Source: Candidatus Limnocylindrales bacterium (GTDB lineage: Bacteria; Chloroflexota; Limnocylindria; Limnocylindrales; CSP1-4). From it: a stretch of 64,000 bases of DNA. The translations under genes and the position numbers were made by a program. Below the pieces are notes generated by a model. The model had not been told where the DNA came from and did not search any database. It saw only the letters and a list, made by a program, of their open reading frames with translations. This document shows, piece by piece, positions 1 to 64,000 of this stretch (its first letter is position 1; the number at the start of each line of letters is the position of its first letter). Where the stretch lies: assembly GCA_049520815.1 (NCBI GenBank), contig JBEKPL010000002.1, positions 14,654-78,653 of the forward strand, in the 5' to 3' direction.

Positions 1-288
1 CTTCTCTACTTGCCGAGGGTCCAGGCTTTCGTGAGGGTCTACCCGTCGACCAAGACGGCGAGCGGCGGCCTGCCTCGCCTCGATGAGATCGAGCGAATGA
101 TCAGACGCCACGGTCGGGGCAGCTTGCCGCGCTTCTTCCAGCGCGAGATGGTGACGGTAGCCTGGCAGGAGCTCAAGCTGGGCGTCTCGAGTCGTCGATG
201 GGGGCGGGCCGGCCGCGGCGCAATGGAGTTGGCCCGGTACGGTCCCCGAGTGACGGCCCGGAGAGTGGCTCGCGCGGTCCGCCGCTAG
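1..288 (+). CDS. 3' end of an unidentified ORF (partial, runs off the window start)
   Basis: Frame 1 is open from nt 1 to the stop at 286-288. No motif recognised. The C-terminus is Arg-rich. Confidence 0.25.
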   Translation, partial: LLYLPRVQAFVRVYPSTKTASGGLPRLDEIERMIRRHGRGSLPRFFQREMVTVAWQELKLGVSSRRWGRAGRGAMELARYGPRVTARRVARAVRR

Positions 289-346
289 TCGAAATGAAGG
301 CACCGCCGCGCTCGGTTGTCAGCGGGTAGAGCCCGAGTCGCGACCT

Positions 347-1276
347 TCAGGATCGAGCCCTCATCCGCGTCGCCACCGCCTGAAGCCTTCGACGGCCTCT
401 CCGCCACAAGAAACGTGGCACGTCCCCCGGGCCAACGAGCGGGACTCTGAGTGCGTCCACGGAAGCCCGGATCAACTCTCCTCGCCGAGCGCTGTCACGT
501 GCTCGAGACCAGAGGTATTCCCTGAGCCTTCGACGGCGAATCACGTCGAGCCTGCGCCGGTCGCCCCGCGGTGTCTGCTTGATCCAGTCCTTCGACAGCT
601 CCAGCACGCGAATCGCGTCGTCTTGAGCCCGTGGCAGATCTGTGGTCATCTCGGTGGCCATGGCGATTGAACGAATCCGATACACGCAGTCCGGGATGTC
701 GAGAACTCGGAAGTGGGCACCCAGAAGGGCAAGATGAAGCCACAAAGCCCAGTCCTCGTAGACAACGAGCGACTCGATGAATGGCCCCGGCACACGATCG
801 AGCAGCTCCCGAGAAACGAGGGCGGCATGCACGGTCAGGCGGTTGCTGTGAAGCAGGGCTTCGCGGGGGTCCCCGCCGAAATCCGGCCGTGTTCGAGAGG
901 GGCGTTCCCGGCCTTCTGCGAACTCTACGTGGTCGGTAACCACGATGGTGTCGGGACCTGCTTCCTCGAGGACCCGCAACCGTCGCTGGAGCGCACCGGG
1001 CTTCAGGAGATCGTCGGCATCGAGAAACACGATCGCCTGGCCGTTCGATGCAGCCAATCCCGCGTTGCGCGCGGCAGCGGCGCCGGTCCCGGAGCCCACC
1101 ACGATCCTGGGAGCGACAGCGTGGCCGGAGGCGATCTCGCGAGTGCGGTCAGTGGATCCATCGTCCACGACGATCGTCTCCACGTGGACGCCTGCCTGGC
1201 TGGCCACCGAGTCGAGGGTGGCGCCCAGCGTCGCCTCGGCGTTCTTCGCCGGAATGATGACCGAGATGAGGGTCAT
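347..1276 (-). CDS. Glycosyltransferase family 2
   Basis: Motifs 'LISVIIPAKNAEATLGATLDS..VVDDGSTDRT' and 'FLDADD' (DxD). Start placed at ATG 1276, which forms an ATGA overlap with the upstream stop at 1273-1275. Confidence 0.85.
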   Translation of the reverse strand: MTLISVIIPAKNAEATLGATLDSVASQAGVHVETIVVDDGSTDRTREIASGHAVAPRIVVGSGTGAAAARNAGLAASNGQAIVFLDADDLLKPGALQRRLRVLEEAGPDTIVVTDHVEFAEGRERPSRTRPDFGGDPREALLHSNRLTVHAALVSRELLDRVPGPFIESLVVYEDWALWLHLALLGAHFRVLDIPDCVYRIRSIAMATEMTTDLPRAQDDAIRVLELSKDWIKQTPRGDRRRLDVIRRRRLREYLWSRARDSARRGELIRASVDALRVPLVGPGDVPRFLWRRGRRRLQAVATRMRARS

Positions 1277-2076
1277 CGACGCCTTCGGACGATGCGACGG
1301 GCGAGGCCACGAGCCAGAGATCGCACCCGCCACTTGATGGGCCGCACATATGCGGCCTCCAGCAGCGTCAGCCCGGCCCGGCTCTTGAGCGGCATCCCGT
1401 GCCTGCGCCGAATGCCGAGATCCTCGCGGACGGCGGCCGTGGCGCGGTTGACGGACTTGGCCGAGGGATGGATCCGGAACCGGGACAGCACGGCGTCCGG
1501 CAGCGTTGCGATCGGGCCCAGTGCGGCCAGCCTCATCCAGAGGTCGACATCCATGGCCAGGTCGAACCTTCGATCCAGGCCACCTGCGCTCCGGTAGCAG
1601 GTTGCCCGAAAGAACGTCGAGGGCTGGGCCAGGTTGTACGGGTACGCCAGCAGCTCCTTCAAATTGCCCGCGGGCGGCGTTGGGATCGCCCCAGCGATGG
1701 CCCCGCTGGGACCGATCAGCAGCGCGCTGCCGCTGACCAGGGTCGCATCCGGACGCGCCTCGAACTCCGCCGCGACTCGCCGCAGGGCACCTGGCTCGAG
1801 AAGATCGTCGGCATTTAGCCAGCCGAATATGTCGCCGACGGCCCCGTCGAATCCCTTGATCAGCGCGTCCGTCTGGCCTTCATCCGGCTCGAACCTCAAG
1901 GTGACGTGCCTTCCAGCGTGGTCGCTCAGCCACTCACGCGACCCGTCGGTTGAGCCACCGTCCAGGACGATGTGCTCGACCTCGACGTCGGAGGCCTGCT
2001 TCGCGACCGACTCCACGTTCTCCACCAGCCATGGCATGCCGTTGCGGACCGGCGTGACGATAGTGAACCGCATCAT
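1273..2076 (-). CDS. Glycosyltransferase family 2
   Basis: Motifs 'FTIVTPVRNGMPWLVENVESV..LDGGSTDGS..LNADD', a typical GT2 Rossmann-like N-terminus with DxD. Confidence 0.85.
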   Translation of the reverse strand: MMRFTIVTPVRNGMPWLVENVESVAKQASDVEVEHIVLDGGSTDGSREWLSDHAGRHVTLRFEPDEGQTDALIKGFDGAVGDIFGWLNADDLLEPGALRRVAAEFEARPDATLVSGSALLIGPSGAIAGAIPTPPAGNLKELLAYPYNLAQPSTFFRATCYRSAGGLDRRFDLAMDVDLWMRLAALGPIATLPDAVLSRFRIHPSAKSVNRATAAVREDLGIRRRHGMPLKSRAGLTLLEAAYVRPIKWRVRSLARGLARRIVRRRR

Positions 2077-2500
2077 TGGCGTGGCTCGGGCCGCTGCGTC
2101 GAGGGCGCTCGCTGCGGCCCACCTTCGGACCGCAGTCCAACCGGAGGCAATCCGTGGCCTGGTCGGAATCGGCTGGAGAGACGATGAATCTGCGGCCTCA
2201 CCGGCATCCTCTCCTCAGGCGCGACGGTCGACCCGGCATCGCCATCGCCTCTCCGCGGTCGACCAGGTACTCTCGCCAGGGTCAGCACGAGCGGGACTCT
2301 ACCAGACAGCCGTCCCCCTTTGGTCTCTTGCCGGACTCGGGGCTGTGTCGGACGCACCGATCGCCGGTTGGAAACAGGGCCTTGGTTGAGACTCTCGGGC
2401 CAGCGCCTTCGCCTCGGCACGTGTGGTCTAACATAGGCAACCTTGGCCAGGGCCCTCGTCGCAAAGTCGGAGGCCACCTCACCGCACGGAGACAACAACA

Positions 2501-3697
2501 GTGAAGCAGCGCATTTCACAAGTGATCGAGCGCGTTTCGGCAGGGGCCGAGCGCGTTTGGAGAGGCCACAAGAAGCAAGTAGTCGCTGTCGGCGCCATCG
2601 CTGCGGCGCTGATCATCGTGGCCGCAGGGCTCCTGATATCGGCCGGACATCCCAGCCAGGTAGCGCAAGCCAGCCCTTCACCGAGCGTCAGCCAGACCCT
2701 GGCCACGCCGACGGAGTCGCCGACGGACGTTGTCCCCTCGCCGTCGGCGTCCGACCAAGCGGACCCGAACGCTCTGCCCGTCGGTTGGACGTACAGCGAC
2801 CTCGACGGAGTCTTGGCTCCGGCCGACCTCGCCCATCGCCTGCCGCTCGCGATCATGATCGACGACAACAGCGTGGCCAGGCCGCAGTCCGGCTTCTCCA
2901 GCGCCTCCATCGTCTACCAGGCTCCGGCCGACGGGGGCGAGGATCGCTACATGATCGTCTTCCAGGAGGGAACCGCATCGGACATCGGTCCGGTTCGCAG
3001 TGCCCGCCCCTACTACGTCTACTGGGCGGCCGAGTACAAGGCCCTGTTCGGGCACTTCGGTGGCGACGCCAAGTCGCTGCAGCAGGTCGTCCCCTCGATG
3101 TCCCAGAACATCTACGACCAGGATGACCTGAGGGGCGGATCCTGCCCGTACCACCGAATTGATACCCGGGCCTCGCCGCACAACGCGTATACGAACTCCA
3201 CGGTGCTGATCAGCTGCGCTGGGAAGAGGGGCTATCCGGCGACCTACCAGAACCTGCCGGTCCGCACCTTCGTTGACGACACACCGGCATCCGATCGGCC
3301 GGAGTCACAGTCGGTCACGATCCCCTATCGCACCGGGGCCATCGGCTACCAGTACGACCCGACGAGCAACTCGTATTTCCGCATTGTCGGCGGAGAGAAG
3401 CAGGTCGATCCGGCCAACAGCGCGCTGGTCCTCGCCCGCAACATCGTCGTCATGTTCCAGGTGGTTACCATCGACCCGCAGTCCGAGCCCGGCTACGCCA
3501 GACCCGTTGTGGCGAACGTCGGATCGGGCAAGGCCATCGTCTTCAAGGAAGGGAAGGCCATCACCGGCACTTGGAAGAAGACATCGAACACGGCCCTGAC
3601 TCGGCTTTATGACAACGCCGGCGCAGAGATCCCATTCGTCCGAGGCGAGATCTTCATGCAGAGCGTCCCTGTCGGCACGGCGGTCACCTACAAGTAG
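2501..3697 (+). CDS. DUF3048 (YerB-like) membrane-anchored protein, paralogue 1
   Basis: N-terminal TM segment ('VAVGAIAAALIIVAAGLL') followed by a Ser/Pro/Thr linker. Core 'PLAIMIDDNSVARPQSGFSSASIVYQAPADGGEDRYMIVFQ..RSARPYYVYWAAEY'. GTG start preceded by GGAG. Confidence 0.8.
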   Translation: MKQRISQVIERVSAGAERVWRGHKKQVVAVGAIAAALIIVAAGLLISAGHPSQVAQASPSPSVSQTLATPTESPTDVVPSPSASDQADPNALPVGWTYSDLDGVLAPADLAHRLPLAIMIDDNSVARPQSGFSSASIVYQAPADGGEDRYMIVFQEGTASDIGPVRSARPYYVYWAAEYKALFGHFGGDAKSLQQVVPSMSQNIYDQDDLRGGSCPYHRIDTRASPHNAYTNSTVLISCAGKRGYPATYQNLPVRTFVDDTPASDRPESQSVTIPYRTGAIGYQYDPTSNSYFRIVGGEKQVDPANSALVLARNIVVMFQVVTIDPQSEPGYARPVVANVGSGKAIVFKEGKAITGTWKKTSNTALTRLYDNAGAEIPFVRGEIFMQSVPVGTAVTYK

Positions 3698-3768
3698 GCC
3701 CAGCCGCGGACGACCACTGCCGGCCGAGAGGCCAAGGGACCACCAGCCAGCCTGCTACGCTTCACGCC

Positions 3769-4929
3769 GTGGAGACGATCTCTCGACCCCGGGAGACCTC
3801 GACGCCGGACCACCCGGCGATCGGCATAGACGTCACCCCCCTGACCTCCGGTCACGGCATTCGCGGTATCGGCAGGTACGTCGCCGGTCTGATCGAGGCC
3901 CTTGGCCGCGAGGAGCCAGACTGGTGTGCCGAGCAGCTGGGCGTTCTGGTCAACGGAGCGGCCGACCTAACCTGGCCCTCGGCGCGCACGTGGCGAGCCC
4001 GTCGGGCGACGATCCGCCCTCAGGACATCGGCTGGCTGGCCTCCGCCGTCTTCGACCGGTTGGCGATCCGGGGATCGGGCCCCCGGCTCTGGCACCAGAC
4101 CGATCCGAGCAGCCCGTTTTCGCCTGTTCCGGCACGACGCACGATCGCGACCGTCTACGACCTTATCCCGCTGCGCGACGCGGCCGTGATGCACCGCATG
4201 AGGCTTCACCGGCGCATCCCGTACAGGATCTACCTGCGCAGTGTTCGAAAGTCGGGCCTGGTCATCGCGATCTCGGAAACGACGGCCATGGAAGTCAGAG
4301 AGGTCCTGGGCGTGCCGGCCGAGCGAGTGCGCGTGGTATATCCCGCCGTTGTGCCGTTGATGGCTACCGATGCGCCGAAAGCTGCCGACAAGAGCAGCGA
4401 TCCCGACTTCCTGTTCGTGGGCGTCCCCGACCCTCACAAGAGGCCCGATCTGGCCATCGACGCCCTGGCCGCGTTCCGCCGGATCAACCATGCCGGCCGG
4501 CTGACGTTCGTTGGCTTCCATCCAGATCGGGATAGAGCGAGACTGGTCGCACGAGCCCGCACGGCAGCGGTGGCCGACGCGGTCGTGTTCCGGGACCTCG
4601 TCAGCGATCGGCAGCTGGCCGCGCTCTATACATCCTCGACCCTGATGGCGCTGTCGCGAATCGAGGGCTTCGGCCTTCCGCCCGTAGAAGCGCTGCTCGC
4701 GGGTGGCAGGGTGATCGCGGCCCGAGAGCCTATCTACGAGGAGGTTCTTGGAGATGCCGCCTGCTACGCCGCCGAGGCAAGCCCCGATGCCATCGCCGAG
4801 GCGATGTTGACAGCGACCCAGACAACGCCGCCCATCGCAGCACGCAGGCGTCTTGAGGCCCGGTTCTCCTGGCGCGCCACTGCCGATGCTCTTCTCGCCG
4901 CCTATCGAACAGCGCAGAACCTGCGATGA
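3769..4929 (+). CDS. Glycosyltransferase family 4 (GT-B)
   Basis: 'IGIDVTPL..GIRGIGRYV' N-terminus and 'LSRIEGFGLPPVEALLAG' E-x7-E region. The exact start is uncertain. Confidence 0.8.
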   Translation: METISRPRETSTPDHPAIGIDVTPLTSGHGIRGIGRYVAGLIEALGREEPDWCAEQLGVLVNGAADLTWPSARTWRARRATIRPQDIGWLASAVFDRLAIRGSGPRLWHQTDPSSPFSPVPARRTIATVYDLIPLRDAAVMHRMRLHRRIPYRIYLRSVRKSGLVIAISETTAMEVREVLGVPAERVRVVYPAVVPLMATDAPKAADKSSDPDFLFVGVPDPHKRPDLAIDALAAFRRINHAGRLTFVGFHPDRDRARLVARARTAAVADAVVFRDLVSDRQLAALYTSSTLMALSRIEGFGLPPVEALLAGGRVIAAREPIYEEVLGDAACYAAEASPDAIAEAMLTATQTTPPIAARRRLEARFSWRATADALLAAYRTAQNLR

Positions 4930-6002
4930 GGCTGGGCTACGACCTGAGCATCCTCCGCCATCCGCGGGCTGGTACGGCTCGATACGCGGAGGAACTTCTG
5001 GCGGCGATGACCACCACGGCCGCTCCAGGGGATGTGGTTCTGCCGATCCGAGGACTACCTCGAGGGCCGCGCGGCCTCCGCTTCCGCCGCTATCTGCATC
5101 TGGCAGAGGATCTCGCCTGGTGGGGAGTTGGCGGTGCGGCCGTCGCGGCCAGGACCCGTGTGAGCGCGTGGTTCTGCCCTGCCAACACGCTGCTCATGGC
5201 ACTTCCGCGACCGATGATCGTGACCATCCACGACGCCAACTTCCTCACGCAGCCGGACGCGTACGACCGCGGCTACCGCATGTACGCCAATCGGATGTTC
5301 CGCCACGCGGCGCAACACGCAAGGCGCATCCTGACCGACTCGGCGTACTCCGCCGGCGAGCTGGTGCGGCTCCTGGATGCTCCCGCCTCCAGCATCGTGG
5401 TCGCCTACCCCGGACTCGACCATGCTCTGAGGGTCCAGCCCGACCGGCCCGATCCGTCGCTGCCCAAACGCTATGCGCTTTGTACTGGGCAGACCGAGCC
5501 TCACAAGAACATCGGGTTGCTGATCGAGGCCTGGAGGGTGGGCGTGCCCGAGGACCTGCACCTGGTCATCGTGGGTCCGCCTGGCCGCGACGACGAGCGC
5601 TTGAGGGGCCTGGCCTCGCGGTCCGTCCTTCGAGAGCGGATCCACTTCCTGGGTCCGGTCTCCGAGGAGCGTCTCGCCAGGCTGTATGAGAGCGCGACCT
5701 GCTTCCTCTTGCCATCACGGGCGGAAGGATTCGGCTTTCCACCACTCGAGGCCATGGCACGCGGCGTCCCGACGGCGGTCGCTGCGGCGGGCAGTCTCCC
5801 GGAGGTCACGGCCAAGGGAGCATTGCACTTCGATTGTGAAGATGCCACCGCATTGGCCGGCCTGGTCCATGGCCTGGCAGACGATGATCGCCTGCGCAGG
5901 CGATTGGTGACGGAGGGAAGGCGCGTTGCCCGACGATACCGCTGGACGGACACGGCCCAGGTTGCCTGGTCGGCAGTCCGGGGGGCCATCGAGGATGGCT
6001 GA
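4926..6002 (+). CDS. Glycosyltransferase family 4 (GT-B)
   Basis: 'LPSRAEGFGFPPLEAMARGVP' E-x7-E motif. ATGA overlap with the upstream gene. Confidence 0.8.
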   Translation: MRLGYDLSILRHPRAGTARYAEELLAAMTTTAAPGDVVLPIRGLPRGPRGLRFRRYLHLAEDLAWWGVGGAAVAARTRVSAWFCPANTLLMALPRPMIVTIHDANFLTQPDAYDRGYRMYANRMFRHAAQHARRILTDSAYSAGELVRLLDAPASSIVVAYPGLDHALRVQPDRPDPSLPKRYALCTGQTEPHKNIGLLIEAWRVGVPEDLHLVIVGPPGRDDERLRGLASRSVLRERIHFLGPVSEERLARLYESATCFLLPSRAEGFGFPPLEAMARGVPTAVAAAGSLPEVTAKGALHFDCEDATALAGLVHGLADDDRLRRRLVTEGRRVARRYRWTDTAQVAWSAVRGAIEDG

Positions 6003-6023
6003 CCGGACGAGTCTCGAGACGCA

Positions 6024-7019
6024 ATGAGCGAGTCCGCGACGACCGAGCAGATGATGTCCAGCGAAACCCGCCCGGATTCCACCGAGCTGGTAGTCGCGAT
6101 CCTCAACTGGAACGGCTATGCCCTCACCCAAGCCTGCGTGGAATCTCTCGGACGACTTTCCGGGCCTGCCCATCGAGTCCTGATCGTCGACAACGGATCG
6201 GCGGAGCGCGAGGCGGAACGGCTGGCCGGCGAATTCGGAGGGCAGGTCGAGGCATTGGCGCTGTCTCGCAACGTCGGGGTCGGTGGCGGGTATAACGCAG
6301 CGATCCGGTGGGCGCGCGATCGCGGCGCGAAGTACGTGCTGCTTCTCAACAACGACACGCTCGTGAATGACCCGCTCCTGGCCAGGCGGCTGATCGACGC
6401 ATGCGGGCCGGACGTATTCGCGGTAGGACCGCTTGTCAAGGAACCCGGCGGCCGGGTGTGGACGGCCGGTGGGTTACTCAACTGGAGAACGTGCTGGACG
6501 GGCCACCTTCAAGCCGACGAGATCACCTCACCCACCTCGCCGTACCCGGTCGCCTGGATCGACGGCTCGTGCATGCTGGTGTCGGTGGCCGCCGCCTGTG
6601 AGATCCAAGGCTTCGACGAAATCTTCTTCCTCTACTGGGAGGAGGTAGACATCTGCGTCCGTGCCTGGCGCCATCGGCTCCGATGTCTCGTCGACCCACG
6701 GGCCTCCATCGTGCACCTGGTCAACCAGACCGCTCGGCCATCCCAGATCGACTACCTCATGCTGCGCAACGCCATCCTGTTCATGCGCCGCAACGGAACA
6801 CAAAGTCAGAACGCCACCTTCCTGCTGCACCTGCTTTGCCGCCGCATGCCGCTCTTCGTCGCCCGGCGGATCAGGCATGGTGGCGGGGTCCGAGAGAGCA
6901 TTGGAATGGCTCTGCGTTCACTCGGCTGGAACCTTCGAGACGCAGCCAGGCAGCGCGGCTGGAGGCGCGAGGCGGGAGGATCTATGGTGTGCGATCGCGA
7001 AGGCGGACGGCCGATCTAG
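6024..7019 (+). CDS. Glycosyltransferase family 2 (rhamnosyltransferase-like)
   Basis: Motifs 'VVAILNWNGYALTQACVESL..LIVDNGSAERE' and 'LLLNNDT'. Confidence 0.8.
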   Translation: MSESATTEQMMSSETRPDSTELVVAILNWNGYALTQACVESLGRLSGPAHRVLIVDNGSAEREAERLAGEFGGQVEALALSRNVGVGGGYNAAIRWARDRGAKYVLLLNNDTLVNDPLLARRLIDACGPDVFAVGPLVKEPGGRVWTAGGLLNWRTCWTGHLQADEITSPTSPYPVAWIDGSCMLVSVAAACEIQGFDEIFFLYWEEVDICVRAWRHRLRCLVDPRASIVHLVNQTARPSQIDYLMLRNAILFMRRNGTQSQNATFLLHLLCRRMPLFVARRIRHGGGVRESIGMALRSLGWNLRDAARQRGWRREAGGSMVCDREGGRPI

Positions 7020-7069
7020 AAGCGGCTGAAGCGGCCCAGTCCACCCTGCCTTGATTCACGTCCCGGCTC

Positions 7070-7085
7070 GATGCCGGCCGGCATC
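7070..7085. terminator. Perfect 16-bp palindrome GATGCCGGCCGGCATC between convergent genes (candidate bidirectional terminator)
   Basis: Read directly from the sequence. It lies in the 75-bp gap between the GT2 stop (7019) and the fcl stop (7095). There is no U-tract. Confidence 0.35.
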
Positions 7086-7094
7086 CAGGGCCGC

Positions 7095-8087
<993 letters not shown>

Positions 8088-8172
8088 TCAGAATACCCCA
8101 GATCGCGGAGCGCAGAAGTGATCTTCTCCCGCGGGCGTTCCAGGCCGTGGCGCTCTGACGCACGTCGACTGC

Positions 8173-8178
8173 CATAAT
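8173..8178 (+). promoter_or_regulatory. Candidate -10 box CATAAT placed 8 nt before ATG 8187 (leaderless-type arrangement)
   Basis: Sequence 'gccCATAATccgtggctATG'. No Shine-Dalgarno is visible. Confidence 0.25.
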
Positions 8179-8180
8179 CC

Positions 8181-9401
8181 GTGGCTATGGAATCCCGACC
8201 GCGCTTGCGGTTGCTGGCGGTCAGCCCATACGCCGCGTACCCCCCGGTTGGCGGCGGCAAGATGCGGGTCTACCACCTCCTGCAGGAGTGGATGCGGCTT
8301 GGGCACGAGGTCACCTTGTGGGTGGCGCCGTCGGACGAACCCGAGCTCGAGTGGTCGGACGGCGAGTCGCGGCCCCAGCTTCGGGCGCTCCCCGCCCTAA
8401 CCCGCGGGTCCATCCGCTCCAAGATCTCCGCGCTCCTCTCGCCGCTGCCGGGCGAGGTGTGGGCTCGCCCCTCGGGGGTCACCTGGCGTCGCGAACAGGC
8501 GAGCCGCTTCGACGTTGTCCTGTTAATGCAGGCTCATGTCGGACGATACGCCGCCCCGTTCATCGAGGCCGGCGTGCCAGTCATCCTCGACCAGCAGAAC
8601 GTGGAGTCCCAGGTATCAGGCGAGATTGCCCGCCTCGCGCCGACGCGAATGGGTCGAGCCCGCGCGCGCTTGGATGTCTGGAAGTGGCGATCCTACGAGC
8701 GAGGGCTGGTGTGGCGAGTCCAACGGACCGTCGCGGTCTCGGAGTCGGATGCTCTGGCCTTCCGCCAGCTCGTGCCATCGGCCTCGGTAACGGTCCGGCC
8801 TAGCGGTGCGGACTTGCGGTCGCTGAAGTACGTGGACCATGGGAAGAACCGCGGCGACAGCCTCCTGATGACGGGCACCCTGGGGTACCTGCCCAATCTC
8901 GATGCAGCGAACTGGATGATCGATCGGATTCTCCCGCTCGTGCGCCGGGTGCGTCCCTCGGCCCGCCTGGTCCTCGTAGGTGCCAGCGCCCCGGAGTCGC
9001 TGCGGAAGCGGGGCGGGGACGCCGTGGACATCGTTGGCCGCGTCCCGGACGTACGGCCCTTCCTGGAAGAGGCCGACCTGTTCGTGGCGCCGCTCCGGGC
9101 AGGCGGAGGCACCCGCCTGAAGCTGCTCGAGGCCTTCGCGGTCGGGCTGCCCACGGTCGCAACGACGGTAGCGAGCGCCGGAATAGCCGTTCGCCAGGGC
9201 ATCGATCTCGCGGTGGCGGACGACGAGGGAACCTTCGCCAAAGAGATCATCCGCCTCCTCGACGATGTCTCCGCGCGACGGGCGATGGCTGAGTCGGCCC
9301 GGCGCCTCGTCGAGGAGCGCTACGACTGGCGATCGATCGCGGCCGACTACGAGAATGATCTGTACGACGTCGTCCTGGCCGGTCAAGGCCGTGGTGGCTG
9401 A
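8181..9401 (+). CDS. Glycosyltransferase family 4 (GT-B)
   Basis: 'RLLAVSPYAAYPPVGGGKMRVYHLL' N-terminus and 'GGTRLKLLEAFAVGLP' C-terminal motif. Start is GTG 8181 or ATG 8187. Confidence 0.8.
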   Translation: MAMESRPRLRLLAVSPYAAYPPVGGGKMRVYHLLQEWMRLGHEVTLWVAPSDEPELEWSDGESRPQLRALPALTRGSIRSKISALLSPLPGEVWARPSGVTWRREQASRFDVVLLMQAHVGRYAAPFIEAGVPVILDQQNVESQVSGEIARLAPTRMGRARARLDVWKWRSYERGLVWRVQRTVAVSESDALAFRQLVPSASVTVRPSGADLRSLKYVDHGKNRGDSLLMTGTLGYLPNLDAANWMIDRILPLVRRVRPSARLVLVGASAPESLRKRGGDAVDIVGRVPDVRPFLEEADLFVAPLRAGGGTRLKLLEAFAVGLPTVATTVASAGIAVRQGIDLAVADDEGTFAKEIIRLLDDVSARRAMAESARRLVEERYDWRSIAADYENDLYDVVLAGQGRGG

Positions 9402-9518
9402 GGGGCCGGCAGGTTCCTGAAGCGCTCACCTGAGGTCGCCGGCTACGGCTACGCGCCGGCTACGTGTCGGTTGCTACGACTACGGCGCCCGCATCGCGGG
9501 CCTGCGTGCCCGCCGCGC

Positions 9519-10649
9519 TCACGGAGACCGGTCGCCGCCGAGAGCCAGACGGTATGCCTCCATCGTCCGCTCGGCACAGGCATCCCAGGTGAAAGCGGCT
9601 GCCCGCACGGGGCCGCCGAGACGCAAACGGGACCGCAGTGCCTCATCCGTGGCCGCCCGGAGCAGGCCCTGCGTGACCGCGCCGTCATCGTCCGGATCGA
9701 CAAGGACCGCGGCGTCGCCGGCGACTTCCGGGATCGCGGTGGCGTCTGCCGCGAGCACCACAGCGCCACAGGCTAGCGCCTCCAGCACCGGAAGGCCAAA
9801 CCCCTCGTACTTCGACGGGTAGGCCACCACGTGGGCGGCAGAGTTGAGAGCGCGGAGAGTCTCCACGTCCACGTAACCGAGTTCATGAACCCAGCCCCGA
9901 CCGTCGGCGGAGTCTATCGCCCCGTCGACGGCGGCGGCCTTCCAGGCGCGCTGGCCCGCGAGCACAAGATGGAGATCGCCGGCTCCTTCCGCCCTGGCTC
10001 CCGCGAGAGCGCGTATCAAGCGCGGGATGTTCTTCCGCGGATGAAGGTCCCCGACGGTCAGCACGAATCGCGCCGGGAGCCCCAGGGTGGAGAGATCGCG
10101 TCGGGCATCCTCCTCGCCCATTGGATGCCAGAAGGGTTCGACTCCGAGGGGGGTGACCACGATCCGCCCGGGGTCGATTCCGTAGTGGTGGCTGATCCGC
10201 GACCGCGTGAACTCCGATATGGTGATGACCGCCGCAGAGCGCCTTGCGGAAAGCCGGACTGTGAGCTTCAGGCGCATCTCCGTCCGGCGCGAGAACATCC
10301 CGGGCACGTCCTCGAACGACACGTCGTGGATGGCGGTCACGACCGGCAATCTGGCCAGTGGCGGCGCCACGTACTGGACGTGGAGCAACTCCGCGCCATC
10401 GCGCTTCGCGCGAAACGGGAGCTCCACGGCGACGCGAAGGTAGGGTGCCCTGACACGAAGATCGCGGCGGACAGGCGGGCTGGCCGTCGGCCATTCCGCG
10501 CCCGCGTCGACGTATACCGTCGGGGCGACGTCATCGCGCCGCTTCAGCGCCTGGGCCAGGTTGACGATGTAGGTCTCGTTACCGGTCTTGCGGCGGCCGA
10601 CGACATGAGCGTCCAGGGCTACTCGAATTCGGTGGGATGCGGGTACCAT
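9519..10649 (-). CDS. Glycosyltransferase family 4 (GT-B)
   Basis: 'RIRVALDAHVVGRRKTGNETY' N-terminus and 'PSKYEGFGLPVLEALACG' E-x7-E motif. The ORF is open to 10700. The start is probably ATG 10649 or 10658, because the canonical N-terminus begins just after them. Confidence 0.8.
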   Translation of the reverse strand: MVPASHRIRVALDAHVVGRRKTGNETYIVNLAQALKRRDDVAPTVYVDAGAEWPTASPPVRRDLRVRAPYLRVAVELPFRAKRDGAELLHVQYVAPPLARLPVVTAIHDVSFEDVPGMFSRRTEMRLKLTVRLSARRSAAVITISEFTRSRISHHYGIDPGRIVVTPLGVEPFWHPMGEEDARRDLSTLGLPARFVLTVGDLHPRKNIPRLIRALAGARAEGAGDLHLVLAGQRAWKAAAVDGAIDSADGRGWVHELGYVDVETLRALNSAAHVVAYPSKYEGFGLPVLEALACGAVVLAADATAIPEVAGDAAVLVDPDDDGAVTQGLLRAATDEALRSRLRLGGPVRAAAFTWDACAERTMEAYRLALGGDRSP

Positions 10650-10659
10650 CACAGTCATT

Positions 10660-12809
<2,150 letters not shown>

Positions 12810-12824
12810 AAGGGATCCCAGCGC

Positions 12825-13772
12825 ATGAGGGTCTTCGTCACCGGTGCCATCGGCTTCGTCGGCGGCTGGCTCCAGCGCGAGCTGGTGGCGGCAGGCCACG
12901 AAGTGGTCGCTGCCCCCGGCCCCGACGCGTTGGACATCACCGATCGCGCCGGATTGATGCGGTGGTTCTCCGGGCCGGACGGTCATCCCGACGCGGTTGC
13001 GCACCTGGCCGGGATGGCCTTCGCTCCCGATGCCGGCAGCAACCCGGCTGAGGCGTTTCGAGTCAACGTGGGCGGCACGATCGCCGTCTTCGAGGCACTC
13101 CGCGAATTGGGCTATCGGCCGCCGGTGCTCGTGTCGGGCTCGTCCGACGTCTACGGCGCCGTTGGTCGAGAGGACCTGCCCCTTTGCGAATCGACCCCGC
13201 TGAATCCACGACAGCCGTATGCGTACTCCAAGGCAGCCCAAGAGGCCGTCGCCGTGGAGGCCGGCTCGCGATGGGGCTTTCCGGTCGTGGTGACTCGCTC
13301 GTTCAATCACAGCGGACCGGGGCAACGGCCGGTCTTCGTGCTGCCCGCCCTGGCGCGACGCGTGGTAGCGGTCAGAAGAGGCGAAGCCCCGGCGATCGTT
13401 GCCGGCAACGTGGACGTGCGGCGTGACATAGGCGACGTCCGCGATGTCGTGCGGGCCTATCAACTGCTGCTCGTCTCCTCCGCCAGCGGCCACCTCGGCA
13501 GCGCTCCAATCGTGGTCAACGTGGCCACCGGCCAGGCAGACTCGATCCGATCGTTCATCGAGCGACTCTGCGCGCTGGCCGGCATCGCGCCCGTCGTCCA
13601 GGTGGACCCGGCGCTAGTGCGAGAGAACGACCCGCCAGAGATCTGTGGTGACGCTTCGTTGCTGGCCCAGTTGACCGGCTGGCACCCGGAGATACCCATC
13701 GAGCGCACTCTTGTCGACCTTCTCGCCGAGGCCGAGACCGAGGCTGAGGCGAGGGCAGGCAAGACCCACTAA
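12825..13772 (+). CDS. rmd: GDP-4-keto-6-deoxy-D-mannose reductase-like SDR (Rmd-like)
   Basis: Motifs 'MRVFVTGAIGFVGGWL', 'YAYSKAA', 'SFNHSGPGQ' and 'VAGNVDVRRDIGDVRDVVRAY' resemble the Rmd family. It lies directly downstream of gmd. Confidence 0.6.
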   Translation: MRVFVTGAIGFVGGWLQRELVAAGHEVVAAPGPDALDITDRAGLMRWFSGPDGHPDAVAHLAGMAFAPDAGSNPAEAFRVNVGGTIAVFEALRELGYRPPVLVSGSSDVYGAVGREDLPLCESTPLNPRQPYAYSKAAQEAVAVEAGSRWGFPVVVTRSFNHSGPGQRPVFVLPALARRVVAVRRGEAPAIVAGNVDVRRDIGDVRDVVRAYQLLLVSSASGHLGSAPIVVNVATGQADSIRSFIERLCALAGIAPVVQVDPALVRENDPPEICGDASLLAQLTGWHPEIPIERTLVDLLAEAETEAEARAGKTH

Positions 13773-13841
13773 CACAGTCGCATCGGAAGTAGCATGCGCA
13801 TTGGAGCGCTCCCCTGGCGTGCCAGCTACGACAGAGGTTGC

Positions 13842-15785
13842 CTACTGCGTAGGCGCCGAGCAGACCTCGAAGGGCTGCGTTCCGACTTGGGCAAGCAGCG
13901 CCTGCCACCGATAGGGTTCCGGAAGGTTGGGCAGGATCATGGCCTGCCCGTTGGCCAGTGCATCGCCGGCACGTCCGTCCAGCAAAGCGGATGGCTGACC
14001 GGCGATTCCCACCAGCAGGACCATGCCGGGCGGTGGCGACTTCAGCCAGATGGCGCGCCGGTCGACGGGTACGGAGACCACTGTGCTGGGCCCTGAAGGA
14101 CGCACCACGCTGCAACTGGCTGAGGTGCCGGATTCGGCGGTGCCATCCTTGACGTCGAGCGGCGGCGCGGCTGCGTCTGAGGGTGGGGGCGGGACGAATC
14201 GGACGGCAGGGCCGAGGAGTCGCACGGCCGTCATGTTGACCGCCTGGCTATCGGCCGCGGACTCCCAGTCCCAGGCCAGCGCCGGCGCTCCAAAGCGCTG
14301 GATGACGGCCAGGTAGTCTCGGCCCGTGAGTTGCGGAATGTAGTCAGGATCGATCCCAATGTCCAAGTCGACGCCGGGGACCGATCTCACCGCCACGGCC
14401 AGGTCCAGTTCGGCCATTTCGGTCGCTCGAATGCCCTTCTCCCCCCGGGCGGCGCCGACGAACTGGCGCATGTTCCCGATCGACATGGGCACGATCAGGA
14501 GGAAGATGGCGGCCGGGACGAGTACCAACCTGCCTCGCCCGATCCATGTGCCACGGTCGAGACCGCGCCCAACGATGCCCGAGATGGTCAGCCACACGAA
14601 AAGCGCAGCCGGGTATAGGTAGCCGGAGCGGGCTGCGTGCTCGACACCGAAAGAGCCGCGGAAGAACGCCTGGAGGCCGTACTCGGCGACGAGCGCCGCA
14701 AAGGCTGCGGCCGCCAGCGGCGCCGGGCGAAGTCCACGGATCACTGCGACCGCTACGCAGGCGCCGGCCGCCGCGAGTATCAAGGTGCCGATCCAGGCGT
14801 AGTGGTCCGGCGGCAGTCCAACGACGCCGCACGTGGCTGCCCCCAGGCCGTACAGGAGCGACTCGGTGCCCCTGACCAGGGAGAAACCCGTCCCGGGCAG
14901 CGCCTGGAATTCGCCCGACCAGATGGCGTACCAGACGCCGTACAGAGCGATTGCAGGTACGGTCGCGAGGAGCGCGGCCCGGTCGCGATGGAGCACTGCC
15001 CACACCACGATGAGTCCAACGAAGATAGGACCGAGGCTCGACGAGGCGACGGCGAACACGAGGGCCAGGACCGCCACTGTGAGATCTCGCCGGCTGTGAG
15101 ATCCGGAGATCTCCCCCTCCGCCAGCAGCAGTCGGTCCAGTGCGAGCAGGCCGCCCGCGGCCGCCAGCAGGTACTGCATCTGGAAGGGCTGCAGCAGGTC
15201 CTCGAAGGCGCTGCCGAGCAGCAGAACAGATAGGCCCGCCATGAGCCCGAGCAACACTCCGGATCGTCGGGCGACGATGTGGTACAGGAGACCGACGCAG
15301 ACGAAGTCCGCCAGCCAGGTGACGAGCAGGTAGGGCAGGTACGTATGCAGCCCGAAGGCGGCGAGCAGTACCTCGTAGACGGCGACCAACGTAGCCAGGA
15401 GAGTGTCGACCTGGGGGGCGAAGAACGAGCGGACGCTGGGATCGGGTCGTTGAACGATGAAGTTCCACTCGTCCTGCCAGAACGTCACCCAGCGAGACAC
15501 GAAGAGCAGGAGCCCCAGCATCGCAATGCCGACCACAACGAGGATCGCGATCGCAAGACGGCGGTCCCAGAGGAGGTCGGGCGAGAGACGACGCTGCCAC
15601 CTCCCCGGGTCGTTCGCTCGCGCAGTCGACGCCGGTTGGGTCACGCTCTCATCCCTCCTCTGTCGTTCTTCGTCGCCAGGCTCCGCGATAGTAGCGCCCA
15701 GCCTCGCCGAGCGGGCAGCGGCACCGTGACCGGGGGCCCATCCGCTATCCTCTTCCCGCCGAAGAGACCCCGTGAGCCTGCTCAT
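13842..15785 (-). CDS. Polytopic membrane protein, GT-C-like (putative extracytoplasmic glycosyltransferase) with a ~200-aa non-membrane C-terminal domain
   Basis: Many hydrophobic helices. 'FWQDEWNF' follows the first TM segment (an acidic loop motif as in GT-C enzymes). The start is uncertain: the first ~60 aa are low-complexity and overlap a repeat element. Confidence 0.55.
   Translation of the reverse strand: MSRLTGSLRREEDSGWAPGHGAAARSARLGATIAEPGDEERQRRDESVTQPASTARANDPGRWQRRLSPDLLWDRRLAIAILVVVGIAMLGLLLFVSRWVTFWQDEWNFIVQRPDPSVRSFFAPQVDTLLATLVAVYEVLLAAFGLHTYLPYLLVTWLADFVCVGLLYHIVARRSGVLLGLMAGLSVLLLGSAFEDLLQPFQMQYLLAAAGGLLALDRLLLAEGEISGSHSRRDLTVAVLALVFAVASSSLGPIFVGLIVVWAVLHRDRAALLATVPAIALYGVWYAIWSGEFQALPGTGFSLVRGTESLLYGLGAATCGVVGLPPDHYAWIGTLILAAAGACVAVAVIRGLRPAPLAAAAFAALVAEYGLQAFFRGSFGVEHAARSGYLYPAALFVWLTISGIVGRGLDRGTWIGRGRLVLVPAAIFLLIVPMSIGNMRQFVGAARGEKGIRATEMAELDLAVAVRSVPGVDLDIGIDPDYIPQLTGRDYLAVIQRFGAPALAWDWESAADSQAVNMTAVRLLGPAVRFVPPPPSDAAAPPLDVKDGTAESGTSASCSVVRPSGPSTVVSVPVDRRAIWLKSPPPGMVLLVGIAGQPSALLDGRAGDALANGQAMILPNLPEPYRWQALLAQVGTQPFEVCSAPTQ
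15714..15769 (+). repeat. Copy A of a duplicated gene-end/spacer element
   Basis: GGCAGCGGCACCGTGACC-ggg-GGCCCATCCGCTATCCTCTTCCCGCCGAAGAGACC. It matches 17830-17896: 17/18 in block 1, and 2 mismatches plus 1 indel over the 35/36-nt block 2. Confidence 0.8.
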
Positions 15786-15859
15786 GTCTGGCGGGCGTGG
15801 GCACGGCCGGCTAGCACGGCCCCGACGCTTCGTAGGGCCCGCGCAGATAAGGATCCGAC

Positions 15860-17845
15860 GTGACGAGCAGCGCCGTGGAGGTATCGCCCAGGCCAGCTGG
15901 AGGGTGGCACCGGCTGGAGAGCGGACTCGCCCACTTGGTTGCTCGTCCCCACTTCCTGGACGGGCTGGCAGCCGTCATCATCCTGGCCGGCGGGGTCCTT
16001 CGGTTCTTCCAATCGACGGCCCTCAGCTACTGGCTCGACGAAGGCTTCACGGTGATGTTCTCGCGTCAGTCGTGGGACCAGGTACTGGGCCTGAACGGTT
16101 CGTACGACACCCACCCGCCCCTGTACTACGCCGTCGTGAAGGCAGTCGCCCTGGTTCTTCCCGAGATTGACGCCGGCCGCTACTTGAGCGTCGTTGCCGG
16201 GACCGCAACGCTAGCCGTCTTCTACCTGCTCGCCATCCGACTCGTGAGCCGCCCTGCGGCGGTGATCGCCGTCCTGGCGGTTGCCCTCTCACCGCTCGCC
16301 GTCTGGTACTCGCAAGAGGCTCGCCAGTATGCCTTGGCCGGGCTTGCGGTCAGTCTGACCTACCTCGCGCTCGTGGCCTTCTACCAGGAGCCCCGGCGGC
16401 GCTGGGCGCTGCTCTACGGTCTGGCGCTGGCAGCGTCCATGTACCTCGACTACAGCGCTCTCTACCCTCTCGCCCCCCAGGTCTTCCTGCTGCCCATCGT
16501 CATCCGCCGACACCTGTGGCGCGCCGGGCCGCTCGTGATCGCTGGGATCGCGGCCGCCGTCGCATACCTGCCATGGGTTCCTCAGGTCCTCTCGACGGTA
16601 CAGACCCTGGGCAATGAGCGAGCATATTTCCTCGAAGCTAACCCGCCGGCCGTGAGGGACAGCCTCCTCTCGATCGTCGGGCTTGCGGGCCATACCATCT
16701 ACCACGCCGGCAGCAAGCCATCGGCATGGGATCGCTGGCCCGGCCTCGATCCCGTCATGGCCGGGCTCGCTGTGGTGATCATCTGCCTCGGCAGCCTCGC
16801 ACTTGTGCGACACCGGTTTGGCCTCGCGGTCGCGCTGGCCCTCTCGGTCGGCACAGTCGCGGCCGGGGCACTGTTCAGCCAGGTGAGCCCCGGATTCGCC
16901 CCTCGAACGGTGTCCTATGCGGTCCTTGGCTGGGCAATCCTGCTCGGAGCCGCGGCCGGCGCACGGGGTCTGTCGCTCCCCTTGCGGACTCTCGGCGTTG
17001 TGGCGGTCTGCGCAATGTTCGCGCTCTCGACCGTGTCGCTGTACGCCGTGTACCGCGGAGACAAGCAACACTGGCGGGACTGGGCGTCCGGCGTTGCCCA
17101 AGCGACTCGCCTGGGGTTCCCGGTCATCACGTTCCCGACGATCGCGCCCACGTTGATCGATGCCTACCAGCCCGGGGCTCTCGCGGGACCGCACCTTTCC
17201 CTGTACGACTCACCCGACCTCGCAGCGGTCGAGAGCTTCGCCAAGGGTCAGTCCGGCCTATGGATCGCCGCCTACAACATCGCTGGGAGCATCAGCATCG
17301 GCCAGAGGCTTACCGATCTCGGATTCGTGCACGTGACGAACGTGCGGTACTGGGATTTCCTTTCTTTGGATCTGTACTTGCGCCCGGGTGCCACGCCAGG
17401 GCGCCAGCTGGACGTGAATGGCGCGTTCTCGGGGTCCGGCAATGAGGCCACTGGCTGGGATCTGAGTCCCGGAGAAGCGACTCTGGCTCCCGGGCCGGAT
17501 GGCCGCGAGCTCACCCTGTCCAATCCCGGCGGCGCCGAGACGGCGGCGGTCTACGACCTGCCGGGCGGACCGTGGCGCCTCTACACACTGACGTTCGAGG
17601 CGGAGTCGCGCCTGACCGCCGGCGGGACGCGTGCCTTCCTCGAATGTGTCGGCGGCGGCAGCCTCGTCAGCGTCGCACCGGATGTGGCCGGACTACAGAT
17701 CGCAGCCGGCGGAGGCTGGCAGACGGTCACATTCAGCGCCCTCTGCCCTGACGGGACGGATGAGGTTCGGATCGACCTGCGTAACGCAGGCACAGGCGAC
17801 CTGGGCCTGCGCGGGGTCCGGCTGTTCGAGGCAGCGGCGCCGTGA
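15860..17845 (+). CDS. Glycosyltransferase family 39 / ArnT-PMT-like GT-C enzyme with C-terminal beta-sandwich (CBM-like) domain
   Basis: 'YWLDEGFTVMFS' and 'THPPLYY' in the first loop region, with more than 10 hydrophobic helices. The soluble C-terminal ~170 aa contains 'NGAFSGSGNEATGWDL..VRIDLRNAGTGDLGLRGVRLFE'. GTG start. Confidence 0.8.
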   Translation: MTSSAVEVSPRPAGGWHRLESGLAHLVARPHFLDGLAAVIILAGGVLRFFQSTALSYWLDEGFTVMFSRQSWDQVLGLNGSYDTHPPLYYAVVKAVALVLPEIDAGRYLSVVAGTATLAVFYLLAIRLVSRPAAVIAVLAVALSPLAVWYSQEARQYALAGLAVSLTYLALVAFYQEPRRRWALLYGLALAASMYLDYSALYPLAPQVFLLPIVIRRHLWRAGPLVIAGIAAAVAYLPWVPQVLSTVQTLGNERAYFLEANPPAVRDSLLSIVGLAGHTIYHAGSKPSAWDRWPGLDPVMAGLAVVIICLGSLALVRHRFGLAVALALSVGTVAAGALFSQVSPGFAPRTVSYAVLGWAILLGAAAGARGLSLPLRTLGVVAVCAMFALSTVSLYAVYRGDKQHWRDWASGVAQATRLGFPVITFPTIAPTLIDAYQPGALAGPHLSLYDSPDLAAVESFAKGQSGLWIAAYNIAGSISIGQRLTDLGFVHVTNVRYWDFLSLDLYLRPGATPGRQLDVNGAFSGSGNEATGWDLSPGEATLAPGPDGRELTLSNPGGAETAAVYDLPGGPWRLYTLTFEAESRLTAGGTRAFLECVGGGSLVSVAPDVAGLQIAAGGGWQTVTFSALCPDGTDEVRIDLRNAGTGDLGLRGVRLFEAAAP

Positions 17846-17896
17846 CCCGTTTGGCCCGGCGGCCCATCCGCTATGCTCTTGCCGCCGAAGACGACC
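17830..17896 (+). repeat. Copy B of the duplicated gene-end/spacer element (overlaps the GT39 stop codon)
   Basis: GGCAGCGGCGCCGTGACC-cgtttggcccggc-GGCCCATCCGCTATGCTCTTGCCGCCGAAGACGACC. Confidence 0.8.
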
Positions 17897-17951
17897 GGGC
17901 CAGCCAGCCTGTCGGTGACTTGTGAAGGTATAGAGGAGACAGGAGAACTGG

Positions 17952-19511
17952 ATGATCGCCCGTGTGAACGTGAGCCTGCTCAGATCCTGGCGATCTCTCG
18001 CGCTTGTCGCCCTCGTTCTGGGGGGCATCGCGGGCGTGTGGCGGCTAAGCGATCGCACACCGACCAGCCTTGCTCTCGCCACCCTTGCCGTCGGCGGAGC
18101 GGGCCTGGTCGCGTTCTTGTCCACGCGGCGCCCGGTGGTCGCGTTCGGGGTCCTTTTCCTGCTCGCCTCGCTGTCCCGGTGGACGATCGACACGCAGCTG
18201 GGCAACATGCGGCTCGAGCAACCCGCGATCGCTGCCGGGCTTCTCGCGATGCTGTATGCGCGCCGGCTGCCCGATCTCGCGACATGGCGACGTCTCCTGC
18301 CGATGGCCGTCGCCTTCATGGTCTACCTGGGAGCGCTCACGGCCTCGTCGCTGCTGCACTCACCGGACCGGGTCGACAGCCTGCGCATGGTCTTCTGGAT
18401 CGGTCTCTCCATGGCCGGCGGACTGCTTGCCTTCCTGCTCTTGTTTGGAGGGGATCCAGAGGGCGGTCCTCACTGGCTGCGACTCGCGGCCGCACCACAG
18501 GCGGCGGCGGGGATTCTGATCGCGCTCCTCTTCTTCTGGCTAGGCCCTGTCATCCTCGCTGGCGGGCAGTATTTGCCCGGCATGGACAACAAGGTCTACG
18601 GCATGTCGTGGGAGGCGAACGTATATGCCAGCCTCCTCGGGGCTGTAGGTCTCTTCGCCATCGAAGAGTCCCGATCCAGGCCGCGGCTGAGGAGCGTGGC
18701 GCTAGTTGCGTTGCTCCTTCTGGGAATGGCGGTGGGCCTGACCCGCGGCGCATACCTTGGGTTGACCGCCGGCCTGATCGCCTACATCGGCGTCATCCTC
18801 TACCGGAGGCAGCGACCGCGCAGCCTGCTGCTCCCGGGCTCGGTCGCCGTCGGGGCGATTGTCGTCGGACTCCTGGTCGCGCCGGTGCTGCTGGACTACG
18901 CTCGCACCCCGACCCAGCCGATCGACCTGACCACGCCCGGCTGGGGCAGGGGGCTTGCGATCGGGCCGTATCTCCTGCCGGGCCTGCCCGGTCACCCCCC
19001 ATCCGGACTCCTGAGGATGGACATAGTCCCGCCCGCCCCGCCTGTCCCGCCGGGGGAACCGAAGCCGCCCCCTGTCGCGCCGCCGCCAACTACCGATACC
19101 ATCGCGTTCCGCCTGGACCGCATACCCATAGCCCTCGCGGACTGGCACGGCGACCCGGTTATCGGCCTAGGCGCTAACTCGTTCGGCCAGAGACACGTAG
19201 ATCTGACCCAGGGTCCAGCAGCTCCCGACCATCTTGCCATTCTCGCCGTTGCCGCCCTTTACGAATCGGGCGTGGTGGGCTCTGTGGGTCTGATTGTCGG
19301 CTTCGCGTTGATCCTGCTGGCACTCTGGCGCGCGTCACGACGGCCCACCACGGGGCCAATGGCCGCAGCGTACCTGGGCTCGCTGGTCTCTCTGCTCGTC
19401 GCCTATCAGGCCACCAACGCCCTAAACTTCTCCCTGATATGGCTCATAGCGGGCGCCGGCCTGGCGATGGTCTTCAGCAAGACGGCGGACAGAAGCAGCG
19501 CACCTGAGTGA
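17952..19511 (+). CDS. O-antigen ligase/polymerase family (Wzy_C-type) membrane protein
   Basis: Polytopic. Contains a 'LLLGMAVGLTRGAYLGLTAGLIAY' Wzy_C-like region and a Pro-rich insert 'PPAPPVPPGEPKPPPVAPPPTTD' in a large loop. GGAG precedes the ATG. Confidence 0.75.
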   Translation: MIARVNVSLLRSWRSLALVALVLGGIAGVWRLSDRTPTSLALATLAVGGAGLVAFLSTRRPVVAFGVLFLLASLSRWTIDTQLGNMRLEQPAIAAGLLAMLYARRLPDLATWRRLLPMAVAFMVYLGALTASSLLHSPDRVDSLRMVFWIGLSMAGGLLAFLLLFGGDPEGGPHWLRLAAAPQAAAGILIALLFFWLGPVILAGGQYLPGMDNKVYGMSWEANVYASLLGAVGLFAIEESRSRPRLRSVALVALLLLGMAVGLTRGAYLGLTAGLIAYIGVILYRRQRPRSLLLPGSVAVGAIVVGLLVAPVLLDYARTPTQPIDLTTPGWGRGLAIGPYLLPGLPGHPPSGLLRMDIVPPAPPVPPGEPKPPPVAPPPTTDTIAFRLDRIPIALADWHGDPVIGLGANSFGQRHVDLTQGPAAPDHLAILAVAALYESGVVGSVGLIVGFALILLALWRASRRPTTGPMAAAYLGSLVSLLVAYQATNALNFSLIWLIAGAGLAMVFSKTADRSSAPE

Positions 19512-19766
19512 ACGCCGCGGCAACGATGGGGATTCGTCCGTTTGCCCTGGAGAACCCCATCGGGCAGGCCGCCCGGCTTGGCGAGACTTGGAGACACCTG
19601 CCTGGGACGGGGAGGCTATCATCGCAGAGGCGACGCAAGCGACGGACGGTTGGCTGCGCGGCTGAAATGATCGTGCCGTAGCACCTACCATGCGCGCTAG
19701 GCGACCGGCGGCAGTCCACGGTTGGGTGTGGTCGCGCGCTAGCAAGGGGTAGAGAAGCACAATCGG

Positions 19767-21002
19767 ATGGCGCACATCCTGTTTGCCGCGATCAACTACT
19801 GGCCGGAGCCCTCCGGAAACGCGCCGTATACCACGGGGCTCGCCGAGCACCTCGCTCAATCCGGCCATCGCGTCAGCGTGATCACCGGCTTCCCGCACTA
19901 CCCGTCGTGGCACGTGGACGCGGCTTATCGCGGTGGCCTGCGCCGACGCGAAGTGATCGAGGGGGTGGAGGTCATTCGGCGCCGTCACTACGTCCCGGCC
20001 CGCCAATCGGTCGTCGGCCGCGGCATGTACGAGGCGACGTTCCTGCTCCACGGCTTGTTCTGCCGCGTCGACCCCCCCGACGTCGTGGTAGGGGTCGTTC
20101 CGAGCCTGAGCGGAGGAGCCCTGGCCCGGATCTTCTCGGCGCGCTGGCACGTTCCGTACGGGGTCATCGTCCAGGATCTGATGGGGCGCGCCGCGGAGCA
20201 GAGCGGGATGGCTGCGGGCGGGCGCGTCGCCGGCGGCGTCTCACGCCTCGAGGGGTGGACGCTTCATCGCGCCCGGGCCGTCGGTGTCGTCTCCCCCTCC
20301 TTCGTGCCCTATCTGAGGTCGCTGGGCGTTCCGGCACGGCGGATCATCGACCTTCCCAATTGGATCGTTCGTCCCGCCGTCAAGGCGAGCGTTGCCGAGA
20401 CCCGTCAGCGCCTGGGGTGGGGCACCGAGCAGATCGTGCTTCACGCCGGGAACATGGGCCTCAAGCAAGGCCTCGAGCAAGTCCTGGACGCTGCGGAGCT
20501 GGCGGCGGCATCGGAGCCCCTCATTCGGTTTGTGCTGCTTGGAGACGGCAACCAGCGGGCGTCGCTCCAGCGAGCGGCGGCCCACCTGCGGAACGTCCAG
20601 TTTCTTCCGAGCCAGCCGGACGACGACTACGCAGCCGCGCTTGCCGCAGCCGACGTGCTTCTCATCAGCCAACGATCGACCGTGGCCGACATGTCGTTGC
20701 CGAGCAAGCTCACCTCATATTGCGTGGCCGGCCGGCCGATCGTGGCCGCGGTCCGCAACGACGGTGCCACCTACCGGGAAATCCAGCGAACCGGGGCGGG
20801 CATGACGGTTCCTGCCGGAGACCCCGACGCATTGCTGCGCGCCCTCGCCAGCCTCAGAAGCGACCCGGCACTGGCGGCCCGTCTCGGTAAGGCCGGAGCC
20901 AGCTATGCAGCGACCGCCCTCACATCGTCAGAGGGCCTGGAACGAGGGCGCAGGTTCGTCGAGAGGCTGCTCGTGCCGCCGCGGAGCGAAACAGCCCGAT
21001 GA
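19767..21002 (+). CDS. Glycosyltransferase family 4, WcaI-like
   Basis: 'ILFAAINYWPEPSGNAPYTTGLAEHLAQSGHRVSVITGFPHYPSW' is the typical WcaI-type N-terminus. Confidence 0.8.
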   Translation: MAHILFAAINYWPEPSGNAPYTTGLAEHLAQSGHRVSVITGFPHYPSWHVDAAYRGGLRRREVIEGVEVIRRRHYVPARQSVVGRGMYEATFLLHGLFCRVDPPDVVVGVVPSLSGGALARIFSARWHVPYGVIVQDLMGRAAEQSGMAAGGRVAGGVSRLEGWTLHRARAVGVVSPSFVPYLRSLGVPARRIIDLPNWIVRPAVKASVAETRQRLGWGTEQIVLHAGNMGLKQGLEQVLDAAELAAASEPLIRFVLLGDGNQRASLQRAAAHLRNVQFLPSQPDDDYAAALAAADVLLISQRSTVADMSLPSKLTSYCVAGRPIVAAVRNDGATYREIQRTGAGMTVPAGDPDALLRALASLRSDPALAARLGKAGASYAATALTSSEGLERGRRFVERLLVPPRSETAR

Positions 21003-21107
21003 AGGGCGCAATGGAGCAGGGGCAGTCTCCTTTGTCGGCGTGCCCCGCGACGGACGAGCCGGAGGCAAGGACATTGCGGCGAGCCTTTTCCCGACGGGAT
21101 TCGCCTT

Positions 21108-22448
21108 GTGACTGACGACGATCTTCAACCGGCAGGCCGGCAAATGAACCCAACTGGCCGTGACTCGGTCCGCGGGTCCACGTCGACAGCAGGGTCGATA
21201 TGGAGTGGTCGCGCGGCTGCGACGCTCGGGTCCGTGGCCACTGGCCTGGCGTACCAACCAGTCTTGATAGTTAGCGGCATCGCCGTGGCACGGCTCCTCG
21301 GCGTCGAGAACCGAGGCGAACTTGCGCTCCTATCGCTGGTGCCCATAGTCCTGTCACAGCTTGGCGGCTTGGGGCTTCCTCTCGCGCTCACGTACTACGT
21401 CGCAGCACGCCCGGAATCGGCGCGCCAGCTGCTCACATGTCTGCGGCCCGTCGTGGTCTGCCAGGTCGCGAGCCTATTGGCGCTGCACGCTTGTCTCATC
21501 TGGGCTCTGTTCTTGGGCTCTTCCTCGGTTGAGGTTCCGTATGCGGCGGCTGTGACCCTGCTCGTCGTTCCTGGGGTCCTGGCTCAGCAATACGGCTTCG
21601 CCATGCTACAGGGCCTCCAGCTGTATCGGGCGTTCAACATCCTGCGCCTTACCCCGGCCGTGCTGTATGCGCTTGGAGCAGCCGTTGCGTACGTCGCAGG
21701 GTGGCGTGATCTGCTCATCGTCACGGTGATCTGGGTGCTAGCGAGCGTCGGGGCGGGCGTCTTGACCATTGTCGTGGCAGCAGCCCGCGCCCGTGAGCGC
21801 AGGCGCGATTCTGAAGTTGATCGGCGGAAGTTGCTTGGGTTTGGCCTCAGGGGGCTGCTCGGCTATGTTTCGCCGGTCGAGACCTTCCGACTCGACCAAG
21901 CGGTTGCGGGCTTCCTGTTGTCGCCGCAAGCGCTCGGGCTCTATGTCGTCGGCGCGGCATTCACGAACCTTCCTCGTTTCGTGGCTCAGAGTGTCGGTAT
22001 GGTCGCGTATCCGGCCGTCGCGAGCCAGCCGACTCGGCGGCTGGCTCGCAGGGAGATGCTGCGGTTCTTCGTCGTTGGTTCGCTCATGGCAACGGGACTA
22101 GTGGCTATCCTGGCAGGGCTCGCGCCGTGGATGGTGCCGTTCTTCTACGGTCAGGAGTTCGAGCCGGCTGTGAGGATCACCCAGATCCTTCTACTTGGCG
22201 CCCTGTTCTTGAGCCTTCGTCGTCTGCTAGCTGACGGACTCGGAGGGATGGGCCTGCCAGGCATCAACAGTGTCGCGGAACTCGTCGGCTGGGTCGCGTT
22301 GGCGCCGTGTTTCCTCATTCTGGTCCCTCGCTACGGACTCGACGGCATCGCATGGTCTGTCGTGATCTCATGGGGCGTGAGTCTTATCGCAGTCGCGATT
22401 CCTGCCATCGCCATCAGTCGCGTGAAGGAACAGGCCGATGGCGCATAG
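21108..22448 (+). CDS. wzx: Oligosaccharide/polysaccharide flippase (Wzx, MOP superfamily)
   Basis: About 12 hydrophobic helices. The 'GIAVARLLGVENRGELALL' N-terminal region is typical of the Polysacc_synt family. Start is GTG 21108 or ATG 21144. Confidence 0.75.
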   Translation: MTDDDLQPAGRQMNPTGRDSVRGSTSTAGSIWSGRAAATLGSVATGLAYQPVLIVSGIAVARLLGVENRGELALLSLVPIVLSQLGGLGLPLALTYYVAARPESARQLLTCLRPVVVCQVASLLALHACLIWALFLGSSSVEVPYAAAVTLLVVPGVLAQQYGFAMLQGLQLYRAFNILRLTPAVLYALGAAVAYVAGWRDLLIVTVIWVLASVGAGVLTIVVAAARARERRRDSEVDRRKLLGFGLRGLLGYVSPVETFRLDQAVAGFLLSPQALGLYVVGAAFTNLPRFVAQSVGMVAYPAVASQPTRRLARREMLRFFVVGSLMATGLVAILAGLAPWMVPFFYGQEFEPAVRITQILLLGALFLSLRRLLADGLGGMGLPGINSVAELVGWVALAPCFLILVPRYGLDGIAWSVVISWGVSLIAVAIPAIAISRVKEQADGA

Positions 22449-22552
22449 CGGGTGCGGCCGCCAGCCTACACTGGGGCCCGTTTCTTGGTTTGCTCACGTC
22501 GGGACAAGGCGTCAGCTCCTCCTGGCCCTACCCGTTATCCGGCCGTGGCTGA

Positions 22553-22756
22553 TACGCGCATTCTTCTCCTGTCGACTGCTCCACTGGGAGATTAACGCGA
22601 TTGATCGCGTTGGGGCTGCGGATCATCGATGCTCGATGGGTACGGCTATCTCGGATGTCCAGAATCGGGCATTTCTCCGTGATCGGGAACCTGTCTTCAC
22701 TTCACCTCGGCGAGGAAGCATCGATCGGCAACTAGAACTCAATATCGTCGGCAGCG
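22553..22756 (+). pseudogene. Upstream remnant of the hexapeptide acetyltransferase, cut off by an in-frame TAG
   Basis: The frame of ORF 22757-23212 reads 'GLRIIDARWVRLSRMSRIGHFSVIGNLSSLHLGEEASIGN' and then TAG at 22733-22735. The hexapeptide-like periodicity continues across the stop. Confidence 0.5.
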
Positions 22757-23212
22757 ATGTCCACAGCCGCTGACCGGGCCGCAGGAACCTGCATTCTGAG
22801 GCTCCATGTCGGACGTCATTCATCGGTTGCGTGCCGTCACTACTTGGATTGTTCGGGAGGGATCAGCATCGGAGAGTTCACGACAGTCGAAGGCGTCCGA
22901 GCGACCATCTTGAGTCACTCACTTGACGTCGAAACCAGCGTCCAAATCAATAGACCAGTGAGGATTGGGGAGATGTGCTTCGTCAGCTCTAATGTGTGCG
23001 CAGTGCCCGGCGGCACCATTCCCGAAGGCTGCGCGATTGCGATGGGTGCCGTGGTTGTCGGAGAACTGCCCACCGGCAAGGCTATGCACGCTGGCGTCCC
23101 GGCCAAACCGGTCAAGATGAGAATCGAGGACGGTGCCTGTTTCCGCCGAAGACGGGGCGTCGTTGGACTCGACGAACCGGACGGGCTTGCGAACCCCGGG
23201 TCACGGCCATGA
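22757..23212 (+). CDS. Left-handed beta-helix (hexapeptide repeat) O-acetyltransferase, WcaF/Mac-like, possibly truncated
   Basis: Motif 'GGISIGEFTTVEGVRATILSHSLD..VRIGEMCFVSSNVCAVPGGTIPEGCAIAMGAVVVGE'. The stop overlaps the next start (ATGA). Confidence 0.7.
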   Translation: MSTAADRAAGTCILRLHVGRHSSVACRHYLDCSGGISIGEFTTVEGVRATILSHSLDVETSVQINRPVRIGEMCFVSSNVCAVPGGTIPEGCAIAMGAVVVGELPTGKAMHAGVPAKPVKMRIEDGACFRRRRGVVGLDEPDGLANPGSRP

Positions 23213-25122
23213 ACCTGCTGCGAGGGAGTGTCCCCACGTTCAAGCCGACACTGGAGTCAGCGGGAAGGTTGGCCGCAGCCGCGGCAGTTGTGACGGTTTC
23301 GTGGAATGCCGTCCGTCTCAGCTCCAGCGTCACGTTGTCGGACGCCTTCCTGCTGGTCGCCGCAGCGGTTCTCGTTTCGGCCGGCGTGACCGGTCGGCTC
23401 ACTTCGCTCGGCCTGACCGGGCGGCTCAGCGTCAGTTCGGTTCCCATGTGGCTGCCGATCTCGGGAGCTCTCCTGCTCGTCGCTGGCGTTCTGTCGGCAC
23501 TCAGCTCAGCCGACGTCAAAGGCAACCTAGCCCCCGCGGTCGCTTTCGTGATAGCACTCACGTTCGTTCCGCTGATAGTCGGCCTCGCGACTGGAACGAG
23601 CCGCTTGATCAGAACCTTTGCCTTGCTTCTCCTCGTGTCATCTGCGATCAGCGGCGGAGAGGCCGTAGCCGACTTGGTCAGCGGAGCTGGCATATCTACT
23701 GCGATCAGCGGCGCTGCGTTCTTGGGCCGCTCGGCAGGCCTGTCGGTTCATCCCAACCATATGGCTCTCGCGGCAGCCATGGGGCTCCCACTCGCGTATG
23801 GGCTGCTCGTCACGAGTAGACGACGCGCGGAGCAGACTTTCGTCTACCTGCTCCTCCTGCCGGTCACTGGCGGCATATTCGCATCGGGATCGAGGGCGGG
23901 GCTGGTCTGCGCTGTCGGGGGAGTTGCGACGGCTTGGTTCCTCTCGCGCGGGGAATACAAGCGGTGGCGCGTGGCTGTTGTTATGTTCGCGATCGGTCTC
24001 TTGGTGCTGATCGTATCGTCTGCCATGGGGTGGCACCAGCTGACGGTCGCAACCGATCGACTCGTTGGCCTTCAGCCGACCACAGAGAGCAACAGCATAC
24101 GCGTGGCGGATTACACGCAAGCGGTGGCTTCGATCTCCTCGAACCCCCTCGTGGGAACGGGGTTCTCGTCTGTTCGCATCGCGCACAACATCTACCTGCA
24201 AGTGCTCGAGGCCGGCGGCGTCCTCGGCATAACGGCCTTTGCCATCTTTGGAATCGGTTTCCTTTACTTGGGCCTTCGGCTCTGTCGGGATATGAGGCTG
24301 CCGGCGGAAATGGAAGCGTTCGCGGCTGCCGCTACAGCCTCCATGCTGACGTGGTTTGCGGGTGGGCTCGTCGGCAACCAGATCTACGATCGCTACCTGT
24401 ATGTGCCCTGCGGTCTCCTTGTTGGAATAGCCCTCATGGCTCGGAGTAGCTCAGCTAGCCGGATTGGCGCAGTCATAGGGAAAGAATGGATGAGAGATCC
24501 GCGCATCGAAGAGCATCTAGTCGGAGGCGCGCTTGCCGTTGACCTTGGGTGCGGAGGCGGCGAGTGGGCGGATGCCGCAATGGGCCGGTACGACCGGGTT
24601 GTGGGAATTGACGTAAGCCTCGACCGTCTCGAACGCAGAACGCACCCCAAAGGGGGCTGGGAGTTCGTTCAGGCAGATCTGAACAACGGCATCCCACTGC
24701 CGGACGCGTGCGCCGACGGCGTCCATGCGGACCAGGTGATCGAGTACGTGGCAAACCCACTGCAGTTCGTCCTCGAGGCCTACCGCGTGCTGCGCCCAGG
24801 GGGAGTTCTTGTGCTGGCGACGCCAAACGTGCGGGACATGCGCCACGTCATCCGGCTCGTTGCGGGAGGCCACGGGTCGATCACTTCTGGAGAGGTCCCT
24901 CGCACGCCAGAGGCATGGGACGAAGGCCGCGTTCACTTCCTGTCCTCGCGCGACCTCGAGCGGCTCGCTCGCACGGCAGGCTTCTCAAGCATTCAAACGG
25001 AGGCCCTCATCGACACATCGGGCTCGATGAGGCCCCTGCGGCGCCTCCTCAACAGTGCGAGAAGACGCGGCCTGGTCAAGGGGCTACTCTGTGGCAAATT
25101 GATGCTTGCGGCTACCAAGTGA
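23209..25122 (+). CDS. Fusion protein: Wzy_C/O-antigen-ligase-type polytopic membrane domain plus C-terminal class I SAM-dependent methyltransferase
   Basis: Membrane part: 'GSRAGLVCAVGG..GTGFSSVRIAHNIYLQVLEAGGVLGITAF'. C-terminal part: 'AVDLGCGGGEW..VVGIDVS..LRPGGVLVLATPN' (SAM motifs I and post-I). Start placed at ATG 23209 (ATGA overlap). The ORF extension back to 22996 is rejected. Confidence 0.75.
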   Translation: MNLLRGSVPTFKPTLESAGRLAAAAAVVTVSWNAVRLSSSVTLSDAFLLVAAAVLVSAGVTGRLTSLGLTGRLSVSSVPMWLPISGALLLVAGVLSALSSADVKGNLAPAVAFVIALTFVPLIVGLATGTSRLIRTFALLLLVSSAISGGEAVADLVSGAGISTAISGAAFLGRSAGLSVHPNHMALAAAMGLPLAYGLLVTSRRRAEQTFVYLLLLPVTGGIFASGSRAGLVCAVGGVATAWFLSRGEYKRWRVAVVMFAIGLLVLIVSSAMGWHQLTVATDRLVGLQPTTESNSIRVADYTQAVASISSNPLVGTGFSSVRIAHNIYLQVLEAGGVLGITAFAIFGIGFLYLGLRLCRDMRLPAEMEAFAAAATASMLTWFAGGLVGNQIYDRYLYVPCGLLVGIALMARSSSASRIGAVIGKEWMRDPRIEEHLVGGALAVDLGCGGGEWADAAMGRYDRVVGIDVSLDRLERRTHPKGGWEFVQADLNNGIPLPDACADGVHADQVIEYVANPLQFVLEAYRVLRPGGVLVLATPNVRDMRHVIRLVAGGHGSITSGEVPRTPEAWDEGRVHFLSSRDLERLARTAGFSSIQTEALIDTSGSMRPLRRLLNSARRRGLVKGLLCGKLMLAATK

Positions 25123-25196
25123 AGAATCCACGGCACTCACCGGTTGCGCTCCCGTGGCTTGGAGGCAGGCAGTTCGAGAGTGGAGACTGACCCAAG

Positions 25197-26189
25197 TTGA
25201 CTCAGCTTGACAACCGACCTCGCCGGATACTCGTCACGGGAGGCTCCGGTTTCATCGGGACCAACGCGATCGAGGCGTTGCGGCGTCATGGCCACACGGT
25301 CATCAACATCGATGTCGCGCCCCCCAAGGACCCAACACATGCGAGTTGCTGGCGCCAGGTGGACATCCTGGACCTGCCTGCGCTGCGTCAGGAGCTCCTT
25401 TCCTTCCAGCCGGAGATCGTGCTCCATCTTGCCGCCCGCGCAAGCCTCGACGGGAGGGGCGGCCTAGCTGCTTTCGCTGCGAACATCGATGGCGTCGCCA
25501 ACATGATCCAGGCGATCATCGCGGTGGGCTCTGTCGAACACAGCTTCTTCACGTCCACCCGCCTGGTCAACGACCTTGGCTACGCGCCCAAGCACGATCG
25601 GGACTACCAGGCGTCAACGATGTACGGGCTCAGCAAGGCGCGCGGCGAAGAGTTGGTCCGGGATGCCAGCCATGCGCTAGGCACGTGGACGATCCTGCGG
25701 CCCACAGGGATTTGGGGCCCATGGTTCGGCGTCCCATACCGGGACTTCTTCAAGACCATTGAGCGTGGTCTGTATCTTCACCCCGGGCGGCGCACCGTTC
25801 GGAAGGCATATGGATACGTTGAGAACACCGTCTATGAAATCGAGACGCTCATGGCACAACCAGCCGCCGATGTACACGGGCAAACGTACCTGCTCACGGA
25901 CTACCCAGCCGTCTCCGTTCGAGAATGGGCGGAACTGATCCGCGAGAAGCTCGGAGCGAGGCGGATCAGGAGCGTCCCAATCCCAGCGCTACGTGCCGCG
26001 GGCGCTATCGGCGATGTTGTGGAGCGAATTGGGGGCCACGCGCTGTTGACGAGCTTCCGTGTGAACAACATGGCGACTGACATGGTCTACGACACGTCGC
26101 CGCTCGAAGCGATGGTCGGTCGACTCCCCTTCAGCCTGGAGGAGGGCGTGGACCGGACCATCGCGTGGCTCAAAGCTGGAGCTGGATGA
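25197..26189 (+). CDS. NAD-dependent epimerase/dehydratase family protein (extended SDR)
   Basis: Motifs 'ILVTGGSGFIGTNAIEAL' and 'YGLSKARGE' (YxxxK). TTG start. Confidence 0.8.
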   Translation: MTQLDNRPRRILVTGGSGFIGTNAIEALRRHGHTVINIDVAPPKDPTHASCWRQVDILDLPALRQELLSFQPEIVLHLAARASLDGRGGLAAFAANIDGVANMIQAIIAVGSVEHSFFTSTRLVNDLGYAPKHDRDYQASTMYGLSKARGEELVRDASHALGTWTILRPTGIWGPWFGVPYRDFFKTIERGLYLHPGRRTVRKAYGYVENTVYEIETLMAQPAADVHGQTYLLTDYPAVSVREWAELIREKLGARRIRSVPIPALRAAGAIGDVVERIGGHALLTSFRVNNMATDMVYDTSPLEAMVGRLPFSLEEGVDRTIAWLKAGAG

Positions 26190-28402
26190 GAATCCTTCAC
26201 GTCACGGCGTGGCTAGCCCCCAGGTACGGCGGCCCCGCCGCCTTTCTCCCGAAAGCTTGCGCAGCGGTCTGTGCGCTCGGCCACGATGTTGAGATCGTGG
26301 CCACCGACGCCGATGGACCAGGCGTCGTCGACGCGCCCACGGGCCGTAGGGTGGACTGGGCGGGCGCGGCTGTGACATTCCATCCGCGGTCGTGGCCGCG
26401 GCGCTTCCTCGTGTCTTGGCCGCTACTGCGCGACCTCTGGCAACGGTCATCGCGGTTCGACGTTGTACACATTCACTACCTTTACCGCTTCCACACTATC
26501 GCCGCGGTTCTTGCCGCCCGACATGCCGGCGTTCCATACGTCATCCAAGCTCATGGCAGCCTCGATCCGTGGCACCGACGGCGACGACGGCGCACGAAGA
26601 GCCTTTACCACGCCCTCATCGAGGACTCGCATCTTCGCGGGGCAGCTGCGATCATCTGCACCACGGATCAGGAAGCGAGGGCAATCCGCGGTCTCGGCTA
26701 CGCGGGATCCACGTGGGTAATACCGATCGGGATCGACGCCGAGGATCTTCGGCGCCCGGCGTCGGCAGATGCCTTCCTGGCGCACGCCGGCGTGGAACCG
26801 AGAACGCGCGTCGTGACATTCCTGGGTCGGATCTCCGAGAAGAAGGGGCTGCCATTGCTCGTGGAGGCATTCCGCGACACTGCATCGCAGTTTCCATCCG
26901 CTCGATTGCTCGTGGCCGGCCCGGACGACGAAAGCATCGGGCGAAGGCTTGGTGGGCGCATCGAGGAGCTGGGCCTCAGCGGTCGCGTCTCGTTCCTCGG
27001 ATCGGTCGAGGGCGACGAGAAGCGGGCACTTCTCCAGCGCTCCGATGTCTTCGTTCTGCCGTCAGCCGACGAGAGCTTTGGGATTGCCGTTGCCGAGGCG
27101 ATGGCGGTCGGCTGCCCGGTGGTAGTGAGCCCCTACGTTGCGCTTCAGGATGTAGTGGCATCCACGGGAGCCGGCATCGTCGCAGAACGCACCAGTGCAA
27201 GCATCGCCACGGCCGTGAACGCGATCCTTCAGGATCGCCCGAAGGCGGACGGCATGGCGGCCGCAGGCAAGCGAGTTGTTGGCGACAAATACTCCTGGCC
27301 TCGAGTTGCGGCCGAGTTGGAACGCATGTATGCGAGCGTCCGGGCGACATCGGCTCGGCGAACTGGTCGAGCCGTCAACTCGGCCCCAGCTGCGGACTGG
27401 ACCCCCCGGGAGCCGCCCATTGTATGTCCGAAATGCCGTGGTCCGCTGCGACTTGAACCCGGCGAGTATGAATGCGTTGGGTGTCGCCAGTCGTTCTCCA
27501 TCATCGATGGGATCCCGGTTCTTGTGAGCGACCTCGGAGTGACTGTGCATGACGAGATAGACCACGTCCACGTGCAGGGCGAAGGTGCTCGGGATGCTGC
27601 AGCCCGCAAGGCGGCGCAGGCGCGGCACTTTGACCGCGATGTCACTGAGCAGTTCGAGATCGAGCGGCCCCACGGAACGCCGCGACTCTACCGTTTCTTC
27701 CTTGGGGAGAAGTTCCGTCGTGCAACTGAGCCCTTGGGGTGCCATCTGTATGGAGCAACTGCCCTGACCGTCTGCGGCGGGTCGGGCATGGATGCCGAGT
27801 ACCTGTCTCGTGCGGGCGCCACGGTCGTCAGTTCGGACCTGTCGCTGGGTGCCGCTACGCGAGCAAAGACCCGCTCTGAGCGCCATGGCCTGGAACTCGG
27901 ATCGATCGTGGCGGACTTGGAACGCCTTCCGTATGCCGACCATTCGGTGGATCTCGTGGCCGTTCATGACGGGCTGCACCACCTGGACGACCCATACGCC
28001 GGCGTGTCTGAGATGGCGCGCGTCGCTCGGCGCTGGGTCGTCATCACTGAACCAGCTCGGGCGTCGGTGACGAGGTTGGCGATCCGCCTGGGACTGGCTC
28101 TGGAGCGAGAAGATGCCGGCAATCGCGTCATTCGCCTTGAGCCGTCCGAGGTGGCCGCATACCTGGAAGCACGTGGGTTCGTGGTGCTACGGGCCGAACG
28201 CTACGCCATGTACTACTCACATCGTCCAGGGACGATCTTCCGGCTCCTGAGCCGGCCGGTCGTCTTCATGGTCGTGCGAGCCGGTTGGCGGGCGGCCAAC
28301 GCTCTGTTGGGCCGATTCGGCAACAAGATGGTTGTCGTCGCGGAGCGCACCCAGCGAGGCGAGGTCGATTCCAAGGCTCCCATGCCATGTCAGGCCTGGT
28401 GA
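26186..28402 (+). CDS. Tri-domain fusion: GT4 glycosyltransferase, Trm112-like Zn-ribbon and SAM-dependent methyltransferase
   Basis: GT4 part: 'MRILHVTAWLAPRYGGPA..LPSADESFGIAVAEAMAVGCP'. Zn-ribbon: 'CPKCRGPL..CVGCRQSFSIIDGIPVL'. Methyltransferase: 'LTVCGGSGMDAEYL..VAVHDGLHHLDDP'. ATGA overlap with the upstream gene. Confidence 0.8.
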   Translation: MRILHVTAWLAPRYGGPAAFLPKACAAVCALGHDVEIVATDADGPGVVDAPTGRRVDWAGAAVTFHPRSWPRRFLVSWPLLRDLWQRSSRFDVVHIHYLYRFHTIAAVLAARHAGVPYVIQAHGSLDPWHRRRRRRTKSLYHALIEDSHLRGAAAIICTTDQEARAIRGLGYAGSTWVIPIGIDAEDLRRPASADAFLAHAGVEPRTRVVTFLGRISEKKGLPLLVEAFRDTASQFPSARLLVAGPDDESIGRRLGGRIEELGLSGRVSFLGSVEGDEKRALLQRSDVFVLPSADESFGIAVAEAMAVGCPVVVSPYVALQDVVASTGAGIVAERTSASIATAVNAILQDRPKADGMAAAGKRVVGDKYSWPRVAAELERMYASVRATSARRTGRAVNSAPAADWTPREPPIVCPKCRGPLRLEPGEYECVGCRQSFSIIDGIPVLVSDLGVTVHDEIDHVHVQGEGARDAAARKAAQARHFDRDVTEQFEIERPHGTPRLYRFFLGEKFRRATEPLGCHLYGATALTVCGGSGMDAEYLSRAGATVVSSDLSLGAATRAKTRSERHGLELGSIVADLERLPYADHSVDLVAVHDGLHHLDDPYAGVSEMARVARRWVVITEPARASVTRLAIRLGLALEREDAGNRVIRLEPSEVAAYLEARGFVVLRAERYAMYYSHRPGTIFRLLSRPVVFMVVRAGWRAANALLGRFGNKMVVVAERTQRGEVDSKAPMPCQAW

Positions 28403-28520
28403 CGCGAACGCGATGACGAACAACGCGGGAGAGCGGCCAGAGCCGTCTTCGAGTCCTTACCCCTACAAGTAGAGGGCCATATTGGGGCAGCTTGAGCCTG
28501 CCGAGCTGGACATATTGCGG

Positions 28521-28642
28521 TCACAAGCTGCCGGACTGCCAAGGCTCCAAACACCGCGCGTGATGGCCTGATGTCCGTGTACTCTGGGCCTGCCGTCGTG
28601 CCGCTGCACAAGGGAGAATGAAACGAACAACCAGGGGCCACG
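28521..28642 (+). repeat. Copy 1 of a ~120-bp diverged direct repeat upstream of a plus-strand gene
   Basis: Blocks CTGCCGGACTGCCAAGGC (17/18 versus 31782-31799), CTCTGGGCC (9/9, same 36-37 nt spacing) and 'gaaacgaacaacca' versus 'gagacgaatagcca' (11/14). Confidence 0.65.
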
Positions 28643-28657
28643 ATCGAGGCTTCATCC

Positions 28658-29677
28658 TTGAGTCCGGCAGACACGCGAAATGTCGACACTCCGCTCGTGT
28701 CCGTCGTCGTTCCGGTGCACGGATCTGCCGAGTACTTGGAGACGACGCTGCGGGCGATCCAGAGCCAAACGTATAGGCCCATAGAGGTTGTGATCGTCAA
28801 CGAGCGAGCGACAGCCGATCTGAGGTCACGGGTGAGGGCCGTTCTTCCCGACGCCGTCGTCGTCGATTCGGCCGCACCCGGTCCGAGCGCGGCCAGGAAC
28901 TCAGGTCTCGCACACTCCGTCGGTCAGTTCGTCGCCTTCCTGGATTGCGATGACGTCTGGCTGCCAGGTTTCGTCTCGGCCCTGGTTGCGGAACTCGTAC
29001 GTACCCCTTCGGCTGTCTTGGTTGGGTGCACATTCATCGAGTTCGATGCCCGCGGTCCGCGGGCAATTCGTCCGTTCAGGCGAGTGCGCCTTTCACCGGA
29101 TCCCGTCCGCTCGACGTTGATCGACTATCAGGGCCCGCCGTCAGTCGTATTGTGTAGGCGAGATGTGGTGGACCGGCTCGGCGGGTGGGGCGAATATGCT
29201 GCCCTGGAGGACCGGGTCTTCTTCGGCCGCATGGCCGTCGCCGGTCCCGTAGCGCACGTCGACCAGCCTCTCGCCCTCTATCGTATCCATCCGGACAACC
29301 TGACTCGTCGCCAAGCCACAACTGATCCCAATTCGTTGTACCTCGCCGTGCGACAGGCGAACGAGGCAGTCCTGAAGGAGATCGAGGCATCTCCCCGCAA
29401 GACGCGCCTGGAGCGAACCCTGGATGCCAATGCACATCGGTCCGCGGCGCAGTTCCATCTCCTCGCGGGCAACCGACGGATGGCAGTTCGAGAGGGCCTG
29501 AAGGCTCTCCGCCTCGCGCCGACCAGCCCAGAGCCGTACTTCGTCCTACTGCGAGCGCTTCTGGGCGACCGGGTAGCGCGACGTCTTCGTAGCTCGGTCG
29601 AGCCAACGTTCTCCGAGGAGATCCGTGAGCAAGTGCGGCGAGCCAACCAGCCGACAGCGAGACCCCCTCAGCCGTGA
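28658..29677 (+). CDS. Glycosyltransferase family 2
   Basis: Motifs 'LVSVVVPVHGSAEYLETTLRAIQSQTY' and 'FLDCDD'. TTG start. Confidence 0.8.
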   Translation: MSPADTRNVDTPLVSVVVPVHGSAEYLETTLRAIQSQTYRPIEVVIVNERATADLRSRVRAVLPDAVVVDSAAPGPSAARNSGLAHSVGQFVAFLDCDDVWLPGFVSALVAELVRTPSAVLVGCTFIEFDARGPRAIRPFRRVRLSPDPVRSTLIDYQGPPSVVLCRRDVVDRLGGWGEYAALEDRVFFGRMAVAGPVAHVDQPLALYRIHPDNLTRRQATTDPNSLYLAVRQANEAVLKEIEASPRKTRLERTLDANAHRSAAQFHLLAGNRRMAVREGLKALRLAPTSPEPYFVLLRALLGDRVARRLRSSVEPTFSEEIREQVRRANQPTARPPQP

Positions 29678-29943
29678 CGGACCGACCCAATGCGCAGCTC
29701 GGATTTCGCTCCGGCGTCCCTATGCCTTCCTGACAGCCCCGAGGGCTTGCTGGCGCGACGGCGACGCATCTTACTCCGTTACTCCGTCAAGCCAAGTTCA
29801 CATACGACGACGCCGCTCTTGTCCTGTGCGCTCCGAGCGGGTGCAGTTCAGCGGTCCGCTCAGCCGATACCCACAGCGGCCTCTTTGCGGACGCTGTCAC
29901 CACAATGACCCTCGGATGCGGAATTCATAGGTCTTGCGACCCG

Positions 29944-30030
29944 GTTTCACGCGAATTGTCCACCGGAACTCGCCGGAATTGGCCGACCGTTTCACGGCTT
30001 TTGGCCACTCGTTTCACGGCTAGTGGTCAC
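29944..30030 (+). repeat. Triple terminal direct repeats GTTTCACGsnnnnTGkyCAC (IS21-type multiple transposase-binding repeats)
   Basis: gtttcacgcgaattgtccac (29944-29963), gtttcacggcttttggccac (29989-30008) and gtttcacggctagtggtcac (30011-30030). Confidence 0.75.
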
Positions 30031-30139
30031 CCCTCCTCGGAGACCACCAGCAGCGGCGGCGTGAGGTCGTCGGACACCGCACCATGGCCTCGATGTCGTC
30101 CATCGAGGAGAGATGCCGGTGCCCCGTTCCCGTTCTGCG

Positions 30140-30603
30140 ATGCGCAAGATCAGAGAAGTCCTGCGGCTTGCCCAGCCGAGGTCCCTATCGCCGACCCAGA
30201 TCGCGATCGCGGCGAGCTTACCGCGGACGACGGTCCGCAACTATCTGTCCCGCGCTGCGGCCGCCGGCCTGATCTGGCCGCTGCCGCCTGATCTCGATGA
30301 TCGCGGTCTAGAAGAGCGGCTCTTCGGGAGACCCGCTCCACCGCCGACGATCCTGGCGCGCCCCGTTCCCGACTGGGAAGAGCTCCACGCCGAGCTGCGC
30401 CGGCCCGGAGTCACCCAGGCCCTGCTATGGTCCGAGTATCGGGAGCACTATCCCGATCGCTTCGGATACACCTGTCCACCGAGACCTATCACGCCTATGC
30501 CGGCAAGCTCGATCTCGTGATGCGCCAGGACCATCACGCTGGCGAGAAGCTCTTTCTGGACTTCGCCGGCGACACGACCCCGATCGTCGACCCCGACACC
30601 GGC
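30140..30603 (+). pseudogene. istA: istA (IS21 transposase) fragment, frameshifted near 30470 and truncated after 'DPDTG'
   Basis: 'MRKIREVLRLAQPRSLSPTQIAIAASLPRTTVRNYLSRAAAAGLIWP..LLWSEYREHYPDRFGY' continues in another frame as 'YAGKLDLVMRQDHHAGEKLFLDFAGDTTPIVDPDTG'. Confidence 0.75.
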
Positions 30604-30647
30604 GGGTGCTGCTGCCAGACGAGCCTCAAGCGCGCGGCAAGTCAAGC

Positions 30648-31439
30648 TCACGGTGTCCCGCCATTGAAGACGCACCACCCCGAGTCTCCAGCCACCGTGC
30701 ATGCAAATCCGAGACTCTCCATGAGGAGAACCACATCTTCTGACGTCGTGCCAAGGGCTCGGAGTTGTCTAGGATGCAGTTCGAGCGCAACTTGTCTGAC
30801 CGCGCCACGCCGGAATACCTCGCGAGCACCATCAATGACGTGAGATTCGTACCCTTCGACGTCTATCTTCATGAGGTCCACCGTTTCGACGCCCAAAGAC
30901 GGCAAGAGGTCGTCGAGCTTGACCTGCGTGACATGCTCACGCCTAGTCGGATAACGGACGGGAGGAGTCGCCGACGATGCACCGGTGTTCACGGAAGGCA
31001 TGATGTGGAGAACAAGGACTCCGGCAACATCACCCACCGCCGCCCGCACGACATTCACGTTGGAGCAGCTATTCAGCCCGAGGTTGGCAGCTAGTACATC
31101 CGCCACCCTTTCTTGTGGCTCAACTGCCACAACACGCCCGCTGGCGCCGACGAGCGCTGAAGCCATGACCGTGAAGTATCCCTCGTTTGCGCCCACGTCG
31201 ACGAAGGTCATCCCGGCGCTGAGGTTGTCGGCTAGGCGTCGCGTCATCGACGGTTCGTACGCGCCAGTGCGAATAAGTTCTGCTCCGAAGTATGAGACTG
31301 GATCTACGAGAAACCTCCCAGCGGGGACGTGGACCTCGCGGCGCCGAACCCGCAGTAGCACCTTCACGACCGACAAAGCTGCAGCTGGCCTCATACGGAA
31401 GAGGCTGCGCTCCAATCGCGAGAGACTCTCCGGTGCCAC
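30648..31439 (-). CDS. FkbM-family SAM-dependent methyltransferase
   Basis: Motif 'FVDVGANEGYFTVMASALVGASGRVVAVEPQERVADVLAANL..NVNVVRAAVGD'. Confidence 0.8.
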   Translation of the reverse strand: MAPESLSRLERSLFRMRPAAALSVVKVLLRVRRREVHVPAGRFLVDPVSYFGAELIRTGAYEPSMTRRLADNLSAGMTFVDVGANEGYFTVMASALVGASGRVVAVEPQERVADVLAANLGLNSCSNVNVVRAAVGDVAGVLVLHIMPSVNTGASSATPPVRYPTRREHVTQVKLDDLLPSLGVETVDLMKIDVEGYESHVIDGAREVFRRGAVRQVALELHPRQLRALGTTSEDVVLLMESLGFACTVAGDSGWCVFNGGTP

Positions 31440-31513
31440 GAGCGATCCCTTCTTCCTCAGCCTAGTAAGCGGACTATCTCGAGCACGGCTAACCCCCGGT
31501 CGCTCAACGGCGG

Positions 31514-31858
31514 CTACCGGTCGGTGCCGTACCGAGAGTCCCGCTGACGTCCTGAATACACGTTGCGCTGCCGTGCGCGCGGTTCATTGCTGCCTCGCGA
31601 GCACGGGGCCAAGCGACCATCGCCCGGCGAATTGAACCAGTTGTGTCCGCCGCGTCTCACCCAGTCAACGGATCTTAGCAGATGGGCGCCGGCCAGCGAG
31701 TGTCGGAAGGCCCGATCCTCTAGATACCGGCCCCACTCCACGCCCAGATTCTCCGTCATGCTGGCCGGGAAGGTACAATAACTGCCCGACTGCCAAGGCC
31801 TAGCTACCATCCGCTGCGGTCGGATATCGATATGCTCTGGGCCGTACCATCCGCGCAT
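31514..31858 (-). CDS. Hypothetical 114-aa ORF (possibly spurious or a gene remnant)
   Basis: Co-oriented with the FkbM gene. No motif recognised. Many A/T-ending codons. Its 5' part coincides with repeat copy 2. Confidence 0.2.
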   Translation of the reverse strand: MRGWYGPEHIDIRPQRMVARPWQSGSYCTFPASMTENLGVEWGRYLEDRAFRHSLAGAHLLRSVDWVRRGGHNWFNSPGDGRLAPCSRGSNEPRARQRNVYSGRQRDSRYGTDR

Positions 31859-31897
31859 GCCGTTACAAGAGCAGAGCGAGACGAATAGCCACGAGGC
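31772..31897 (+). repeat. Copy 2 of the ~120-bp diverged direct repeat upstream of a plus-strand operon
   Basis: See copy 1. It ends about 20 nt before ATG 31916. Confidence 0.65.
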
Positions 31898-31915
31898 CAG
31901 GAATCACGGGAGACC

Positions 31916-32950
31916 ATGCTCCCATGGCGAAAGCGAAGCATGAGGGTCGCGGTCATCGGCTGCGGTCTGATCGGCACGCGCCGAGCGAAAGTCGCAGTCG
32001 ACTCGGGTGACGAGGTCGTCGTTGTTGCCGACATCTCCGCAGACCGCGCCCAAGCTGTAGCCGAGGCAACACGGTCAAAATGGACCGTGTCCTGGCCGGA
32101 GATCGTTTCTCGCGACGACATTGACGTCGTGGTCGTGTCCACATCCAACGATCTTCTCGCTGAAGCCTCGATCGCGGCACTGGAGTCGGGCAAGCACGTC
32201 TTGTGCGAGAAACCATTGGGCCGCAACGCCGCAGAAGCCACCGCGATCGTCGCAGCGGCCCAGGCGGCGGGGCGGCTACTCAAGGTCGGGTTCAACCACC
32301 GCCATCACCCGGCAATCGCCGCTGCGCGCGAGCTGGTGGGCGAAGGCGCAATTGGTGATGTTTTCGCGATCCGGGCGCTGTACGGGCACGGTGGCCGGGC
32401 GGGGTACGAGCGAGAATGGCGAGCGAACCCGGCTCGTTCGGGGGGTGGCGAGCTCCTGGACCAGGGCGTCCATATCGTGGATCTGGCGCGCTGGTTCATC
32501 GGGGAGATAGCTCAGGCCCAGGGCTACGTCGGAACATATCACTGGCCGATCCAACCGGTCGAGGACAACGCGTTCGCGCTCCTGCGCGCTAGCAGTGGTG
32601 GCATCGTGTCGTTCCACACGAGTTGGACTCAATGGAAGAACGCCTTCCGTTTCGAGGTACTCGGAACCGGCGGCTATCTTCGAATCGACGGACTTGGCGG
32701 CTCTTACGGTACCGAGCGCTTGACCCTCGCGAAGCGGAACGAGGACTCCTCGCCGCCCGTGGAGGAAACAACTTCATTCGAGGGCCCAGACCAGTCATGG
32801 CGCAGCGAGTGGCAGGAGTTCTCGACGGCGATCGGGCAGAACAGGCAACCCCTCGGCAACGGCGACGACGGTCTTGCGGCTGCGCGCATTCTCGACGCGA
32901 TCTACGAATCCGCCGCGTCGGGAAATGCCGTCGAGGTGGCTCACGCATGA
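31916..32950 (+). CDS. Gfo/Idh/MocA-family NAD(P)-dependent oxidoreductase
   Basis: 'MRVAVIGCGLIGTRRAKV' Rossmann N-terminus and 'GKHVLCEKPL'. Start is ATG 31916 or 31940. Confidence 0.85.
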   Translation: MLPWRKRSMRVAVIGCGLIGTRRAKVAVDSGDEVVVVADISADRAQAVAEATRSKWTVSWPEIVSRDDIDVVVVSTSNDLLAEASIAALESGKHVLCEKPLGRNAAEATAIVAAAQAAGRLLKVGFNHRHHPAIAAARELVGEGAIGDVFAIRALYGHGGRAGYEREWRANPARSGGGELLDQGVHIVDLARWFIGEIAQAQGYVGTYHWPIQPVEDNAFALLRASSGGIVSFHTSWTQWKNAFRFEVLGTGGYLRIDGLGGSYGTERLTLAKRNEDSSPPVEETTSFEGPDQSWRSEWQEFSTAIGQNRQPLGNGDDGLAAARILDAIYESAASGNAVEVAHA

Positions 32951-33678
32951 AGGCGATGCTGCTCGCCGCAGGACTTGGAACTCGCCTGTACCCGCTCACG
33001 GCGGATCGGCCGAAGTGCATGGTCTCCGTGGCCGGCCGCGAGGTCCTGATCCGCAATATCGACTGGCTTCGCTCGAATGGGATCCATGACCTGGTGATCA
33101 ATCTCCATCATCACGCGGAAGCGGTAGTGGACTCCATCGGTGACGGGTCGCGCCTGGGCGTGAGCGTGGCATATTCTCGCGAGCCAGAGTTGCTGGGTAC
33201 CGCCGGAGGGGTCCTGGCTGCGCGATCCCTGCTCGGGGACGAAACGTTCATCGTCGTCTACGCGGATAACCTGTTCGATGTCAGACTTCGGGCAGTGGTT
33301 GATGAGCATCGCCATTTCGGAGCGGAGGCCAGCATGCTGCTACTGGAGCGTCCGGATGTGAGCAGCAGTGGAGTGGCCGTGCTCGACGATGCCGGGTGGA
33401 TCACGGAATTCCAGGAGAAGCCCCGGCCGGGAACAGAGAGGAGCCACTGGGTGAACGCCGGCCTCTTGGTCTGCGAGCCTGAGTTGTTCGAAGTCATTCC
33501 CGGTGCAACCCCCAGCGACCTGAGCCTCGACGTCATGCCGAAGCTGGCGGAGCGTCAGCACGCGCTGCGAGGCCACCGTCTGGCACATGGCGAGCGCGTG
33601 ATGTGGATCGATACCATGGATGACCTAAGGGCGACCGAGGCAATGCTGGCAACCACAAGCGGCAGGGGTGGCCGATGA
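32947..33678 (+). CDS. hddC: Sugar-1-phosphate nucleotidylyltransferase (D-glycero-alpha-D-manno-heptose-1-P guanylyltransferase-like)
   Basis: Motif 'MKAMLLAAGLGTRLYPLTADRPKCMV'. ATGA overlap with the upstream gene. The operon context includes hddA, gmhA and gmhB. Confidence 0.75.
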   Translation: MKAMLLAAGLGTRLYPLTADRPKCMVSVAGREVLIRNIDWLRSNGIHDLVINLHHHAEAVVDSIGDGSRLGVSVAYSREPELLGTAGGVLAARSLLGDETFIVVYADNLFDVRLRAVVDEHRHFGAEASMLLLERPDVSSSGVAVLDDAGWITEFQEKPRPGTERSHWVNAGLLVCEPELFEVIPGATPSDLSLDVMPKLAERQHALRGHRLAHGERVMWIDTMDDLRATEAMLATTSGRGGR

Positions 33679-34664
33679 TCCTGACCAGGGCGCCGCTCCG
33701 CATCGCGCTCGGCGGTGGCGGCACCGATCTCCCTTCCTACTACGAGCAGCACGGCGGCTTCATTCTCAGCGCCGCCATCGACAAGTACGTGTACGTCTAC
33801 CTGAATAGGCCGGCGGCCGACGATCTCATCAGGGTCAAGTACACGCGTTACGAGGAAGTCACCACGCCCTCCGAAGTCCAGCACGATCTCGTGCGTCCCG
33901 CCCTGATCGAATTGGGAATACCGGGGAACATAGAGATCACGTCCATGGCGGACGTCCCCGCGGGAACCGGACTGGGCTCGTCGGCGACGTACCTGGTCGC
34001 GCTTCTAACCGGCCTGCATGAGTTGAAGCGCGAACGTATTCCCACACACGCACTCGCCGAAGAGGCTTGCCATATCGAGATGGACCTTGCCGGGCACGCC
34101 GTTGGCAAGCACGACCACTACATGGCGGCTTTCGGCGGCATTACGTGCCTGGAGATCGAGCGGGATGGTCGTGTCACCGTAACCCCGCTGGACATCTCCC
34201 CTACGGCAGCAGCCGAGCTTCGGCACAATGTCCTGCTCTTCTTCACGGGCATTACCAGGAGCGCCAACACCATCCTGGCGGAACAGAAGCGCGACACGGC
34301 CTCGGCCCAACCGGACGTTGTCGAGAGCCTGCACCGGACCAAGGAGTTGGGACGGCAAGTCAAGTCCGCGCTCGAAGCCGGTCGAGTCGACGAGTTCGGC
34401 GTGATCCTGCACGAACACTGGGAAAACAAGAAGCGCCGATCGGCCCTCATCAGCAATCCCGATGTCGATCGCTGGTATGGGATCGCCCGCGACTGCGGTG
34501 CCTTGGGCGGGAAGCTCGTTGGCGCGGGGGGAGGAGGGTTCCTCCTGCTCTACTGCCCGGGAACCGCAAAGGCCGCAGTGCGCGAGGCGCTTGGCCGCGA
34601 AGGGCTCCGCGAGATGCCCTACGCGTTCGACTACGACGGCGCCAAGGTGATGCTGAACGTATGA
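33675..34664 (+). CDS. hddA: GHMP kinase, D-glycero-alpha-D-manno-heptose-7-phosphate kinase-like
   Basis: 'MILTRAPLRIALGGGGTDLPSYYEQHGGFILSAAIDKYVYV' and 'PAGTGLGSSAT' (GHMP motif II). ATGA overlap. Confidence 0.8.
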   Translation: MILTRAPLRIALGGGGTDLPSYYEQHGGFILSAAIDKYVYVYLNRPAADDLIRVKYTRYEEVTTPSEVQHDLVRPALIELGIPGNIEITSMADVPAGTGLGSSATYLVALLTGLHELKRERIPTHALAEEACHIEMDLAGHAVGKHDHYMAAFGGITCLEIERDGRVTVTPLDISPTAAAELRHNVLLFFTGITRSANTILAEQKRDTASAQPDVVESLHRTKELGRQVKSALEAGRVDEFGVILHEHWENKKRRSALISNPDVDRWYGIARDCGALGGKLVGAGGGGFLLLYCPGTAKAAVREALGREGLREMPYAFDYDGAKVMLNV

Positions 34665-35800
34665 GCCTCGTCCTCGTCACCGGTGGAGCCGGCTTCATCG
34701 GGTCTCACACGGTCGACCTCCTGCTCGAGAAAGGGTATGAGGTCCGGATCATCGATTCGCTGCAGCCTCGGGTCCACCCCAGGGGCAAGCCCACGTACGT
34801 TCCGAAGGACATCGAGTTCATCCAGGGCGACGTAGCTAACCGCGCCGACATGGAACGGGCTCTCCAGGGCGTGGACTATGTGTTTCACATGGCTGCCTAC
34901 CAGGACTACCTGCCCGATTTCAGCACGTTCATCCACACCAACACCGAGTCGACTGCTCTGATCTTCGAGCTGGCGGTCTCCGATCCGGACCGTTTCCCGC
35001 TCCGCAAACTCGTCGTGGCGTCATCGCAGTCGGTGTCGGGCGAGGGCAAGTACAAGTGCAACGCTGAGGACACCATCTTCTACCCGGACCCGAGAACGCC
35101 TGATCAGCTCCAGCGCGGCGAGTGGGAGATCCCCTGTCCGACCTGCGGCTCCGCGGCTACGCCGCTCCTGATCGACGAGGCGACCTGCAGCAACCCTGGA
35201 ACCACGTACGGCGTCTCCAAGTACGCCCTCGAGCTGCTGGCTTTCAACCTGGGTCGCCGATACGGCATCGAGACCGCGGCGATGCGCTACACGTACGTCC
35301 AGGGGCCGCGCAACTCGTTCTACAACGCCTATTCGGGCATTGCGAGGCGCTTCGCCCTGCGTATCCGGGCTGGGCTTCCCCCGGTCTGCTACGAAGATGG
35401 GCTCCAGAGACGCGACTACGTGAATGTTCGGGACGTCGCCAGAGCCAACCTCATCGCCCTCGAGAACCCACTGTCGAACGGCCTGGCGTTCAACGTCGGT
35501 GGTGGCCGCGCCGTCACGGTTCTCGAGTTCGCCAGGATGATGCTCGACGCCTCGGGTAGTAACCTGGAGCCGATGGTGCCCGGCGAGTATCGGCTTGGTG
35601 ATACCCGCCACACCGTGAGTGACCTCACGAGGATGCGGTCGCTTGGCTGGGAGCCTCACACCCCGGTCGAAGACAATGTTCGCCAGTACCTCGAGTGGCT
35701 CGATACGCAGGTGGGCACGGACGAATACCTGCTGGAAGCCGAGCGGGTGATGAAGGAGATGGGAGTCGTGCGCAAGGTTGACCGCAAGGTACGACCATGA
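34661..35800 (+). CDS. NAD-dependent epimerase/dehydratase (extended SDR) with a Cys-rich insertion
   Basis: Motifs 'LVLVTGGAGFIGSHTVDLLLEKGY' and 'YGVSKYA'. The insert is 'KYKCNAEDTIFYPDPRTPDQLQRGEWEIPCPTCGS'. ATGA overlap. Confidence 0.8.
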   Translation: MSLVLVTGGAGFIGSHTVDLLLEKGYEVRIIDSLQPRVHPRGKPTYVPKDIEFIQGDVANRADMERALQGVDYVFHMAAYQDYLPDFSTFIHTNTESTALIFELAVSDPDRFPLRKLVVASSQSVSGEGKYKCNAEDTIFYPDPRTPDQLQRGEWEIPCPTCGSAATPLLIDEATCSNPGTTYGVSKYALELLAFNLGRRYGIETAAMRYTYVQGPRNSFYNAYSGIARRFALRIRAGLPPVCYEDGLQRRDYVNVRDVARANLIALENPLSNGLAFNVGGGRAVTVLEFARMMLDASGSNLEPMVPGEYRLGDTRHTVSDLTRMRSLGWEPHTPVEDNVRQYLEWLDTQVGTDEYLLEAERVMKEMGVVRKVDRKVRP

Positions 35801-35807
35801 GGACGGA

Positions 35808-36401
35808 ATGACCTACACAGACGAGTTCCTCTCCAACTCCAAGAAGATCATCGATCTTCTCGATCGAGAGGCAATCGAGCGCATCGCTTCGGAGCTCGCT
35901 GCCGTTCGAGCTCGTGGCGGTCGCCTATTCATCCTCGGGTCGGGCGGCGGCGCGGGGCATGCCTCGCATGCGGTCAACGACTTCCGCAAGATCGCCGGCA
36001 TCGAAGCGTACGCGCCCACGGACAACGTGTCCGAGCTCACCGCCCGGATCAACGACGAGGGCTGGGAGACGAGCTACTCCAACTGGCTCCGTGTAAGCCG
36101 GATCGAGGCGTCCGATGCGATCCTGATCTTCTCCGTCGGTGGCGGCGATGCCGTTCGCAGCATCAGCGTCAACCTGGTCCGATGCATCGACCTTGCTCGG
36201 GAGGTCGGGGCGACCGTTCTGGGCATCGTCGGCCGCGACGGAGGCTACACCGCTGCCGTCGGCGAAGCCGTCGTGATCGCACCCGTGGACCGCGACACCG
36301 TCACCCCGCAGACGGAGGGCCTCCAGGCGGTCATCTGGCATCTGCTGGTCTCCCATCCGGCCGTTCGTCAGAAGCCTGGGAAATGGGAGTCGGCCACTTG
36401 A
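35808..36401 (+). CDS. gmhA: SIS-domain sedoheptulose-7-phosphate isomerase
   Basis: Motifs 'GGRLFILGSGGGAGHASHAVNDFRK' and 'ILIFSVGGG'. ATG 35808 is preceded by GGACGGA. Confidence 0.8.
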   Translation: MTYTDEFLSNSKKIIDLLDREAIERIASELAAVRARGGRLFILGSGGGAGHASHAVNDFRKIAGIEAYAPTDNVSELTARINDEGWETSYSNWLRVSRIEASDAILIFSVGGGDAVRSISVNLVRCIDLAREVGATVLGIVGRDGGYTAAVGEAVVIAPVDRDTVTPQTEGLQAVIWHLLVSHPAVRQKPGKWESAT

Positions 36402-36958
36402 GCGGTCGGCCTGCGGTCTTCCTGGATCGGGACGGCGTACTGAACCAGAGCCTCATCGGTGCGGACGGCGTGCCCCGGCCACCGGCCGGCCTGGCTCAAT
36501 TCGCGCTTGTCGATGGAGCGGCCGAGGCCTGCTGCCGTCTCGGCGCGCTTGGCTTGCTGCGGATCGTGGTCACGAACCAGCCCGACGTGGCGCGAGGCAC
36601 GCAGCGACGCGAGGTCGTGGAGGCGATCCATCAACGGCTGCGAGAAAGCGTGTCGGTGGACGACATCCGGATCTGCTATCACGACGACGATGACCTCTGC
36701 GATTGCCGGAAGCCGAAGCCGGGCCTGCTGCTGTCGGCTGCGAATGATTGGGGGATCGATTTGGCAGCCAGCTTCATGATCGGCGACCGTTGGCGGGATA
36801 TCGAAGCGGGCCAGCGGGCCGGCTGTACGACGATCCTGATCGACACGCGTACGACCCAGCCTCTTGCGATCGAGCCGACGGTTCGAGTCGAATCACTTTC
36901 GAGCGCTGTAAGCTGGATCAGCGAGCGTGTCGCACGAGCGACGGGAGCAGCCAGATGA
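36383..36958 (+). CDS. gmhB: HAD-IIIA D,D-heptose-1,7-bisphosphate phosphatase
   Basis: Motifs 'AVFLDRDGVLN', 'VVTNQPDVARG', 'CDCRKPKPGLL' and 'IGDRWRDIEAG'. Start is ATG 36383 or TTG 36398 (TTGA overlap). Confidence 0.85.
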   Translation: MGVGHLSGRPAVFLDRDGVLNQSLIGADGVPRPPAGLAQFALVDGAAEACCRLGALGLLRIVVTNQPDVARGTQRREVVEAIHQRLRESVSVDDIRICYHDDDDLCDCRKPKPGLLLSAANDWGIDLAASFMIGDRWRDIEAGQRAGCTTILIDTRTTQPLAIEPTVRVESLSSAVSWISERVARATGAAR

Positions 36959-38253
36959 GGGTCTGCGTTGCCGGCCTCTGGCACCTCGGCACGATCACCG
37001 CGGCGTGCCTGGCGGCTGCCGGCCACGACGTAGTGGGTCACGATCCGGACCCGCAGAGGGTTGAGCTACTGGCGTCTGGCCGGGCACCGATCCAGGAACC
37101 TGGCCTCGACGCGCTCATCGGCGAAGGGCTCGCCAGCGGGAGGCTTCGTTTCTCCTCGGACGCGGCCGGGGCTGCCCGCGAAGCCCAGCTCGTCTGGATC
37201 AGCTACGACACCCCCGTGGACAGTTCTGATCGAGCCGATCCGGACTCGGTGGTCAAGGCCGCGACCGACTTCTTCCCCTCCCTCGGCGCAGGATCGGTCA
37301 TGCTGATCTCATCACAACTGCCGGTCGGAAGCACGCGCCAACTCATGAGATCCTTCGAGCGGCTGGGTGGGGATCGTTCCGTAGCATTCGCCTATAGTCC
37401 GGAGAACCTGAGGCTGGGTACCGCCATCGACTCGTTCACCAAGCCGGAGCGGATTGTCGTTGGCGTGGAGAACCCGAACGGTCGGGCAGTCATCACGGCT
37501 CTTCTCGAGCCTCTCGGAGCGCCGATCGAATGGATGCCTATCGAGGCGGCCGAGATGACGAAACACGCCCTGAACGTATTCCTGGCCACCTCAATCGTCT
37601 TCGCCAATGAGATCGCCGCGATCTGCGAGTCAGTCGGAACCGATGTTGCCGACGTCGTTCGCGCGTTGCGAGGCGATCCTCGCATCGGCCAGCGGGCGTA
37701 TCTCGGCTTCGGGACGGGCTATGCGGGTGGGACTCTTGGGCGCGACGTGACCTACCTGGCCGACCTGATCTCCGAGCGACACCTCGAGGCGCCGCTCTTG
37801 ACCAGCATCAGCCCGAGCAACCGGCATCAGCAGGGATGGGTGCGGCGCGCGCTGCGCTCCCAGCTGGGGGAGTTGCGCGGTCTACGGATTGGGATCTGGG
37901 GTCTTACCTACAAGCCTGGCACGGATACGCTCCGCCGGTCTGCCTCGATCGAGCTGTGTGAGTGGTTGGCGGACCGGGGCGCAATCCCAGCTGCACACGA
38001 TCCGGCCGTGCACGCCCTGCCGCCAGCCCTTGCCGGTCGCATCGACCTGCAGCCTGATGGGCTCAGCGCGGTTCGAGGCGCAGATGCTCTGGTCGTCATG
38101 ACACCGTGGCCGGAGTACCGGCTGGTCCCGCCCGACGCAGTCGTGGCTGAGCTCCGACGGCCTGTCATCGTGGACCCTGCGCGGTTCCTTGCCCTGCTGT
38201 TCGGGACCGATCCCAGGGTTCGGTATTCGGCCGTCGGATTGGCCCGAGCATGA
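36955..38253 (+). CDS. UDP-glucose/GDP-mannose dehydrogenase-family protein lacking the catalytic cysteine
   Basis: 'MRVCVAGLWHLGTITAACLAAAGHDVVGHD' and 'EMTKHALNVFLATSIVFANEIA' fit the family. However, 'GTGYAGGTLGRDVTYL' aligns to the family's 'SFGYGGYCLPKDTKQL' with Thr in place of the catalytic Cys. ATGA overlap. Confidence 0.75.
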   Translation: MRVCVAGLWHLGTITAACLAAAGHDVVGHDPDPQRVELLASGRAPIQEPGLDALIGEGLASGRLRFSSDAAGAAREAQLVWISYDTPVDSSDRADPDSVVKAATDFFPSLGAGSVMLISSQLPVGSTRQLMRSFERLGGDRSVAFAYSPENLRLGTAIDSFTKPERIVVGVENPNGRAVITALLEPLGAPIEWMPIEAAEMTKHALNVFLATSIVFANEIAAICESVGTDVADVVRALRGDPRIGQRAYLGFGTGYAGGTLGRDVTYLADLISERHLEAPLLTSISPSNRHQQGWVRRALRSQLGELRGLRIGIWGLTYKPGTDTLRRSASIELCEWLADRGAIPAAHDPAVHALPPALAGRIDLQPDGLSAVRGADALVVMTPWPEYRLVPPDAVVAELRRPVIVDPARFLALLFGTDPRVRYSAVGLARA

Positions 38254-39116
38254 CGCAGGCACTGCAGGGTCGCTCCGCGCTGATCACCGGGGCGAGCATG
38301 GGACTGGGACTGGCCATCGCTCGCGCCTACCTGGAGGCGGGCGCAAACGTAATCGTCTGTGCTCGCGACAAAGGCCCTCTTGACGACGCGCTCCGCGAAC
38401 TGGCCAGCCTGGCGAAAGAGGGCCAGATCGTGGCCGCTGAGACCGGGGACGTATCCAATCCAAGCGATGCTGATCGGCTTGTCGCGGCCAGCCTGGAGCG
38501 GGTCCCGGAGTTGCACATCCTCGTCAACAACGCCGGGGTCTACGGCCCGAAAGGGACGATCGACGAGGTCGAGTGGGAGCCGTGGGCCGAAGCGATCCGA
38601 GTCAACCTGCTGGGCTCGGTACTCATGGCTCGGGCCGTCCTCCCTCATTTCAAGGCGCACCGGTACGGCAAGATCGTCCAGTTGTCCGGTGGAGGCGCCA
38701 CGGCCCCCCTTCCTCGGATCAGCGCCTACGCGGCCTCGAAAGCAGGGGTCGTCCGGTTCGCCGAAACGTTGGCTGAAGAGGTCCGTGAGTTCGGCATCGA
38801 CGTGAACTCCATGGCGCCCGGAGCTCTCAACACACGACTCCTTGACGAAGTCCTCGAGGCCGGGCCGGAGAAGGTGGGGCGCGAGTTCTACGAGCGCGCG
38901 GCCCGCCAGGCCGCCGAGGGCGGCACATCGTTCGACCGAGGAGCTGGACTGGCCGTGTTCCTTGGGTCGTCCCTGAGTGACGGAATCACCGGTAAGCTGA
39001 TCAGCGCAGTGTGGGACCCATGGGAGACGTTGGCCGCCCATACTGCCGATCTCCAATCAAGTGACGTGTATACGCTGCGGCGCATCGTGCCCAAAGACCG
39101 TGGTTTGGTCTGGTAG
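38250..39116 (+). CDS. Classical short-chain dehydrogenase/reductase (SDR)
   Basis: Motifs 'ALITGASMGLGLAIA', 'NNAG' and 'YAASKAG'. ATGA overlap. Confidence 0.85.
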   Translation: MTQALQGRSALITGASMGLGLAIARAYLEAGANVIVCARDKGPLDDALRELASLAKEGQIVAAETGDVSNPSDADRLVAASLERVPELHILVNNAGVYGPKGTIDEVEWEPWAEAIRVNLLGSVLMARAVLPHFKAHRYGKIVQLSGGGATAPLPRISAYAASKAGVVRFAETLAEEVREFGIDVNSMAPGALNTRLLDEVLEAGPEKVGREFYERAARQAAEGGTSFDRGAGLAVFLGSSLSDGITGKLISAVWDPWETLAAHTADLQSSDVYTLRRIVPKDRGLVW

Positions 39117-39868
39117 TGGGACCCGCCGTAGGTGGAAGGCCAGGTCGAGATTTGACGACGTTGAGCGATCTGCGGGTCAAGGTGTTCGCCGATGGCGCGG
39201 ACCTCGCGGGCATGATCGAGATGCGGGCCAACCCGCTGATCCGGGGATTCACGACGAATCCCACCCTCATGCGTAAGTCGGGGGTCTCAGACTACCGAGC
39301 CTTTGCGCGGGCAGTCCTCGCCGCCATCCCGGACCGTCCGATCAGCTTCGAAGTACTGTCCGATGAGTTCGAAGTCATGCATCGACAGGCAGTCGAGCTC
39401 GCAGGCTGGGGCGCGAACGTGTTCGTGAAGATCCCTATCACGGACACGCAAGGGAGATCGAGCGCGGATCTCCTGCGTCGACTGGCTGCGGAGGGCATTC
39501 GAGTCAACGTGACCGCCATCCTGACCCTCGAGCAGGTAGCGGTAGCTGCCGAGGCTGTGTCGGCGTCCCCTGCTGCGGTCATCTCCGTCTTTGCCGGACG
39601 AATCGCGGACACCGGGCGCGATCCCGTGCCGCTGATGGAACGGGCTCTGGAGATCCTGCGGCCGCATCTGAACACCGAACTGCTCTGGGCGAGCCCACGT
39701 GAGCTTCTGAACATCCTCCAGGCGGACGAAATCGGGTGCCACATCATCACGGCCACGACCGACATCCTCAAGAAGCTCGATCTGGTCGGGAAGGATCTTT
39801 CGGAGTTCTCGCTCGAGACGGTGCAGATGTTCGTTCGCGATGCCCAGCTGGCGGGACTCGAACTCTAG
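39116..39868 (+). CDS. Transaldolase-family protein (short Fsa/TalC-like type)
   Basis: Motifs 'VFADGADLAGMIEM..IRGFTTNPTLM' and 'NVFVKIPIT' (Schiff-base Lys context). The start is uncertain; TTG 39152 or 39161 is plausible. Confidence 0.7.
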   Translation: MGPAVGGRPGRDLTTLSDLRVKVFADGADLAGMIEMRANPLIRGFTTNPTLMRKSGVSDYRAFARAVLAAIPDRPISFEVLSDEFEVMHRQAVELAGWGANVFVKIPITDTQGRSSADLLRRLAAEGIRVNVTAILTLEQVAVAAEAVSASPAAVISVFAGRIADTGRDPVPLMERALEILRPHLNTELLWASPRELLNILQADEIGCHIITATTDILKKLDLVGKDLSEFSLETVQMFVRDAQLAGLEL

Positions 39869-41046
39869 ATTGAAGGGTCTCCGAGTTCTCTCGACACCTG
39901 GGAGGCCCATCCAAGTCCGCCCGCGCGCTCGGCCACAACCGTCATCTTGTTACCGAAACGGCCGAGCACCGAGTTGCCGACTCGCCAGGACGATCGAGCC
40001 AACGGGAACAGCCCTCGCCGGCTGAGCAAGCCGAAGGCCCGTCCGGGCTCGTGGCGGTAGTACATCAGATACCGCCCATCGGCCAGCGTCCGAAATCCCA
40101 GTCCCTCGAGCTCAGCGGAGATCTCACCCGGGCGAAGCCGCATGACCACGTTGCCCGACTCCTCCTTATGCAACGCCAGACCGAGCTTCACCGCCAGCCG
40201 GGTTCCGGCGGCCCGTGCGGGCTCCGTGATCGAGACGGCCCTCCCGACCCTCGCCATCTCGGCGATCCCCTTCTCCGGATGCTCGAGGTGGTGGAGGCCA
40301 TCGTGGACGTAAACCAGGTCCACAGCAGCGTCCCCGGCAGGTAGCCGCTCGACGTCGGCAACGATCGAGAGGAGCGGGAACCCGCCACGCCGCGCTCGTT
40401 CACGGGCACGCTTGGCGGCCCCCAGCGAGATGTCGGAGGTTACCACAGCAGCGCCGCACTCCCGGAGGAACTCGGCATCCATACCTGATCCGCCGCACAC
40501 GACCAGTGCGGTCGCGCCGTCGAGTCGTCTTCCCAGCGGCGCCACCGCCCGCCGGAACTTCTCCCGCAGCAGCCACTCGTACAGCGGCGCCGTCCCGTGG
40601 GGGCGCGTCGTCTCGAACTCAGCCGCCGTCTCGCGATCGAAGTGCGCCGCCTGACGATCCTTGTGCTCGTCAGAAGTTCCGTGGCTGTGCCCATGTTCGT
40701 GGTCCAGTTCGTCCTGGTCAGCCGCAGCCCGATCGGCAATCAGAACGGGGATACCGTCCTCGATCGGATATCGCTGTCCGCAGCCATCACAGCTGGCTTC
40801 ATCCGGCCCCCAGGAGAGATGCGAACGGCACGCCGGGCACGAGAGGAGGGATTTCAGGCGCTCTATGTCATCTGGGGATTCGACGTGCGTCGCTCTGCCG
40901 TCTGTTGGCGCGGATATCACGGCGCGCACAGAGCCGGCGTCACTTCCTTCGGCGAGAGGAACGACGGGAGTTCGGCGAGCCAGGGCGAAACCCGCCGGGA
41001 TGTTGGGTAGACGGTGCGTGGTCCCAAAGCCCGCAGAATGTAGCAC
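39865..41046 (-). CDS. Zn-ribbon (Trm112-like) plus SAM-dependent methyltransferase, paralogue of the C-terminal half of 26186-28402
   Basis: 'CPACRSHL..CDGCGQRYPIEDGIPVL' and 'LVVCGGSGMDAEFL..VYVHDGLHHLEHP'. The C-terminal 'GRFGNKMTVVAER' is shared with the fusion protein. The start may be internal. Confidence 0.8.
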   Translation of the reverse strand: MLHSAGFGTTHRLPNIPAGFALARRTPVVPLAEGSDAGSVRAVISAPTDGRATHVESPDDIERLKSLLSCPACRSHLSWGPDEASCDGCGQRYPIEDGIPVLIADRAAADQDELDHEHGHSHGTSDEHKDRQAAHFDRETAAEFETTRPHGTAPLYEWLLREKFRRAVAPLGRRLDGATALVVCGGSGMDAEFLRECGAAVVTSDISLGAAKRARERARRGGFPLLSIVADVERLPAGDAAVDLVYVHDGLHHLEHPEKGIAEMARVGRAVSITEPARAAGTRLAVKLGLALHKEESGNVVMRLRPGEISAELEGLGFRTLADGRYLMYYRHEPGRAFGLLSRRGLFPLARSSWRVGNSVLGRFGNKMTVVAERAGGLGWASQVSRELGDPSI

Positions 41047-41181
41047 GACAGACGACGCGTCGTCCCGGTCCCCGCGAGCTTCGCCAGGACCATCCCGCCA
41101 CCCCTGAGAGGCACTCCCGGAGGCGCTGGCGGTAGGCCGTTGCCGCTATTCTGACTCGAGCCCGACGCTTGGAGACGCATC

Positions 41182-42381
41182 GTGATCGAACGCATCAGGG
41201 CTGGACTCGAACGCACCCGGACCAGGATCAGACCCATCTGGATCGGCCACCGTAAGCTAACGATCGCCGTTGGCGCGATCGCGATCGTGGCGATCGTCGG
41301 CACTGGGCTGCTGGTATGGCTCAGACCGGCGCAGGCGTCTCCAGCGGCTAGCCCTTCGTCGTCGCCGTCCCCGACCGCCTCTCCTACCCCGTCTCCTACC
41401 GCCTCACCAACGGCCTCACCGACCCCTTCACCCTCTCCCACCGAAGCGGGCCCCACGGATCTGCCCAGCGGATGGGAGTACAGCGATCTTGACGGAGTGG
41501 CGGCTCCGGCCAACCTCGCCCACCGCCTGCCGTTGGCGATCTCGATCGGCGACAACGCCATCGCCCGACCGCAGTCGGGCTTCTCTTCGGCCTCGATCGT
41601 CTACCAGTCGTATGAGGAATACGGCGAAGACCGCTACATGATGATCTTCCAGGAAGGAACCGCATCCGATATCGGCGGCATGCGGAGCGGTCGACCCTAC
41701 TTCGTGCGGTGGGCAGCCGAGTACAAGGCGCTGTACGGCCATGACGGGGGCGACACCAAGGTTCGCAGGGTGACGATCCCCGCGATGGCCAGCTACTTCT
41801 ACAACATGGACCCTGGCGCCGGCGGAGCTTGCCCCTACCACCGCATCACGACCAGAGTGGCTCCCCACAACGAGTACACGAACACGGCGGACCTCATCCG
41901 CTGCGCGGCGAGCAAGGGCTACCCGGCGACTTACCAGGGCCCACCCTCCCGACCCTTCGTCGCCGACATCCCGGCGGCCGAACGGCCCGAGACCGAGGCG
42001 GTCTTCGTCCCCTATCGCACCGTCTCCGTGAGTTACCAGTACTACCCGGAGAACGACTCGTACGTTCGCATCCTCGACGGGAAGCTTCAGATCGATCCGG
42101 CCAACAACCAGCAAGTGATCGCCCGCAACATCGTCGTCATGTTCCAGACGGTCACCAACGACTACATGGACTACAACATACAGAGAATCGCCATCGGCAA
42201 TGTCGGCTCGGGCAAGGCCATCGTCTTCAAGGAAGGCAAGGCGACCACCGGCACCTGGAAGAAGGATTCGGACTCGGCCCTGACCCACTATTACGACGAC
42301 TCGGGCAGGGAGATCCCGTTCGTTCGCGGCGAGATCTTCATACAGAGCGTCCCGCCCGGAACGGCCGTCACCTACAAATAG
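41182..42381 (+). CDS. DUF3048 (YerB-like) membrane-anchored protein, paralogue 2
   Basis: 'PLAISIGDNAIARPQSGFSSASIVYQ..GEDRYMMIFQ..RSGRPYFVRWAAEY'. The C-terminal 'GSGKAIVFKEGKATTGTWKK..IPFVRGEIFIQSVPPGTAVTYK' is nearly identical to paralogue 1. Confidence 0.8.
   Translation: MIERIRAGLERTRTRIRPIWIGHRKLTIAVGAIAIVAIVGTGLLVWLRPAQASPAASPSSSPSPTASPTPSPTASPTASPTPSPSPTEAGPTDLPSGWEYSDLDGVAAPANLAHRLPLAISIGDNAIARPQSGFSSASIVYQSYEEYGEDRYMMIFQEGTASDIGGMRSGRPYFVRWAAEYKALYGHDGGDTKVRRVTIPAMASYFYNMDPGAGGACPYHRITTRVAPHNEYTNTADLIRCAASKGYPATYQGPPSRPFVADIPAAERPETEAVFVPYRTVSVSYQYYPENDSYVRILDGKLQIDPANNQQVIARNIVVMFQTVTNDYMDYNIQRIAIGNVGSGKAIVFKEGKATTGTWKKDSDSALTHYYDDSGREIPFVRGEIFIQSVPPGTAVTYK
41347..41443 (+). repeat. 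Ser/Pro/Thr/Ala-rich low-complexity coding repeat (linker of DUF3048 paralogue 2)
   Basis: It encodes 'SPSSSPSPTASPTPSPTASPTASPTPSPSPT'. Confidence 0.8.
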
Positions 42382-42393
42382 GCACCCGCCGGG

Positions 42394-43905
42394 TCACGCC
42401 TGGCAGGCCGCCGGCACGACCCCCGGGAGCCCGTAGTAGCTGCTCTCCGAGCCGAACAACGCCACCGACAGGTTGGCGACCAGCGCCATGTCCAGCCGGC
42501 TGGTCCACGTCCCGCCCGTGGTGGACGTGTCCGGATGGTAGCTGTAGGGCGGACCAAGCACGCAGTTGGATATCGAGGTCACGTGCTGGGCGGCCGACAC
42601 GTAGTCGCGGGCGGTCGCGAGCGGAAAGTCCGTGGCGACGACCTTGCCGGCCAGCGAGATAAGGTTGCCCACATTCGGCAGGATGGACGGACTCGCCACC
42701 TTCCGCTCCAGAGCCACGAGCAGGGCCTGCTGGCGAGCTGCTCGCTGGTAATCACTGCCGCCCGCTCCTTCACGAGAGCGGACGTACAGCATGGCCAAAG
42801 AGCCGTTGAGGTGGACGCGGCCGACGCCCATCTCTATTCCGGTCGACGGGTCGTCGATCGCCCGCTCGTTGTAGATGTCCACGCCCCCGATCGCGTTGAT
42901 CATGCTGGCGAGGCCTCCCAGGTCGAGTGCGGCGTAGTAGTCGATGGGCAGGCCGACCAGGAAACTGACCTCCTTCTTCAGGGTGATCATCGGCGGATCC
43001 GGAGACTTGTAGTAGCCGTTGATCAGCTTGTTGACCAGCTCATTGAGCTTCAACCCGGACTCGGCCCAGCCGCCGTAGTACAGGTCGAAGGCGGAGGTGT
43101 CGCGGGGCACGCTGATCATGGTCACCTTGCCCGTCCCGGTGTCCATGCTCACAACCATCATGGTATCCGTGATGGCGTTTTGGAAGGCTCGGCCGGGCAT
43201 GTTGTCCAGGCCCACGACCAGGAAGGTGATCCGATTGGGATTCTTCGTTCGAGCGGGCGTAGGGTCGGCGCTCCGCTCGACGGTGGCTGCGGGATGGAAC
43301 GCCGACAGGTCGAGCGGCGTGGGAATCGGGGTGGCGGTGGGGCTGGGGCTGGGGGAGGACGAGGTGCCCGCAGCGAAGATGTTGTTGTTGGCCGCGATGT
43401 CGAGATCCGCCTGATGTACGAGCCATGCGTCGGCGGCCACGTAGGTGTGCATCCCGACGATGGCCACGAGGAGGGCGGCAACGACACCCGCCTCCAGGGG
43501 GCGGAAGCGGAAGCGCCGGGCCCGCGGCGCGGAGAGGAAGGCGTGGGCGGTCGACGCGACGCGCAAGGCCCCGGCCAGGACGACGAGAACGGCCACGGTC
43601 AGGGCATAGCTCTCGTCGAGCATGCTCGCGCCAACCCACCACAGCCCGTGGGTGAGCTGGACCACGACCCACACCGTCAGAACCAGGGCTGGCAGAGCGA
43701 AGATGGCGGCCCAGGCCCGGCGACCCAGGAACAGCTGGCCCAGGCCCGGCCAGAGGAAGGACAGAGCGGCCGCGATCAGGGGCGAGCGACGACGTACCGC
43801 CGGCTCAGCGGTGGAGTCGGGCTCGTGGGCGGAGCCGGGCTCGCCGGCCACCGGCTCAGCGCCGAAGCCGGCCTCCTCTGCGGTGTCTCGAGTCTCGTTC
43901 CCCAT
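42394..43905 (-). CDS. LCP (LytR-CpsA-Psr) family glycopolymer-to-peptidoglycan ligase
   Basis: N-terminal TM helices followed by 'RITFLVVGLDNMPGR..TDTMMVVSMDTGTGKVTMISVPRDT'. Confidence 0.85.
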   Translation of the reverse strand: MGNETRDTAEEAGFGAEPVAGEPGSAHEPDSTAEPAVRRRSPLIAAALSFLWPGLGQLFLGRRAWAAIFALPALVLTVWVVVQLTHGLWWVGASMLDESYALTVAVLVVLAGALRVASTAHAFLSAPRARRFRFRPLEAGVVAALLVAIVGMHTYVAADAWLVHQADLDIAANNNIFAAGTSSSPSPSPTATPIPTPLDLSAFHPAATVERSADPTPARTKNPNRITFLVVGLDNMPGRAFQNAITDTMMVVSMDTGTGKVTMISVPRDTSAFDLYYGGWAESGLKLNELVNKLINGYYKSPDPPMITLKKEVSFLVGLPIDYYAALDLGGLASMINAIGGVDIYNERAIDDPSTGIEMGVGRVHLNGSLAMLYVRSREGAGGSDYQRAARQQALLVALERKVASPSILPNVGNLISLAGKVVATDFPLATARDYVSAAQHVTSISNCVLGPPYSYHPDTSTTGGTWTSRLDMALVANLSVALFGSESSYYGLPGVVPAACQA

Positions 43906-43981
43906 TTGGATCCAAGTCTAGGGCCGTCGACGCGGCCCGCGTGGCCCGCCATGCCGGGTCTTCGCAGTGGCAGTCGCGCCG

Positions 43982-44731
43982 CTACTGCATCACCAGGCCG
44001 CCGTCGACCGCCAGAACCTGGCCGGTGATGTAGCTCGCCTCATCGGAAGCGAGGAAGGTGACCGTCGCAGCTATCTCCTCGGGCGTCCCGAAGCGTCCAA
44101 GCGGGGTCGCTGCCTTGATCTGGTCGGTCAGGGCCGCGGGCAGGTCCTTGGTCAGCTCGGTCACGACGAAACCGGGAGCCACGGCGTTGCAGGTGATGCC
44201 GCGCGAGGCCACCTCGCGGGCCGTCGCCTTGGTCAGGCCGATCAGGCCGGCCTTGGACGACGAGTAGTTGGCCTGGCCCATCTGGCCGGCCTGGCCCGAA
44301 ACGCTGGACATGTTGATGATCCGGCCGGCATGGGCCTTGAGCATCGGGCGGACGGCGGCCTTGATCATGTAGAAGGCGCCGAAGAGATTGACCTCCAGGA
44401 CCTTGCGCCAGTCGTCGATGGGCATCCGCATGATCAGGTCGTCGCGGGTGATGCCGGCGTTGTTGACCAGGATGTCGATCTTGCCGAAGGCACCGACAAC
44501 CGTCGCGACGGCCTTCACGCAGGCATCGGGGTCCGTCACGTCCGCGGCGATGTAGATGGCTCGACGGCCGAGGGCTTTGATCTCGGCGACTGTCGCCTCG
44601 GCCACTTCCGGACGGCCGATGTCGACGAAGGCGACGTCGGCGCCCTGGCGGGCGAGGTTCAGGCAGATGGCCTTGCCGAGACCTCGTGCGCCGCCCGTGA
44701 CGAGCGCGGATTTGCCGGTCAGGTCGATCAT
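43982..44731 (-). CDS. fabG: 3-oxoacyl-[ACP] reductase
   Basis: Motifs 'GKSALVTGGARGLGKAI', 'NNAG' and 'YSSSKAG'. ATG 44731 is preceded by GAAGGGAG. The ORF extension to 44983 is rejected. Confidence 0.9.
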   Translation of the reverse strand: MIDLTGKSALVTGGARGLGKAICLNLARQGADVAFVDIGRPEVAEATVAEIKALGRRAIYIAADVTDPDACVKAVATVVGAFGKIDILVNNAGITRDDLIMRMPIDDWRKVLEVNLFGAFYMIKAAVRPMLKAHAGRIINMSSVSGQAGQMGQANYSSSKAGLIGLTKATAREVASRGITCNAVAPGFVVTELTKDLPAALTDQIKAATPLGRFGTPEEIAATVTFLASDEASYITGQVLAVDGGLVMQ

Positions 44732-44798
44732 GATTGGCTCCCTTCTGCTCGAATTCCGGTCCGGCTGGTTCGAGCCCCCTCCAGCGTGGGCCTCTACC

Positions 44799-46049
44799 TC
44801 ATCGCTTGGGCCGGGTAGCGGCGGCGCCGCTGCCGGCGCCGGAGACCGCTGCGTCGGAGATCGTCGTGGTTGAGCGGGCGTCCAGCCTGGGGCGGCGGCC
44901 GTTGCCGGCCGCGTTGCCGGCGGCCTTCGCAGGCTCTTCGAGGAGCCACTCCAGGGCCGGTGGGAACGGATTGGCCGGCTCAATGCCGGGGTCCAAGATG
45001 CGGATATCCTGCGGTCGAATGTGCTCCGAGCGCAGACGATCTGCAGGGTCGGCGGTCCACTCCAGCGCCACGGCGCCGGCGGTGCCGCCCGCGCCGAATG
45101 CGACGAGCACGACTCGGTCGCCCTTGTGGATGCGCCCTTCCGCCACAGCTTCAGACAGGGCGATCGGAACCGATGCGGCGGAGGTGTTGCCGTAGCGGTC
45201 GATGTTCAGGAGGACCTTCTCCATCGGGAAACCGAGCGCTTTGGCGGTCGCCTCGATGATTCGGGAGTTGGCCTGGTGCGGCACGACGAGATCGACGTCT
45301 TCGAGAGCCAGACCGGCGTTCTCCAGAGCTCGAAGGGTAGTCGCGGTCAGCTTCCGCACCGCCAGCTTGAAGGTCTCCCCGCCCTTCATGCGCATGTAGT
45401 GCTCGCGAGCGGCGACCGTCTCGACCGTACTGGGACGGGCCGAAGCTCCACCCGGGATCCAGATCGAGTACGTGGCGGCAGTGTCAGTGGTCATCTCGAT
45501 GCCGAGGGTTCCGCCAGGCTCATCCGACGCCGAGAGCACGGTCGCACCGGCGCCGTCGCCGAAGAGAACGCAGGTGGCGCGATCGGCGAAGTCGGTACAA
45601 CGGCTCATCGTCTCCGAGCCGATGACCAGCGCATGCTTGCCCAGCCCACTGGCGAGATAGGCGTGGGCCATGGCATGACCGAAGACGTAGCCCGAGCAGG
45701 CCGCTGCCAGATCCATGGCTGCGGCCCGGGTGTTGCCAATGGCCTGCTTGACCAGCACCGCGGCCGAGGGAAGCGGGTAGTCCGGAGTGAGCGTGCCTAC
45801 GAGGATCAGGTCGATGTCGTCGGGTTGCAGACCGGCAGTGGCGATGGCCCGCAGGCCCGCTATTGCGCCCATGCTGGCTGTGGTCTCGTCGGGACCGGCG
45901 ATGCGGCGCTCGCGAATGCCGGTGCGACTGGCGATCCACTCGTCGGAGGTCTCGACCATCTTCTCGAGATCGGCGTTGCTCAGAACGTAGCGAGGGGTGT
46001 AGGCACCCCACCCGGTCACGCGTACACCGAACGTTGAACGCGACATCAC
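44799..46049 (-). CDS. fabH: 3-oxoacyl-[ACP] synthase III with a ~90-aa C-terminal extension
   Basis: Motifs 'AAACSGYVFG' (Cys), 'PHQANSRII' and 'GNTSAASVP'. The canonical end is at '..AVALEW', and 88 more residues follow it. Confidence 0.88.
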   Translation of the reverse strand: MMSRSTFGVRVTGWGAYTPRYVLSNADLEKMVETSDEWIASRTGIRERRIAGPDETTASMGAIAGLRAIATAGLQPDDIDLILVGTLTPDYPLPSAAVLVKQAIGNTRAAAMDLAAACSGYVFGHAMAHAYLASGLGKHALVIGSETMSRCTDFADRATCVLFGDGAGATVLSASDEPGGTLGIEMTTDTAATYSIWIPGGASARPSTVETVAAREHYMRMKGGETFKLAVRKLTATTLRALENAGLALEDVDLVVPHQANSRIIEATAKALGFPMEKVLLNIDRYGNTSAASVPIALSEAVAEGRIHKGDRVVLVAFGAGGTAGAVALEWTADPADRLRSEHIRPQDIRILDPGIEPANPFPPALEWLLEEPAKAAGNAAGNGRRPRLDARSTTTISDAAVSGAGSGAAATRPKR

Positions 46050-46594
46050 GGTTCGACCTCAATCAGCGGCTGCTTCGCCTTGACCAGCTTTCCTGACTCG
46101 GCGACCACGCGCACGACTCTCCCAGCCTGGTCCGACTTGATCTCGTTGAATAGCTTCATGGCCTCGATCAGGCCGATGACGTCCCCCACCTTGACGTGCT
46201 GTCCGACGCCGGTGTAAGGCGGCGAGGCCGGTGTCGGAGCCGCATAGAAGATGCCCGTCAGCGGCGCCTTCACTACCTTCACCGTCGAAACCGGAGCGGG
46301 GTCGGCCTGAGGGGCCGCCGCCGCGCCGCCGGCCGGATCCGCGCCCGCGGCGGGAGTCACGGCAACGGCCGCTGCCGACGGCGCCAGCGCCGCGGGCTTG
46401 CGCAGGACGATGCCCGTCTCGCCGGCCTCGACTTCCAGCTCGACCAGATCGCTCCGCTCCAGGAGTGCGCCGAGCCGATCGACCAGGCCCAGCAACGCTA
46501 CGGTCTCCTCGGACATGACCGGCTCGCCGGCCTCGGTTCTCTCGGGGTTCGCCCCTGTAGGCAGGCCGGGCGCTTCGTCGTGGCGCTCGCTCAT
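46046..46594 (-). CDS. accB: Biotin carboxyl carrier protein (bona fide, with the EAMK biotinylation motif)
   Basis: Motif 'VGDVIGLIEAMKLFNEIKSD'. ATG 46594 is preceded by GAGGGAGGG. Its stop overlaps the fabH start. Confidence 0.9.
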   Translation of the reverse strand: MSERHDEAPGLPTGANPERTEAGEPVMSEETVALLGLVDRLGALLERSDLVELEVEAGETGIVLRKPAALAPSAAAVAVTPAAGADPAGGAAAAPQADPAPVSTVKVVKAPLTGIFYAAPTPASPPYTGVGQHVKVGDVIGLIEAMKLFNEIKSDQAGRVVRVVAESGKLVKAKQPLIEVEP

Positions 46595-46604
46595 CGTCCC
46601 TCCC

Positions 46605-47870
46605 TCACTCGGCCCAGCGCCGGAAGACCAGGGCGCTGTTCTGGCCGCCGAAGCCGAAGGAATTCGAGACCGCGACATCCATTGCCCGGCGGCGGGCGTG
46701 GTTCGGCGTCAGATCCAGCCCGGCCGCGGCTTCGTCGGGATCGTCGAGGTTGATCGTCGGCGGCACGATCCCGGTTCGAATGCTCATGATCGTGGCGATG
46801 GCCTCGATGGCGCCTGCCGCGCCCATGGTGTGGCCGAACAAGCTCTTGTTGGCGGTCACGCTCACCTGACCGGCCCGCTCGCCGAAGAGCGTCCTGATGG
46901 CTTCGAGCTCGCGCGGATCGCCCTCCGGCGTAGACGTGGCATGGGCGTTCACCATATCCACATCATCTACCGTGAGGCCCGCCTTCTCCAGGGCGCAGCG
47001 AATGGCCCGGACCGCACCCGCGCCCCCAGGCGCCGGGAGAGTGATGTGCGAGGCGTCGGCAGTGGCTCCGTAGCCCACCATCTCCGCCAGCGGCTCCGCC
47101 CCGCGGGCTCGAGCATGATCGAGCGACTCCAGCACCACCACACCGGCGCCTTCGCCGATGACGAAGCCATCACGGCCGCGGTCGAAGGGGCGCGAGGCGC
47201 GCTCGGGCTCGTCGTTGCGAGTGGACAGGGCCCGCATCGCCGCGAACGCACCTATCAGCGCCTCGTGTCCGGGGGCTTCGGCGCCGCCGGCCAGCATCAC
47301 GTCCGCGTCGCCGCGGCGGATGATCTCCCAGGCCTCGCCGATGGCGTGACCGCCTGTCGAGCAGGCGGAGACGACGCTGAAGTTGGGGCCCTGCGGCCCA
47401 AAGACGATGGCGATCACGCCCGCGGCCAGGTTGCTGATGGCCATCGGGATGAGGAAGGGGGACATTCGATCCGGCCCCTTCTCGGCCATGAGCAGGACCT
47501 GGTCGGCCAGGGTTCGAATGCCTCCGATGCCGGTCCCGACCACGACGCCGGTCCGCTCAGCCTCCAGACCCTCGAGTCGCGCTGGGAGCCCGGCCTGGTC
47601 CATTGCCTGGCGGGCCGCCACGAGCGCTAACTGGACGTACCGATCGTTGCGTCGCTGGTCCTTGCGGTCGAGGACCGCGGAGGGGTCGAAATCCTTGACC
47701 TCGGCGGCGATGCGCGTGGTCAGACGCGACGGGTCGAACTGCGTGATCGGGCCGACGCCGGATCGGCCGGCTACCATCGCCTCCCAGGTGGACGGAAGGT
47801 CGAGTCCGAGCGAGGTTACCGCACCCATTCCGGTGACGACGACGCGAGGCTGGCCGTTGGTCGGACTCAT
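46605..47870 (-). CDS. fabF: 3-oxoacyl-[ACP] synthase II
   Basis: Motifs 'RVVVTGMGAVTSLG', 'ACSTGGHAIGEA', 'HATSTPEGD' and 'GHTMGAAG'. ATG 47870 forms an ATGA overlap with the upstream stop. Confidence 0.92.
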   Translation of the reverse strand: MSPTNGQPRVVVTGMGAVTSLGLDLPSTWEAMVAGRSGVGPITQFDPSRLTTRIAAEVKDFDPSAVLDRKDQRRNDRYVQLALVAARQAMDQAGLPARLEGLEAERTGVVVGTGIGGIRTLADQVLLMAEKGPDRMSPFLIPMAISNLAAGVIAIVFGPQGPNFSVVSACSTGGHAIGEAWEIIRRGDADVMLAGGAEAPGHEALIGAFAAMRALSTRNDEPERASRPFDRGRDGFVIGEGAGVVVLESLDHARARGAEPLAEMVGYGATADASHITLPAPGGAGAVRAIRCALEKAGLTVDDVDMVNAHATSTPEGDPRELEAIRTLFGERAGQVSVTANKSLFGHTMGAAGAIEAIATIMSIRTGIVPPTINLDDPDEAAAGLDLTPNHARRRAMDVAVSNSFGFGGQNSALVFRRWAE

Positions 47871-48610
47871 CGGACGAGCTTCCCCGTGCGAATCGTGGCG
47901 GCGCGATACACATCGCCGGGCAGGCCGCGCACCGTGAGGGCGTCCGAGACGGCCATGACGTCGTAGGTCGTCCGGCGGATCTCGGCTTTGATCTGCCCGT
48001 CCTCGATCTCGATCAGCGCCCAGCTGGCCGAGGGATCGCCGTCGAAGACGTACCCGGCACTGCCGTCGTTGACGATGGTCCGCCAGCCGACCTCGCGGAC
48101 CTCCGGCGTGTGAGTATGGCCGCAGACGATGACCTTGGCGTCCGTGCGGCTGACGCGGTCGATGATCACGACCGGATCGAGGTCCGCGGGGAAGCCGTCG
48201 GTCAGCGAACCCGGCGAGGCGTGGCAGAAGAGGATCAGGTCGTCTCCGACCCGCAGCCGTCGCTCCCACGGGAGGCGGCGCAGGTAGTCCACGCCGTCGT
48301 CGCCGATCTGGTCCCTGGCCCAGTCCGCTGCGACCTGGTACGAGTCGGGAGTTCCTTCGATGAACCACGGAAACGCGGCCGTGAAGTCGCCGTCGGCGAC
48401 GGCCACGTCCGCGTTGCCGAGCGTGACGTAGGCGCCGGCTCGCTCGAGCTCGCGGACCAGGGCTAGCGTCCCGACCGGATCCGGTCCGTTGAAGACCAGG
48501 TCCCCGCAGATCGCCACGTAGTCGGGGCGAGCGGCATCGACGGCCTTGCGCACGGCTTCGAGCGCGAGCCGGTTACCGTGGATGTCGGACAGGGCGGCGA
48601 TGCGAGCCAT
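47867..48610 (-). CDS. Metallophosphoesterase (YfcE/MJ0936-like calcineurin-fold phosphodiesterase)
   Basis: Motifs 'ALSDIHGN', 'ICGDLV', 'GNAD' and 'VCGHTH'. Its start overlaps the fabZ stop by 1 nt, and its stop overlaps the fabF start. Confidence 0.8.
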   Translation of the reverse strand: MARIAALSDIHGNRLALEAVRKAVDAARPDYVAICGDLVFNGPDPVGTLALVRELERAGAYVTLGNADVAVADGDFTAAFPWFIEGTPDSYQVAADWARDQIGDDGVDYLRRLPWERRLRVGDDLILFCHASPGSLTDGFPADLDPVVIIDRVSRTDAKVIVCGHTHTPEVREVGWRTIVNDGSAGYVFDGDPSASWALIEIEDGQIKAEIRRTTYDVMAVSDALTVRGLPGDVYRAATIRTGKLVR

Positions 48611-49083
48611 CAGCGCAGAGCGCTCTCGGGGGCGATGATGAAGCTGAGCTTGGCGTCGCAGGCCACGTCCCCGTCGACCGTCGCCACCCCATGACCCCGG
48701 CCGAACTTGCTGCCGAGCCGTTCCATCGTCACTTCCAGCCGGAGCTGGTCGCCCGGCGTGACGATTCTCTTGAAGCGGCACTCGTCTATCGCGGCAAAGA
48801 GTCCGAGCCGATCGCCGAAGCCTGGCTGCTGGGCCACGAACACGCCCATCGTCTGGGCCAGGGCCTCGATCTGGAGCACGCCCGGCATGATCGGCTGACC
48901 CTGGAAGTGGCCCTGGAAGAACCACTCCGTGGCCGTCACGGACTTGAGGCCCACGATCCGCTTGGCCTCCTGGTCGTACTCGACGATGCGATCGACGAGA
49001 AGGAACGGCCAGCGGTGCGGGATGAGCTTCTCGATCTGGCGAGTGGTCAGGATCGGCTCGTTCGTCGCGGCGGTGTCGGTCAC
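48610..49083 (-). CDS. fabZ: 3-hydroxyacyl-[ACP] dehydratase
   Basis: Motifs 'LIPHRWPFLLVDRIVEY' and 'FFQGHFQGQPIMPGVL'. GTG start. Confidence 0.92.
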   Translation of the reverse strand: MTDTAATNEPILTTRQIEKLIPHRWPFLLVDRIVEYDQEAKRIVGLKSVTATEWFFQGHFQGQPIMPGVLQIEALAQTMGVFVAQQPGFGDRLGLFAAIDECRFKRIVTPGDQLRLEVTMERLGSKFGRGHGVATVDGDVACDAKLSFIIAPESALR

Positions 49084-49113
49084 GGGGCGGCTCCTGGTGG
49101 CGTGGGCTGCGGC

Positions 49114-50478
49114 TCAGCGATTGCCGGCGGCGACGAACGGAGCGCTGCCGACGCGGTCGAGCAGGTTCGTCGTCACCTTGCCGTCGATGAAGATCTGATT
49201 GGCGAGGATCGCGCGGTGCAACTCGATGTTGGTCGTGACACCATCGACGAGCAGTTCGCGCAGCGCGGCGTCGCCGCGGGCGATGGCCGACGGCCGATCC
49301 GGAGCCCAGACGGAGAGCTTGCCGAGAAGGGAGTCGTAGTAGGGTGGGATCTCATAGCCCGGATAGAGGTGTGAATCCACTCGAACGCCAGGCCCGCCCG
49401 GGGCGAGGTAGGCATCGACCCGACCGCCCTGCGGCTTGAAGTCCTTGCCCGGATCCTCGGCGAGGATGCGGAACTCGATGGCGTGACCGCGCGAGACGAC
49501 GTCAGCCTGAGTCAGGCCCAAGGGCTCGCCGGCCGCGATCTTGATCTGCAGGGCCACCAGGTCGATGCCGGTACAGAGTTCCGTGATGGGGTGCTCCACC
49601 TGGACGCGGCAGTTGATCTCGATGAAGTACGCGTCGCCCTTGGAGTCGACGAGGAACTCGAGGGTGCCCAGGTTCTCGTAGCCGGCTGCAGCGATAGCCC
49701 GAACGGCACGTTCGGCCAGGTCCTGGCGGGCGGTATCAGAGAGAGCCGGGCTGGGCGTCTCCTCGATGACCTTCTGATGTCGCCGCTGTACCGAGCAGTC
49801 GCGCTCGCCCATGTGGACGGCGTTGCCGAAATGGTCCACGGCCACCTGGATCTCGATGTGGCGGTTGTCGTCGAGGAACTTCTCCATGTACAGCGCGTCG
49901 TCGCCGAAGGCCGCTTTGGCCTCGGAGCGGCTGATCTTGAGAGAGCCCTCCAGCTCGCGCGGCGTCCGCACCAGGCGCATCCCCTTGCCGCCGCCGCCGG
50001 CCGAGGGCTTGATCATGACCGGGTAGCCGATGCGCTCGGCCTCCTCCAGAGCATGAGCCTCATCGCGCAGCATGCCCGAGCCCGGAATGGTGGGCAGGCC
50101 GTGCGACCCGAGCAGCCGGCGAGTGGCCTCCTTGGAAGCGAAGCGCTCGAGAACCTCCGCCGGCGGGCCGATGAACGTCAGGTCGTGGGCTCGAACGACG
50201 TCGGCGAAGCCTTCGTCCTCCGCGAGAAACCCGTAGCCGGGGTGAATGGCGTCGCAACCGGTCACGATCGCGGCGGAGATGACCGCCGGCGCCGACAGGT
50301 AGCTGTGCCTGGCGTCGGCCGGGCCGATGCAGACGGCTTCGTCGGCCAGCTGAGCGGCCAGGCCGTCCCGATCCGCCTCACTGTAGGCCACGACCGCACC
50401 GATGCCGAGCATGCGGCAGGCGCGCAGGATTCGCAGGGCGATCTCGCCGCGGTTCGCGATCAGGACCTTGGTGAACAT
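49114..50478 (-). CDS. accC: Acetyl-CoA carboxylase biotin carboxylase subunit
   Basis: N-terminus 'MFTKVLIANRGEIALRILRACRMLGI' with the ATP-grasp core. Length is 454 aa. Confidence 0.95.
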   Translation of the reverse strand: MFTKVLIANRGEIALRILRACRMLGIGAVVAYSEADRDGLAAQLADEAVCIGPADARHSYLSAPAVISAAIVTGCDAIHPGYGFLAEDEGFADVVRAHDLTFIGPPAEVLERFASKEATRRLLGSHGLPTIPGSGMLRDEAHALEEAERIGYPVMIKPSAGGGGKGMRLVRTPRELEGSLKISRSEAKAAFGDDALYMEKFLDDNRHIEIQVAVDHFGNAVHMGERDCSVQRRHQKVIEETPSPALSDTARQDLAERAVRAIAAAGYENLGTLEFLVDSKGDAYFIEINCRVQVEHPITELCTGIDLVALQIKIAAGEPLGLTQADVVSRGHAIEFRILAEDPGKDFKPQGGRVDAYLAPGGPGVRVDSHLYPGYEIPPYYDSLLGKLSVWAPDRPSAIARGDAALRELLVDGVTTNIELHRAILANQIFIDGKVTTNLLDRVGSAPFVAAGNR

Positions 50479-51122
50479 CAGGCTTTTCCGACGGCGGCCG
50501 GCTGGCGCTCGGCCCTGGGGCCGTCGAGCTTCTCGACCCGTTCAGGCGGCTCGATCAGAACCAGATCCTGACCGTACTCGACTGCCTCGCCGGCATCGGC
50601 CAGGCTCGCTCCGACGAGGCCATCCAGTGGCGCGACCACGTCCTGCTGGACTCCGAGCACGTCGACCCAGCCGATGCGGTCGCCGGCCCGGACGGGCGTC
50701 CCGATCGCTAGATCGCGGCGCGGGTGGTAAATGCCCACGGCCGGAGAAGTTGCCGCAATGCGACCCGGCTCCACCCTGGCTGCCACTTCGTCGTCCTCGT
50801 GCCGCCTGTCTCGGTCTTCGGTCCCCCGCACGTGGCTTACGACTGGCCGTCCCGACGGAAGGCCGTGTCCGGCGTGGATCTCGACCGGACCCCTGGCCGC
50901 CGAGCGGCGGCCCTCTTCGACGCTGGGCGGCCTGCGCAGGCGCGCCTTCCAGCCATTCTGGCGAACCTCTATCTCACCCAATCCGCCGGCGGCGAGCCTG
51001 GCGATCAGAGCCGGCAGGACCTCGTCGGCCAGCCGGCCGATGGCATCGTGATCGCGCTGGATCCGAAGAGCGTGATCCGCATCGGGCCGGCTGACGATGG
51101 CAGTCTTCTCGCGGGCGGGCAT
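50478..51122 (-). CDS. BCCP-like protein lacking the biotinyl-lysine (biotin/lipoyl-attachment-domain paralogue)
   Basis: 'SPAVGIYHP..VRAGDRIGWVDVLGVQQDVVAPLDGLV..YGQDLVLIE' aligns residue by residue with accB 'VGDVIGLIEAMKLFNEIKSDQAGRV', with Gly in place of the biotinyl Lys. A strong GAGGAGG precedes the ATG. Its stop overlaps the accC start. Confidence 0.75.
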   Translation of the reverse strand: MPAREKTAIVSRPDADHALRIQRDHDAIGRLADEVLPALIARLAAGGLGEIEVRQNGWKARLRRPPSVEEGRRSAARGPVEIHAGHGLPSGRPVVSHVRGTEDRDRRHEDDEVAARVEPGRIAATSPAVGIYHPRRDLAIGTPVRAGDRIGWVDVLGVQQDVVAPLDGLVGASLADAGEAVEYGQDLVLIEPPERVEKLDGPRAERQPAAVGKA

Positions 51123-51125
51123 TGC

Positions 51126-52112
51126 CTACACCTCCTCGCGGCCGGACGAACCGCCGCGCCTCGCTCCGGGGAACGCGGGCATGGACGGCCGACCGGTGAG
51201 TAGACCACGTAGCCGATCCGCGATGCCGATCCGCTCCGTGGGAGCGGCCGACCGATCGGCCACGGTGAACGGGCCATAAGCCCGGTATCTCTTGAAGCGA
51301 GCCTCCACCAGCTCGTCGAGCGGCATGCGGCCGAGCGCATCGAGCTGTTCGATCACAGCCTCCTTGATGCGCCTGGCCGTCTCGGCCGGGTCCGTGTGGG
51401 CTCCTTCGCCGGGCTCCGGAATGACCGCGTCCACGATGCCGAGCTCCTGCTGCTCGCCGGCGGTGACCTTCATCGCGACGGCCGCCTGCTGCGATTGCTC
51501 GGCCGAACGCCACAGGATGGTGGCGCAGCCTTCGGGGCTGATGACCGAGTAGATCGAATTCTCGAGAGCCAGCACGACATCGCCGACCGCCAGCCCGAGC
51601 GCACCGCCTGAGCCGCCTTCGCCGGTGATGATCGCCACGATCGGAGTTCGGAGATGGGTCATCAACCCGACCGACTTGGCGATGGCTTCGGCTATGCCGC
51701 GTTCTTCGGCCGCGGCACCCGGGAAGGCCCCCTGGACGTCGACGAAGGTGAGAACCGGCATGGCGTAGCGCTCGGCCAGGTCCATGACGCGCATCGCCTT
51801 GCGATAGCCCTCCGGGTGGGGCAGGCCGAAGTTGCGGCGGATGTTCTCCTCGGTGTCCTGGCCTTTCTGGAAACCGATGACGACGATGCGCCGCCCCGCG
51901 ATCCGAGCCAGGCCCGCCACTACCGCGGAGTCGTCGCCGAAGAGCCGGTCGCCGTGCAGCTCGATGAACTCGTCGGCCATGACCTTGAGCAGCTCGAGCG
52001 TGTGCGGGCGCTTCAGGTTGCGGGCCTGCTGGACGTGGGCCCAGACCGCGGCCGTCACGTCTTCCGCCTCGCCTTCCGCGGCGTGGCCGCGGCCCAGAAG
52101 CCGATCAACCAC
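51126..52112 (-). CDS. accA: Acetyl-CoA carboxylase carboxyltransferase alpha subunit
   Basis: Motifs 'ELHGDRLFGDDSAVVAGLARI..GFQKG', 'GLPHPEGYRKA' and 'IITGEGGSGGAL'. GTG 52112 is preceded by GGAGG. The longer ORF to 52430 is rejected. Confidence 0.9.
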   Translation of the reverse strand: MVDRLLGRGHAAEGEAEDVTAAVWAHVQQARNLKRPHTLELLKVMADEFIELHGDRLFGDDSAVVAGLARIAGRRIVVIGFQKGQDTEENIRRNFGLPHPEGYRKAMRVMDLAERYAMPVLTFVDVQGAFPGAAAEERGIAEAIAKSVGLMTHLRTPIVAIITGEGGSGGALGLAVGDVVLALENSIYSVISPEGCATILWRSAEQSQQAAVAMKVTAGEQQELGIVDAVIPEPGEGAHTDPAETARRIKEAVIEQLDALGRMPLDELVEARFKRYRAYGPFTVADRSAAPTERIGIADRLRGLLTGRPSMPAFPGARRGGSSGREEV

Positions 52113-53079
52113 GGGGGGCCTCCCCGCGAGACCGGCTGGCCTCGCCGTTGCGTGACTCGCCGCTCTCGCCGCCAAGTGCCTCGGTGAGGGCCGAGAGCAA
52201 CGAGCGCGACCTGGGGGCGGGCGCCGCAAGAGGCTCGCCGGCGCCCGCCTCCGGCGGAGCGGCCAGGAACGCGAGCAGGGCGATGATCTCGTCGCGCAGG
52301 CGGGGCCGGGTGACGATCCTGTCCACGAACCCGTGGCTGAACCAGAACTCGGCGCGCTGGTAGCCGGGCGGCAATTCCTCGCCGATAGTCCCGGACGAGA
52401 CGCGGTCGCCGGCGAACTGGATGAGCGCATTCGGCTCGGCGATGTTCACGTCGCCGACCGCGGCGAAGGAGGCGAAGACGCCGCCCGTGGTTGGGTCGGT
52501 CAAGACCGAGATGAACGGCACGCGAGCCGCCCGGAGTCTCTCCACGACGCCCATCGTCTTGACGAGCTGCATGAGCGAGTACGTCCCCTCCTGCATGCGA
52601 GCCCCGCCGGAGGACGAGACGATGATGAGAGGGATGCGCTCCGCCAGGGCGGCCTCGCCGGCCCGCGCCACCTTCTCGCCCACGACCGAGCCCATCGAAC
52701 CGCCGATGAACCCGAAGTCCATGACGCACATCGACACCCGCTTGCCGCCCATGGTGGCCAGGCCCCAAACGGCCGCATCGCGCAGGCCAGTGGCAAGCTG
52801 GGCGGCCATGAGCCGATCCGGATAGGACTTCAGGTCCGTGAAGCCCAGGGCGTCCACCGGCTGCAGATCATCGTCTCTCTCTACGAACGAGCCGCCGTCG
52901 ACGAGCTGCTCGATGCGGGACTTGGCCGAGATCCGGAAGTGATGCCCGCAATGAGGACAGACGCGCAGCGTCTTCTCGAGCTGCTTGTTGAACAGCATCT
53001 CCGCGCAGTCCGGGCACTTGGTCCACAAGTCCGGCCGGTAGGCGTCGCGGCGGGGGCGGAAGGGCAACCTAACCGGCAT
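52105..53079 (-). CDS. accD: Acetyl-CoA carboxylase carboxyltransferase beta subunit
   Basis: Zn-finger 'CPDCAEMLF..CPHCGHH' and 'FGFIGGSMGSVVGEK'. ATG 53079 overlaps the upstream stop by 1 nt. Confidence 0.92.
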   Translation of the reverse strand: MPVRLPFRPRRDAYRPDLWTKCPDCAEMLFNKQLEKTLRVCPHCGHHFRISAKSRIEQLVDGGSFVERDDDLQPVDALGFTDLKSYPDRLMAAQLATGLRDAAVWGLATMGGKRVSMCVMDFGFIGGSMGSVVGEKVARAGEAALAERIPLIIVSSSGGARMQEGTYSLMQLVKTMGVVERLRAARVPFISVLTDPTTGGVFASFAAVGDVNIAEPNALIQFAGDRVSSGTIGEELPPGYQRAEFWFSHGFVDRIVTRPRLRDEIIALLAFLAAPPEAGAGEPLAAPAPRSRSLLSALTEALGGESGESRNGEASRSRGEAPRG

Positions 53080-53699
53080 CAGGACACGACCTCCAGGATT
53101 CCGTCGACGACCCCGGTTCGGCGGCGACCGGACCCCGTGGCACGATTGTGGGCCGCCCGTGCGGCACGGCCCATCCGGCCCGACGCCGGGTGCGAATGGC
53201 GCCAGGCAACGTAGACCGCGCCGATCGAGATCGCGGACGCGACGCCCACGCCGCCGACTATCAGCGGCCGTGACTGGCGCGCGGCCATCTCGGGGAGGCG
53301 GCGCAGCGCCCACGCTGGGGAACCCGCGTCCGGCTCCGTCAGAGCGGTGGCGGGCGGCATGGCCGTGGTCACGGGGCCTTCCCCCGCAGGCGAGCGGCTA
53401 CGGTAAGCGGCCATCGTCCCCGGCGTCGCGGCCGCAGCCTCGGTCTCGGCGACCTCTATGTGGAGGCCGGCCCGGAGCCGCATCGCGCCCGCCGCGAGGC
53501 GGGCGGCGAGCGCCTCCTCGAAGCGGAATGAGGGGTGGACTCGGACCAGATCCGCCCGCAACTCGCGCGCCGCGACGCGTATCTGCGGGTCGATGTCGAC
53601 GTCCACGGGGAATTCCGAGGCGCGCCGCTCGTCGGCGGCCATGAGCTCGTCCAGATACCGCTCAGTGCGCCGCGCGTCCCGCATTCCGCCGCCGAGCAT
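53079..53699 (-). CDS. Hypothetical single-pass membrane protein, putative anti-sigma factor
   Basis: It lies immediately downstream of the ECF sigma and overlaps its stop. There is one TM segment near the C-terminus ('PLIVGGVGVASAISIGAVYVAW'). No HxxxCxxC motif is present, so the function is inferred from position only. Confidence 0.45.
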   Translation of the reverse strand: MLGGGMRDARRTERYLDELMAADERRASEFPVDVDIDPQIRVAARELRADLVRVHPSFRFEEALAARLAAGAMRLRAGLHIEVAETEAAAATPGTMAAYRSRSPAGEGPVTTAMPPATALTEPDAGSPAWALRRLPEMAARQSRPLIVGGVGVASAISIGAVYVAWRHSHPASGRMGRAARAAHNRATGSGRRRTGVVDGILEVVS

Positions 53700-54349
53700 C
53701 AGCTCAGTTGCCCCCGCAGGTCGTTTGCCACGGAGCGCAGGGCACGATGCAGCAGCACCCGAACCGCTCCCTCGGAGCGACCCAGTATGGCCGCGATCTC
53801 GGCCGTCGACATCTCGTCGACGAAGCGGAGGATGACCGCCCGGCGGCGATCCTCCGGCAGGCGTGCGACTGCCTGCCAGGCCGCGCTGCCGGCCTCACGA
53901 GCGGCCGCGGTCTCCGCCACGTCGTCCGGGGCGGAGAGCTCCGCAGCTTCCTCGAGAGGGGTGGCGTGGCGGCGTCGGTCCCGGCGTCGCTCGTTCGCGA
54001 CGATGTTGTGGGCGATGCGGAAGAGCCAGACGCGGAACGTGGAGATGTCCGCGGGGTCCGCCCCGCCTTCGATCGTGACCGAACGCGAGGCAATGAAGGC
54101 GTCGACGCGCTCCTCGAAGCGGGGCAGGCCGGCCAGGGCCTGCATGAAGACACGCTCGCTCGCGTCTTCCGCGGCATGGTGGTCCCGGAGCTCGTAGTAC
54201 GCGTAGCTATACACCTGGGCCAGGTACTTCCTATACAGGGCATCGAAGCGAGTTGGATCGCGCCGGGCCGCCTCTACCAGGCCGCGGTCGCGGTCCAGTC
54301 GGGCGGGACGGGTGCCCTCCTGCGCTCTACTCAACACAAGCCGGCTCAA
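53699..54349 (-). CDS. ECF-type RNA polymerase sigma-70 family factor
   Basis: Region 2 'FDALYRKYLAQVYSYAYYEL..AEDASERVF..FRVWLFRIAHNIVANERRR'. Region 4 'LPEDRRRAVILRFVDEMSTAEIAAILGRSEGAVRVLLHRALR'. The start is uncertain (TTG 54349 or GTG 54337), and the ORF is open to 54430. Confidence 0.8.
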   Translation of the reverse strand: MSRLVLSRAQEGTRPARLDRDRGLVEAARRDPTRFDALYRKYLAQVYSYAYYELRDHHAAEDASERVFMQALAGLPRFEERVDAFIASRSVTIEGGADPADISTFRVWLFRIAHNIVANERRRDRRRHATPLEEAAELSAPDDVAETAAAREAGSAAWQAVARLPEDRRRAVILRFVDEMSTAEIAAILGRSEGAVRVLLHRALRSVANDLRGQLS

Positions 54350-54353
54350 TTCG

Positions 54354-55166
54354 TTACACCCCCGCCGTCGATGCGAGCCAGGCGTGGGCGACGTCCCCCG
54401 CGAGAATCTCCCGCTCGACGCCCGGCGCATCTGGGTCCTCGATCAACAGCGCCCCCGACGCCCCATCCACGCCGACCGCGCGAACCGACTCGCTCGAGCC
54501 ATCGGGCAGCTCCAACCTGACCATCCGATCCGTGGTCGCCTGGCGATCGTGCCAGCCCGCCACGTCGAAATGCCCGTCGCGCAGGGCCAGCACGCGCGGC
54601 TCCAGCCGAAGCAGGAACGCGGTCAGCAACTCGTCGGAGTCGATCGAGCGTCCCCGCGAGGCTTCGCGCAGGCTCGTCATCGAGCCCGCCAGCTCCGCCG
54701 GGAACCGTTCGCGCGGCCAGTCCGCGTTCATGCCGATCCCGACCACGGCCTGGACGGCCGCCGTGCCCACGCCCTCGCTCTCGCCCAGAACCCCGCCCAA
54801 CTTGCGCACGCCGGCGTCCCCTGCCACGACGATGTCGTTGGGCCATTTGAGGCGGAGCACGCCGATGGGCAGCCCGGCCACTTCCTCGGCGGCGTCGGCC
54901 ATGGCCAGAGCCACGACCGCACTGAGGCGCCACAGCCGGTCGGGCGGCAGGTAGCTCGGGCGGAAGCCGAGCGACACCAGCAGGGCGGCGCCGCCCGGCG
55001 CGCTCCAGGTTCGGCCCAAGCGCCCCCGCCCGGCCGTCTGCTCGTCGGCGACGGCCACACAGACCTCGGGCGTTCCTCCGGTCATCCAGTTCCGAACGAT
55101 GTCGTTGGTCGAGGGGACCGACCGGAAACGCTCGTGTCGCGAGAAGAACGCTGCGTTCGTCGTCAC
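54354..55166 (-). CDS. birA: Biotin-[acetyl-CoA-carboxylase] ligase (group I, no HTH domain)
   Basis: Motifs 'VADEQTAGRGRLGRTWSAPGG' and 'LKWPNDI'. The GTG start overlaps the lysC stop (GTGA). Confidence 0.9.
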   Translation of the reverse strand: MTTNAAFFSRHERFRSVPSTNDIVRNWMTGGTPEVCVAVADEQTAGRGRLGRTWSAPGGAALLVSLGFRPSYLPPDRLWRLSAVVALAMADAAEEVAGLPIGVLRLKWPNDIVVAGDAGVRKLGGVLGESEGVGTAAVQAVVGIGMNADWPRERFPAELAGSMTSLREASRGRSIDSDELLTAFLLRLEPRVLALRDGHFDVAGWHDRQATTDRMVRLELPDGSSESVRAVGVDGASGALLIEDPDAPGVEREILAGDVAHAWLASTAGV

Positions 55167-56470
55167 GCGCCCGACTTCGGGGTCCCGCCGGATCCCCCAC
55201 CGGCCTCGGCGGCCACCTCGCCCCCGAGCATCGGCTCCGGCTCCTCGAGAGCGAATGCCTTGTGCAATGCCCGAACGGCGGTCTCGACCTGATCCTCGGC
55301 GATCATGCAGGTGATCCGGATCTCCGATGTCGAGATGATCTCGATGTTCACTCCGGCTTCGGCCAGCGCGGCGAACATGCGCGAGGCGTAGCCCGGGGCG
55401 TTCTGGATGCCGGCTCCCACGATCGAGACCTTGGCCATCGCCGAGTCGGTCGTCATCTCGCGAAAGCCGAGCTCACGAACGATCGGCTCGAGGATACGCT
55501 TGGTCTTCGCCAGGTCGCCTCGAGTGATGGTGAAGCTCAGGTCCGTCGTGCCGTGGTGGCCGACGTTCTGGACGATCGTGTCGACGTTGATGCCGGCCTC
55601 GGCCAGGGGCGCGAATACGGCGTGAGCGACGCCAGGCCGGTCCGGGACCTCAACGAGGGTCACCTTGGCCACGTTGCGGTCGTGGGCCAGCCCGCGAACC
55701 TTGTTGCGCTGCTCCACGAACAGGTCCTCCTTGATAAGCGTGCCGGGGACGTCCTCGAACGAGCTCAGCACCTCGATTACGACGTCGTTGACCCAGCCGA
55801 GCTCGACGGCCCGGACCTGCACCACCTGTGCGCCCTGGTGCGCGAGTTCCATCATCTCCTCGTAGGAGACGACCGGCAGCTGGCGAGCCTCGGGCACGAG
55901 ACGCGGGTCGGCCGTGTAGATGCCTCGGACGTCGGTAAAGATCTGGCAGCGATCGGCTTCGAGCGCGGCCGCCAGCGCGACCGCCGTGGTGTCCGAGCCG
56001 CCACGGCCCAGCGTGGTGATCTCGGACAGGTGCGGATCTCGCACGCTCTGGCCCTGGAAGCCGGCGACGATGACGACTCGACCCGCCTCGTTCTCGCTGA
56101 CGATTCGCTTGGTGTCTATGCCGGCGATGCGGGCCTTGCCGTAGTTGCCGTCTGTGGTGATACCCGCCTGAGCGCCGGACAAAGCGATCGCCGGCACGCC
56201 CAGTGCGTGCAGGGCCATCGACACGAGCGTCGCGCTCTGGTGCTCGCCTGTCGCGAGGAGCATGTCCAGCTCGCGCGGATCCGGTTCGTCAGTGATCGCG
56301 CCGGCCAGGGCGAGCAGCTCGTCGGTGGTATCGCCCATCGCCGAGACGACGACGACGAGGTCGCAGCCGGTCGCCCGCTCGCGGGCGATGCGCGCCGCAA
56401 CGCGACGGATCCGGTCGGCGTTGGCGACGGACGAGCCACCGAACTTCTGAACGACGAGGGGTTTGGACAT
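55163..56470 (-). CDS. lysC: Aspartate kinase
   Basis: 'MSKPLVVQKFGGSSVANADRIRRVA' with C-terminal ACT repeats. ATG 56470; the ORF extension to 56566 is rejected. Confidence 0.93.
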   Translation of the reverse strand: MSKPLVVQKFGGSSVANADRIRRVAARIARERATGCDLVVVVSAMGDTTDELLALAGAITDEPDPRELDMLLATGEHQSATLVSMALHALGVPAIALSGAQAGITTDGNYGKARIAGIDTKRIVSENEAGRVVIVAGFQGQSVRDPHLSEITTLGRGGSDTTAVALAAALEADRCQIFTDVRGIYTADPRLVPEARQLPVVSYEEMMELAHQGAQVVQVRAVELGWVNDVVIEVLSSFEDVPGTLIKEDLFVEQRNKVRGLAHDRNVAKVTLVEVPDRPGVAHAVFAPLAEAGINVDTIVQNVGHHGTTDLSFTITRGDLAKTKRILEPIVRELGFREMTTDSAMAKVSIVGAGIQNAPGYASRMFAALAEAGVNIEIISTSEIRITCMIAEDQVETAVRALHKAFALEEPEPMLGGEVAAEAGGGSGGTPKSGA

Positions 56471-56477
56471 GGCGGGC

Positions 56478-56483
56478 ATTCTA
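56478..56483 (-). promoter_or_regulatory. Candidate -10 box TAGAAT placed 7 nt before the lysC ATG (leaderless-type arrangement)
   Basis: The minus strand reads 'gggctgcTAGAATgcccgccATGtcc'. No Shine-Dalgarno is present. Confidence 0.3.
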
Positions 56484-56771
56484 GCAGCCCGAGGCGGCCC
56501 TTCTCGACACCCCGGGGCGCAGCCGGCGGGACTCCTCAATGGCCCGGAAGCGCATCGGCGCTTCATCGCGGCTCACGGGGCGAAGTGGGCCATCAGCCGT
56601 CCTGCCGCGCCAGACCGCGCCGAGCAGCGGGCCACGGCGAGCCGTTACCTCCGCCGGCCAGAGTCTTGACCGCGACGCCATGCCTCAGCTGTGCGACCAT
56701 TCCCGGACGCGGCGCCCTTCACGACGAGGCTCCGCGACGCGGCGAGGCTCGAGACGGTCACCGGAGGCACG

Positions 56772-58103
56772 ATGTTCAGACGACGCGAACGACGCGACAA
56801 GGCGGCAGACGAAGCCGACGAGACGCGCGCCGAGCCCGAGCTCGAGGACGATCTGGCCGAGGGTCTCGACGACGAGCCGGAGGACATGTCCGCCGACCTC
56901 GAGTCGCAGGCCGCAGACTACCTCGCCGACAACGAAGTCTGGATGTACGGCCCCAACGCCGGGGCGGTGCTGGAGATCCTGGACCGGCTCGAGGAGATCA
57001 CCCCGGCCGAGGCCCGGCCCCTCGCCGAAGCGTGGCTGGCGGTCCCCAAGTCGGATCGCGAGCAGGCTCGCAAGGCGGTCCGGAAGCTCTACGAGAGCGA
57101 CGAGGAGACGGCCCGCCACCTTCAGCTGGTCAGGGAGGCCGTCGGAACGTGGATGGCAGTGACAGCCGGCCACCCGGAGTACGTGAGCGCGGAGCCGGAC
57201 TGGGCCCGCATCTGCGCCCAGACCGGCGAGGCGGCGCTGGACGCGGCCACGGCCGTGATCGTGGAAGAGACGCTCGAGGAGAGCCACTTCGAGGCGTTGT
57301 ACTCGCCGTGGTCGGAGACGACGGCCCAGCTGGACGCGGACGCCGAGGCGGCGAGCTTGGAGGGCGGCGACCGGGCTTCTGCAGCCGGCGGGGATGAGGC
57401 GGAGGGCGGCGAGGACGAACAGGATGGCGAGGAGGCCACTGGCGAGGAGGAGGCCCGGTTCGGCCCAAACTCAGACGCCGTGGTGGACTTCCTGAACCGC
57501 CTCTGGCTGCTGACGCCCGAACAGGTCGGGCGGCTTGTGAGCGGCTGGCAGAACGCCCCGCGCGAGGAGTTGCGCCAGGCCCATGACTCCCTGAGCGCCC
57601 TGGTCGACGAGGATCCCGAATGGCGCGAGCAGGTCCGCCAGGCCCAGGAGAAGCTGGCGCCGTGGCTGAACGCCGGGCGCCTCGAGGAGACGGCCGGCTT
57701 CCTCGGCCAGGCCGGCCAGGGTGAGTCCCGCAAGATGGCCGGCCCTGCGCTGGCCGACGCCGTGGCCGCGCTGGTGCTGGGAGATCTGCTCGATTCCGGG
57801 GACGCCGAGGTCCTGTACGGGCCGTGGTTCAACCTGATCGGTGCGCCGCCGCTCCCTGAGCCGGCAGGGGAAGAGGCAGCCAAAGCCAAGGGCAAGGGCA
57901 CGGCGAAGCCCGCCGCCAAGGCCAAGCCGAAGCCTGCGGCCAAGGCCAAGCCAAAGCCTCCGGCCAAGCCGAAGCCCGCCGCCCCGGCCAAGCCAACGCC
58001 TCCGGCCAAGGCGAAGCCCGCCGCAAAGGCGAAGGGCACACCCAAGAAGGCGACGCCGGCAGGCAAGAGTCCGCCCGGGCGTCGACCGGGCCAGGAGGGA
58101 TGA
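56772..58103 (+). CDS. Acidic protein of unknown function with two copies of a ~123-aa module and a Lys/Pro/Ala-rich C-terminal tail
   Basis: GGAGG precedes ATG 56772. GC3 is high on this strand. Modules are at aa 59-181 ('YGPNAG..LYSPW') and aa 230-352 ('FGPNSD..LYGPW'). It is a paralogue of the next gene. Confidence 0.75.
   Translation: MFRRRERRDKAADEADETRAEPELEDDLAEGLDDEPEDMSADLESQAADYLADNEVWMYGPNAGAVLEILDRLEEITPAEARPLAEAWLAVPKSDREQARKAVRKLYESDEETARHLQLVREAVGTWMAVTAGHPEYVSAEPDWARICAQTGEAALDAATAVIVEETLEESHFEALYSPWSETTAQLDADAEAASLEGGDRASAAGGDEAEGGEDEQDGEEATGEEEARFGPNSDAVVDFLNRLWLLTPEQVGRLVSGWQNAPREELRQAHDSLSALVDEDPEWREQVRQAQEKLAPWLNAGRLEETAGFLGQAGQGESRKMAGPALADAVAALVLGDLLDSGDAEVLYGPWFNLIGAPPLPEPAGEEAAKAKGKGTAKPAAKAKPKPAAKAKPKPPAKPKPAAPAKPTPPAKAKPAAKAKGTPKKATPAGKSPPGRRPGQEG
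57874..58066 (+). repeat. Low-complexity coding repeat (AKP/KPA units)
   Basis: It encodes 'AKAKGKGTAKPAAKAKPKPAAKAKPKPPAKPKPAAPAKPTPPAKAKPAAKAKGTPKKATPAGK'. The DNA shows reiterated gccaaggccaagcc(g/a)aagcc units. Confidence 0.85.
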
Positions 58104-59266
58104 TGTTCGGACGAGGGAAGGGGAGGAAGGGGCCCGTCGCCAACCAGCTGAGGGGTGAGGCCAAGCCCAACACACTGAGCTGGGTCGCGACGGACGCCGA
58201 GACCCGTGAGGCGGAGCTCGCGTACGACGAGCTCGCCGAAGATCAGGGGCTCGAAGAAGACCTGGAGGACGAGGCGGACGATCGAACGCCCGCCCAGCGC
58301 CGGGCCGACCTGCAGGCGGAACTCGATCGTCAGGCCGAGGAGTTCGGGCTCACCGGTTCGAACCCGACGGCGATCTACGGTCCGAACGGGGAGGACGTGG
58401 AGGCGGTCCTCGAGGCGCTGTCGGGCATCGACACGGACCGGGCGGAGCAGCTCGCAGATGCGTGGGTGGCCGGCGACGCGACCGAGCGCGAAGTCCTGGA
58501 GCGTGACCTGCTGCGTCGCAGCCGCCTCGGGACGCACAGTTTCGAGCTGACGGCAGCGGAGGACGCGGTCGCGGCCTGGCTCAACGCCCAGACGCCCGAG
58601 GACGATGCCGATGCCGCTCTTTGGAGCCTGGTGGCGGATGCCGCCCGCGGAGCAGTCGACGCGCTGATCCTGGACGAAGAACTGGACGACGCCGACTTCG
58701 GCCTGCTCTACGGTCCGTGGGCGGACGTCATGGACGCCGACGAAGAGAACGGCGCGGCCGAAGCCGTGGGAAGCGGGGCAACGCAGGAGGACCCGGCGCG
58801 AGGCCCCGAGGGATCCCCGGACGAGCCGGACGGGGAGTTCGGACCCAATACGGAGCTGGTCCGGCAGTTCCTCGTGAAGCTCGGCGAGCTGACTCCCGAA
58901 CGTATCGGGGAGTTGACCGCCTTCTGGAACGGGCAATCGAAGTCGGACCTGCGGCAGGCGCATCGGGCCATGCAGGAGTTGGCCAAGGAGGACGAGACCT
59001 GGCGAGAGCAGGTCAGGGCGGCACAGGAGCAGATCACGACCTGGGCCAACGGCCCTCACGAGATCCGGCACGGCGGTGGCCTTCGACGGCCCTCGAGCGA
59101 GGTCGAGGCCAGGCTGGCCGCGCTTCCTCCCGTCACCGATGCGGTCTCGGCGCTGGTGCTGGCCGACCTGCTCGACCGGGAGGATGCGGAGACGCTCTAT
59201 GCCGCCTGGGAAGCGGCGGTCGGCGAGCCGACGCTTCCGGCGTTCGAGGACGACGGGACCGCCTGA
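58100..59266 (+). CDS. Acidic protein of unknown function, tandem paralogue with two copies of the same module
   Basis: ATGA overlap with the upstream gene. Modules are at aa 93-207 ('YGPNGE..LYGPW') and aa 247-370 ('FGPNTE..LTPERIGEL..LRQAHRAM..WREQVRAAQE..LYAAW'). Confidence 0.75.
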   Translation: MMFGRGKGRKGPVANQLRGEAKPNTLSWVATDAETREAELAYDELAEDQGLEEDLEDEADDRTPAQRRADLQAELDRQAEEFGLTGSNPTAIYGPNGEDVEAVLEALSGIDTDRAEQLADAWVAGDATEREVLERDLLRRSRLGTHSFELTAAEDAVAAWLNAQTPEDDADAALWSLVADAARGAVDALILDEELDDADFGLLYGPWADVMDADEENGAAEAVGSGATQEDPARGPEGSPDEPDGEFGPNTELVRQFLVKLGELTPERIGELTAFWNGQSKSDLRQAHRAMQELAKEDETWREQVRAAQEQITTWANGPHEIRHGGGLRRPSSEVEARLAALPPVTDAVSALVLADLLDREDAETLYAAWEAAVGEPTLPAFEDDGTA

Positions 59267-59388
59267 GCCGAAGGTCCCAAGGCGGACGACCAAAGGCCGG
59301 ACGAACTGACGCCGGCCCCGGACAGGCACTCGCCGAGGGCTCCTGCCTCGCCTGGACACGCGACCGGCCATCTGCAAGACTCGCGGCC

Positions 59389-59994
59389 ATGAAGCAATCG
59401 ATCGTCACCCTGGACATGGAAGGCGTGCTGACGCCGGAAATCTGGATTGCCGTGTCCGAAAAGACGGGCATCCCGGAACTGCGCCGCACCACGCGCGATG
59501 AGCCCGACTACGACAAGCTCATGCGCGGGCGCCTGGCAATACTCGACCAGCATGGATTGAAGCTGTCGGACATCCAGAACGTCATCGGCACGCTGCGGCC
59601 CCTGCCCGGTGCAAAGGAGTTCCTGGACGAACTGCGCCCGTTCGTGCAGGTCGTGATCCTGTCCGACACGTTCGAGCAGTTCGCCGCTCCCCTGCTCCGC
59701 CAGCTCAATTGGCCAACCCTGCTGTGCCACCGCCTGGTCGTCGAGAACGATCACATCGTTGACTACCAGCTGCGCATTCGGGAGCAGAAGCGCGAGGCCG
59801 TGGCCGCGTTCAAACGGATGAACTATCACGTCATCGCTGGGGGCGATTCCTTCAACGACACGAAGATGCTCGCCGAAGCGGACTGCGGCATCCTGTTCCG
59901 CGCGCCCGACGGTGTGAAACAGCAATTCCCCCAGTTCCCGGCCGTGGAAACCTACGCCGACTTGATGAAGCTGATCAAGCAAGAGATGGCGTAG
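59389..59994 (+). CDS. thrH: ThrH-type HAD phosphoserine phosphatase / homoserine phosphotransferase
   Basis: 'IVTLDMEGVLTPEIWIAVSEKTGI..TTRDEPDYDKLM..RLAILDQHGLKLSDIQ..VVILSDTF..PTLLCH..GDSFNDT.ML..FPQFPAV.TY' is collinear with my recollection of Pseudomonas ThrH. Confidence 0.8.
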   Translation: MKQSIVTLDMEGVLTPEIWIAVSEKTGIPELRRTTRDEPDYDKLMRGRLAILDQHGLKLSDIQNVIGTLRPLPGAKEFLDELRPFVQVVILSDTFEQFAAPLLRQLNWPTLLCHRLVVENDHIVDYQLRIREQKREAVAAFKRMNYHVIAGGDSFNDTKMLAEADCGILFRAPDGVKQQFPQFPAVETYADLMKLIKQEMA

Positions 59995-60050
59995 GCGCTG
60001 CCGGCGGGCCTGCGAACGGCCGCCTGCTTGCTCCCGAGTTCCGCCGCTCT

Positions 60051-60078
60051 GCGCTTAAGTCGCATGCGACTAATGCGC
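60051..60078. terminator. 28-bp imperfect palindrome with a perfect 14-bp core AGTCGCATGCGACT between convergent thrH and thrC
   Basis: GCGCTTAAGTCGCATGCGACTAATGCGC has 12 of 14 arm positions complementary. It is relatively A/T-rich for this genome. Confidence 0.4.
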
Positions 60079-60125
60079 TGTCGCGTCGGACTCGATCGCG
60101 TCAGTCGGCCGACCCTGCCCCTCTG

Positions 60126-61226
60126 CTACCAGCCCAGGGCGCGGACGACGCCATCGATCGTCGCCGCCGACTCGCGGATCGCGCCGGCGCCGCCGGCGGT
60201 TCGCTCAGCAGTCTCCGGGTCCTTGAGGCCGTGGCCGGTCAGGACGCACACGATCGTGGCGTCGCGATCGATCCGCCCCGCCGCCGCCAGCTTGCAGATG
60301 CCCGCCAGGCTGGCGGCCGAAGCGGGCTCGCAGAAGACTCCCTGGCTCGTGGCCAGTTCCCGATACGCGGCCACTATCTCTTCGTCCGTGACCGTCTCGA
60401 TGAGCCCGCCGGACTCGTCGCGAGCGGCCTCGGCCTGCTTCCAGCTGGCCGGGTTGCCGATGCGGATGGCCGTGGCGATCGTCTCGGGCTTCTCGACGGG
60501 ATGGCCCAGCACGATCGGCGCCGCGCCGGCCGCCTGGAACCCGAACATGCGCGGCCGCGCCGAGATCCGGCCCGCGGCCTGATAGCGCGAGAAGCCGGCC
60601 CAGTAGGCCGTGATGTTGCCGGCGTTGCCGACGGGAATGGCCAGGATGTCGGGGACGCGGCCGAGGTCGTCGCAGACCTCGAACGCGGCGGTGGTCTGGC
60701 CATCGATGCGGTAGGGGTTGACCGAGTTGACCAGCGTCACCGGATGGGCGGTCTGCTCGGCCATCTCCCGGACGACCGTCAGCGCCTGGTCGAAGTTGCC
60801 GTCCACGGCGATGACCTTGGCGCCGGCGGCGATCGCCTGGATCAACTTACCCAGGGCGATCTTGCCCTTTGGCAGGACGACGATGACCTCCAGCCCGGCG
60901 GCGGCACCGTAGGCCGCGGCCGAGGCGGAGGTGTTGCCGGTCGAGGCGCAGATGACCGCCCGCGCGCCCTCCTCGACGGCCTTGGATATGGCCACGACCA
61001 TCCCCCGATCCTTGAAAGAGCCGGTCGGGTTCGTGCCCTCGTACTTCACGAAGAGGTTCGGAACGCCGATGCGCGCCCCGATATGGTCGAGCCGAATGAG
61101 AGGCGTGAAGCCCTCGCCCAGGCTGATGATCGGAGTGGCGTCCGATATCGGCAGGAACTCGCGATAGCGCTCGACCAGGCGCGGCCGGGCAGCGGAGACG
61201 TCCGAGAGGTTGAGGGGCGTGGACAC
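60126..61226 (-). CDS. thrC: Threonine synthase
   Basis: Motifs 'ISLGEGFTPLIRL' and 'VKYEGTNPTGSFKDRG' (PLP Lys). Confidence 0.93.
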   Translation of the reverse strand: MSTPLNLSDVSAARPRLVERYREFLPISDATPIISLGEGFTPLIRLDHIGARIGVPNLFVKYEGTNPTGSFKDRGMVVAISKAVEEGARAVICASTGNTSASAAAYGAAAGLEVIVVLPKGKIALGKLIQAIAAGAKVIAVDGNFDQALTVVREMAEQTAHPVTLVNSVNPYRIDGQTTAAFEVCDDLGRVPDILAIPVGNAGNITAYWAGFSRYQAAGRISARPRMFGFQAAGAAPIVLGHPVEKPETIATAIRIGNPASWKQAEAARDESGGLIETVTDEEIVAAYRELATSQGVFCEPASAASLAGICKLAAAGRIDRDATIVCVLTGHGLKDPETAERTAGGAGAIRESAATIDGVVRALGW

Positions 61227-61241
61227 GGCAGATGGCTCCGT

Positions 61242-62564
61242 CTACGAGGTCAGGATCGGGTAGATGGGGATGTCGCGGTCGGGGTCGATGAGCGGCTCGA
61301 TGGCCTCGCGGACCTCGGCCAGCGGCAGCGGCCGCGTCTGAACCGCCACCCAAGTCCGGCTCCGGTGCCGTGGGAGGCTGCTGGGCGGCGGCGTGGCCAC
61401 CTCCTCAGCGAGGCGACCCGGGACTTCGTCCGGCAGCACGCCGGGCAGGCAGACATACCACGGCCGGCGGATGGTGGCACGGTCATCGGCGAGGGTCACG
61501 AGACCGGGCGCCGCGGGCGGCAGATCCGCCCAGGTTGACAGGCCGCTCCGGACGACTTCGAGCAGGTCGGCAAGGACGGCGCTGCTGGTCGCGGGACCGC
61601 CGGCGCCGGGACCCTCGAGGGAGACGCGACCGACCGGGTCGGCGTCGACCTCCAATCGGTTGAGCACGCCGTCGGTGCGGCCGAGGGGCGCGGCTACCGG
61701 TACGGCGGAGGTCATCACGGAGCCGGCCAGGCCGAATGCGGGCTCGGCTGTGCCGGGCGTGCTGGCGGTGGCAATCAGCCGGATGGCCAGACCCAGGGCC
61801 ACGGCTCCGGCGATGTCATTGGCCGAAACGCCGGTGATGCCAGGCTTGCCGTCGCCGCGCAATGACGGCGGGCTGGCGATGATGGAGCCGATCTCCGGCC
61901 ACGCCCCAAAAGCCAGCCGGGTCAGGACGGCGAGCTTGTTGGCGGCGTCGTGGCCCTCAACGTCGGCGCTCGGGTCACGCTCGGCATAGCCCTGGCCTTG
62001 TGCCGCGGCGAGCACCTCCTCGTAGCTGCGCCTGGCCTGCATCATCTCGGTCAGGATGAAGTTGGTGCTGCCGTTGACGATGCCCCGCACCCGGCGGATG
62101 TGGTTGGCGGCCAGGCCGCGGGCAATCGCGTCCAGGACTGGGGTGCCGCCGCAGACGGAGGCTTCGTAGCGAAAAGCCGTGCCCTTCGCGCGCGCGATCG
62201 CCTCCAGCTCCAGGCCGTGATGAGCCAGGACATGCTTGTTCGCGGTCACGACCGGCTTCCCCGCCCCGAGCGCCTCGGCGATCAGCGAGCGGGCCGGCTC
62301 GTCTCCGCCCAGCAGCTCCACGACCACGTCCACGTCGTCGCGCCTGACCACGGCTCCGGCGTCCGGCACGATGATCTCGCGCGGCATGCCGCGGTCTACG
62401 GCGCCCTCCACGTCGAGGTCGGCGATGGCCACCAGCTCGAGCATCCGGCCGCGGGCCGGGCCGATGCGCCGGTCGGGGTTGCGAAGGAACCCTCGGGCCA
62501 CCTCTGCGCCGACGGTGCCCACGCCGAGGATCGCGACACGGACGGGTCGTTGCTCGGTGGGCAT
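61242..62564 (-). CDS. hom: Homoserine dehydrogenase
   Basis: 'VRVAILGVGTVGAEVARG' with a C-terminal ACT-like region. ATG 62564; the extension to 62777 is rejected. Confidence 0.9.
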   Translation of the reverse strand: MPTEQRPVRVAILGVGTVGAEVARGFLRNPDRRIGPARGRMLELVAIADLDVEGAVDRGMPREIIVPDAGAVVRRDDVDVVVELLGGDEPARSLIAEALGAGKPVVTANKHVLAHHGLELEAIARAKGTAFRYEASVCGGTPVLDAIARGLAANHIRRVRGIVNGSTNFILTEMMQARRSYEEVLAAAQGQGYAERDPSADVEGHDAANKLAVLTRLAFGAWPEIGSIIASPPSLRGDGKPGITGVSANDIAGAVALGLAIRLIATASTPGTAEPAFGLAGSVMTSAVPVAAPLGRTDGVLNRLEVDADPVGRVSLEGPGAGGPATSSAVLADLLEVVRSGLSTWADLPPAAPGLVTLADDRATIRRPWYVCLPGVLPDEVPGRLAEEVATPPPSSLPRHRSRTWVAVQTRPLPLAEVREAIEPLIDPDRDIPIYPILTS

Positions 62565-62736
62565 TGGCACTCGACTGGGGCCAGCGGCACCGAGTTGGAA
62601 CCGCAGCCGACGGTGACGGACGGGCTGTGCGTCGTCCAGGAATGGTACCCGAGGCGTCGCCACTTCGGTTCGTGGCCGCCAGGACGGTGGACGCGGGTCG
62701 GTCGCTCGCGGGGATCGGTGGTAGGTTCCCCTGGTC

Positions 62737-63306
62737 ATGGGCCCGATCCTCCTCATCGACAACTTCGACTCCTTCACCTACAACGTCTTCCACGGCCTGG
62801 TTGAGGCCGGCGCGAGGGTTGAGGTCCACCGGCGCGATCTGATCGATCTGGAGGCGATCGATGCCCTCGATCCGCGGATGATCGTGCTGTCGCCCGGACC
62901 CGGCCGCCCCGAGGAGACGGGCGTGTGCCTCGACGTCGCGCGGACCCTGTGCGGACGAGTACCGATCCTGGGCATCTGTCTCGGGCTCCAGGTCCTGGCC
63001 GTGACCTGCGGAGGCCGCGTGGGTCCGGCCCCGGAGCCAATCCACGGCAAGACTTCGGCCGTGGCGCACGACGGGCGGGGGCTGTTCGAGGGGTTGCCAT
63101 CGCCGATGACGGTCGGGCGCTATCACTCGCTCTGCGTGACGGAAGTCCCACCCGAGATGGATGTCTGCGCCCGCACCGCGGACGGCACCGTGATGGGCCT
63201 GCGGCATCGCCACTTGTCGATGGCGGGCCTGCAGTTCCACCCCGACTCCTTCCTGACGCAGGACGGCTCCAAGATGCTATGGAACGCGGTCCATGGACGT
63301 TTCTGA
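62737..63306 (+). CDS. pabA: Glutamine amidotransferase component II of aminodeoxychorismate/anthranilate synthase
   Basis: Motifs 'ILLIDNFDSFTYNV', 'PILGICLGLQ' (catalytic Cys) and 'GLQFHPDS'. Confidence 0.85.
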   Translation: MGPILLIDNFDSFTYNVFHGLVEAGARVEVHRRDLIDLEAIDALDPRMIVLSPGPGRPEETGVCLDVARTLCGRVPILGICLGLQVLAVTCGGRVGPAPEPIHGKTSAVAHDGRGLFEGLPSPMTVGRYHSLCVTEVPPEMDVCARTADGTVMGLRHRHLSMAGLQFHPDSFLTQDGSKMLWNAVHGRF

Positions 63307-64000
63307 GACCTGGACCGCCAGGCGCGAGACCTACCCGTCGGCCGGCCTGCCCGATCTGCCCGACATGACCCCGTTCGCCCTGCTCCACGGCGCAGGCCGC
63401 TGGGTCATCCTCGCCGAGGATCCTCTGGCGGCGGTCGAGGCGGCCGATTTCGCGCCCTTCCGCTTCGAGCGGTCAGGATCGGCGCCCCCGATCAGGCCGG
63501 ACCTGGTCGGCCTCGTCGGGTACGGATACGACGCCGGCTGCGGACCGACCACTCCCCGGCATCCCGCCCGCGAGCCACTGAGTCTCCCGGACTTCCGCTT
63601 CGTGTTGTACGGCCGGGTCCGCGTCTGGGACCGCGAACTGGGAATGCTGTACGAGGGAGTCCGCCGGGCGCCGCGTATGATCGAACCCAAGCCGAGCCTG
63701 GTGAGGCCCGGGCGCTTCCAGGCTCGCAAGGTATGGGACACCGATGCGCCGGCCGGCTACTGGGCCAAGGTCGGGCGCATCCGCGAGGAGATCGCCCGCG
63801 GCAACGTCTATCAGGTCGATCTCACGCGCCAGGAAGCCTGGGCGTACGAGGGCAGCCTCCTGTCGTTCGCCGGGCGCCTGGCCGAGGCCGACCCAGCGCC
63901 CCGATCGGCCATCGTCGTCGAGCCCGACTTCGCCATCATCGGCGCCAGCCCCGAGTCATTCCTACGCATTGATGGCGGGGTGATCACGACACGACCGATC
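63293..64000 (+). CDS. pabB: Chorismate-binding component I (aminodeoxychorismate synthase-like), partial, runs off the window end
   Basis: My own translation from ATG 63293: 'MDVSETWTARRETYPS..GRIREEIARGNVYQVDLTRQ..IIGASPESFLRIDGGVITTRPI'. It overlaps the pabA end by 14 nt. This ORF is not in the supplied track because no stop lies inside the window. Confidence 0.75.
   Translation, partial: MDVSETWTARRETYPSAGLPDLPDMTPFALLHGAGRWVILAEDPLAAVEAADFAPFRFERSGSAPPIRPDLVGLVGYGYDAGCGPTTPRHPAREPLSLPDFRFVLYGRVRVWDRELGMLYEGVRRAPRMIEPKPSLVRPGRFQARKVWDTDAPAGYWAKVGRIREEIARGNVYQVDLTRQEAWAYEGSLLSFAGRLAEADPAPRSAIVVEPDFAIIGASPESFLRIDGGVITTRPI

Follow-up and report, generated by a model that had tools for sequence, protein, structure and literature searches.

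Why does the gene of an ECF sigma factor, followed by the gene of a small membrane protein, lie among the genes for acetyl-CoA carboxylase (ACC) and fatty-acid synthesis (FAS II) in a Limnocylindrales bacterium? The stretch of DNA analysed here (the window, 64 kb in length) contains a minus-strand run of 14 genes from lysC to fabG, most likely an operon of Candidatus Limnocylindria (Chloroflexota). Its features are listed in Table 1. All 14 gene identities given in the preliminary description were recovered with Pfam and NCBIfam models, although its title had counted thirteen genes.

Table 1. Promoter and genes of the lysC-fabG operon, in their order on the minus strand.
Feature	Position (strand)	Product or type	Basis and remarks
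promoter	56478..56507 (-)	housekeeping type	TCGAGA, 18-nt spacer, TG-n-TAGAAT (extended -10)
lysC	55163..56470 (-)	aspartokinase	first gene; Pfam AA_kinase 2.1e-46, ACT domains
birA	54354..55166 (-)	biotin-protein ligase	TIGR00121 121.6 bits (cutoff 83.1); BPL_LplA_LipB, BPL_C
sigma	53699..54349 (-)	ECF (group IV) sigma factor	216 aa; TTG start; Sigma70_r2, r4_2
partner	53079..53699 (-)	one-pass membrane protein, putative anti-sigma	206 aa; new family; 1-nt overlaps with sigma gene and accD
accD	52105..53079 (-)	carboxyltransferase beta	TIGR00515 341 bits (cutoff 317); Zn_ribbon_ACC
accA	51126..52112 (-)	carboxyltransferase alpha	GTG start; NF004344 373.6 bits (cutoff 357)
BCCP-like	50478..51122 (-)	non-biotinylatable BCCP paralogue	alignment to E. 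coli BCCP
accC	49114..50478 (-)	biotin carboxylase	Biotin_carb_N, CPSase_L_D2, Biotin_carb_C
fabZ	48610..49083 (-)	3-hydroxyacyl-ACP dehydratase	FabA-like domain 1.3e-32
MPE	47867..48610 (-)	YfcE-like metallophosphoesterase	Metallophos_2 1.1e-19; overlaps both neighbours
fabF	46605..47870 (-)	KAS II	ketoacyl-synt N- and C-terminal domains
accB	46046..46594 (-)	functional BCCP	EAMKL motif; Biotin_lipoyl 3.9e-14; TIGR00531 105 bits
fabH	44799..46049 (-)	KAS III	NF006829 400 bits (residues 8-331 of 416)
fabG	43982..44731 (-)	3-oxoacyl-ACP reductase	last in unit; TIGR01830 316.6 bits (cutoff 297.75)

The gene junctions were recomputed and nearly all of them agree with the preliminary description: GTGA at lysC/birA, ATGA at MPE/fabF, an 8-nt overlap at accD/accA (the same in orthologous loci), 1-nt TGATG overlaps at sigma/partner, partner/accD, BCCP-like/accC and fabZ/MPE, and a largest gap of 67 nt between fabH and fabG. 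The accB/fabH overlap is present as well, but it is not the plain ATGA that had been described; the sequence is GTGATG, giving an overlap of either GTGA or 1 nt. The accB start is most likely at 46594, 10 nt past fabF. The sigma start codon lies 4 nt past the birA stop and is TTG, GTG or ATG, with no others, in the orthologues. Genes acpP and fabD had been reported missing, and a motif search over the entire 64-kb window found neither a DSL-type ACP motif nor the FabD GHSxGE motif. Some of the products have features of their own: BirA has no HTH (repressor) domain, FabH is extended at its C terminus by about 55-85 aa, which are conserved only in part, and the metallophosphoesterase scores 53 bits with TIGR00040, slightly below the cutoff of 56, its best PDB match being an uncharacterised protein (3rqz).

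Is this gene order common in the class? Synteny in relatives had been set as a test, and the full order was found in about a dozen (12 or more) species-level MAG genomes, with AccD identities of 62-89%. It was also found in every metagenome contig that has a sigma factor at least 54% identical and enough downstream sequence, and on short contigs the gene order is identical as far as the contigs go. These independent MAGs and contigs, from many studies, refute the idea of a misassembly or of a gene order that arose once by chance, and its probability is practically nil.

Some loci are rearranged. L018 has the order thrC, thrB, birA, a reverse-strand gene, sigma, partner, and accD, with a separate TAGACT -10 element located 6 nt before the GTG start codon of the sigma gene. 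L040 and L046 have birA, sigma, partner, accD, accA, a Gly-type BCCP gene, fabD, accC, and fabZ, followed in L046 by fabF. The partner of these two loci is homologous to that of the window (hhalign E = 6e-5). No match to the phosphoesterase was found in L046, a sister-lineage operon, and those relatives of the L046 protein that carry a name belong to Limnocylindria. In the Limnocylindrales-type loci, accB, fabH, fabG, and the phosphoesterase surround the core, while L040 and L046 carry fabD instead. The stable core consists of the ECF sigma, the partner, accD, accA, the Gly-type BCCP gene, and accC, then fabZ and fabF. The birA gene, proposed earlier as a further link, adjoins the sigma gene in most lineages but is separated from it by the reverse-strand gene in L018; thus, it is bound to the module less tightly than the sigma pair.

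The lysC gene is the first of the unit, since the genes upstream are on the opposite strand. It has no obvious lipid link, yet it lies within the unit in most lineages, and thus co-transcription by itself is no proof of shared function.

From which promoter is the run transcribed? The promoter before lysC is the sole sigma-70-like site detected within positions 42000-60000. Only 7 nt separate the end of its -10 element from the lysC ATG, and therefore the transcript should be leaderless or nearly so. TGnTAGAAT, 7-9 nt, and ATG are kept ahead of lysC in all 11 orthologous loci (11/11). A conserved intergenic terminator or -10 element was looked for within the run and not found; in the fabH-fabG spacer, which has no -10, the Shine-Dalgarno sequence before fabG is the only conserved element. 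The LCP gene downstream of the run has a separate -10 of its own. Most likely, the whole operon would be transcribed from this single housekeeping-type extended -10, as a leaderless lysC message. A conserved ECF-type promoter was searched for before and inside the operon and was not found; the positionally conserved matches to AAC-N16/17-CGT at the operon fall only in protein-constrained codons. These promoter data do not bear out the earlier proposal that the sigma factor controls the acc and fab genes of this operon.

They would suit another explanation, in which the sigma and its partner are passengers that a compact genome only transcribes together with its housekeeping genes, which keeps them at a steady basal level, and the regulon and signal of the sigma are unrelated to ACC or fatty-acid synthesis. 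The functionally unrelated lysC sits inside the same run, and ECF sigmas that are at most 40% identical to that of the window mostly have no lipid genes nearby. However, the sigma-partner-accD junction is kept in every rearrangement seen (L018, L040, and L046), while lysC, birA, the phosphoesterase, and fabD vary between loci, and the partner stop codon overlaps the accD start codon by 1 nt in 15 of the 19 loci. Moreover, in L044 and L045, which have more distant sigmas of the same branch, the sigma gene precedes that of a small membrane protein, after which comes a fabH-like gene. I consider the passenger explanation rather unlikely. As first described, the sigma and the partner are tied to accD both physically and translationally. 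No other part of the locus is as stable across Limnocylindria, and this speaks for a functional link to the synthesis of malonyl-CoA and fatty acids.

The sigma factor itself is an ECF sigma (TIGR02937, 81.9 bits against a cutoff of 42.9), and a PDB search matched ECF sigmas only. Its N-terminal extension is conserved, and an insertion between regions 2.2 and 2.3 is variable. The best specific model is that of the BldN family with 103 bits, under the cutoff of 206, and the assignment as a BldN equivalog was therefore rejected.

The partner consists of three predicted N-terminal helices, a variable linker, one strongly conserved membrane helix (residues 146-164), which is the single hydrophobic segment, and a short basic tail. 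In orthologue alignments, most of the invariant columns are in the membrane helix and in the invariant HPSFRFEE motif of the three-helix part. The protein has no Cys, and no zinc-binding motif was found. No family match was obtained from Pfam, NCBIfam, or PDB with either the sequence or a profile, and a fold search with the AlphaFold model, whose confidence is low (pLDDT 53.6), gave no match. The basic tail behind the membrane helix makes the topology ambiguous. No more than about 40 residues, and almost none in divergent orthologues, follow the membrane helix; thus, the partner lacks an extracytoplasmic sensor domain, and the orthologue alignments therefore do not support the envelope-signal sensing that had been proposed for it. 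It is called a putative anti-sigma factor from its position and topology only.

Might the partner instead be a membrane tether or regulator of ACC that docks the carboxyltransferase, like the plant CTI proteins, with the sigma regulated otherwise? Small membrane proteins dock alpha-CT to the envelope in plants (PMC7712654), and the partner resembles no anti-sigma domain, has no sensory ectodomain, and is nearly always translationally coupled to accD. On the other hand, it always lies directly behind the sigma gene, with an overlap of 1 or 4 nt in 16 of the 19 loci, which is the canonical sigma/anti-sigma layout, and its three predicted N-terminal helices (about 75 residues) have the size of known anti-sigma domains (PMC6101532). 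A protein of the same architecture, though without significant homology to the partner, follows the related sigma of L044, where accD is absent. A tether thus seems quite improbable.

A putative anti-sigma factor of this kind has a precedent in Streptomyces RsbN, a three-helix anti-sigma domain (class III) without sequence relatives (PMC6101532), whose sigma, BldN, belongs to the family of the top specific model for the window's sigma. RsbN and the partner are both one-pass membrane proteins with three N-terminal helices (predicted for the partner) and no anti-sigma sequence relatives. In contrast, the outside domain of RsbN has 272 residues against 0-40 in Limnocylindria, no PDB chain is detectably similar to the partner, and the genomic context is development for BldN/RsbN and lipid synthesis here. 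Fatty-acid synthesis genes are known to be under ECF sigmas, namely SigX and sigma-W, the latter with a promoter within fabHa (PMC3875570). Bacillus subtilis sigma-W/RsiW (fabHa-fabF) and Pseudomonas aeruginosa SigX (acc/fab) similarly connect an ECF sigma to fatty-acid genes and membrane properties, but the genes of these sigmas are located elsewhere and they act via their own promoters (PMC3875570). In Limnocylindria, the sigma and partner are inside the ACC/FAS operon and translationally coupled to accD, and no cognate promoter was found at the operon. RsiW has an extracytoplasmic domain that serves signal-dependent proteolysis, whereas the partner has no such domain.

The core has one more peculiarity. 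In the alignment to E. coli BCCP, the BCCP-like protein has DVLGV in place of EAMKM, that is, Gly in place of the biotin Lys, while the Lys is present in AccB. All 147 cluster representatives (147/147) and all 240 listed homologues (240/240) have Gly at this site. The protein is full-length, with both the BCCP-like helix at its N terminus and the fold of the biotinyl domain retained; it scores only 20 bits with the BCCP model (cutoff 115), and its AlphaFold C-terminal domain (pLDDT >90) has 1bdo as the best Foldseek match (TM-score 0.79). Current annotation pipelines name these proteins "biotin carboxyl carrier protein". As in E. coli and other bacterial heteromeric ACCs, AccA, AccD (Zn ribbon), AccC, and AccB (MK motif) are present, and a BCCP-type gene lies immediately 5′ of accC, as in E. 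coli accBC. Unlike in E. coli, the four ACC subunit genes, birA, and the FAS II genes (counted as five) are in one operon, and it is the Lys-less paralogue that precedes accC, the real accB lying between fabF and fabH. In plants, ACCase is inhibited by the BADC proteins, which are BCCP homologues without biotin (bioRxiv 10.1101/634550; PMC12706156). Like BADC of the plastid ACCase, the BCCP-like protein keeps the fold without the biotinylated Lys, and it too belongs to a heteromeric ACC system that also encodes a functional BCCP. It differs in being bacterial, in being restricted, as far as seen, to Limnocylindria, and in having its gene immediately before accC, which is the ancestral place of accB. 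Judged by these features, it can be regarded as a bacterial analogue of BADC.

How might such a module work? The overlapping stop and start codons would let the sigma, the partner, and the carboxyltransferase be made in fixed proportion. The three-helix cytoplasmic part of the partner may keep the sigma at the membrane. In a partner without an outside domain, the signal would come in at the conserved Gly/Ala/Ser-rich membrane helix, which may read it or be acted on by it; bilayer state and intramembrane proteolysis are candidates. The released sigma may then adjust lipid or envelope genes, like sigma-W in B. subtilis and SigX in P. aeruginosa, and the biotin-less BCCP may bind biotin carboxylase and tune the activity or assembly of ACC in the manner of plant BADC. 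Control of ACC and FAS by the sigma, like envelope-signal sensing, is what I infer here. Taken whole, with the conserved 14-gene operon, its single promoter, the stable core, and this mechanism, the explanation appears somewhat probable. Limnocylindria are an uncultured bacterial class from soil and freshwater, and the conserved operon suggests that their supply of membrane lipids is under a built-in control of a kind not described before.

The run comprises 14 co-directional minus-strand genes, lysC to fabG, whose identities were confirmed with Pfam and NCBIfam; the preliminary description had listed them correctly under a count of thirteen. Its gene junctions, most of them overlaps of stop and start codons, were reproduced when recomputed from the sequence, and acpP, fabD and an enoyl-ACP reductase gene are absent from the run as it had said. 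An ACP-type DSL motif and the FabD GHSxGE motif each occur zero times in the whole window, and the search for an enoyl-ACP reductase covered the run. Thus, the cluster does not hold a complete type II FAS set. No FapR-, FadR- or FasR-type regulator is evident at the operon locus. The metallophosphoesterase (MPE) gene between fabZ and fabF is kept in Limnocylindrales-type loci; an ACP phosphodiesterase-like function for it is only a guess. FabH has a C-terminal extension of about 55-85 residues past the KAS III fold (44799-45050, minus strand), of which the first half alone is conserved among orthologues.

Genes of the lysC-fabG run, in order of transcription (window coordinates)
Gene	Position	Strand	Product or remark
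lysC	55163-56470	-	aspartokinase
birA	54354-55166	-	ligase only, without HTH domain
sigma	53699-54349	-	ECF sigma factor
partner	53079-53699	-	206 aa, without family match
accD	52105-53079	-	carboxyltransferase beta
accA	51126-52112	-	carboxyltransferase alpha
BCCP-like	50478-51122	-	214 aa, BCCP similarity faint
accC	49114-50478	-	biotin carboxylase
fabZ	48610-49083	-	dehydratase
MPE	47867-48610	-	metallophosphoesterase, YfcE-like
fabF	46605-47870	-	KAS II
accB	46046-46594	-	functional BCCP
fabH	44799-46049	-	KAS III
fabG	43982-44731	-	reductase

In a window of 62-72% G+C, a sigma-70-like site, TCGAGA-18-TGCTAGAAT (56478-56507, minus strand), ends 7 nt before the ATG of lysC and is the sole one in 18 kb. 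The sequence TGnTAGAAT, followed after 7-9 nt by ATG, is kept in 11 of 11 orthologous loci. This conservation of a housekeeping-type promoter suggests that the housekeeping sigma transcribes lysC as a message with little or no leader. An Rfam scan of the window gave no lysine riboswitch and no other RNA family, and no tRNAs were found in it. The intergenic spacers of the run contain no terminator-like site; one minus-strand match inside the run lies within fabZ, and such sites are in total no more numerous than in shuffled sequence. The gene after fabG, encoding a LytR-CpsA-Psr (LCP) protein (42394-43905, minus strand), has its own -10 element near the ATG in the window and in other loci, and the fabG start has a Shine-Dalgarno sequence only. 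Because of the strand of the upstream genes, the lysC promoter, the lack of spacer terminators and the -10 element of the LCP gene, the transcription unit is lysC to fabG. In several loci the LCP cell-wall ligase gene keeps its co-directional position after fabG; in the window, a convergent DUF3048 gene (41182-42381, plus strand) closes the neighbourhood. At the heads of transcription units, -10 elements of the form TAnnnT lie only 6-9 nt before start codons: TAGAAT at 7 nt for lysC and TAGACT at 9 nt for the LCP gene (43906-43925, minus strand). This short spacing suggests that Limnocylindria often use leaderless mRNAs.

Upstream of lysC and divergent from it are two tandem plus-strand paralogues (56691-58103 and 58100-59266; 470 and 388 aa), very acidic, without a Pfam family and with repeated FGPN, YGPW and LTPE motifs. 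They account for the strong A-over-T skew at 56-60 kb. A 751-aa minus-strand ORF (57122-59377) was considered as an operon member and rejected, since codon-position GC and protein-like translations favour the two plus-strand genes; tblastn matches to this ORF in other loci are probably antisense echoes. Beyond lie a ThrH-like HAD phosphatase reading frame (59600-59994, plus strand) and minus-strand genes for threonine synthase (PALP, 60126-61241) and homoserine dehydrogenase (61242-62777), so that lysC is at the edge of an aspartate-family cluster. Elsewhere in the window, positions 22000-36000 have a G+C content of 0.62-0.65 against 0.66-0.72 in the rest. This part may be a surface-polysaccharide region, since it carries GHMP-kinase and SIS-domain genes and a glycosyltransferase gene (19743-21002) stands just ahead of it.

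Is this gene order found in relatives? A genome scan anchored on AccD, and thus unbiased as to the sigma factor, gave 18 loci, 17 of them in Chloroflexota MAGs, several named Candidatus Limnocylindrales. The full gene order was found in every contig long enough, with accD identities of 62-89%. A metagenome scan with the sigma alignment gave 80 further loci. Where the sigma factor is at least 54% identical to that of the window, the order is the same as far as the contigs reach, with birA ahead of the sigma gene and, where the contig extends, the partner and accD genes behind it. Sigma factors at most 40% identical are generally without nearby lipid genes. Misassembly, in which the run would be unique to this assembly, is excluded by this recurrence of the order in other MAGs and metagenome loci. 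In three of the loci (L009, L015 and L017), the reading frames of accA, accC, fabF and fabH are broken, as seen from split tblastn matches; these are likely sequencing or assembly frameshifts.

Several loci are rearranged. One genome locus (L018) has the order thrC, thrB, birA, a reverse-strand gene, sigma, partner and accD, and a -10 element TAGACT is placed 6 nt before the GTG start of its sigma gene (L018, about 6868-6883). Two loci of a sister lineage (L040 and L046), whose sigma factors are 44-48% identical and whose named relatives are Limnocylindria, have birA, sigma, a membrane protein gene, accD, accA, a BCCP-like gene, fabD, accC and fabZ, fabD thus sitting between the BCCP-like gene and accC. 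The L040 contig stops within fabZ; in L046, fabZ is immediately followed by fabF, the phosphoesterase gene being absent there (L046, 11619-11663). Their membrane protein is 123-124 aa long and has an RFEE motif in common with the partner (hhalign E = 6e-5). In two loci with more distant sigma factors of the same branch (L044, 5758-8123, and L045, 6025-7883; sigma 38-44% identical), a fabH-like KAS III gene lies about 400 nt downstream of the sigma gene. In L044, the gap holds a gene for a small protein whose membrane helix is C-terminal, and opposite-strand genes flank the three genes. The small protein was rejected as a homologue of the partner, since the match falls short of significance (hhalign E = 0.023, probability 2%); the two share architecture only.

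Junctions were counted without L009, L015 and L017. The partner stop and the accD start overlap by 1 nt in 15 of 19 scorable loci, the other four having gaps of 2-18 nt, and the sigma stop and the partner start overlap by 1 or 4 nt in 16 of 19. From the rearranged loci and these counts, the sigma pair has a firmer tie to the ACC module than any of lysC, birA, fabD and the phosphoesterase gene.

The sigma factor is a genuine ECF sigma by its sequence signatures: 216 aa with Sigma70_r2 and Sigma70_r4_2 domains (group IV), 81.9 bits against TIGR02937 (cutoff 42.9), and PDB matches to ECF sigmas only. Every specific NCBIfam model for a named subfamily (BldN, SigW, SigM, RpoE and others) scores far below its cutoff, the nearest being the BldN family with 103 bits against a cutoff of 206. 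The main text of the ECF re-classification paper mentions neither carboxylase, lipid nor Chloroflexi. The protein has a conserved N-terminal extension, and in Limnocylindrales sigmas a variable stretch of about 12-25 residues is inserted between regions 2.2 and 2.3. Its start is a TTG at 54349, 4 nt past the birA stop. In orthologues the start codon is TTG, GTG or ATG only (TAG in the rearranged L018), and the codons after it vary synonymously.

A cognate promoter of the AAC...CGT type, by which the sigma factor might regulate its own gene from upstream, was searched for as a positionally conserved motif, and none was found outside protein-constrained codons. Two conserved AAC-N16/17-CGT matches were rejected, since both lie inside conserved peptides, NVAKVTLV and NDGSAGYV. 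A TGTAAC...GTGTT block at the birA/sigma junction was also put aside as an autoregulatory promoter, because the sigma start codon falls between its elements and the downstream bases vary synonymously like coding sequence. The block is conserved in L018 too, although it does not code for protein there. A scan of synonymous-site conservation across the operon for embedded promoters was uninformative, its signal coming mostly from codon bias at two-fold degenerate codons. The 8-mer GGTGTAAC (54351-54358, minus strand), which spans the TAA stop of birA, is conserved in all genome loci and is kept in L018 (about 6860-6867), where it is non-coding. It resembles an ECF -35 element, but the sigma start codon follows 4-5 nt further on. 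The preliminary description had proposed that the coupled pair ties envelope-signal sensing to fatty acid supply; of this, the conserved operon and the tight coupling are borne out, and the cognate ECF promoter was not found. A rival explanation is that the sigma pair is a mere passenger in the operon. A passenger would be consistent with the missing promoter; the firm binding of the pair to the ACC module stands on the other side.

The partner is a one-pass membrane protein with the layout of an anti-sigma factor: its gene comes immediately after the ECF sigma gene, which it overlaps, and the protein has one membrane helix, the single hydrophobic segment at residues 146-164. As sequence or as profile, it has no relative in Pfam, NCBIfam or the PDB. 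Neither similarity to a known anti-sigma domain nor an HxxxCxxC zinc motif was found in it; it contains zero Cys, so it is not a zinc-binding anti-sigma. Its 689 database homologues are all "hypothetical" where named, and the few organism names are Limnocylindrales. Alignments show an invariant cytoplasmic motif (R53, HPSF, F60, L64 and L68) and, after a variable linker, a membrane helix in which many Gly, Ala, Ser and Trp residues are invariant (RPLIVGGVGVASAAISIGAVYVAWR); a basic tail of 0-40 residues follows it. From an alignment of 33 sequences, AlphaFold predicted N-terminal helices at 5-27, 38-51 and 60-76 with a pLDDT of only 53.6, and a Foldseek search with this model gave no match. 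Given these results, the "anti-sigma" label is putative and is based on where the gene lies and on the size and topology of the protein. An anti-sigma domain of three helices without sequence relatives has been described before, in RsbN (PMC6101532). In contrast to RsbN, which has a large outside domain, the partner has no ectodomain, and this ectodomain-less family is new. In a rival explanation, the partner would tether the carboxyltransferase as plant CTI does (PMC7712654); the overlap of its gene with accD would suit such a tether, and the overlap with the sigma gene suits the putative anti-sigma role.

The BCCP-like protein aligns with BCCP over its full length, with a BC-binding-like N-terminal helix, a linker and a biotinyl domain. 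It scores 20 bits against TIGR00531 (cutoff 115). The C-terminal domain is predicted by AlphaFold to have the biotinyl-domain fold (pLDDT >90), and Foldseek ranks E. coli and Pyrococcus BCCP highest among the matches of the model (TM-scores, taken relative to the target, 0.79-0.90), the best structural match being 1bdo (0.79). The biotinylated Lys of the (E/A)MKM motif is absent, DVLGV standing in place of EAMKM; the L040 and L046 proteins have VEMLGV at this position. Gly occupies the lysine position in all 15 locus orthologues, in 147 of 147 aligned representatives from the best 150 of 241 clusters (50% identity, E < 1e-10), and, among the matches listed, in 240 of 240 close homologues of either the window-type or the L046-type protein. 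Thus, this BCCP family is non-biotinylatable. Its named members are Limnocylindria or Chloroflexota, and annotation pipelines call them BCCP. The functional accB (EAMKL), situated between fabF and fabH, coexists with this paralogue. A BCCP homologue that lacks the biotinylation site and stands beside a functional BCCP fits the definition of plant BADC (bioRxiv 10.1101/634550; PMC12706156). On its sequence, the protein is a bacterial BADC-like protein, new here.

How might these proteins act? I infer that the partner would sequester the sigma factor at the membrane and that, without an ectodomain, its conserved membrane helix may either sense the signal or be cut by intramembrane proteolysis. 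The freed sigma factor would tune genes for lipids or the envelope, in the manner of sigma-W and SigX (PMC3875570), and the Lys-less BCCP would bind AccC and adjust ACC. The missing cognate ECF promoter counts against this mechanism, as does the conserved GGTGTAAC at the birA stop. A still bolder possibility, which seems unlikely at present, is a self-contained ACC control layer inside the ACC/FAS operon, parallel to the plant plastid system. The biotin-less BCCP would compete with or scaffold AccB on biotin carboxylase, and the anti-sigma would read the state of the bilayer, or be cleaved in it, via the invariant helix. Lipid status would then feed back directly at two levels: the released ECF sigma would alter transcription, and the fatty-acid-committing enzyme would change in activity. 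Possibly, the membrane protein might also switch between the sigma factor and the co-translated carboxyltransferase.

ECF control of fatty-acid genes is already known elsewhere. What is new is a sigma/putative anti-sigma pair inside an ACC/FAS operon, translationally coupled to accD and class-wide. How the committed step of lipid synthesis is regulated outside model Proteobacteria and Firmicutes is largely unknown, and an operon that wires this pair, together with a decoy-like BCCP, to ACC offers three candidate regulators in an abundant, uncultured lineage of soil, peat and freshwater. Plant BADC proteins are a target for raising oil yield. The Lys-to-Gly BCCP family, currently mis-annotated as functional BCCP, would be their bacterial counterpart. 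An anti-sigma without an outside domain and with a conserved helix could mean sensing within the membrane, in contrast to the usual extracytoplasmic sensing.

What the first reader, a model, noticed from the sequence alone, without database searches (positions are those of the whole stretch)
50478..51122. Lysine-less BCCP paralogue sits in the accB slot directly upstream of accC
- **Fold.** The 214-aa product has a full BCCP layout. Its N-terminal segment 'LGEIEVRQNGWKARLRRP' parallels accB 'LVELEVEAGETGIVLRKP', and a C-terminal biotinyl-domain fold follows.
- **Missing lysine.** In a gap-free alignment with the true AccB of this window, the EAMK hairpin reads VDVLGV (DRIGWVDVLGVQQDVVAPLDG versus DVIGLIEAMKLFNEIKSDQAG). 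The modifiable Lys is therefore Gly, and the domain has no other Lys.
- **Position.** It has a strong RBS (GAGGAGG). It lies 3 nt after accA, and its stop overlaps the accC start by 1 nt. That is exactly where accB normally sits. The real accB has been displaced to between fabF and fabH.
- **Possible role.** Biotin-less BCCP look-alikes (BADC proteins) are known from plants as negative regulators of heteromeric ACCase. To my knowledge an equivalent built into a bacterial acc operon is not an established feature. It could act as a competitive or regulatory subunit of ACC.
Basis: partly seen in the sequence, partly recalled or inferred. Interest (0 to 1): 0.8.

Follow-up and report, generated by a model that had tools for sequence, protein, structure and literature searches.

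The report
Biotin-less carrier-protein paralogue inside bacterial ACC operon
A whole class of soil and freshwater bacteria (Limnocylindria) has, between the acetyl-CoA carboxylase genes accA and accC, a conserved copy of the biotin carrier protein that cannot carry biotin, which is the bacterial counterpart of the plant 'BADC' subunits thought to be unique to plants.

Summary

**What the gene is**
- ORF 50478-51122 (-) encodes a 214-aa protein built like AccB: an N-terminal helix plus beta-hairpin, a disordered linker and a C-terminal biotinyl-type barrel.
- The C-domain model has pLDDT 93-98. The best fold match is E. coli BCCP 1bdo.
- Four independent alignments place Gly157 where the biotinyl-Lys should be (VDVLGV against EAMKM). 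The folded domain has no Lys, and the BCCP 'thumb' is deleted.

**It is a conserved family, not an error or relic**
- All 377 family sequences held with this hairpin have Gly at that position.
- The two structured modules are under purifying selection (dN/dS about 0.2).
- In all 44 related genome loci and 5 more distant metagenome contigs the gene sits in the same accA-X-accC slot, wherever the contig extends that far.
- A canonical EAMK AccB always lies between fabF and fabH. All loci are Chloroflexota/Limnocylindria.

**Relation to known proteins**
- By profile comparison X is equally distant from its co-resident AccB and from plant BADC proteins. BADCs also have Gly at the Lys position.
- I read this as an independent, convergent origin.

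**Function (inferred, not shown)**
- Most likely a non-catalytic, stoichiometric fifth ACC subunit that docks on AccC and co-oligomerises with AccB.
- Whether it scaffolds or brakes the enzyme is open.
- I found no paper describing it.

The parts
50478..51122 (-). X: 214-aa lysine-less AccB/BCCP paralogue (whole CDS, stop included)
   Evidence: ORF. The family has 2850 hits in the word-indexed search and 128 50%-identity cluster representatives at E<=1e-30. hhalign to AccB gives 97-98% probability.
50934..51080 (-). N-terminal module, aa 15-63: long helix (15-46) plus beta-hairpin (50-55, 58-63). Equivalent to the AccB N-terminal alpha/beta/beta oligomerisation motif.
   Evidence: AF2 with 141 sequences, pLDDT about 85-88. 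Aligned to the E. coli BCCP N-terminus and to the local AccB. dN/dS 0.18.
50763..50933 (-). Disordered linker, aa 64-120. Charged and His/Arg-rich (IHAGHGLP, EDRDRRHEDDE), unlike the Ala/Pro linker of AccB.
   Evidence: pLDDT mostly below 50 from about aa 77 (block means 44-50; aa 61-70 averages 74). dN/dS 0.53. Composition and length variation.
50547..50762 (-). C-terminal biotinyl-type beta-barrel domain, aa 121-192. No Lys and no thumb.
   Evidence: pLDDT 93-98. Foldseek: 1bdo E 3e-6, TM 0.79; P. horikoshii BCCP TM 0.86-0.90. Pfam Biotin_lipoyl only 13 bits, below the cut-off. dN/dS 0.22.
50649..50666 (-). Hairpin VDVLGV (aa 153-158). Gly157 (GGA, 50652-50654) replaces the biotinyl-Lys and Leu156 replaces Met.
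   Evidence: Gly in 377 of 377 and Leu in 376 of 377 family members.
51131..51137 (-). Shine-Dalgarno GAGGAGG of X, inside the last codons of accA, 8 nt before the ATG
51126..52112 (-). accA (carboxyltransferase alpha). Probable GTG start at 52112 overlaps the accD stop. Its own stop lies 3 nt before the X start.
   Evidence: Pfam ACCA E 4e-112. Start candidate with a GGGGAGG RBS.
52105..53079 (-). accD (carboxyltransferase beta with Zn ribbon)
   Evidence: Pfam Carboxyl_trans and Zn_ribbon_ACC. Start at 53079.
49114..50478 (-). accC (biotin carboxylase). Its ATG shares one base with the X stop.
   Evidence: NCBIfam PRK08591 634 bits. Junction CTGATG.
46046..46594 (-). True accB (182 aa from M29) with an EAMK hairpin and a thumb, between fabF and fabH
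   Evidence: Pfam Biotin_lipoyl 52.7 bits and TIGR00531 105 bits. IEAMKLFNEIKSD is present in all 33 co-resident AccB sequences recovered with an intact C-terminus. Start.
43982..49083 (-). Rest of the co-directional cluster: fabZ 48610-49083, metallophosphoesterase 47867-48610, fabF 46605-47870, accB, fabH 44799-46049, fabG 43982-44731
   Evidence: Pfam. Overlapping or abutting ends. No terminator-like sites above chance. Same order in all related loci.
54354..55166 (-). Group-I biotin protein ligase (BirA-like, no HTH), a conserved neighbour upstream of the cluster
   Evidence: Pfam BPL_LplA_LipB. Present in the 33 related genome loci that extend far enough upstream and in 4 of the 5 metagenome contigs examined (absent from L046).

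Best explanation

**Shown**
- X keeps both structured modules of AccB. These are the N-terminal helix plus beta-hairpin, which in E. coli BCCP oligomerises, and the biotinyl-type barrel, which in E. coli docks on biotin carboxylase.
- The carrier Lys is replaced by Gly and the thumb is removed, so X cannot be charged by BirA or carry CO2.
- X is under purifying selection.
- X is always encoded between accA and accC with coupled translation signals, alongside a normal accB in the same gene string.

**Inferred**
- X is made in amounts similar to AccA and AccC.
- It joins the AccB oligomer through the shared N-terminal motif and parks its barrel on AccC, at the non-catalytic BCCP site seen in 4HR7 and the E. 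coli filament.
- In this way it organises or stabilises the BC-BCCP subcomplex and sets how many active swinging arms each complex has. This is the 'glue/cap' model proposed for plant BADC.
- The invariant hairpin (V-D/N-V-L-G-V-x-Q-D-V) implies that the hairpin tip still contacts a partner surface.
For: **Homology to AccB end to end**
- Profile against E. coli BCCP 4hr7_B, E 1.8e-5, covering residues 39-188.
- hhalign against the co-resident AccB family, 97-98%.

**Structure**
- C-domain pLDDT 93-98 with top Foldseek hits to BCCP domains.
- N-terminal alpha/beta/beta module at pLDDT about 85-88.
- This matches the motif described for E. coli BCCP, which is proposed to oligomerise and tether BCCP, while the C-domain sits on BC and the AccD N-terminus (PMC11160672).

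**Conservation**
- Gly in 377 of 377 sequences.
- dN/dS 0.18 and 0.22 in the two modules, against 0.53 and 0.74 in the linker and tail.

**Gene context**
- Fixed order accD-accA-X-accC-fabZ-mpe-fabF-accB-fabH-fabG in the 44 genome loci, as far as each contig extends.
- The same order in 5 metagenome contigs carrying other family members, including divergent cluster representatives.
- RBS inside accA, a 3-nt gap, and a TGATG overlap with accC.
- No internal terminator signal above chance.

**Precedent**
- Plant BADC are Lys-less BCCP homologues that bind BC and BCCP and facilitate BC-BCCP assembly (PMC11926652).
- The algal BADC is stoichiometric with the CT subunits (PMC13585458).
Against: - There is no direct evidence of any protein-protein contact. 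Multimer modelling was not available.
- Pairwise BLASTP of X against AccB is insignificant. Homology rests on profiles and fold.
- X lacks the thumb, which in plants is the BCCP surface BADC is reported to touch and which in E. coli is linked to BCCP dimerisation. X may therefore behave differently from both BCCP and BADC.
- The X linker is charged rather than Ala/Pro-rich, so its reach and dynamics differ from AccB.
- Tight co-expression is equally compatible with a built-in brake.
Confidence: 0.5

Rival explanations
1. Competitive brake (the original BADC model). X competes with holo-AccB for its sites on AccC and/or the carboxyltransferase. Because it carries no biotin, it lowers flux to malonyl-CoA. 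The His/Arg-rich linker or another signal (pH, PII, acyl-ACP) could modulate occupancy.
For: - The same structural evidence that X mimics BCCP.
- The invariant hairpin suggests it still enters a BCCP-binding pocket.
- BADCs were first characterised as negative regulators. Their BC occupancy is proposed to change with pH.
- Many family members carry a His-Gly-rich linker motif.
Against: - X is co-operonic and translationally coupled with the very subunits it would inhibit, and it is universally retained. A permanently co-expressed inhibitor is an odd design unless its binding is conditional.
- No regulatory input is identifiable from the sequence.
- The His motif is not conserved across the wider family: 12 of 150 representatives have H.GH.
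Confidence: 0.27
2. X works with a partner other than ACC. It might act as a decoy or adaptor for the neighbouring biotin protein ligase, for PII/GlnB, or for another biotin enzyme, or as a regulator of operon expression, as the AccB N-terminus does for accBC in E. coli.
For: - birA is a conserved neighbour.
- E. coli AccB has regulatory roles in biotin synthesis and PII binding.
- Plant BADCs bind PII.
Against: - The BirA here is group I, with no DNA-binding domain (270 aa; Pfam match starts at residue 15). There is therefore no BirA-repressor circuit to modulate.
- X is inserted between accA and accC with coupled translation, not next to birA.
- No DNA- or RNA-binding feature was detected.
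Confidence: 0.1
3. Non-functional relic. The ancestral accB lost its Lys after a second accB arose. The ORF survives only because its translation is needed to couple accC expression.
For: X occupies the classical accB position, and its stop overlaps the accC start.
Against: - Strong residue-level constraint: dN/dS about 0.2 in both folded modules.
- 48 invariant positions in A1, and Leu-Gly at the hairpin tip invariant (376 and 377 of 377) across sequences down to about 37% identity.
- A confidently folded domain.
- A coupling-only ORF would not conserve its sequence.
Confidence: 0.03
4. X is still a carrier, using a different residue or cofactor or a Lys outside the canonical position.
For: About a quarter of family members have 1-2 Lys somewhere in the C-domain.
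Against: - 271 of 374 members have no Lys in the domain at all, including the window protein.
- The hairpin tip is Gly in every member.
- No conserved Cys: 'VDCLGV' occurs only in a minority.
- Biotin and lipoate ligases require the hairpin Lys (established enzymology).
Confidence: 0.02

Closest known systems
Plant and algal BADC proteins (biotin/lipoyl attachment domain-containing; Arabidopsis BADC1-3, Chlamydomonas Cre01.g037850)
   Same: - A BCCP homologue with an N-terminal motif, a disordered linker and a biotinyl-type domain.
- The biotinyl-Lys is lost, and in both families the Lys position is Gly preceded by Leu or Phe. BADC1 reads LHQLGTELPV and X reads VDVLGVQQDV.
- Both coexist with a catalytic BCCP.
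- 'SPAVG.F/Y' and 'V.YG' motifs are shared.
- Profile similarity of X to BADC: 96.9%, E 2e-10.
   Different: - BADC is eukaryotic and plastid-targeted, encoded by dispersed nuclear genes. X is bacterial and embedded in the acc/fab operon.
- BADC keeps a long thumb-like insert, 16 residues where X has 7.
- X is no closer to BADC than to bacterial AccB: hhalign scores 75.6 against 74.3, and AccB against BADC 71.2. Common descent is therefore not supported and convergence is the simpler reading.
- The function of X is untested.
Canonical bacterial AccB/BCCP (E. coli AccB, PDB 1bdo and 4hr7; the window's own AccB at 46046-46594)
   Same: - Three-part architecture, fold and position directly upstream of accC.
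- About 31-35% identity in the C-domain.
- N-terminal alpha/beta/beta motif.
   Different: - EAMK becomes VLGV, so there is no biotin acceptor.
- A 6-residue deletion removes the thumb.
- The linker is charged rather than Ala/Pro-rich.
- X fails the curated HMM cut-offs: TIGR00531 20 bits against 115, and PF00364 13 bits against 22.
Non-catalytic accessory subunits of actinobacterial acyl-CoA carboxylases (AccE/epsilon; MSMEG_0435-0436)
   Same: These are bacterial, non-catalytic proteins that tether or modulate biotin carboxylase/BCCP modules. AccE tethers AccA3, and MSMEG_0435-0436 sequesters BCCP biotin and lowers activity (PMC13012033).
   Different: They have unrelated folds: a small helical protein and KipA/KipI-like proteins. 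Neither is a BCCP paralogue, and they act on enzymes with fused BC-BCCP.
Thumbless biotinyl domains (Pyrococcus horikoshii BCCP, transcarboxylase 1.3S)
   Same: These are the best structural superpositions of the X barrel, TM 0.86-0.90. They have no thumb.
   Different: They retain the biotinyl-Lys and are true carriers.

Membership tests
AccB/BCCP (functional biotin carboxyl carrier, TIGR00531) | Biotinyl/lipoyl-type flattened beta-barrel domain | tested here: met
   AF2 pLDDT 93-98. Foldseek top hits are BCCP domains (1bdo E 3e-6; 2ejf TM 0.90).
AccB/BCCP (functional biotin carboxyl carrier, TIGR00531) | N-terminal alpha/beta/beta motif, flexible linker and C-terminal domain | tested here: met
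   The profile alignment to full-length E. coli BCCP spans both modules. hhalign to the local AccB runs end to end. The model shows H15-46, E50-55 and E58-63.
AccB/BCCP (functional biotin carboxyl carrier, TIGR00531) | (E/A)-M-K-(M/L) hairpin with the biotin-acceptor Lys | tested here: not met
   VDVLGV, with Gly157 at the Lys column in four independent alignments. Gly in 377 of 377 family members.
AccB/BCCP (functional biotin carboxyl carrier, TIGR00531) | Thumb protrusion typical of ACC-type BCCPs | tested here: not met
   A 6-residue gap in X opposite the AccB 'SP..sPPyV' segment. X has 7 residues where E. coli has 13 (sequences).
AccB/BCCP (functional biotin carboxyl carrier, TIGR00531) | Scores above the curated family thresholds | tested here: not met
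   TIGR00531 20.1 bits (cut-off 115.2), PRK07051 21.7 (87), PF00364 13 (22.1). All 36 A1 members hit PF00364 only weakly.
AccB/BCCP (functional biotin carboxyl carrier, TIGR00531) | Biotinylated in vivo and shuttles CO2 between BC and CT | not testable with these tools
   Needs a streptavidin blot or MS and an enzyme assay. The sequence predicts a negative result.
BADC (plant/algal non-catalytic BCCP-like ACC subunits) | BCCP homologue lacking the biotinylation motif | tested here: met
   BADC is defined in this way in PMC11926652 and PMC12706156.
BADC (plant/algal non-catalytic BCCP-like ACC subunits) | Specific common ancestry with BADC (closer to BADC than to BCCPs) | tested here: inconclusive
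   hhalign scores: X-BADC 75.6, X-AccB 74.3, AccB-BADC 71.2. Pairwise C-domain identity: 37% to BADC1 against 35% to E. coli AccB. There is no preferential affinity. No broad phylogeny was made.
BADC (plant/algal non-catalytic BCCP-like ACC subunits) | Plastid-lineage (Archaeplastida) distribution | tested here: not met
   All 44 genome loci are Chloroflexota/Limnocylindria MAGs. Named metagenome members are mostly labelled Limnocylindria or Chloroflexota; three carry other phylum labels, and the one checked has the Limnocylindria gene order.
BADC (plant/algal non-catalytic BCCP-like ACC subunits) | Binds BC and BCCP and alters ACC assembly or activity | not testable with these tools
   Inferred only from architecture and operon position.

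The most novel reading that the evidence does not exclude
Limnocylindria run a five-subunit bacterial ACC in which the two jobs of BCCP are split between two genes. The gene in the ancestral accB-accC slot became a dedicated docking and oligomerisation 'pseudo-carrier' (X). A second accB, between fabF and fabH, does the carboxyl shuttling. The same Met-Lys to Leu/Phe-Gly hairpin change arose independently in plant BADCs. This would make pseudo-BCCP subunits a recurrent solution for organising or throttling heteromeric ACC, and would give the contested BADC mechanism (glue or inhibitor) a simple bacterial model.
Probability: 0.35. Interest if true: 0.75.

Novelty: new variant of a known kind. 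Interest (0 to 1): 0.62.

Why it matters
- Heteromeric ACC is the committed step of fatty-acid synthesis, an antibiotic target and a metabolic-engineering bottleneck.
- Non-catalytic BCCP look-alikes (BADC) are regarded as a plant-specific layer of control. Their mechanism, inhibitor or assembly factor, is disputed.
- X is a bacterial, operon-encoded and apparently independently evolved equivalent, fixed across a whole class. This shows the solution is not plant-specific.
- It offers a minimal system for reconstitution and structure work: five genes in one operon, with no transit peptides or isoforms.
- It bears on how the BCCP N-terminal oligomer and the 'parked' BCCP site on BC function.
- It flags a systematic mis-annotation. 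JGI and NCBI call these proteins 'biotin carboxyl carrier protein', so genome-scale models could count them as the functional AccB.

Tried and rejected
- **Pairwise BLASTP of X against the window's AccB** gave only noise (E 1.7). Homology needed profiles and fold.
- **Pfam and NCBIfam on the single sequence** gave sub-threshold hits only.
- **Sequencing error or pseudogene:** rejected by family-wide conservation and dN/dS.
- **HlyD/RND barrel-sandwich hits** (PF13437, PF25917) reflect the shared hybrid-motif fold. I do not treat them as a functional lead, because the N-terminal module and the context are AccB-like.
- **Taxonomic breadth:**
  - Cluster look-ups returned few organism names.
  - A third homologue search with the most divergent members still returned mostly Limnocylindria/Chloroflexota labels.
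  - Three odd MAG labels appeared (Sulfotelmatobacter, Methylomirabilota, Patescibacteria). The one checked has the full Limnocylindria synteny and is probably mis-binned.
- **Promoter and terminator scan:** nothing above chance. The single-operon reading rests on overlaps and small gaps only.
- **Papers not held:** the primary BADC paper (Salie 2016), Ye 2020 and the 2024 review on the evolution of ACC regulatory subunits. Any statement they make about prokaryotic BADC-like proteins could not be checked.
- **Not attempted:**
- **dS caveat:** dS is near saturation (median about 0.9-1.0), so dN/dS values are approximate.
Full report
**1. The observation**

The minus-strand ORF 50478..51122 starts with ATG and encodes 214 aa. 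The surrounding minus-strand genes are listed below in transcription order (Pfam/NCBIfam; starts).

| Gene | Coordinates |
|---|---|
| ECF sigma | 53699-54430 |
| Pfam-less ORF | 53079-53699 |
| accD | 52105-53079 |
| accA | 51126-52112 |
| X | 50478-51122 |
| accC | 49114-50478 |
| fabZ | 48610-49083 |
| metallophosphoesterase | 47867-48610 |
| fabF | 46605-47870 |
| accB | 46046-46594 |
| fabH | 44799-46049 |
| fabG | 43982-44731 |

- X has the RBS GAGGAGG at 51131-51137, 8 nt before its ATG and inside the last codons of accA.
- The accA stop is 3 nt upstream of the X start.
- The X stop TGA shares its last base with the accC ATG.
- X contains four lysines (K6, K59, K198, K213). None lies in the folded C-terminal domain.

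**2. Is it really a BCCP without the lysine?**

- The single sequence barely registers in curated libraries: PF00364 13 bits against a cut-off of 22, and TIGR00531 20 bits against 115. Pairwise BLASTP against the window's own AccB is noise.
- Profiles and structure are unambiguous.
  - A profile of 36 family members finds full-length E. coli BCCP (4hr7_B) as the best PDB sequence match (E 1.8e-5).
  - That alignment runs from the N-terminal motif to the C-terminus and puts 'vdvLGv' on 'veaMKM'.
  - hhalign of the X family (43 sequences from genome loci) against the AccB proteins of the same genomes gives 97-98% probability (E 2e-12 global, 5e-11 local). It again puts VDVLGV on IEAMKL and shows a six-residue deletion in X where AccB has its thumb.
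- AlphaFold2 models the C-domain (121-192) at pLDDT 93-98, with L156-G157 as the hairpin turn.
- Foldseek's best PDB hits are the E. coli biotinyl domain (1bdo, E 3e-6, TM 0.79) and the thumbless P. horikoshii BCCP (TM 0.86-0.90).
- With a deeper alignment the N-terminal region folds as a long helix (15-46) followed by a beta-hairpin (50-55, 58-63) at pLDDT about 85-88.
- This is the alpha/beta/beta motif that the E. coli ACC filament study assigns to the first 30 residues of BCCP and proposes to oligomerise (PMC11160672).
- Residues 64-120 form a linker that is mostly modelled at low confidence (pLDDT below 50 from about residue 77).

**3. Not an accident of this genome**

- The word-indexed protein search found 2850 relatives.
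- The exhaustive search of 50%-identity representatives found 128 clusters at E<=1e-30 and 351 at E<=1e-10.
- Of all family sequences I hold that include the hairpin, 377 of 377 have Gly at the Lys column and 376 of 377 have Leu before it. 271 of 374 have no Lys anywhere in the domain.
- A scan of one genome per GTDB species returned 44 loci, all Chloroflexota MAGs, most labelled Limnocylindria or Limnocylindrales.
- Every locus, as far as its contig extends, has the order birA ... accD-accA-X-accC-fabZ-(phosphoesterase)-fabF-accB-fabH-fabG.
- Every co-resident AccB recovered with its C-terminus (33 sequences) carries IEAMKLFNEIKSD.
- Five metagenome contigs carrying other family members, including divergent cluster representatives, show the same order. 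In one of them accD and accA are fused.
- Nei-Gojobori dN/dS across the genome loci is 0.18 for the N-terminal module and 0.22 for the barrel. It is 0.53 for the linker and 0.74 for the tail, and AccB overall is 0.26. dS is close to saturation, so these are rough values.
- The gene is therefore a conserved, selected component of the acc/fab cluster of this bacterial class.

**4. How it most likely works**

*Shown:*
- X retains the two structured parts of AccB.
- It has lost the only residue that can accept biotin, and it has lost the thumb.
- It is encoded with coupled translation signals between accA and accC. The string of overlapping or abutting genes also holds the real accB, with no terminator-like signal above chance.

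*Inferred:* X is produced together with, and in amounts similar to, the catalytic subunits and is part of the ACC complex.

*Preferred model (about 0.5):* a scaffold.
- The N-terminal motif co-assembles with that of AccB.
- The barrel occupies the non-catalytic BCCP docking site on biotin carboxylase (4HR7 and the filament).
- This stabilises the BC-BCCP subcomplex and fixes the ratio of active carriers, as in the 'glue/cap' model for BADC (PMC11926652).

*Main rival (about 0.27):* a built-in competitive brake, the original BADC model. It could be tuned by pH or effectors through the charged, sometimes His-Gly-rich linker.

*Less likely readings:*
- A role with BirA, PII or operon regulation. 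The BirA here is group I, without a DNA-binding domain.
- A functionless relic kept for translational coupling, which the residue-level constraint contradicts.
- A carrier using another residue. There is no conserved Lys or Cys.

The invariance of the hairpin itself suggests that the tip still fits a partner pocket.

**5. Comparison with what is known**

- The closest known kind is the plant and algal BADC family. I retrieved real BADC sequences and compared profiles.

| Comparison | hhalign score | Probability / E |
|---|---|---|
| X against BADC | 75.6 | 96.9%, E 2e-10 |
| X against local AccB | 74.3 | 97.1%, E 4.8e-11 (local mode) |
| AccB against BADC | 71.2 | 96.7%, E 3.6e-10 |

- C-domain identities are 37% to BADC1, 35% to E. 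coli AccB and 31% to the local AccB. X thus has no special affinity to BADC.
- BADC also has Gly at the Lys position, preceded by Leu or Phe (BADC1 LHQLGTELPV). BADC keeps a long thumb-like insert that X lacks.
- Given the phylogenetic gap (one Chloroflexota class against Archaeplastida), I read this as convergent evolution of a pseudo-BCCP. A proper phylogeny was not made.
- X works like a BADC but fails membership on distribution, and specific ancestry is not shown.
- X fails membership of functional AccB on the Lys, the thumb and the curated thresholds.
- Other bacterial non-catalytic carboxylase partners (AccE, MSMEG_0435-0436) are unrelated in fold.

**6. Novelty**

- Full-text searches for BADC with bacteria, for Lys-less or non-biotinylated BCCP-like proteins, and for Limnocylindria with fatty acid found no description of such a bacterial protein.
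- A 2025 paper states that BADC subunits are 'unique to the plant htACCase'.
- Public annotation calls these proteins 'biotin carboxyl carrier protein' or 'biotin/lipoyl-containing protein'. As a functional label the former is wrong.
- I rate it a new variant of a known kind: a bacterial, operon-embedded, thumbless, probably independently evolved BADC analogue.

**7. Verdict**

- Function is inferred. Interest is 0.62.

Noticed in passing
window 47867-48610 (-); same position in L001-L048: A calcineurin-like metallophosphoesterase (Metallophos_2, E 4e-20) is wedged between fabZ and fabF. Its start overlaps the fabZ stop. It is present at that position in the five metagenome contigs with gene calls, and a gap of matching size lies between fabZ and fabF in the genome loci. 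It has no obvious role in type II fatty-acid synthesis.
   Followed up: partly
window 53079-54430 (-): An ECF-type sigma factor (53699-54430) and a 206-aa ORF with no Pfam match (53079-53699, in the position of an anti-sigma factor) lie directly upstream of accD. Their ends touch or overlap. The same pair precedes accD in the related contigs, which suggests the acc/fab cluster may be under ECF control.
   Followed up: partly
window 54354-55166 (-) and 55163-56566 (-): A group-I biotin protein ligase (no HTH domain) overlaps the end of an aspartokinase gene. The neighbourhood hom-thrC-thrB-ask-birA upstream of the acc cluster recurs in L046 and L048, with birA missing from L046.
   Followed up: partly
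L047 4951-6861: In one divergent Limnocylindria contig, accD and accA form a single 636-aa fused ORF (Zn_ribbon_ACC + Carboxyl_trans + ACCA), still followed by X and accC.
   Followed up: no
window 50856-50879 (-), aa 82-89 of X; linker of family members: The X linker is highly variable in length (3-123 aa). Some members carry a 'QPGH(A/E)GHGHAP'-like His-Gly motif; in the window it reads IHAGHGLP. It could be a metal- or pH-sensitive element. H.GH is present in 50 of 120 close relatives but only 12 of 150 cluster representatives.
   Followed up: partly
P0413 / L048; P0455; P0488: NCBI 'MAG TPA' records assign some family members to Sulfotelmatobacter, Methylomirabilota or Patescibacteria. The contig checked (L048) has the complete Limnocylindria gene order, so these labels look like binning errors.
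   Followed up: partly
window 44799-46049 (-): FabH is 416 aa, with a roughly 80-residue low-complexity C-terminal extension that overlaps the fabG start region. FabH is 381-403 aa in the related contigs.
   Followed up: no
window 46046-46678 (-): The true AccB has about 25 extra residues (MSERHDEAPGLPTGANPERTEAGEPV) ahead of its alpha/beta/beta motif. The maximal ORF extends a further 28 codons into fabF. The RBS GGGAGGG favours the M29 start at 46594.
   Followed up: partly

Follow-up and report, generated by a model that had tools for sequence, protein, structure and literature searches.

Two adjacent genes, referred to here as A and B, are located on the plus strand of the 64-kb stretch of DNA analyzed in this study (the window), which originates from an uncultured soil/peat bacterium of the class Limnocylindria in the phylum Chloroflexota. 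Gene A (56772-58103) encodes a protein of 443 aa with a pI of 4.6 and a net charge of -35, while gene B (58100-59266) encodes 388 aa when read from position 58100 (387 aa from 58103), with a pI of 4.1 and a net charge of -55. A previous reading of the sequence alone had placed plus-strand ORFs at these positions, and the ORF listing agrees. Database searches yielded at least 120 orthologues of A with 59-83% identity and 178 matches for B, the best 120 of which are all B orthologues with 42-78% identity.

In the relatives the first codons and a GGAGG(A) ribosome-binding site are conserved, which supports the ATG at 56772 as the start of A; it was preferred over the GTG at 56691, a longer start that the relatives do not support. 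For B, the start that is kept in orthologues is the second ATG at 58103 (MFGRGKG, 387 aa); the 388-aa gene recognized in the sequence-only reading is therefore retained as a gene, but not its start at the first ATG.

Several lines of evidence bear on the coding strand. The GC3 on the plus strand is 0.87 for A and 0.85 for B, and substitutions relative to four relatives fall mostly on third positions of the plus frame. The same comparison gave dN/dS values of 0.14-0.5 within the modules described below, by which measure these are under purifying selection. Conservation at the protein level extends across hundreds of orthologues, and both genes evolve 3-6 times faster than their neighbors. These sequence comparisons confirm A and B as genuine, selected plus-strand genes. 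That the 751-aa antisense ORF in this region (57122-59377; GC3 likewise high at 0.82) is the real gene, or that the region is non-coding, is extremely improbable: long antisense ORFs are expected at ~70% GC, the antisense translation is of low complexity and rich in Arg/Gly/Pro, the plus-frame proteins keep a recognizable domain structure even in orthologues of only 42% identity, ribosome-binding sites are conserved in the plus-strand genes, and AlphaFold gives confident models for B and its second module. We rejected the antisense ORF as a by-product of the high GC content on the basis of GC3, substitution pattern and dN/dS; it had been considered an unlikely product from the outset, and the third-position substitutions and dN/dS values well under 1 justify that view.

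Upstream region and A-B junction

A conserved element precedes A on the plus strand (56649-56702) and ends in CTGTGCGACCATTC (56689-56702), with a semi-conserved GACGCC in front of it. The 14-mer CTGTGCGACCATTC occurs a single time within the window, and its 12-nt core CTGTGCGACCAT is present in exactly one copy, upstream of A, in 24 of the loci fetched. From its sequence we infer that this element is a candidate promoter of the A-B operon with an extended -10 region (TGc-GACCAT); a scan for the sigma-70 consensus called no promoter for A, including at this element. In the 5' leader of A (56703-56771, +), a GC-rich region able to form a stem-loop precedes the ribosome-binding site GGAGG (56763-56767). 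A hairpin between the CTGTGCGACCATTC-type motif and the ribosome-binding site was found in 25/25 leaders. Its energy barely beats that of shuffled sequence (mean z = -1.0) and RNAalifold detected no covariation among the A leaders, and for these two reasons we do not claim it as a functional RNA. Since an Rfam scan of positions 53000-64000 with E-values up to 0.1 returned no match, the lysC-A intergenic region harbors no lysine or other riboswitch.

The ATGA overlap between A and B is a derived feature specific to this genome. In most relatives the stop codon of A lies 22-76 nt before the ATG of B, which has its own conserved ribosome-binding site; in those relatives that were aligned, this stop comes after a terminal Lys-Lys or Arg-Lys (AAGAAG or AGGAAG). 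In the genome studied here the ancestral TAG of A has been lost, and the last 17 aa of A correspond to the former A-B spacer. The translational coupling that had been read from the overlap is thus not conserved. The two genes are probably co-transcribed, since they are adjacent on the same strand with at most a short spacer between them.

Architecture of the two proteins

Protein A begins with the basic peptide MFRRRERRDK (56772-56801, +). Its first nine codons are near-identical in nucleotide sequence across loci, and a start of the type MFRRRDR was found in 73/120 A orthologues among the matches listed. The peptide is presumably similar to arginine-rich RNA-binding peptides such as that of the lambda N protein, a likeness that was not used in our conclusion. 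It is followed by a first acidic linker and the conserved pre-module segment ADLESQAADYLADN (56802-56939, +), with net charges of -15 over aa 11-43 and -4 over aa 44-56. Module A1 (aa 57-184; 56940-57323, +; local module HMM 7.5e-47) and module A2 (aa 229-356; 57456-57839, +; 1.8e-48) are separated by a second acidic linker (aa 185-228; 57324-57455, +) with a net charge of -16, whose sequence and length differ between orthologues. The first linker of A is predicted from its composition to be disordered, the structural model covering B only. Module A2 is followed by a post-module motif (57840-57869, +), in which GAPPLPE forms part of W-F-x-L-I-G-A-P-x-L-P, a motif present in 116/120 A orthologues among the matches listed. 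The protein ends in a Lys/Ala/Pro-rich basic tail of 77 aa with a net charge of +19 (57870-58100, +). Among the matches listed, orthologue tails have a median of 59 aa, a net charge of +10 and 56% K+A+P; their lengths range from 13 to 136 aa, their sequence is poorly conserved, and one lineage of greater divergence (L049) has an A-like protein without the tail.

Protein B opens with a basic region (58100-58189, +) containing the bipartite motif A-N-x-L...(K/E)-P-N-x-L-S-W, which was detected in 114/120 of the best 120 of the 178 B matches. Some A orthologues end in this type of motif, which also recurs as PNxL-PNxL at the N-terminus of distant single-module proteins. An acidic disordered linker and the conserved helix LQAELxRQAEEFGLTG come next (58190-58369, +). 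In the full-length AlphaFold model of B, both helical modules are confidently predicted and the linkers are disordered: residues 1-60 have pLDDT values under 55, residues 64-81 form the helix, and the N-terminal motifs have no confident placement against the modules (pLDDT <50). Residues E74, R77, A79, E80, E81, G83 and L84 are invariant in B. Module B1 (aa 91-212; 58370-58735, +; pLDDT 90-98; local module HMM 2e-36) and module B2 (aa 246-375; 58835-59224, +; 3.7e-45) flank a second acidic disordered linker (58736-58834, +; pLDDT ~39, net charge -9). The C-terminus carries the acidic motif (G)EPxLPxFEDD (59225-59263, +), present in 118/120 of the best 120 of the 178 B matches; PxLPx[F/Y]EDD-type motifs also occur on kinase-fused and some single-module relatives.

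The overall charge layout, with -35 for A including its +19 tail and -55 for B, is kept in 116-118/120 orthologues among the matches listed. Reading of the sequences revealed no Tat or Sec signal, as MFRRRERRDK and MFGRGKGRKG both lead into acidic, non-hydrophobic sequence. Given that neither a signal peptide nor a hydrophobic segment is present, A and B are presumably cytoplasmic.

Fold and conservation of the module

Modeled alone, module B2 gave a confident AlphaFold prediction of seven helices (pLDDT 91.1, pTM 0.84). As landmarks, the module has [YF]-G-P-N opening helix 1, a conserved Trp where helix 2 ends, D-A-V-x-A-L within the penultimate helices and L-[YF]-x-P-W at its terminus. Positions that are near or fully invariant across the four module types comprise G4, P5, N6, V10, L17, W71, A104, A107, L114, L122 and W126; when 36 stand-alone relatives were added, A104, A107, L122, P125 and W126 remained so. 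The invariant positions are mostly hydrophobic, small or helix-capping (G-P-N at helix 1, V, L, W, A and the final L..W), and no conserved acid, base, Cys, His or Ser was found across the four module types. This lack of an invariant polar residue suggests a non-enzymatic role.

Searches against characterised families were uniformly negative. Neither whole A and B (Pfam/NCBIfam, curated thresholds), 35 single modules (Pfam), 40 modules (NCBIfam) nor 30 relatives (Pfam/NCBIfam-type scans) gave anything above threshold. The best Pfam/NCBIfam matches (E ~0.006-0.05) were well short of the thresholds and mutually inconsistent; those to Barstar, CHASE3 and DUF6767 (E ~0.05) were set aside as noise. 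PADLOC-DB v2, queried with A, B and six relatives at E up to 0.1, contained no defense-protein match. The only PDB sequence matches in a profile search were designed Ala-rich helical proteins, a composition artefact. In Foldseek comparisons with the PDB, the best E-value was 0.6 when the whole-B model was used and 1.1 with the single module; against BFVD it was 1.3. The FliS/FliT export chaperones, 14-3-3, PhoU and NusB are all-helical and similar in size to the module, and were discarded as homologues on non-significant Foldseek E-values (>=0.6) and TM-scores (<=0.39). The sequence-only reading had seen no likeness of the module to any named family, and this holds for Pfam, NCBIfam, PADLOC, PDB and BFVD; the domain searches and structure prediction that it had suggested produced no characterised family and a confident seven-helix model.

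Paralogy and order of duplications

A and B are 36% identical over 334 aa (BLASTP, E=2e-47), in line with their earlier description as tandem paralogues. The internal repeat is marginal by BLASTP (E=0.08); comparison of profiles by hhalign matched B module 1 to B module 2 with 99.2% probability (E=2.3e-19, 122 columns), and the four module types fit one alignment of 133-137 columns, which substantiates the proposal of four copies of one module. Mean identities are 0.31 for A1-B1 and 0.41 for A2-B2, with 0.24-0.27 for the cross pairs. Since A1 pairs with B1 and A2 with B2, the internal duplication appears to predate the gene duplication, as had been suggested.

Relationship to phrog_8332 and other relatives

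The phage protein family phrog_8332 matched whole B in two stretches (E=2.1e-12) and each of the modules individually (B1 1.9e-8, B2 5e-5, A1 1.1e-4, A2 2.3e-3). These matches cover the full length of the module and about positions 127-242 of the 248 in the profile. Against small phage-type relatives, the module scored 99.8% in hhalign (E=1.3e-27). The modules and phrog_8332 have in common a [YF]GPN where helix 1 begins, the string ..L(T)PEQ..L..AW, and an end of the form ..DAV.ALV..DL....F..LYGPW. A module profile search recovered at least 792 cluster representatives from metagenomes and phages, including stand-alone, membrane-anchored, Ser/Thr-kinase-fused and phage-borne single-module proteins. 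Profile comparisons thereby show the module to be part of a widespread, phrog_8332-like uncharacterised superfamily. The suggestion of a candidate new family stands insofar as no characterised match exists, but the superfamily already has an entry in PHROG, phrog_8332, and stand-alone and phage-borne members of it are common.

Phage members and stand-alone ones consist of one module and measure 95-190 aa, many of the smallest having Ala/Trp/Asp/Arg-rich repeats in place of the middle, whereas A and B contain two modules in 390-440 aa. A and B also differ from phrog_8332 in their extended acidic linkers, in the motifs conserved at their termini and in the basic tail of A, and unlike the phage and stand-alone members they occupy a fixed chromosomal context. 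Within the superfamily the module is fused to a kinase, to a DUF4328 membrane domain that comes with a zinc ribbon, and to transmembrane anchors at the N-terminus, partners that are typical of interaction or sensor domains. The Ser/Thr kinase fusion carries a C-terminal double module and its gene adjoins an FHA-domain gene; it was seen once only, in a gene interrupted by an IS21 element. Homologues were present on phage contigs, at times in two copies. A tblastn search of GenBank phages with three small relatives returned only weak matches to hypothetical proteins of the Propionibacterium phages Doucette and B22. Almost all of the members seen are named 'hypothetical protein' or left blank in the databases and the few other automatic labels are mutually inconsistent. 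Searching the literature for the PHROG identifier and for Limnocylindria genomics turned up nothing on these proteins. As phrog_8332 has no described function, none can be transferred to A and B.

Genomic context and co-divergence

All fetched loci with sufficient flanking sequence show the order lysC | A B thrH | thrC hom, and all are from Chloroflexota/Limnocylindria MAGs. In every fetched locus spanning both genes A lies directly upstream of B, answering the earlier question of whether the homologues always occur in tandem. The neighboring enzymes of the sampled genomes are 85-95% identical, and the adjacency and synteny may simply reflect close kinship. The locus itself varies between two and three genes and one to three modules, and in L049 and L064, two more divergent lineages with three genes, the lysC/thrH context is kept. 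No mobile-element gene, including integrase, was found in the conserved neighborhood. A dienelactone hydrolase and a DoxX-like membrane protein, located between lysC and A in relatives, were dismissed as partners, as they are absent here and from many loci.

The partial Mantel correlation between A and B given four neighboring genes was 0.49 (permutation p=0.001), the highest of the pairs tested, with lysC-hom at 0.43 in the same test. The sequence distances thus point to a modest correlated divergence of A and B. To describe the pair as a two-component module, as had been suggested, is speculation; what was observed is constant adjacency and correlated divergence.

Proposed role of A and B

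We tentatively propose, as a possibility rather than an expectation, that A and B form a hetero-oligomeric scaffold or adaptor composed of non-enzymatic modules, with a housekeeping role in Limnocylindria. The module would be a non-enzymatic binding or assembly domain, and the two proteins would act jointly, with the modules supplying folded interaction surfaces. The terminal motifs (MFRR-basic peptide, PNxL-PNxL and PxLPxFEDD) may dock a partner or the modules themselves, and the basic tail of A might tether the anionic complex to a DNA/RNA-type polyanion or else to the acidic linkers. The role would lie in lineage-specific organization or regulation rather than in mobile-element or defense biology, given that PADLOC returned no match and that the conserved neighborhood contains no mobile-element gene.

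It is doubtful, though conceivable, that A and B represent a block-charged cytoplasmic organizer of a hitherto undescribed kind, assembling into a hub or a condensate with a tether to RNA or the nucleoid. Its helical fold, which has no solved structure, would be shared with phage proteins that might target or mimic the same partner in the cell. Assembly of such an organizer would involve electrostatic as well as module-mediated contacts, the charges being -55 for B and -35 for A with its +19 tail.

The match of all four modules to phrog_8332, the 99.8% hhalign score to phage-type proteins and the homologues on phage contigs, at times duplicated, could also indicate domesticated phage-family proteins still engaged in phage-host conflict as decoys, immunity factors or DNA-mimic-like inhibitors. 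Known DNA-mimic proteins are extremely acidic, as are A and B, and the 3-6 times faster evolution of the pair relative to its neighbors and the variation in gene number (two-three) and module number (one-three) at the locus would fit a conflict. We nevertheless consider this explanation unlikely: the chromosomal position is fixed in all sampled species with no integrase or mobile-element gene nearby, PADLOC gave no match, and the modules are under purifying selection (dN/dS 0.14-0.5).

Less credence still is due to a function as accessory or regulatory factors of aspartate-family (Thr/Lys) metabolism, modulating or assembling LysC, ThrH, ThrC and Hom. The pair lies between lysC and thrH, near thrC and hom, in all loci with enough flank, thrH begins 3-25 nt from the stop of B in several relatives, compatible with one operon, and the arrangement is also seen in L049 and L064 with their three genes. 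However, the whole region including the sigma and birA genes is syntenic among close relatives, so that the Thr/Lys association is inseparable from inherited gene order. The B-thrH distance furthermore ranges from overlap to ~2 kb, many loci have other genes between lysC and A, the divergence of A and B is uncoupled from that of thrH (partial r = -0.11 and 0.05, respectively), and stand-alone and phage homologues reside in unrelated contexts. We know of no Thr/Lys pathway that uses a protein of this kind, and the earlier view that the flanking genes provide no functional clue survives testing.

Just as improbable is a module that senses a ligand or signal, in which case A and B would be soluble sensors or regulators and their modules would sense in the manner expected of the C-terminal double module of the kinase fusion. 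Ser/Thr kinases, membrane anchors and zinc ribbons are partners in architectures where sensor domains occur, but conserved polar residues that could form a pocket were not found, an output domain is missing from A and B, and the one kinase fusion is encoded by a gene disrupted by IS21.

Comparison with known systems

A layout similar to that of A and B is known from PopZ of Alphaproteobacteria, which has a short conserved peptide at the N-terminus, a long disordered linker rich in acidic residues and C-terminal helical assembly region(s), with a pI of ~4. A and B resemble such polar hubs in charge and disorder layout only: they share no sequence similarity with PopZ, differ in fold and in the number of folded modules, and constitute a paralogous pair. 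As A and B are without any Pfam match, homology to PopZ is unsupported. Lys/Ala/Pro-rich, histone-H1-like tails are found in mycobacterial HupB/MDP1, chlamydial Hc1 and Pseudomonas AlgP, and the C-terminal 77 residues of A (AKPAAKAKPKPAAKAKPKPPAKPKP..., +19) match them in composition and repeat character. In A, however, the tail belongs to a strongly acidic protein with two modules rather than to HU or another DNA-binding fold. TonB-like KP spacers are likewise similar to the tail of A in composition.

Significance

Pfam, NCBIfam and the PDB lack this module of ~125 residues, which folds confidently in prediction (pLDDT 91), and its definition would close a gap in the domain databases. 'New' here means unlike anything characterised and implies no unprecedented mechanism; many such domains exist. 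The Limnocylindria pair offers the best handle on this module owing to its strict conservation, purifying selection and conserved putative docking motifs. Limnocylindria are abundant uncultured Chloroflexota of soil, peat and freshwater whose cell biology is essentially undescribed. If the pair is an organizer or adaptor, it would represent a lineage-specific form of cell organization, and in that case its homologues in phages would indicate a host process that phages manipulate.

Coding strand and organization of genes A and B

The two neighboring paralogous genes, A (56772-58103, 443 aa counted from its ATG) and B (58100-59266, 388 aa), are plus-strand ORFs in a region of approximately 70% GC, and their GC content by codon position (0.76/0.51/0.87 for A and 0.77/0.47/0.85 for B) followed the same pattern as that of nearby lysC and thrC. 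Comparison with four relatives revealed that differences pile up at the third positions of the plus-strand frames (48/53/126 by codon position for B versus its counterpart in locus L001), with dN/dS values of 0.14-0.5 in the modules and higher values in the linkers and tail. A conserved GGAGG(A) precedes the ATG of A at 56772, and the first nine codons are nearly invariant among relatives. Together, the substitution pattern, the dN/dS range and the conserved start of A identify the plus-strand frames as coding, as the sequence-only reading had preferred. A non-coding interpretation, or one in which the 751-aa antisense ORF (57122-59377) is the gene, was rejected on these grounds as having practically no chance of being correct; long antisense ORFs such as this one are to be expected where GC is so high. 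An alternative start of A at GTG 56691 was unsupported, since the conserved GGAGG(A) and the conserved codons are located at ATG 56772. Codons 1-9 of A (56772-56798; ATG TTC AGG/AGA CGA CGC GAx CGx CGC GAC) differed hardly at all in nucleotide sequence, down to which Arg codons are used, among loci whose A proteins are just 55-79% identical overall, which suggests that constraint on the mRNA in the translation initiation region may act in addition to constraint on the peptide.

In most relatives, the stop codon of A is found 22-76 nt upstream of the ATG of B, which is preceded by its own GGAGGG ribosome binding site (RBS), and in the relatives included in the junction alignment the last two codons of A are AAG-AAG or AGG-AAG followed by the stop (AAGAAG-TAG). 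Alignment of the junction (58047-58105) showed that the ancestral TAG was lost in the window, while a C-to-T change from GGGACGATG to GGGATGATG generated an extra ATG (58100) as well as the TGA that now terminates A. As a consequence, the frame of A runs on through the former spacer for another 17 codons, so that its coding region covers the RBS of B and its 17 added residues stem from formerly intergenic sequence, while the conserved start of B is at 58103 (MFGRGKG). The ATGA overlap behind the originally suggested translational coupling therefore does exist, but it is peculiar to this genome, and coupling by overlap is not characteristic of the family. The location of A and B on the same strand and close together in all loci suggests co-transcription.

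The motif CTGTGCGACCATTC (56689-56702, within 56649-56771) is positioned 60-95 nt upstream of the ATG of A. Among the fetched loci, 24 contain its 12-nt core as a single copy, located upstream of A; the 14-mer has one occurrence in the 64-kb window. It is followed by a GC-rich hairpin of varying length and then the RBS. Judged from sequence, CTGTGCGACCATTC might act as an operator or as a promoter of the extended -10 type (TGc-GACCAT) accompanied by a 5'-terminal stem-loop. Compared with shuffled sequence, the leader hairpin had no clear advantage (mean z = -1.0), and no covariation was detected in it by RNAalifold. On the minus strand (56478-56566), the listed lysC ORF comprises 467 aa from 56566, and its upstream extension contains a site resembling a promoter, with a TG-extended -10 (56507-56478). 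Considering this site and the fact that lysC orthologues align only from MSKPLVVQKFGG onward, the true start of lysC is probably further downstream, at MSKPLVVQKFGG.

Paralogy, internal repeats and predicted structure

A and B aligned with 36% identity over 334 residues (BLASTP, E=2e-47), confirming them as tandem paralogues. Between first and second modules (A1, A2, B1 and B2, approximately 125 aa each), the off-diagonal BLASTP signal reached just E=0.08; with profiles built from orthologues, hhalign matched B 88-212 to B 243-375 over 122 columns with a probability of 99.2% (E=2.3e-19). All four module types could be joined in one alignment without difficulty, and a module HMM detected exactly four copies within the 64-kb window, in line with two copies of one module per protein. 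Mean identity was 0.31 for A1-B1 and 0.41 for A2-B2, exceeding the 0.24-0.27 of every cross pair, which argues for duplication of an entire two-module ancestor gene and upholds the earlier claim that the internal duplication is the older event.

The AlphaFold2 model of B, based on a 40-sequence alignment, had a mean pLDDT of 81 with two all-helical blocks (64-219 and 248-373, pLDDT mostly >90), while the first 60 residues and the inter-module linker remained below 55. B2 modeled alone from 35 module sequences was predicted with confidence to form seven helices (pLDDT 91.1, pTM 0.84). The positions that stay the same, or nearly so, across the four module types are G-P-N (where helix 1 begins), V, L, two W, two A, L and a final L..W. 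Acidic, basic, Cys, His and Ser residues are all absent from this set, which is evidence against an enzyme.

Both proteins are strongly acidic, with a pI of 4.6 and a net charge of -35 for A and a pI of 4.1 and a net charge of -55 for B (orthologue medians of -44 and -66, respectively). Their termini carry conserved motifs, namely an MFRR-basic peptide at the N-terminus of A and B (an MFRRRDR start in 73/120 A orthologues), A-N-x-L...(K/E)-P-N-x-L-S-W at the N-terminus of B (114/120 B orthologues), W-F-x-L-I-G-A-P-x-L-P followed by a Lys/Ala/Pro-rich tail after A2 (116/120 A orthologues), and G-E-P-x-L-P-x-F-E-D-D at the C-terminus of B (118/120 B orthologues). The tail of A has a median length of 59 aa and a net charge of +10 among orthologues (+19 in the window, where it spans residues 367-443). 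Some A orthologues end, at their very C-terminus, in the B-type PNxL motif. In distant homologues with one module (P0269, P0283, P0284, P0289, P0294, P0307 and P0362), a PNxL-x(6-8)-PNxL pair is located ahead of it, and a PxLPxYEDD-type C-terminal motif is found on kinase-fused and several single-module relatives. This recurrence indicates that the motifs travel with the module, as would be expected of docking peptides, and MFRRRDRRDK, ANxL..PNxLSW, GEPxLPxFEDD and WFNLIGAPPLPE are candidates for peptides that dock to the modules.

A module outside characterised families

Neither Pfam-A nor NCBIfam matched whole A or B, 35-40 single modules or 30 relatives, and PADLOC gave no match for A, B or the relatives scanned. 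A profile search of PDB sequences returned only designed Ala-rich helical proteins. With Foldseek, neither the model of whole B (best E 0.6) nor the module model (best E 1.1 in PDB and 1.3 in BFVD, with TM-scores of at most ~0.39) gave a significant hit. In these searches the module thus matched no named or characterised family, as had been supposed.

The module is not an orphan, however: screening 1.84 billion cluster representatives with a profile built from all four module types retrieved 792 proteins with E ≤ 1e-3, of which 138 had E ≤ 1e-10; almost all family members checked were unnamed or "hypothetical", and we found no literature on the family. All four window modules match the PHROG phage protein family phrog_8332 end to end, small proteins match it at E down to 3e-29, and window-type and phage-type alignments were matched by hhalign with 99.8% probability (E=1.3e-27). 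By sequence and predicted fold, the module therefore lies outside every characterised family compared, with an uncharacterised PHROG as its sole match; it may be called categorically new in this limited sense of being unlike anything characterised.

Stand-alone relatives comprise 95-190 aa. Many of the small ones follow the pattern MKYGPNT..V..LI..IK.ITPEQA..L..AW ... ALVV.DLIS.E.F..LYGPWASVME, with Ala/Trp/Asp/Arg-rich repeats in the middle. Further architectures include N-terminal transmembrane segments, a fusion of a DUF4328 membrane domain, a zinc ribbon and a single module, a zinc-ribbon protein that has two modules, and a Ser/Thr kinase carrying two modules at its C-terminus, encoded downstream of an FHA-domain gene (L052 1158-5643). 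An IS21 element (istA/istB) interrupts the latter gene inside the kinase domain. Association of the module with membrane zinc-ribbon proteins may be recurrent (L046 6001-6685; protein P0291): in one bacterial locus, a stand-alone gene for a 142-aa module precedes, by 14 nt, a gene for an 80-aa membrane protein that has two helices and a terminal zinc ribbon, which echoes the DUF4328-zinc ribbon-module fusion. On phage contigs, homologues such as the small single-module L055 5001-5411 are located among short genes of unknown function and adjoin or lie near tape-measure and other tail, endolysin-like lysis, HTH and NinX-like genes; two contigs carry two copies each (L056/L057 on IMGVR_UViG_3300012683_000013 and L058/L059 on IMGVR_UViG_3300017605_001118).

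Orthologues, synteny and duplication in place

Searches with B and A returned 178 and 284 proteins, respectively, of which the best 120 in each case were all orthologues of the query (42-78% identity for B and 59-83% for A). Nearly all returned proteins lacked a name or were "hypothetical protein", none had a Pfam domain, and the only named organisms were metagenome-assembled genomes (MAGs) of Candidatus Limnocylindrales. One genome per GTDB species yielded 44 loci, all titled Chloroflexota MAGs (Chloroflexi, Chloroflexia, Limnocylindria/-ales and two "uncultured Anaerolineaceae"), and many isolate names indicate peat, fen and soil surveys.

A was always the immediate upstream neighbor of B in the fetched loci that contain both genes, and wherever enough flank was available the gene order was sigma-factor, birA and lysC (minus strand), A, B and thrH (plus strand), and thrC and hom (minus strand). 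Identity across loci was mostly 80-95% for the neighboring enzymes, 54-79% for A and 41-75% for B, with mean p-distances of 0.07-0.15, 0.36 and 0.46, respectively. The conservation of the neighbors marks these genomes as fairly close relatives, so that conserved gene order alone carries little functional information and the flanking genes, as first judged, give no clue to function. Beyond neighbor divergence, the partial correlation between A and B was 0.49 (p = 0.001), the highest among the pairs tested (lysC-hom 0.43).

Between lysC and A, many relatives contain a gene for a dienelactone hydrolase, in some loci together with one for a DoxX-like membrane protein (L003 4625-6353, L027 4625-5395 and L064 3590-4384); both are absent from the window, where the gap is only ~300 bp. 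In loci L019, L035, L039 and L029 from Microflora Danica "MFD" MAGs, several housekeeping genes (lysC, hom, thrC and birA) along with A and B appear to be broken into two or three frames, which looks like assembly frameshift errors rather than pseudogenes.

In two more divergent lineages, three paralogues occupy the A/B slot. Those of L049 (5845-8561; 313, 370 and 186 aa) are an A-like protein without MFRR start or basic tail, a B-like protein and a single-module protein with B-type terminal motifs, while in L064 (4496-8949; 388, 453 and 621 aa) the third contains three modules and a small additional N-terminal domain. The family has thus kept duplicating in place.

Possible roles of A and B

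The selected adjacent genes, the non-enzymatic appearance of the modules, the acidic linkers joining them (modeled as disordered in B), the terminal peptides, the basic tail, the architectures of the relatives and the correlated divergence lead us to propose, tentatively and with well under even confidence, that A and B form a hetero-oligomeric scaffold or adaptor with a lineage-specific housekeeping role. In this picture, interaction would occur through the folded modules, the terminal motifs would be docking sites for a partner or for the modules, and the Lys/Ala/Pro tail of A could tether the anionic assembly to DNA, RNA or acidic linkers. The layout resembles PopZ-like hubs, and the tail histone-H1-like tails, by analogy only; homology to either was looked for and not found.

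A role in conflict with phages, retained by A and B, would fit the phage relatives of the module, the fast evolution of both genes and the changes in copy number, but is doubtful in view of their fixed core chromosomal location, purifying selection and the absence of a PADLOC defence-model match. It is similarly improbable, and a little more so, that A and B serve the surrounding Thr/Lys genes, as such a role is inseparable from inherited synteny and neither gene showed rate coupling to thrH, or that the module is a ligand sensor, an equally unlikely option that the kinase fusion favors and the lack of conserved pocket residues opposes.

Relatives of the module occur in phages and in architectures of a sensor or interaction type. 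The novelty of the module lies in its being unlike anything characterised and does not imply an unprecedented mechanism, uncharacterised domains being common. It nevertheless represents a cleanly folding, broadly distributed domain that is missing from Pfam and PDB, and A and B offer a clearly delimited pair of proteins, amenable to testing, from a lineage that is abundant and uncultured.
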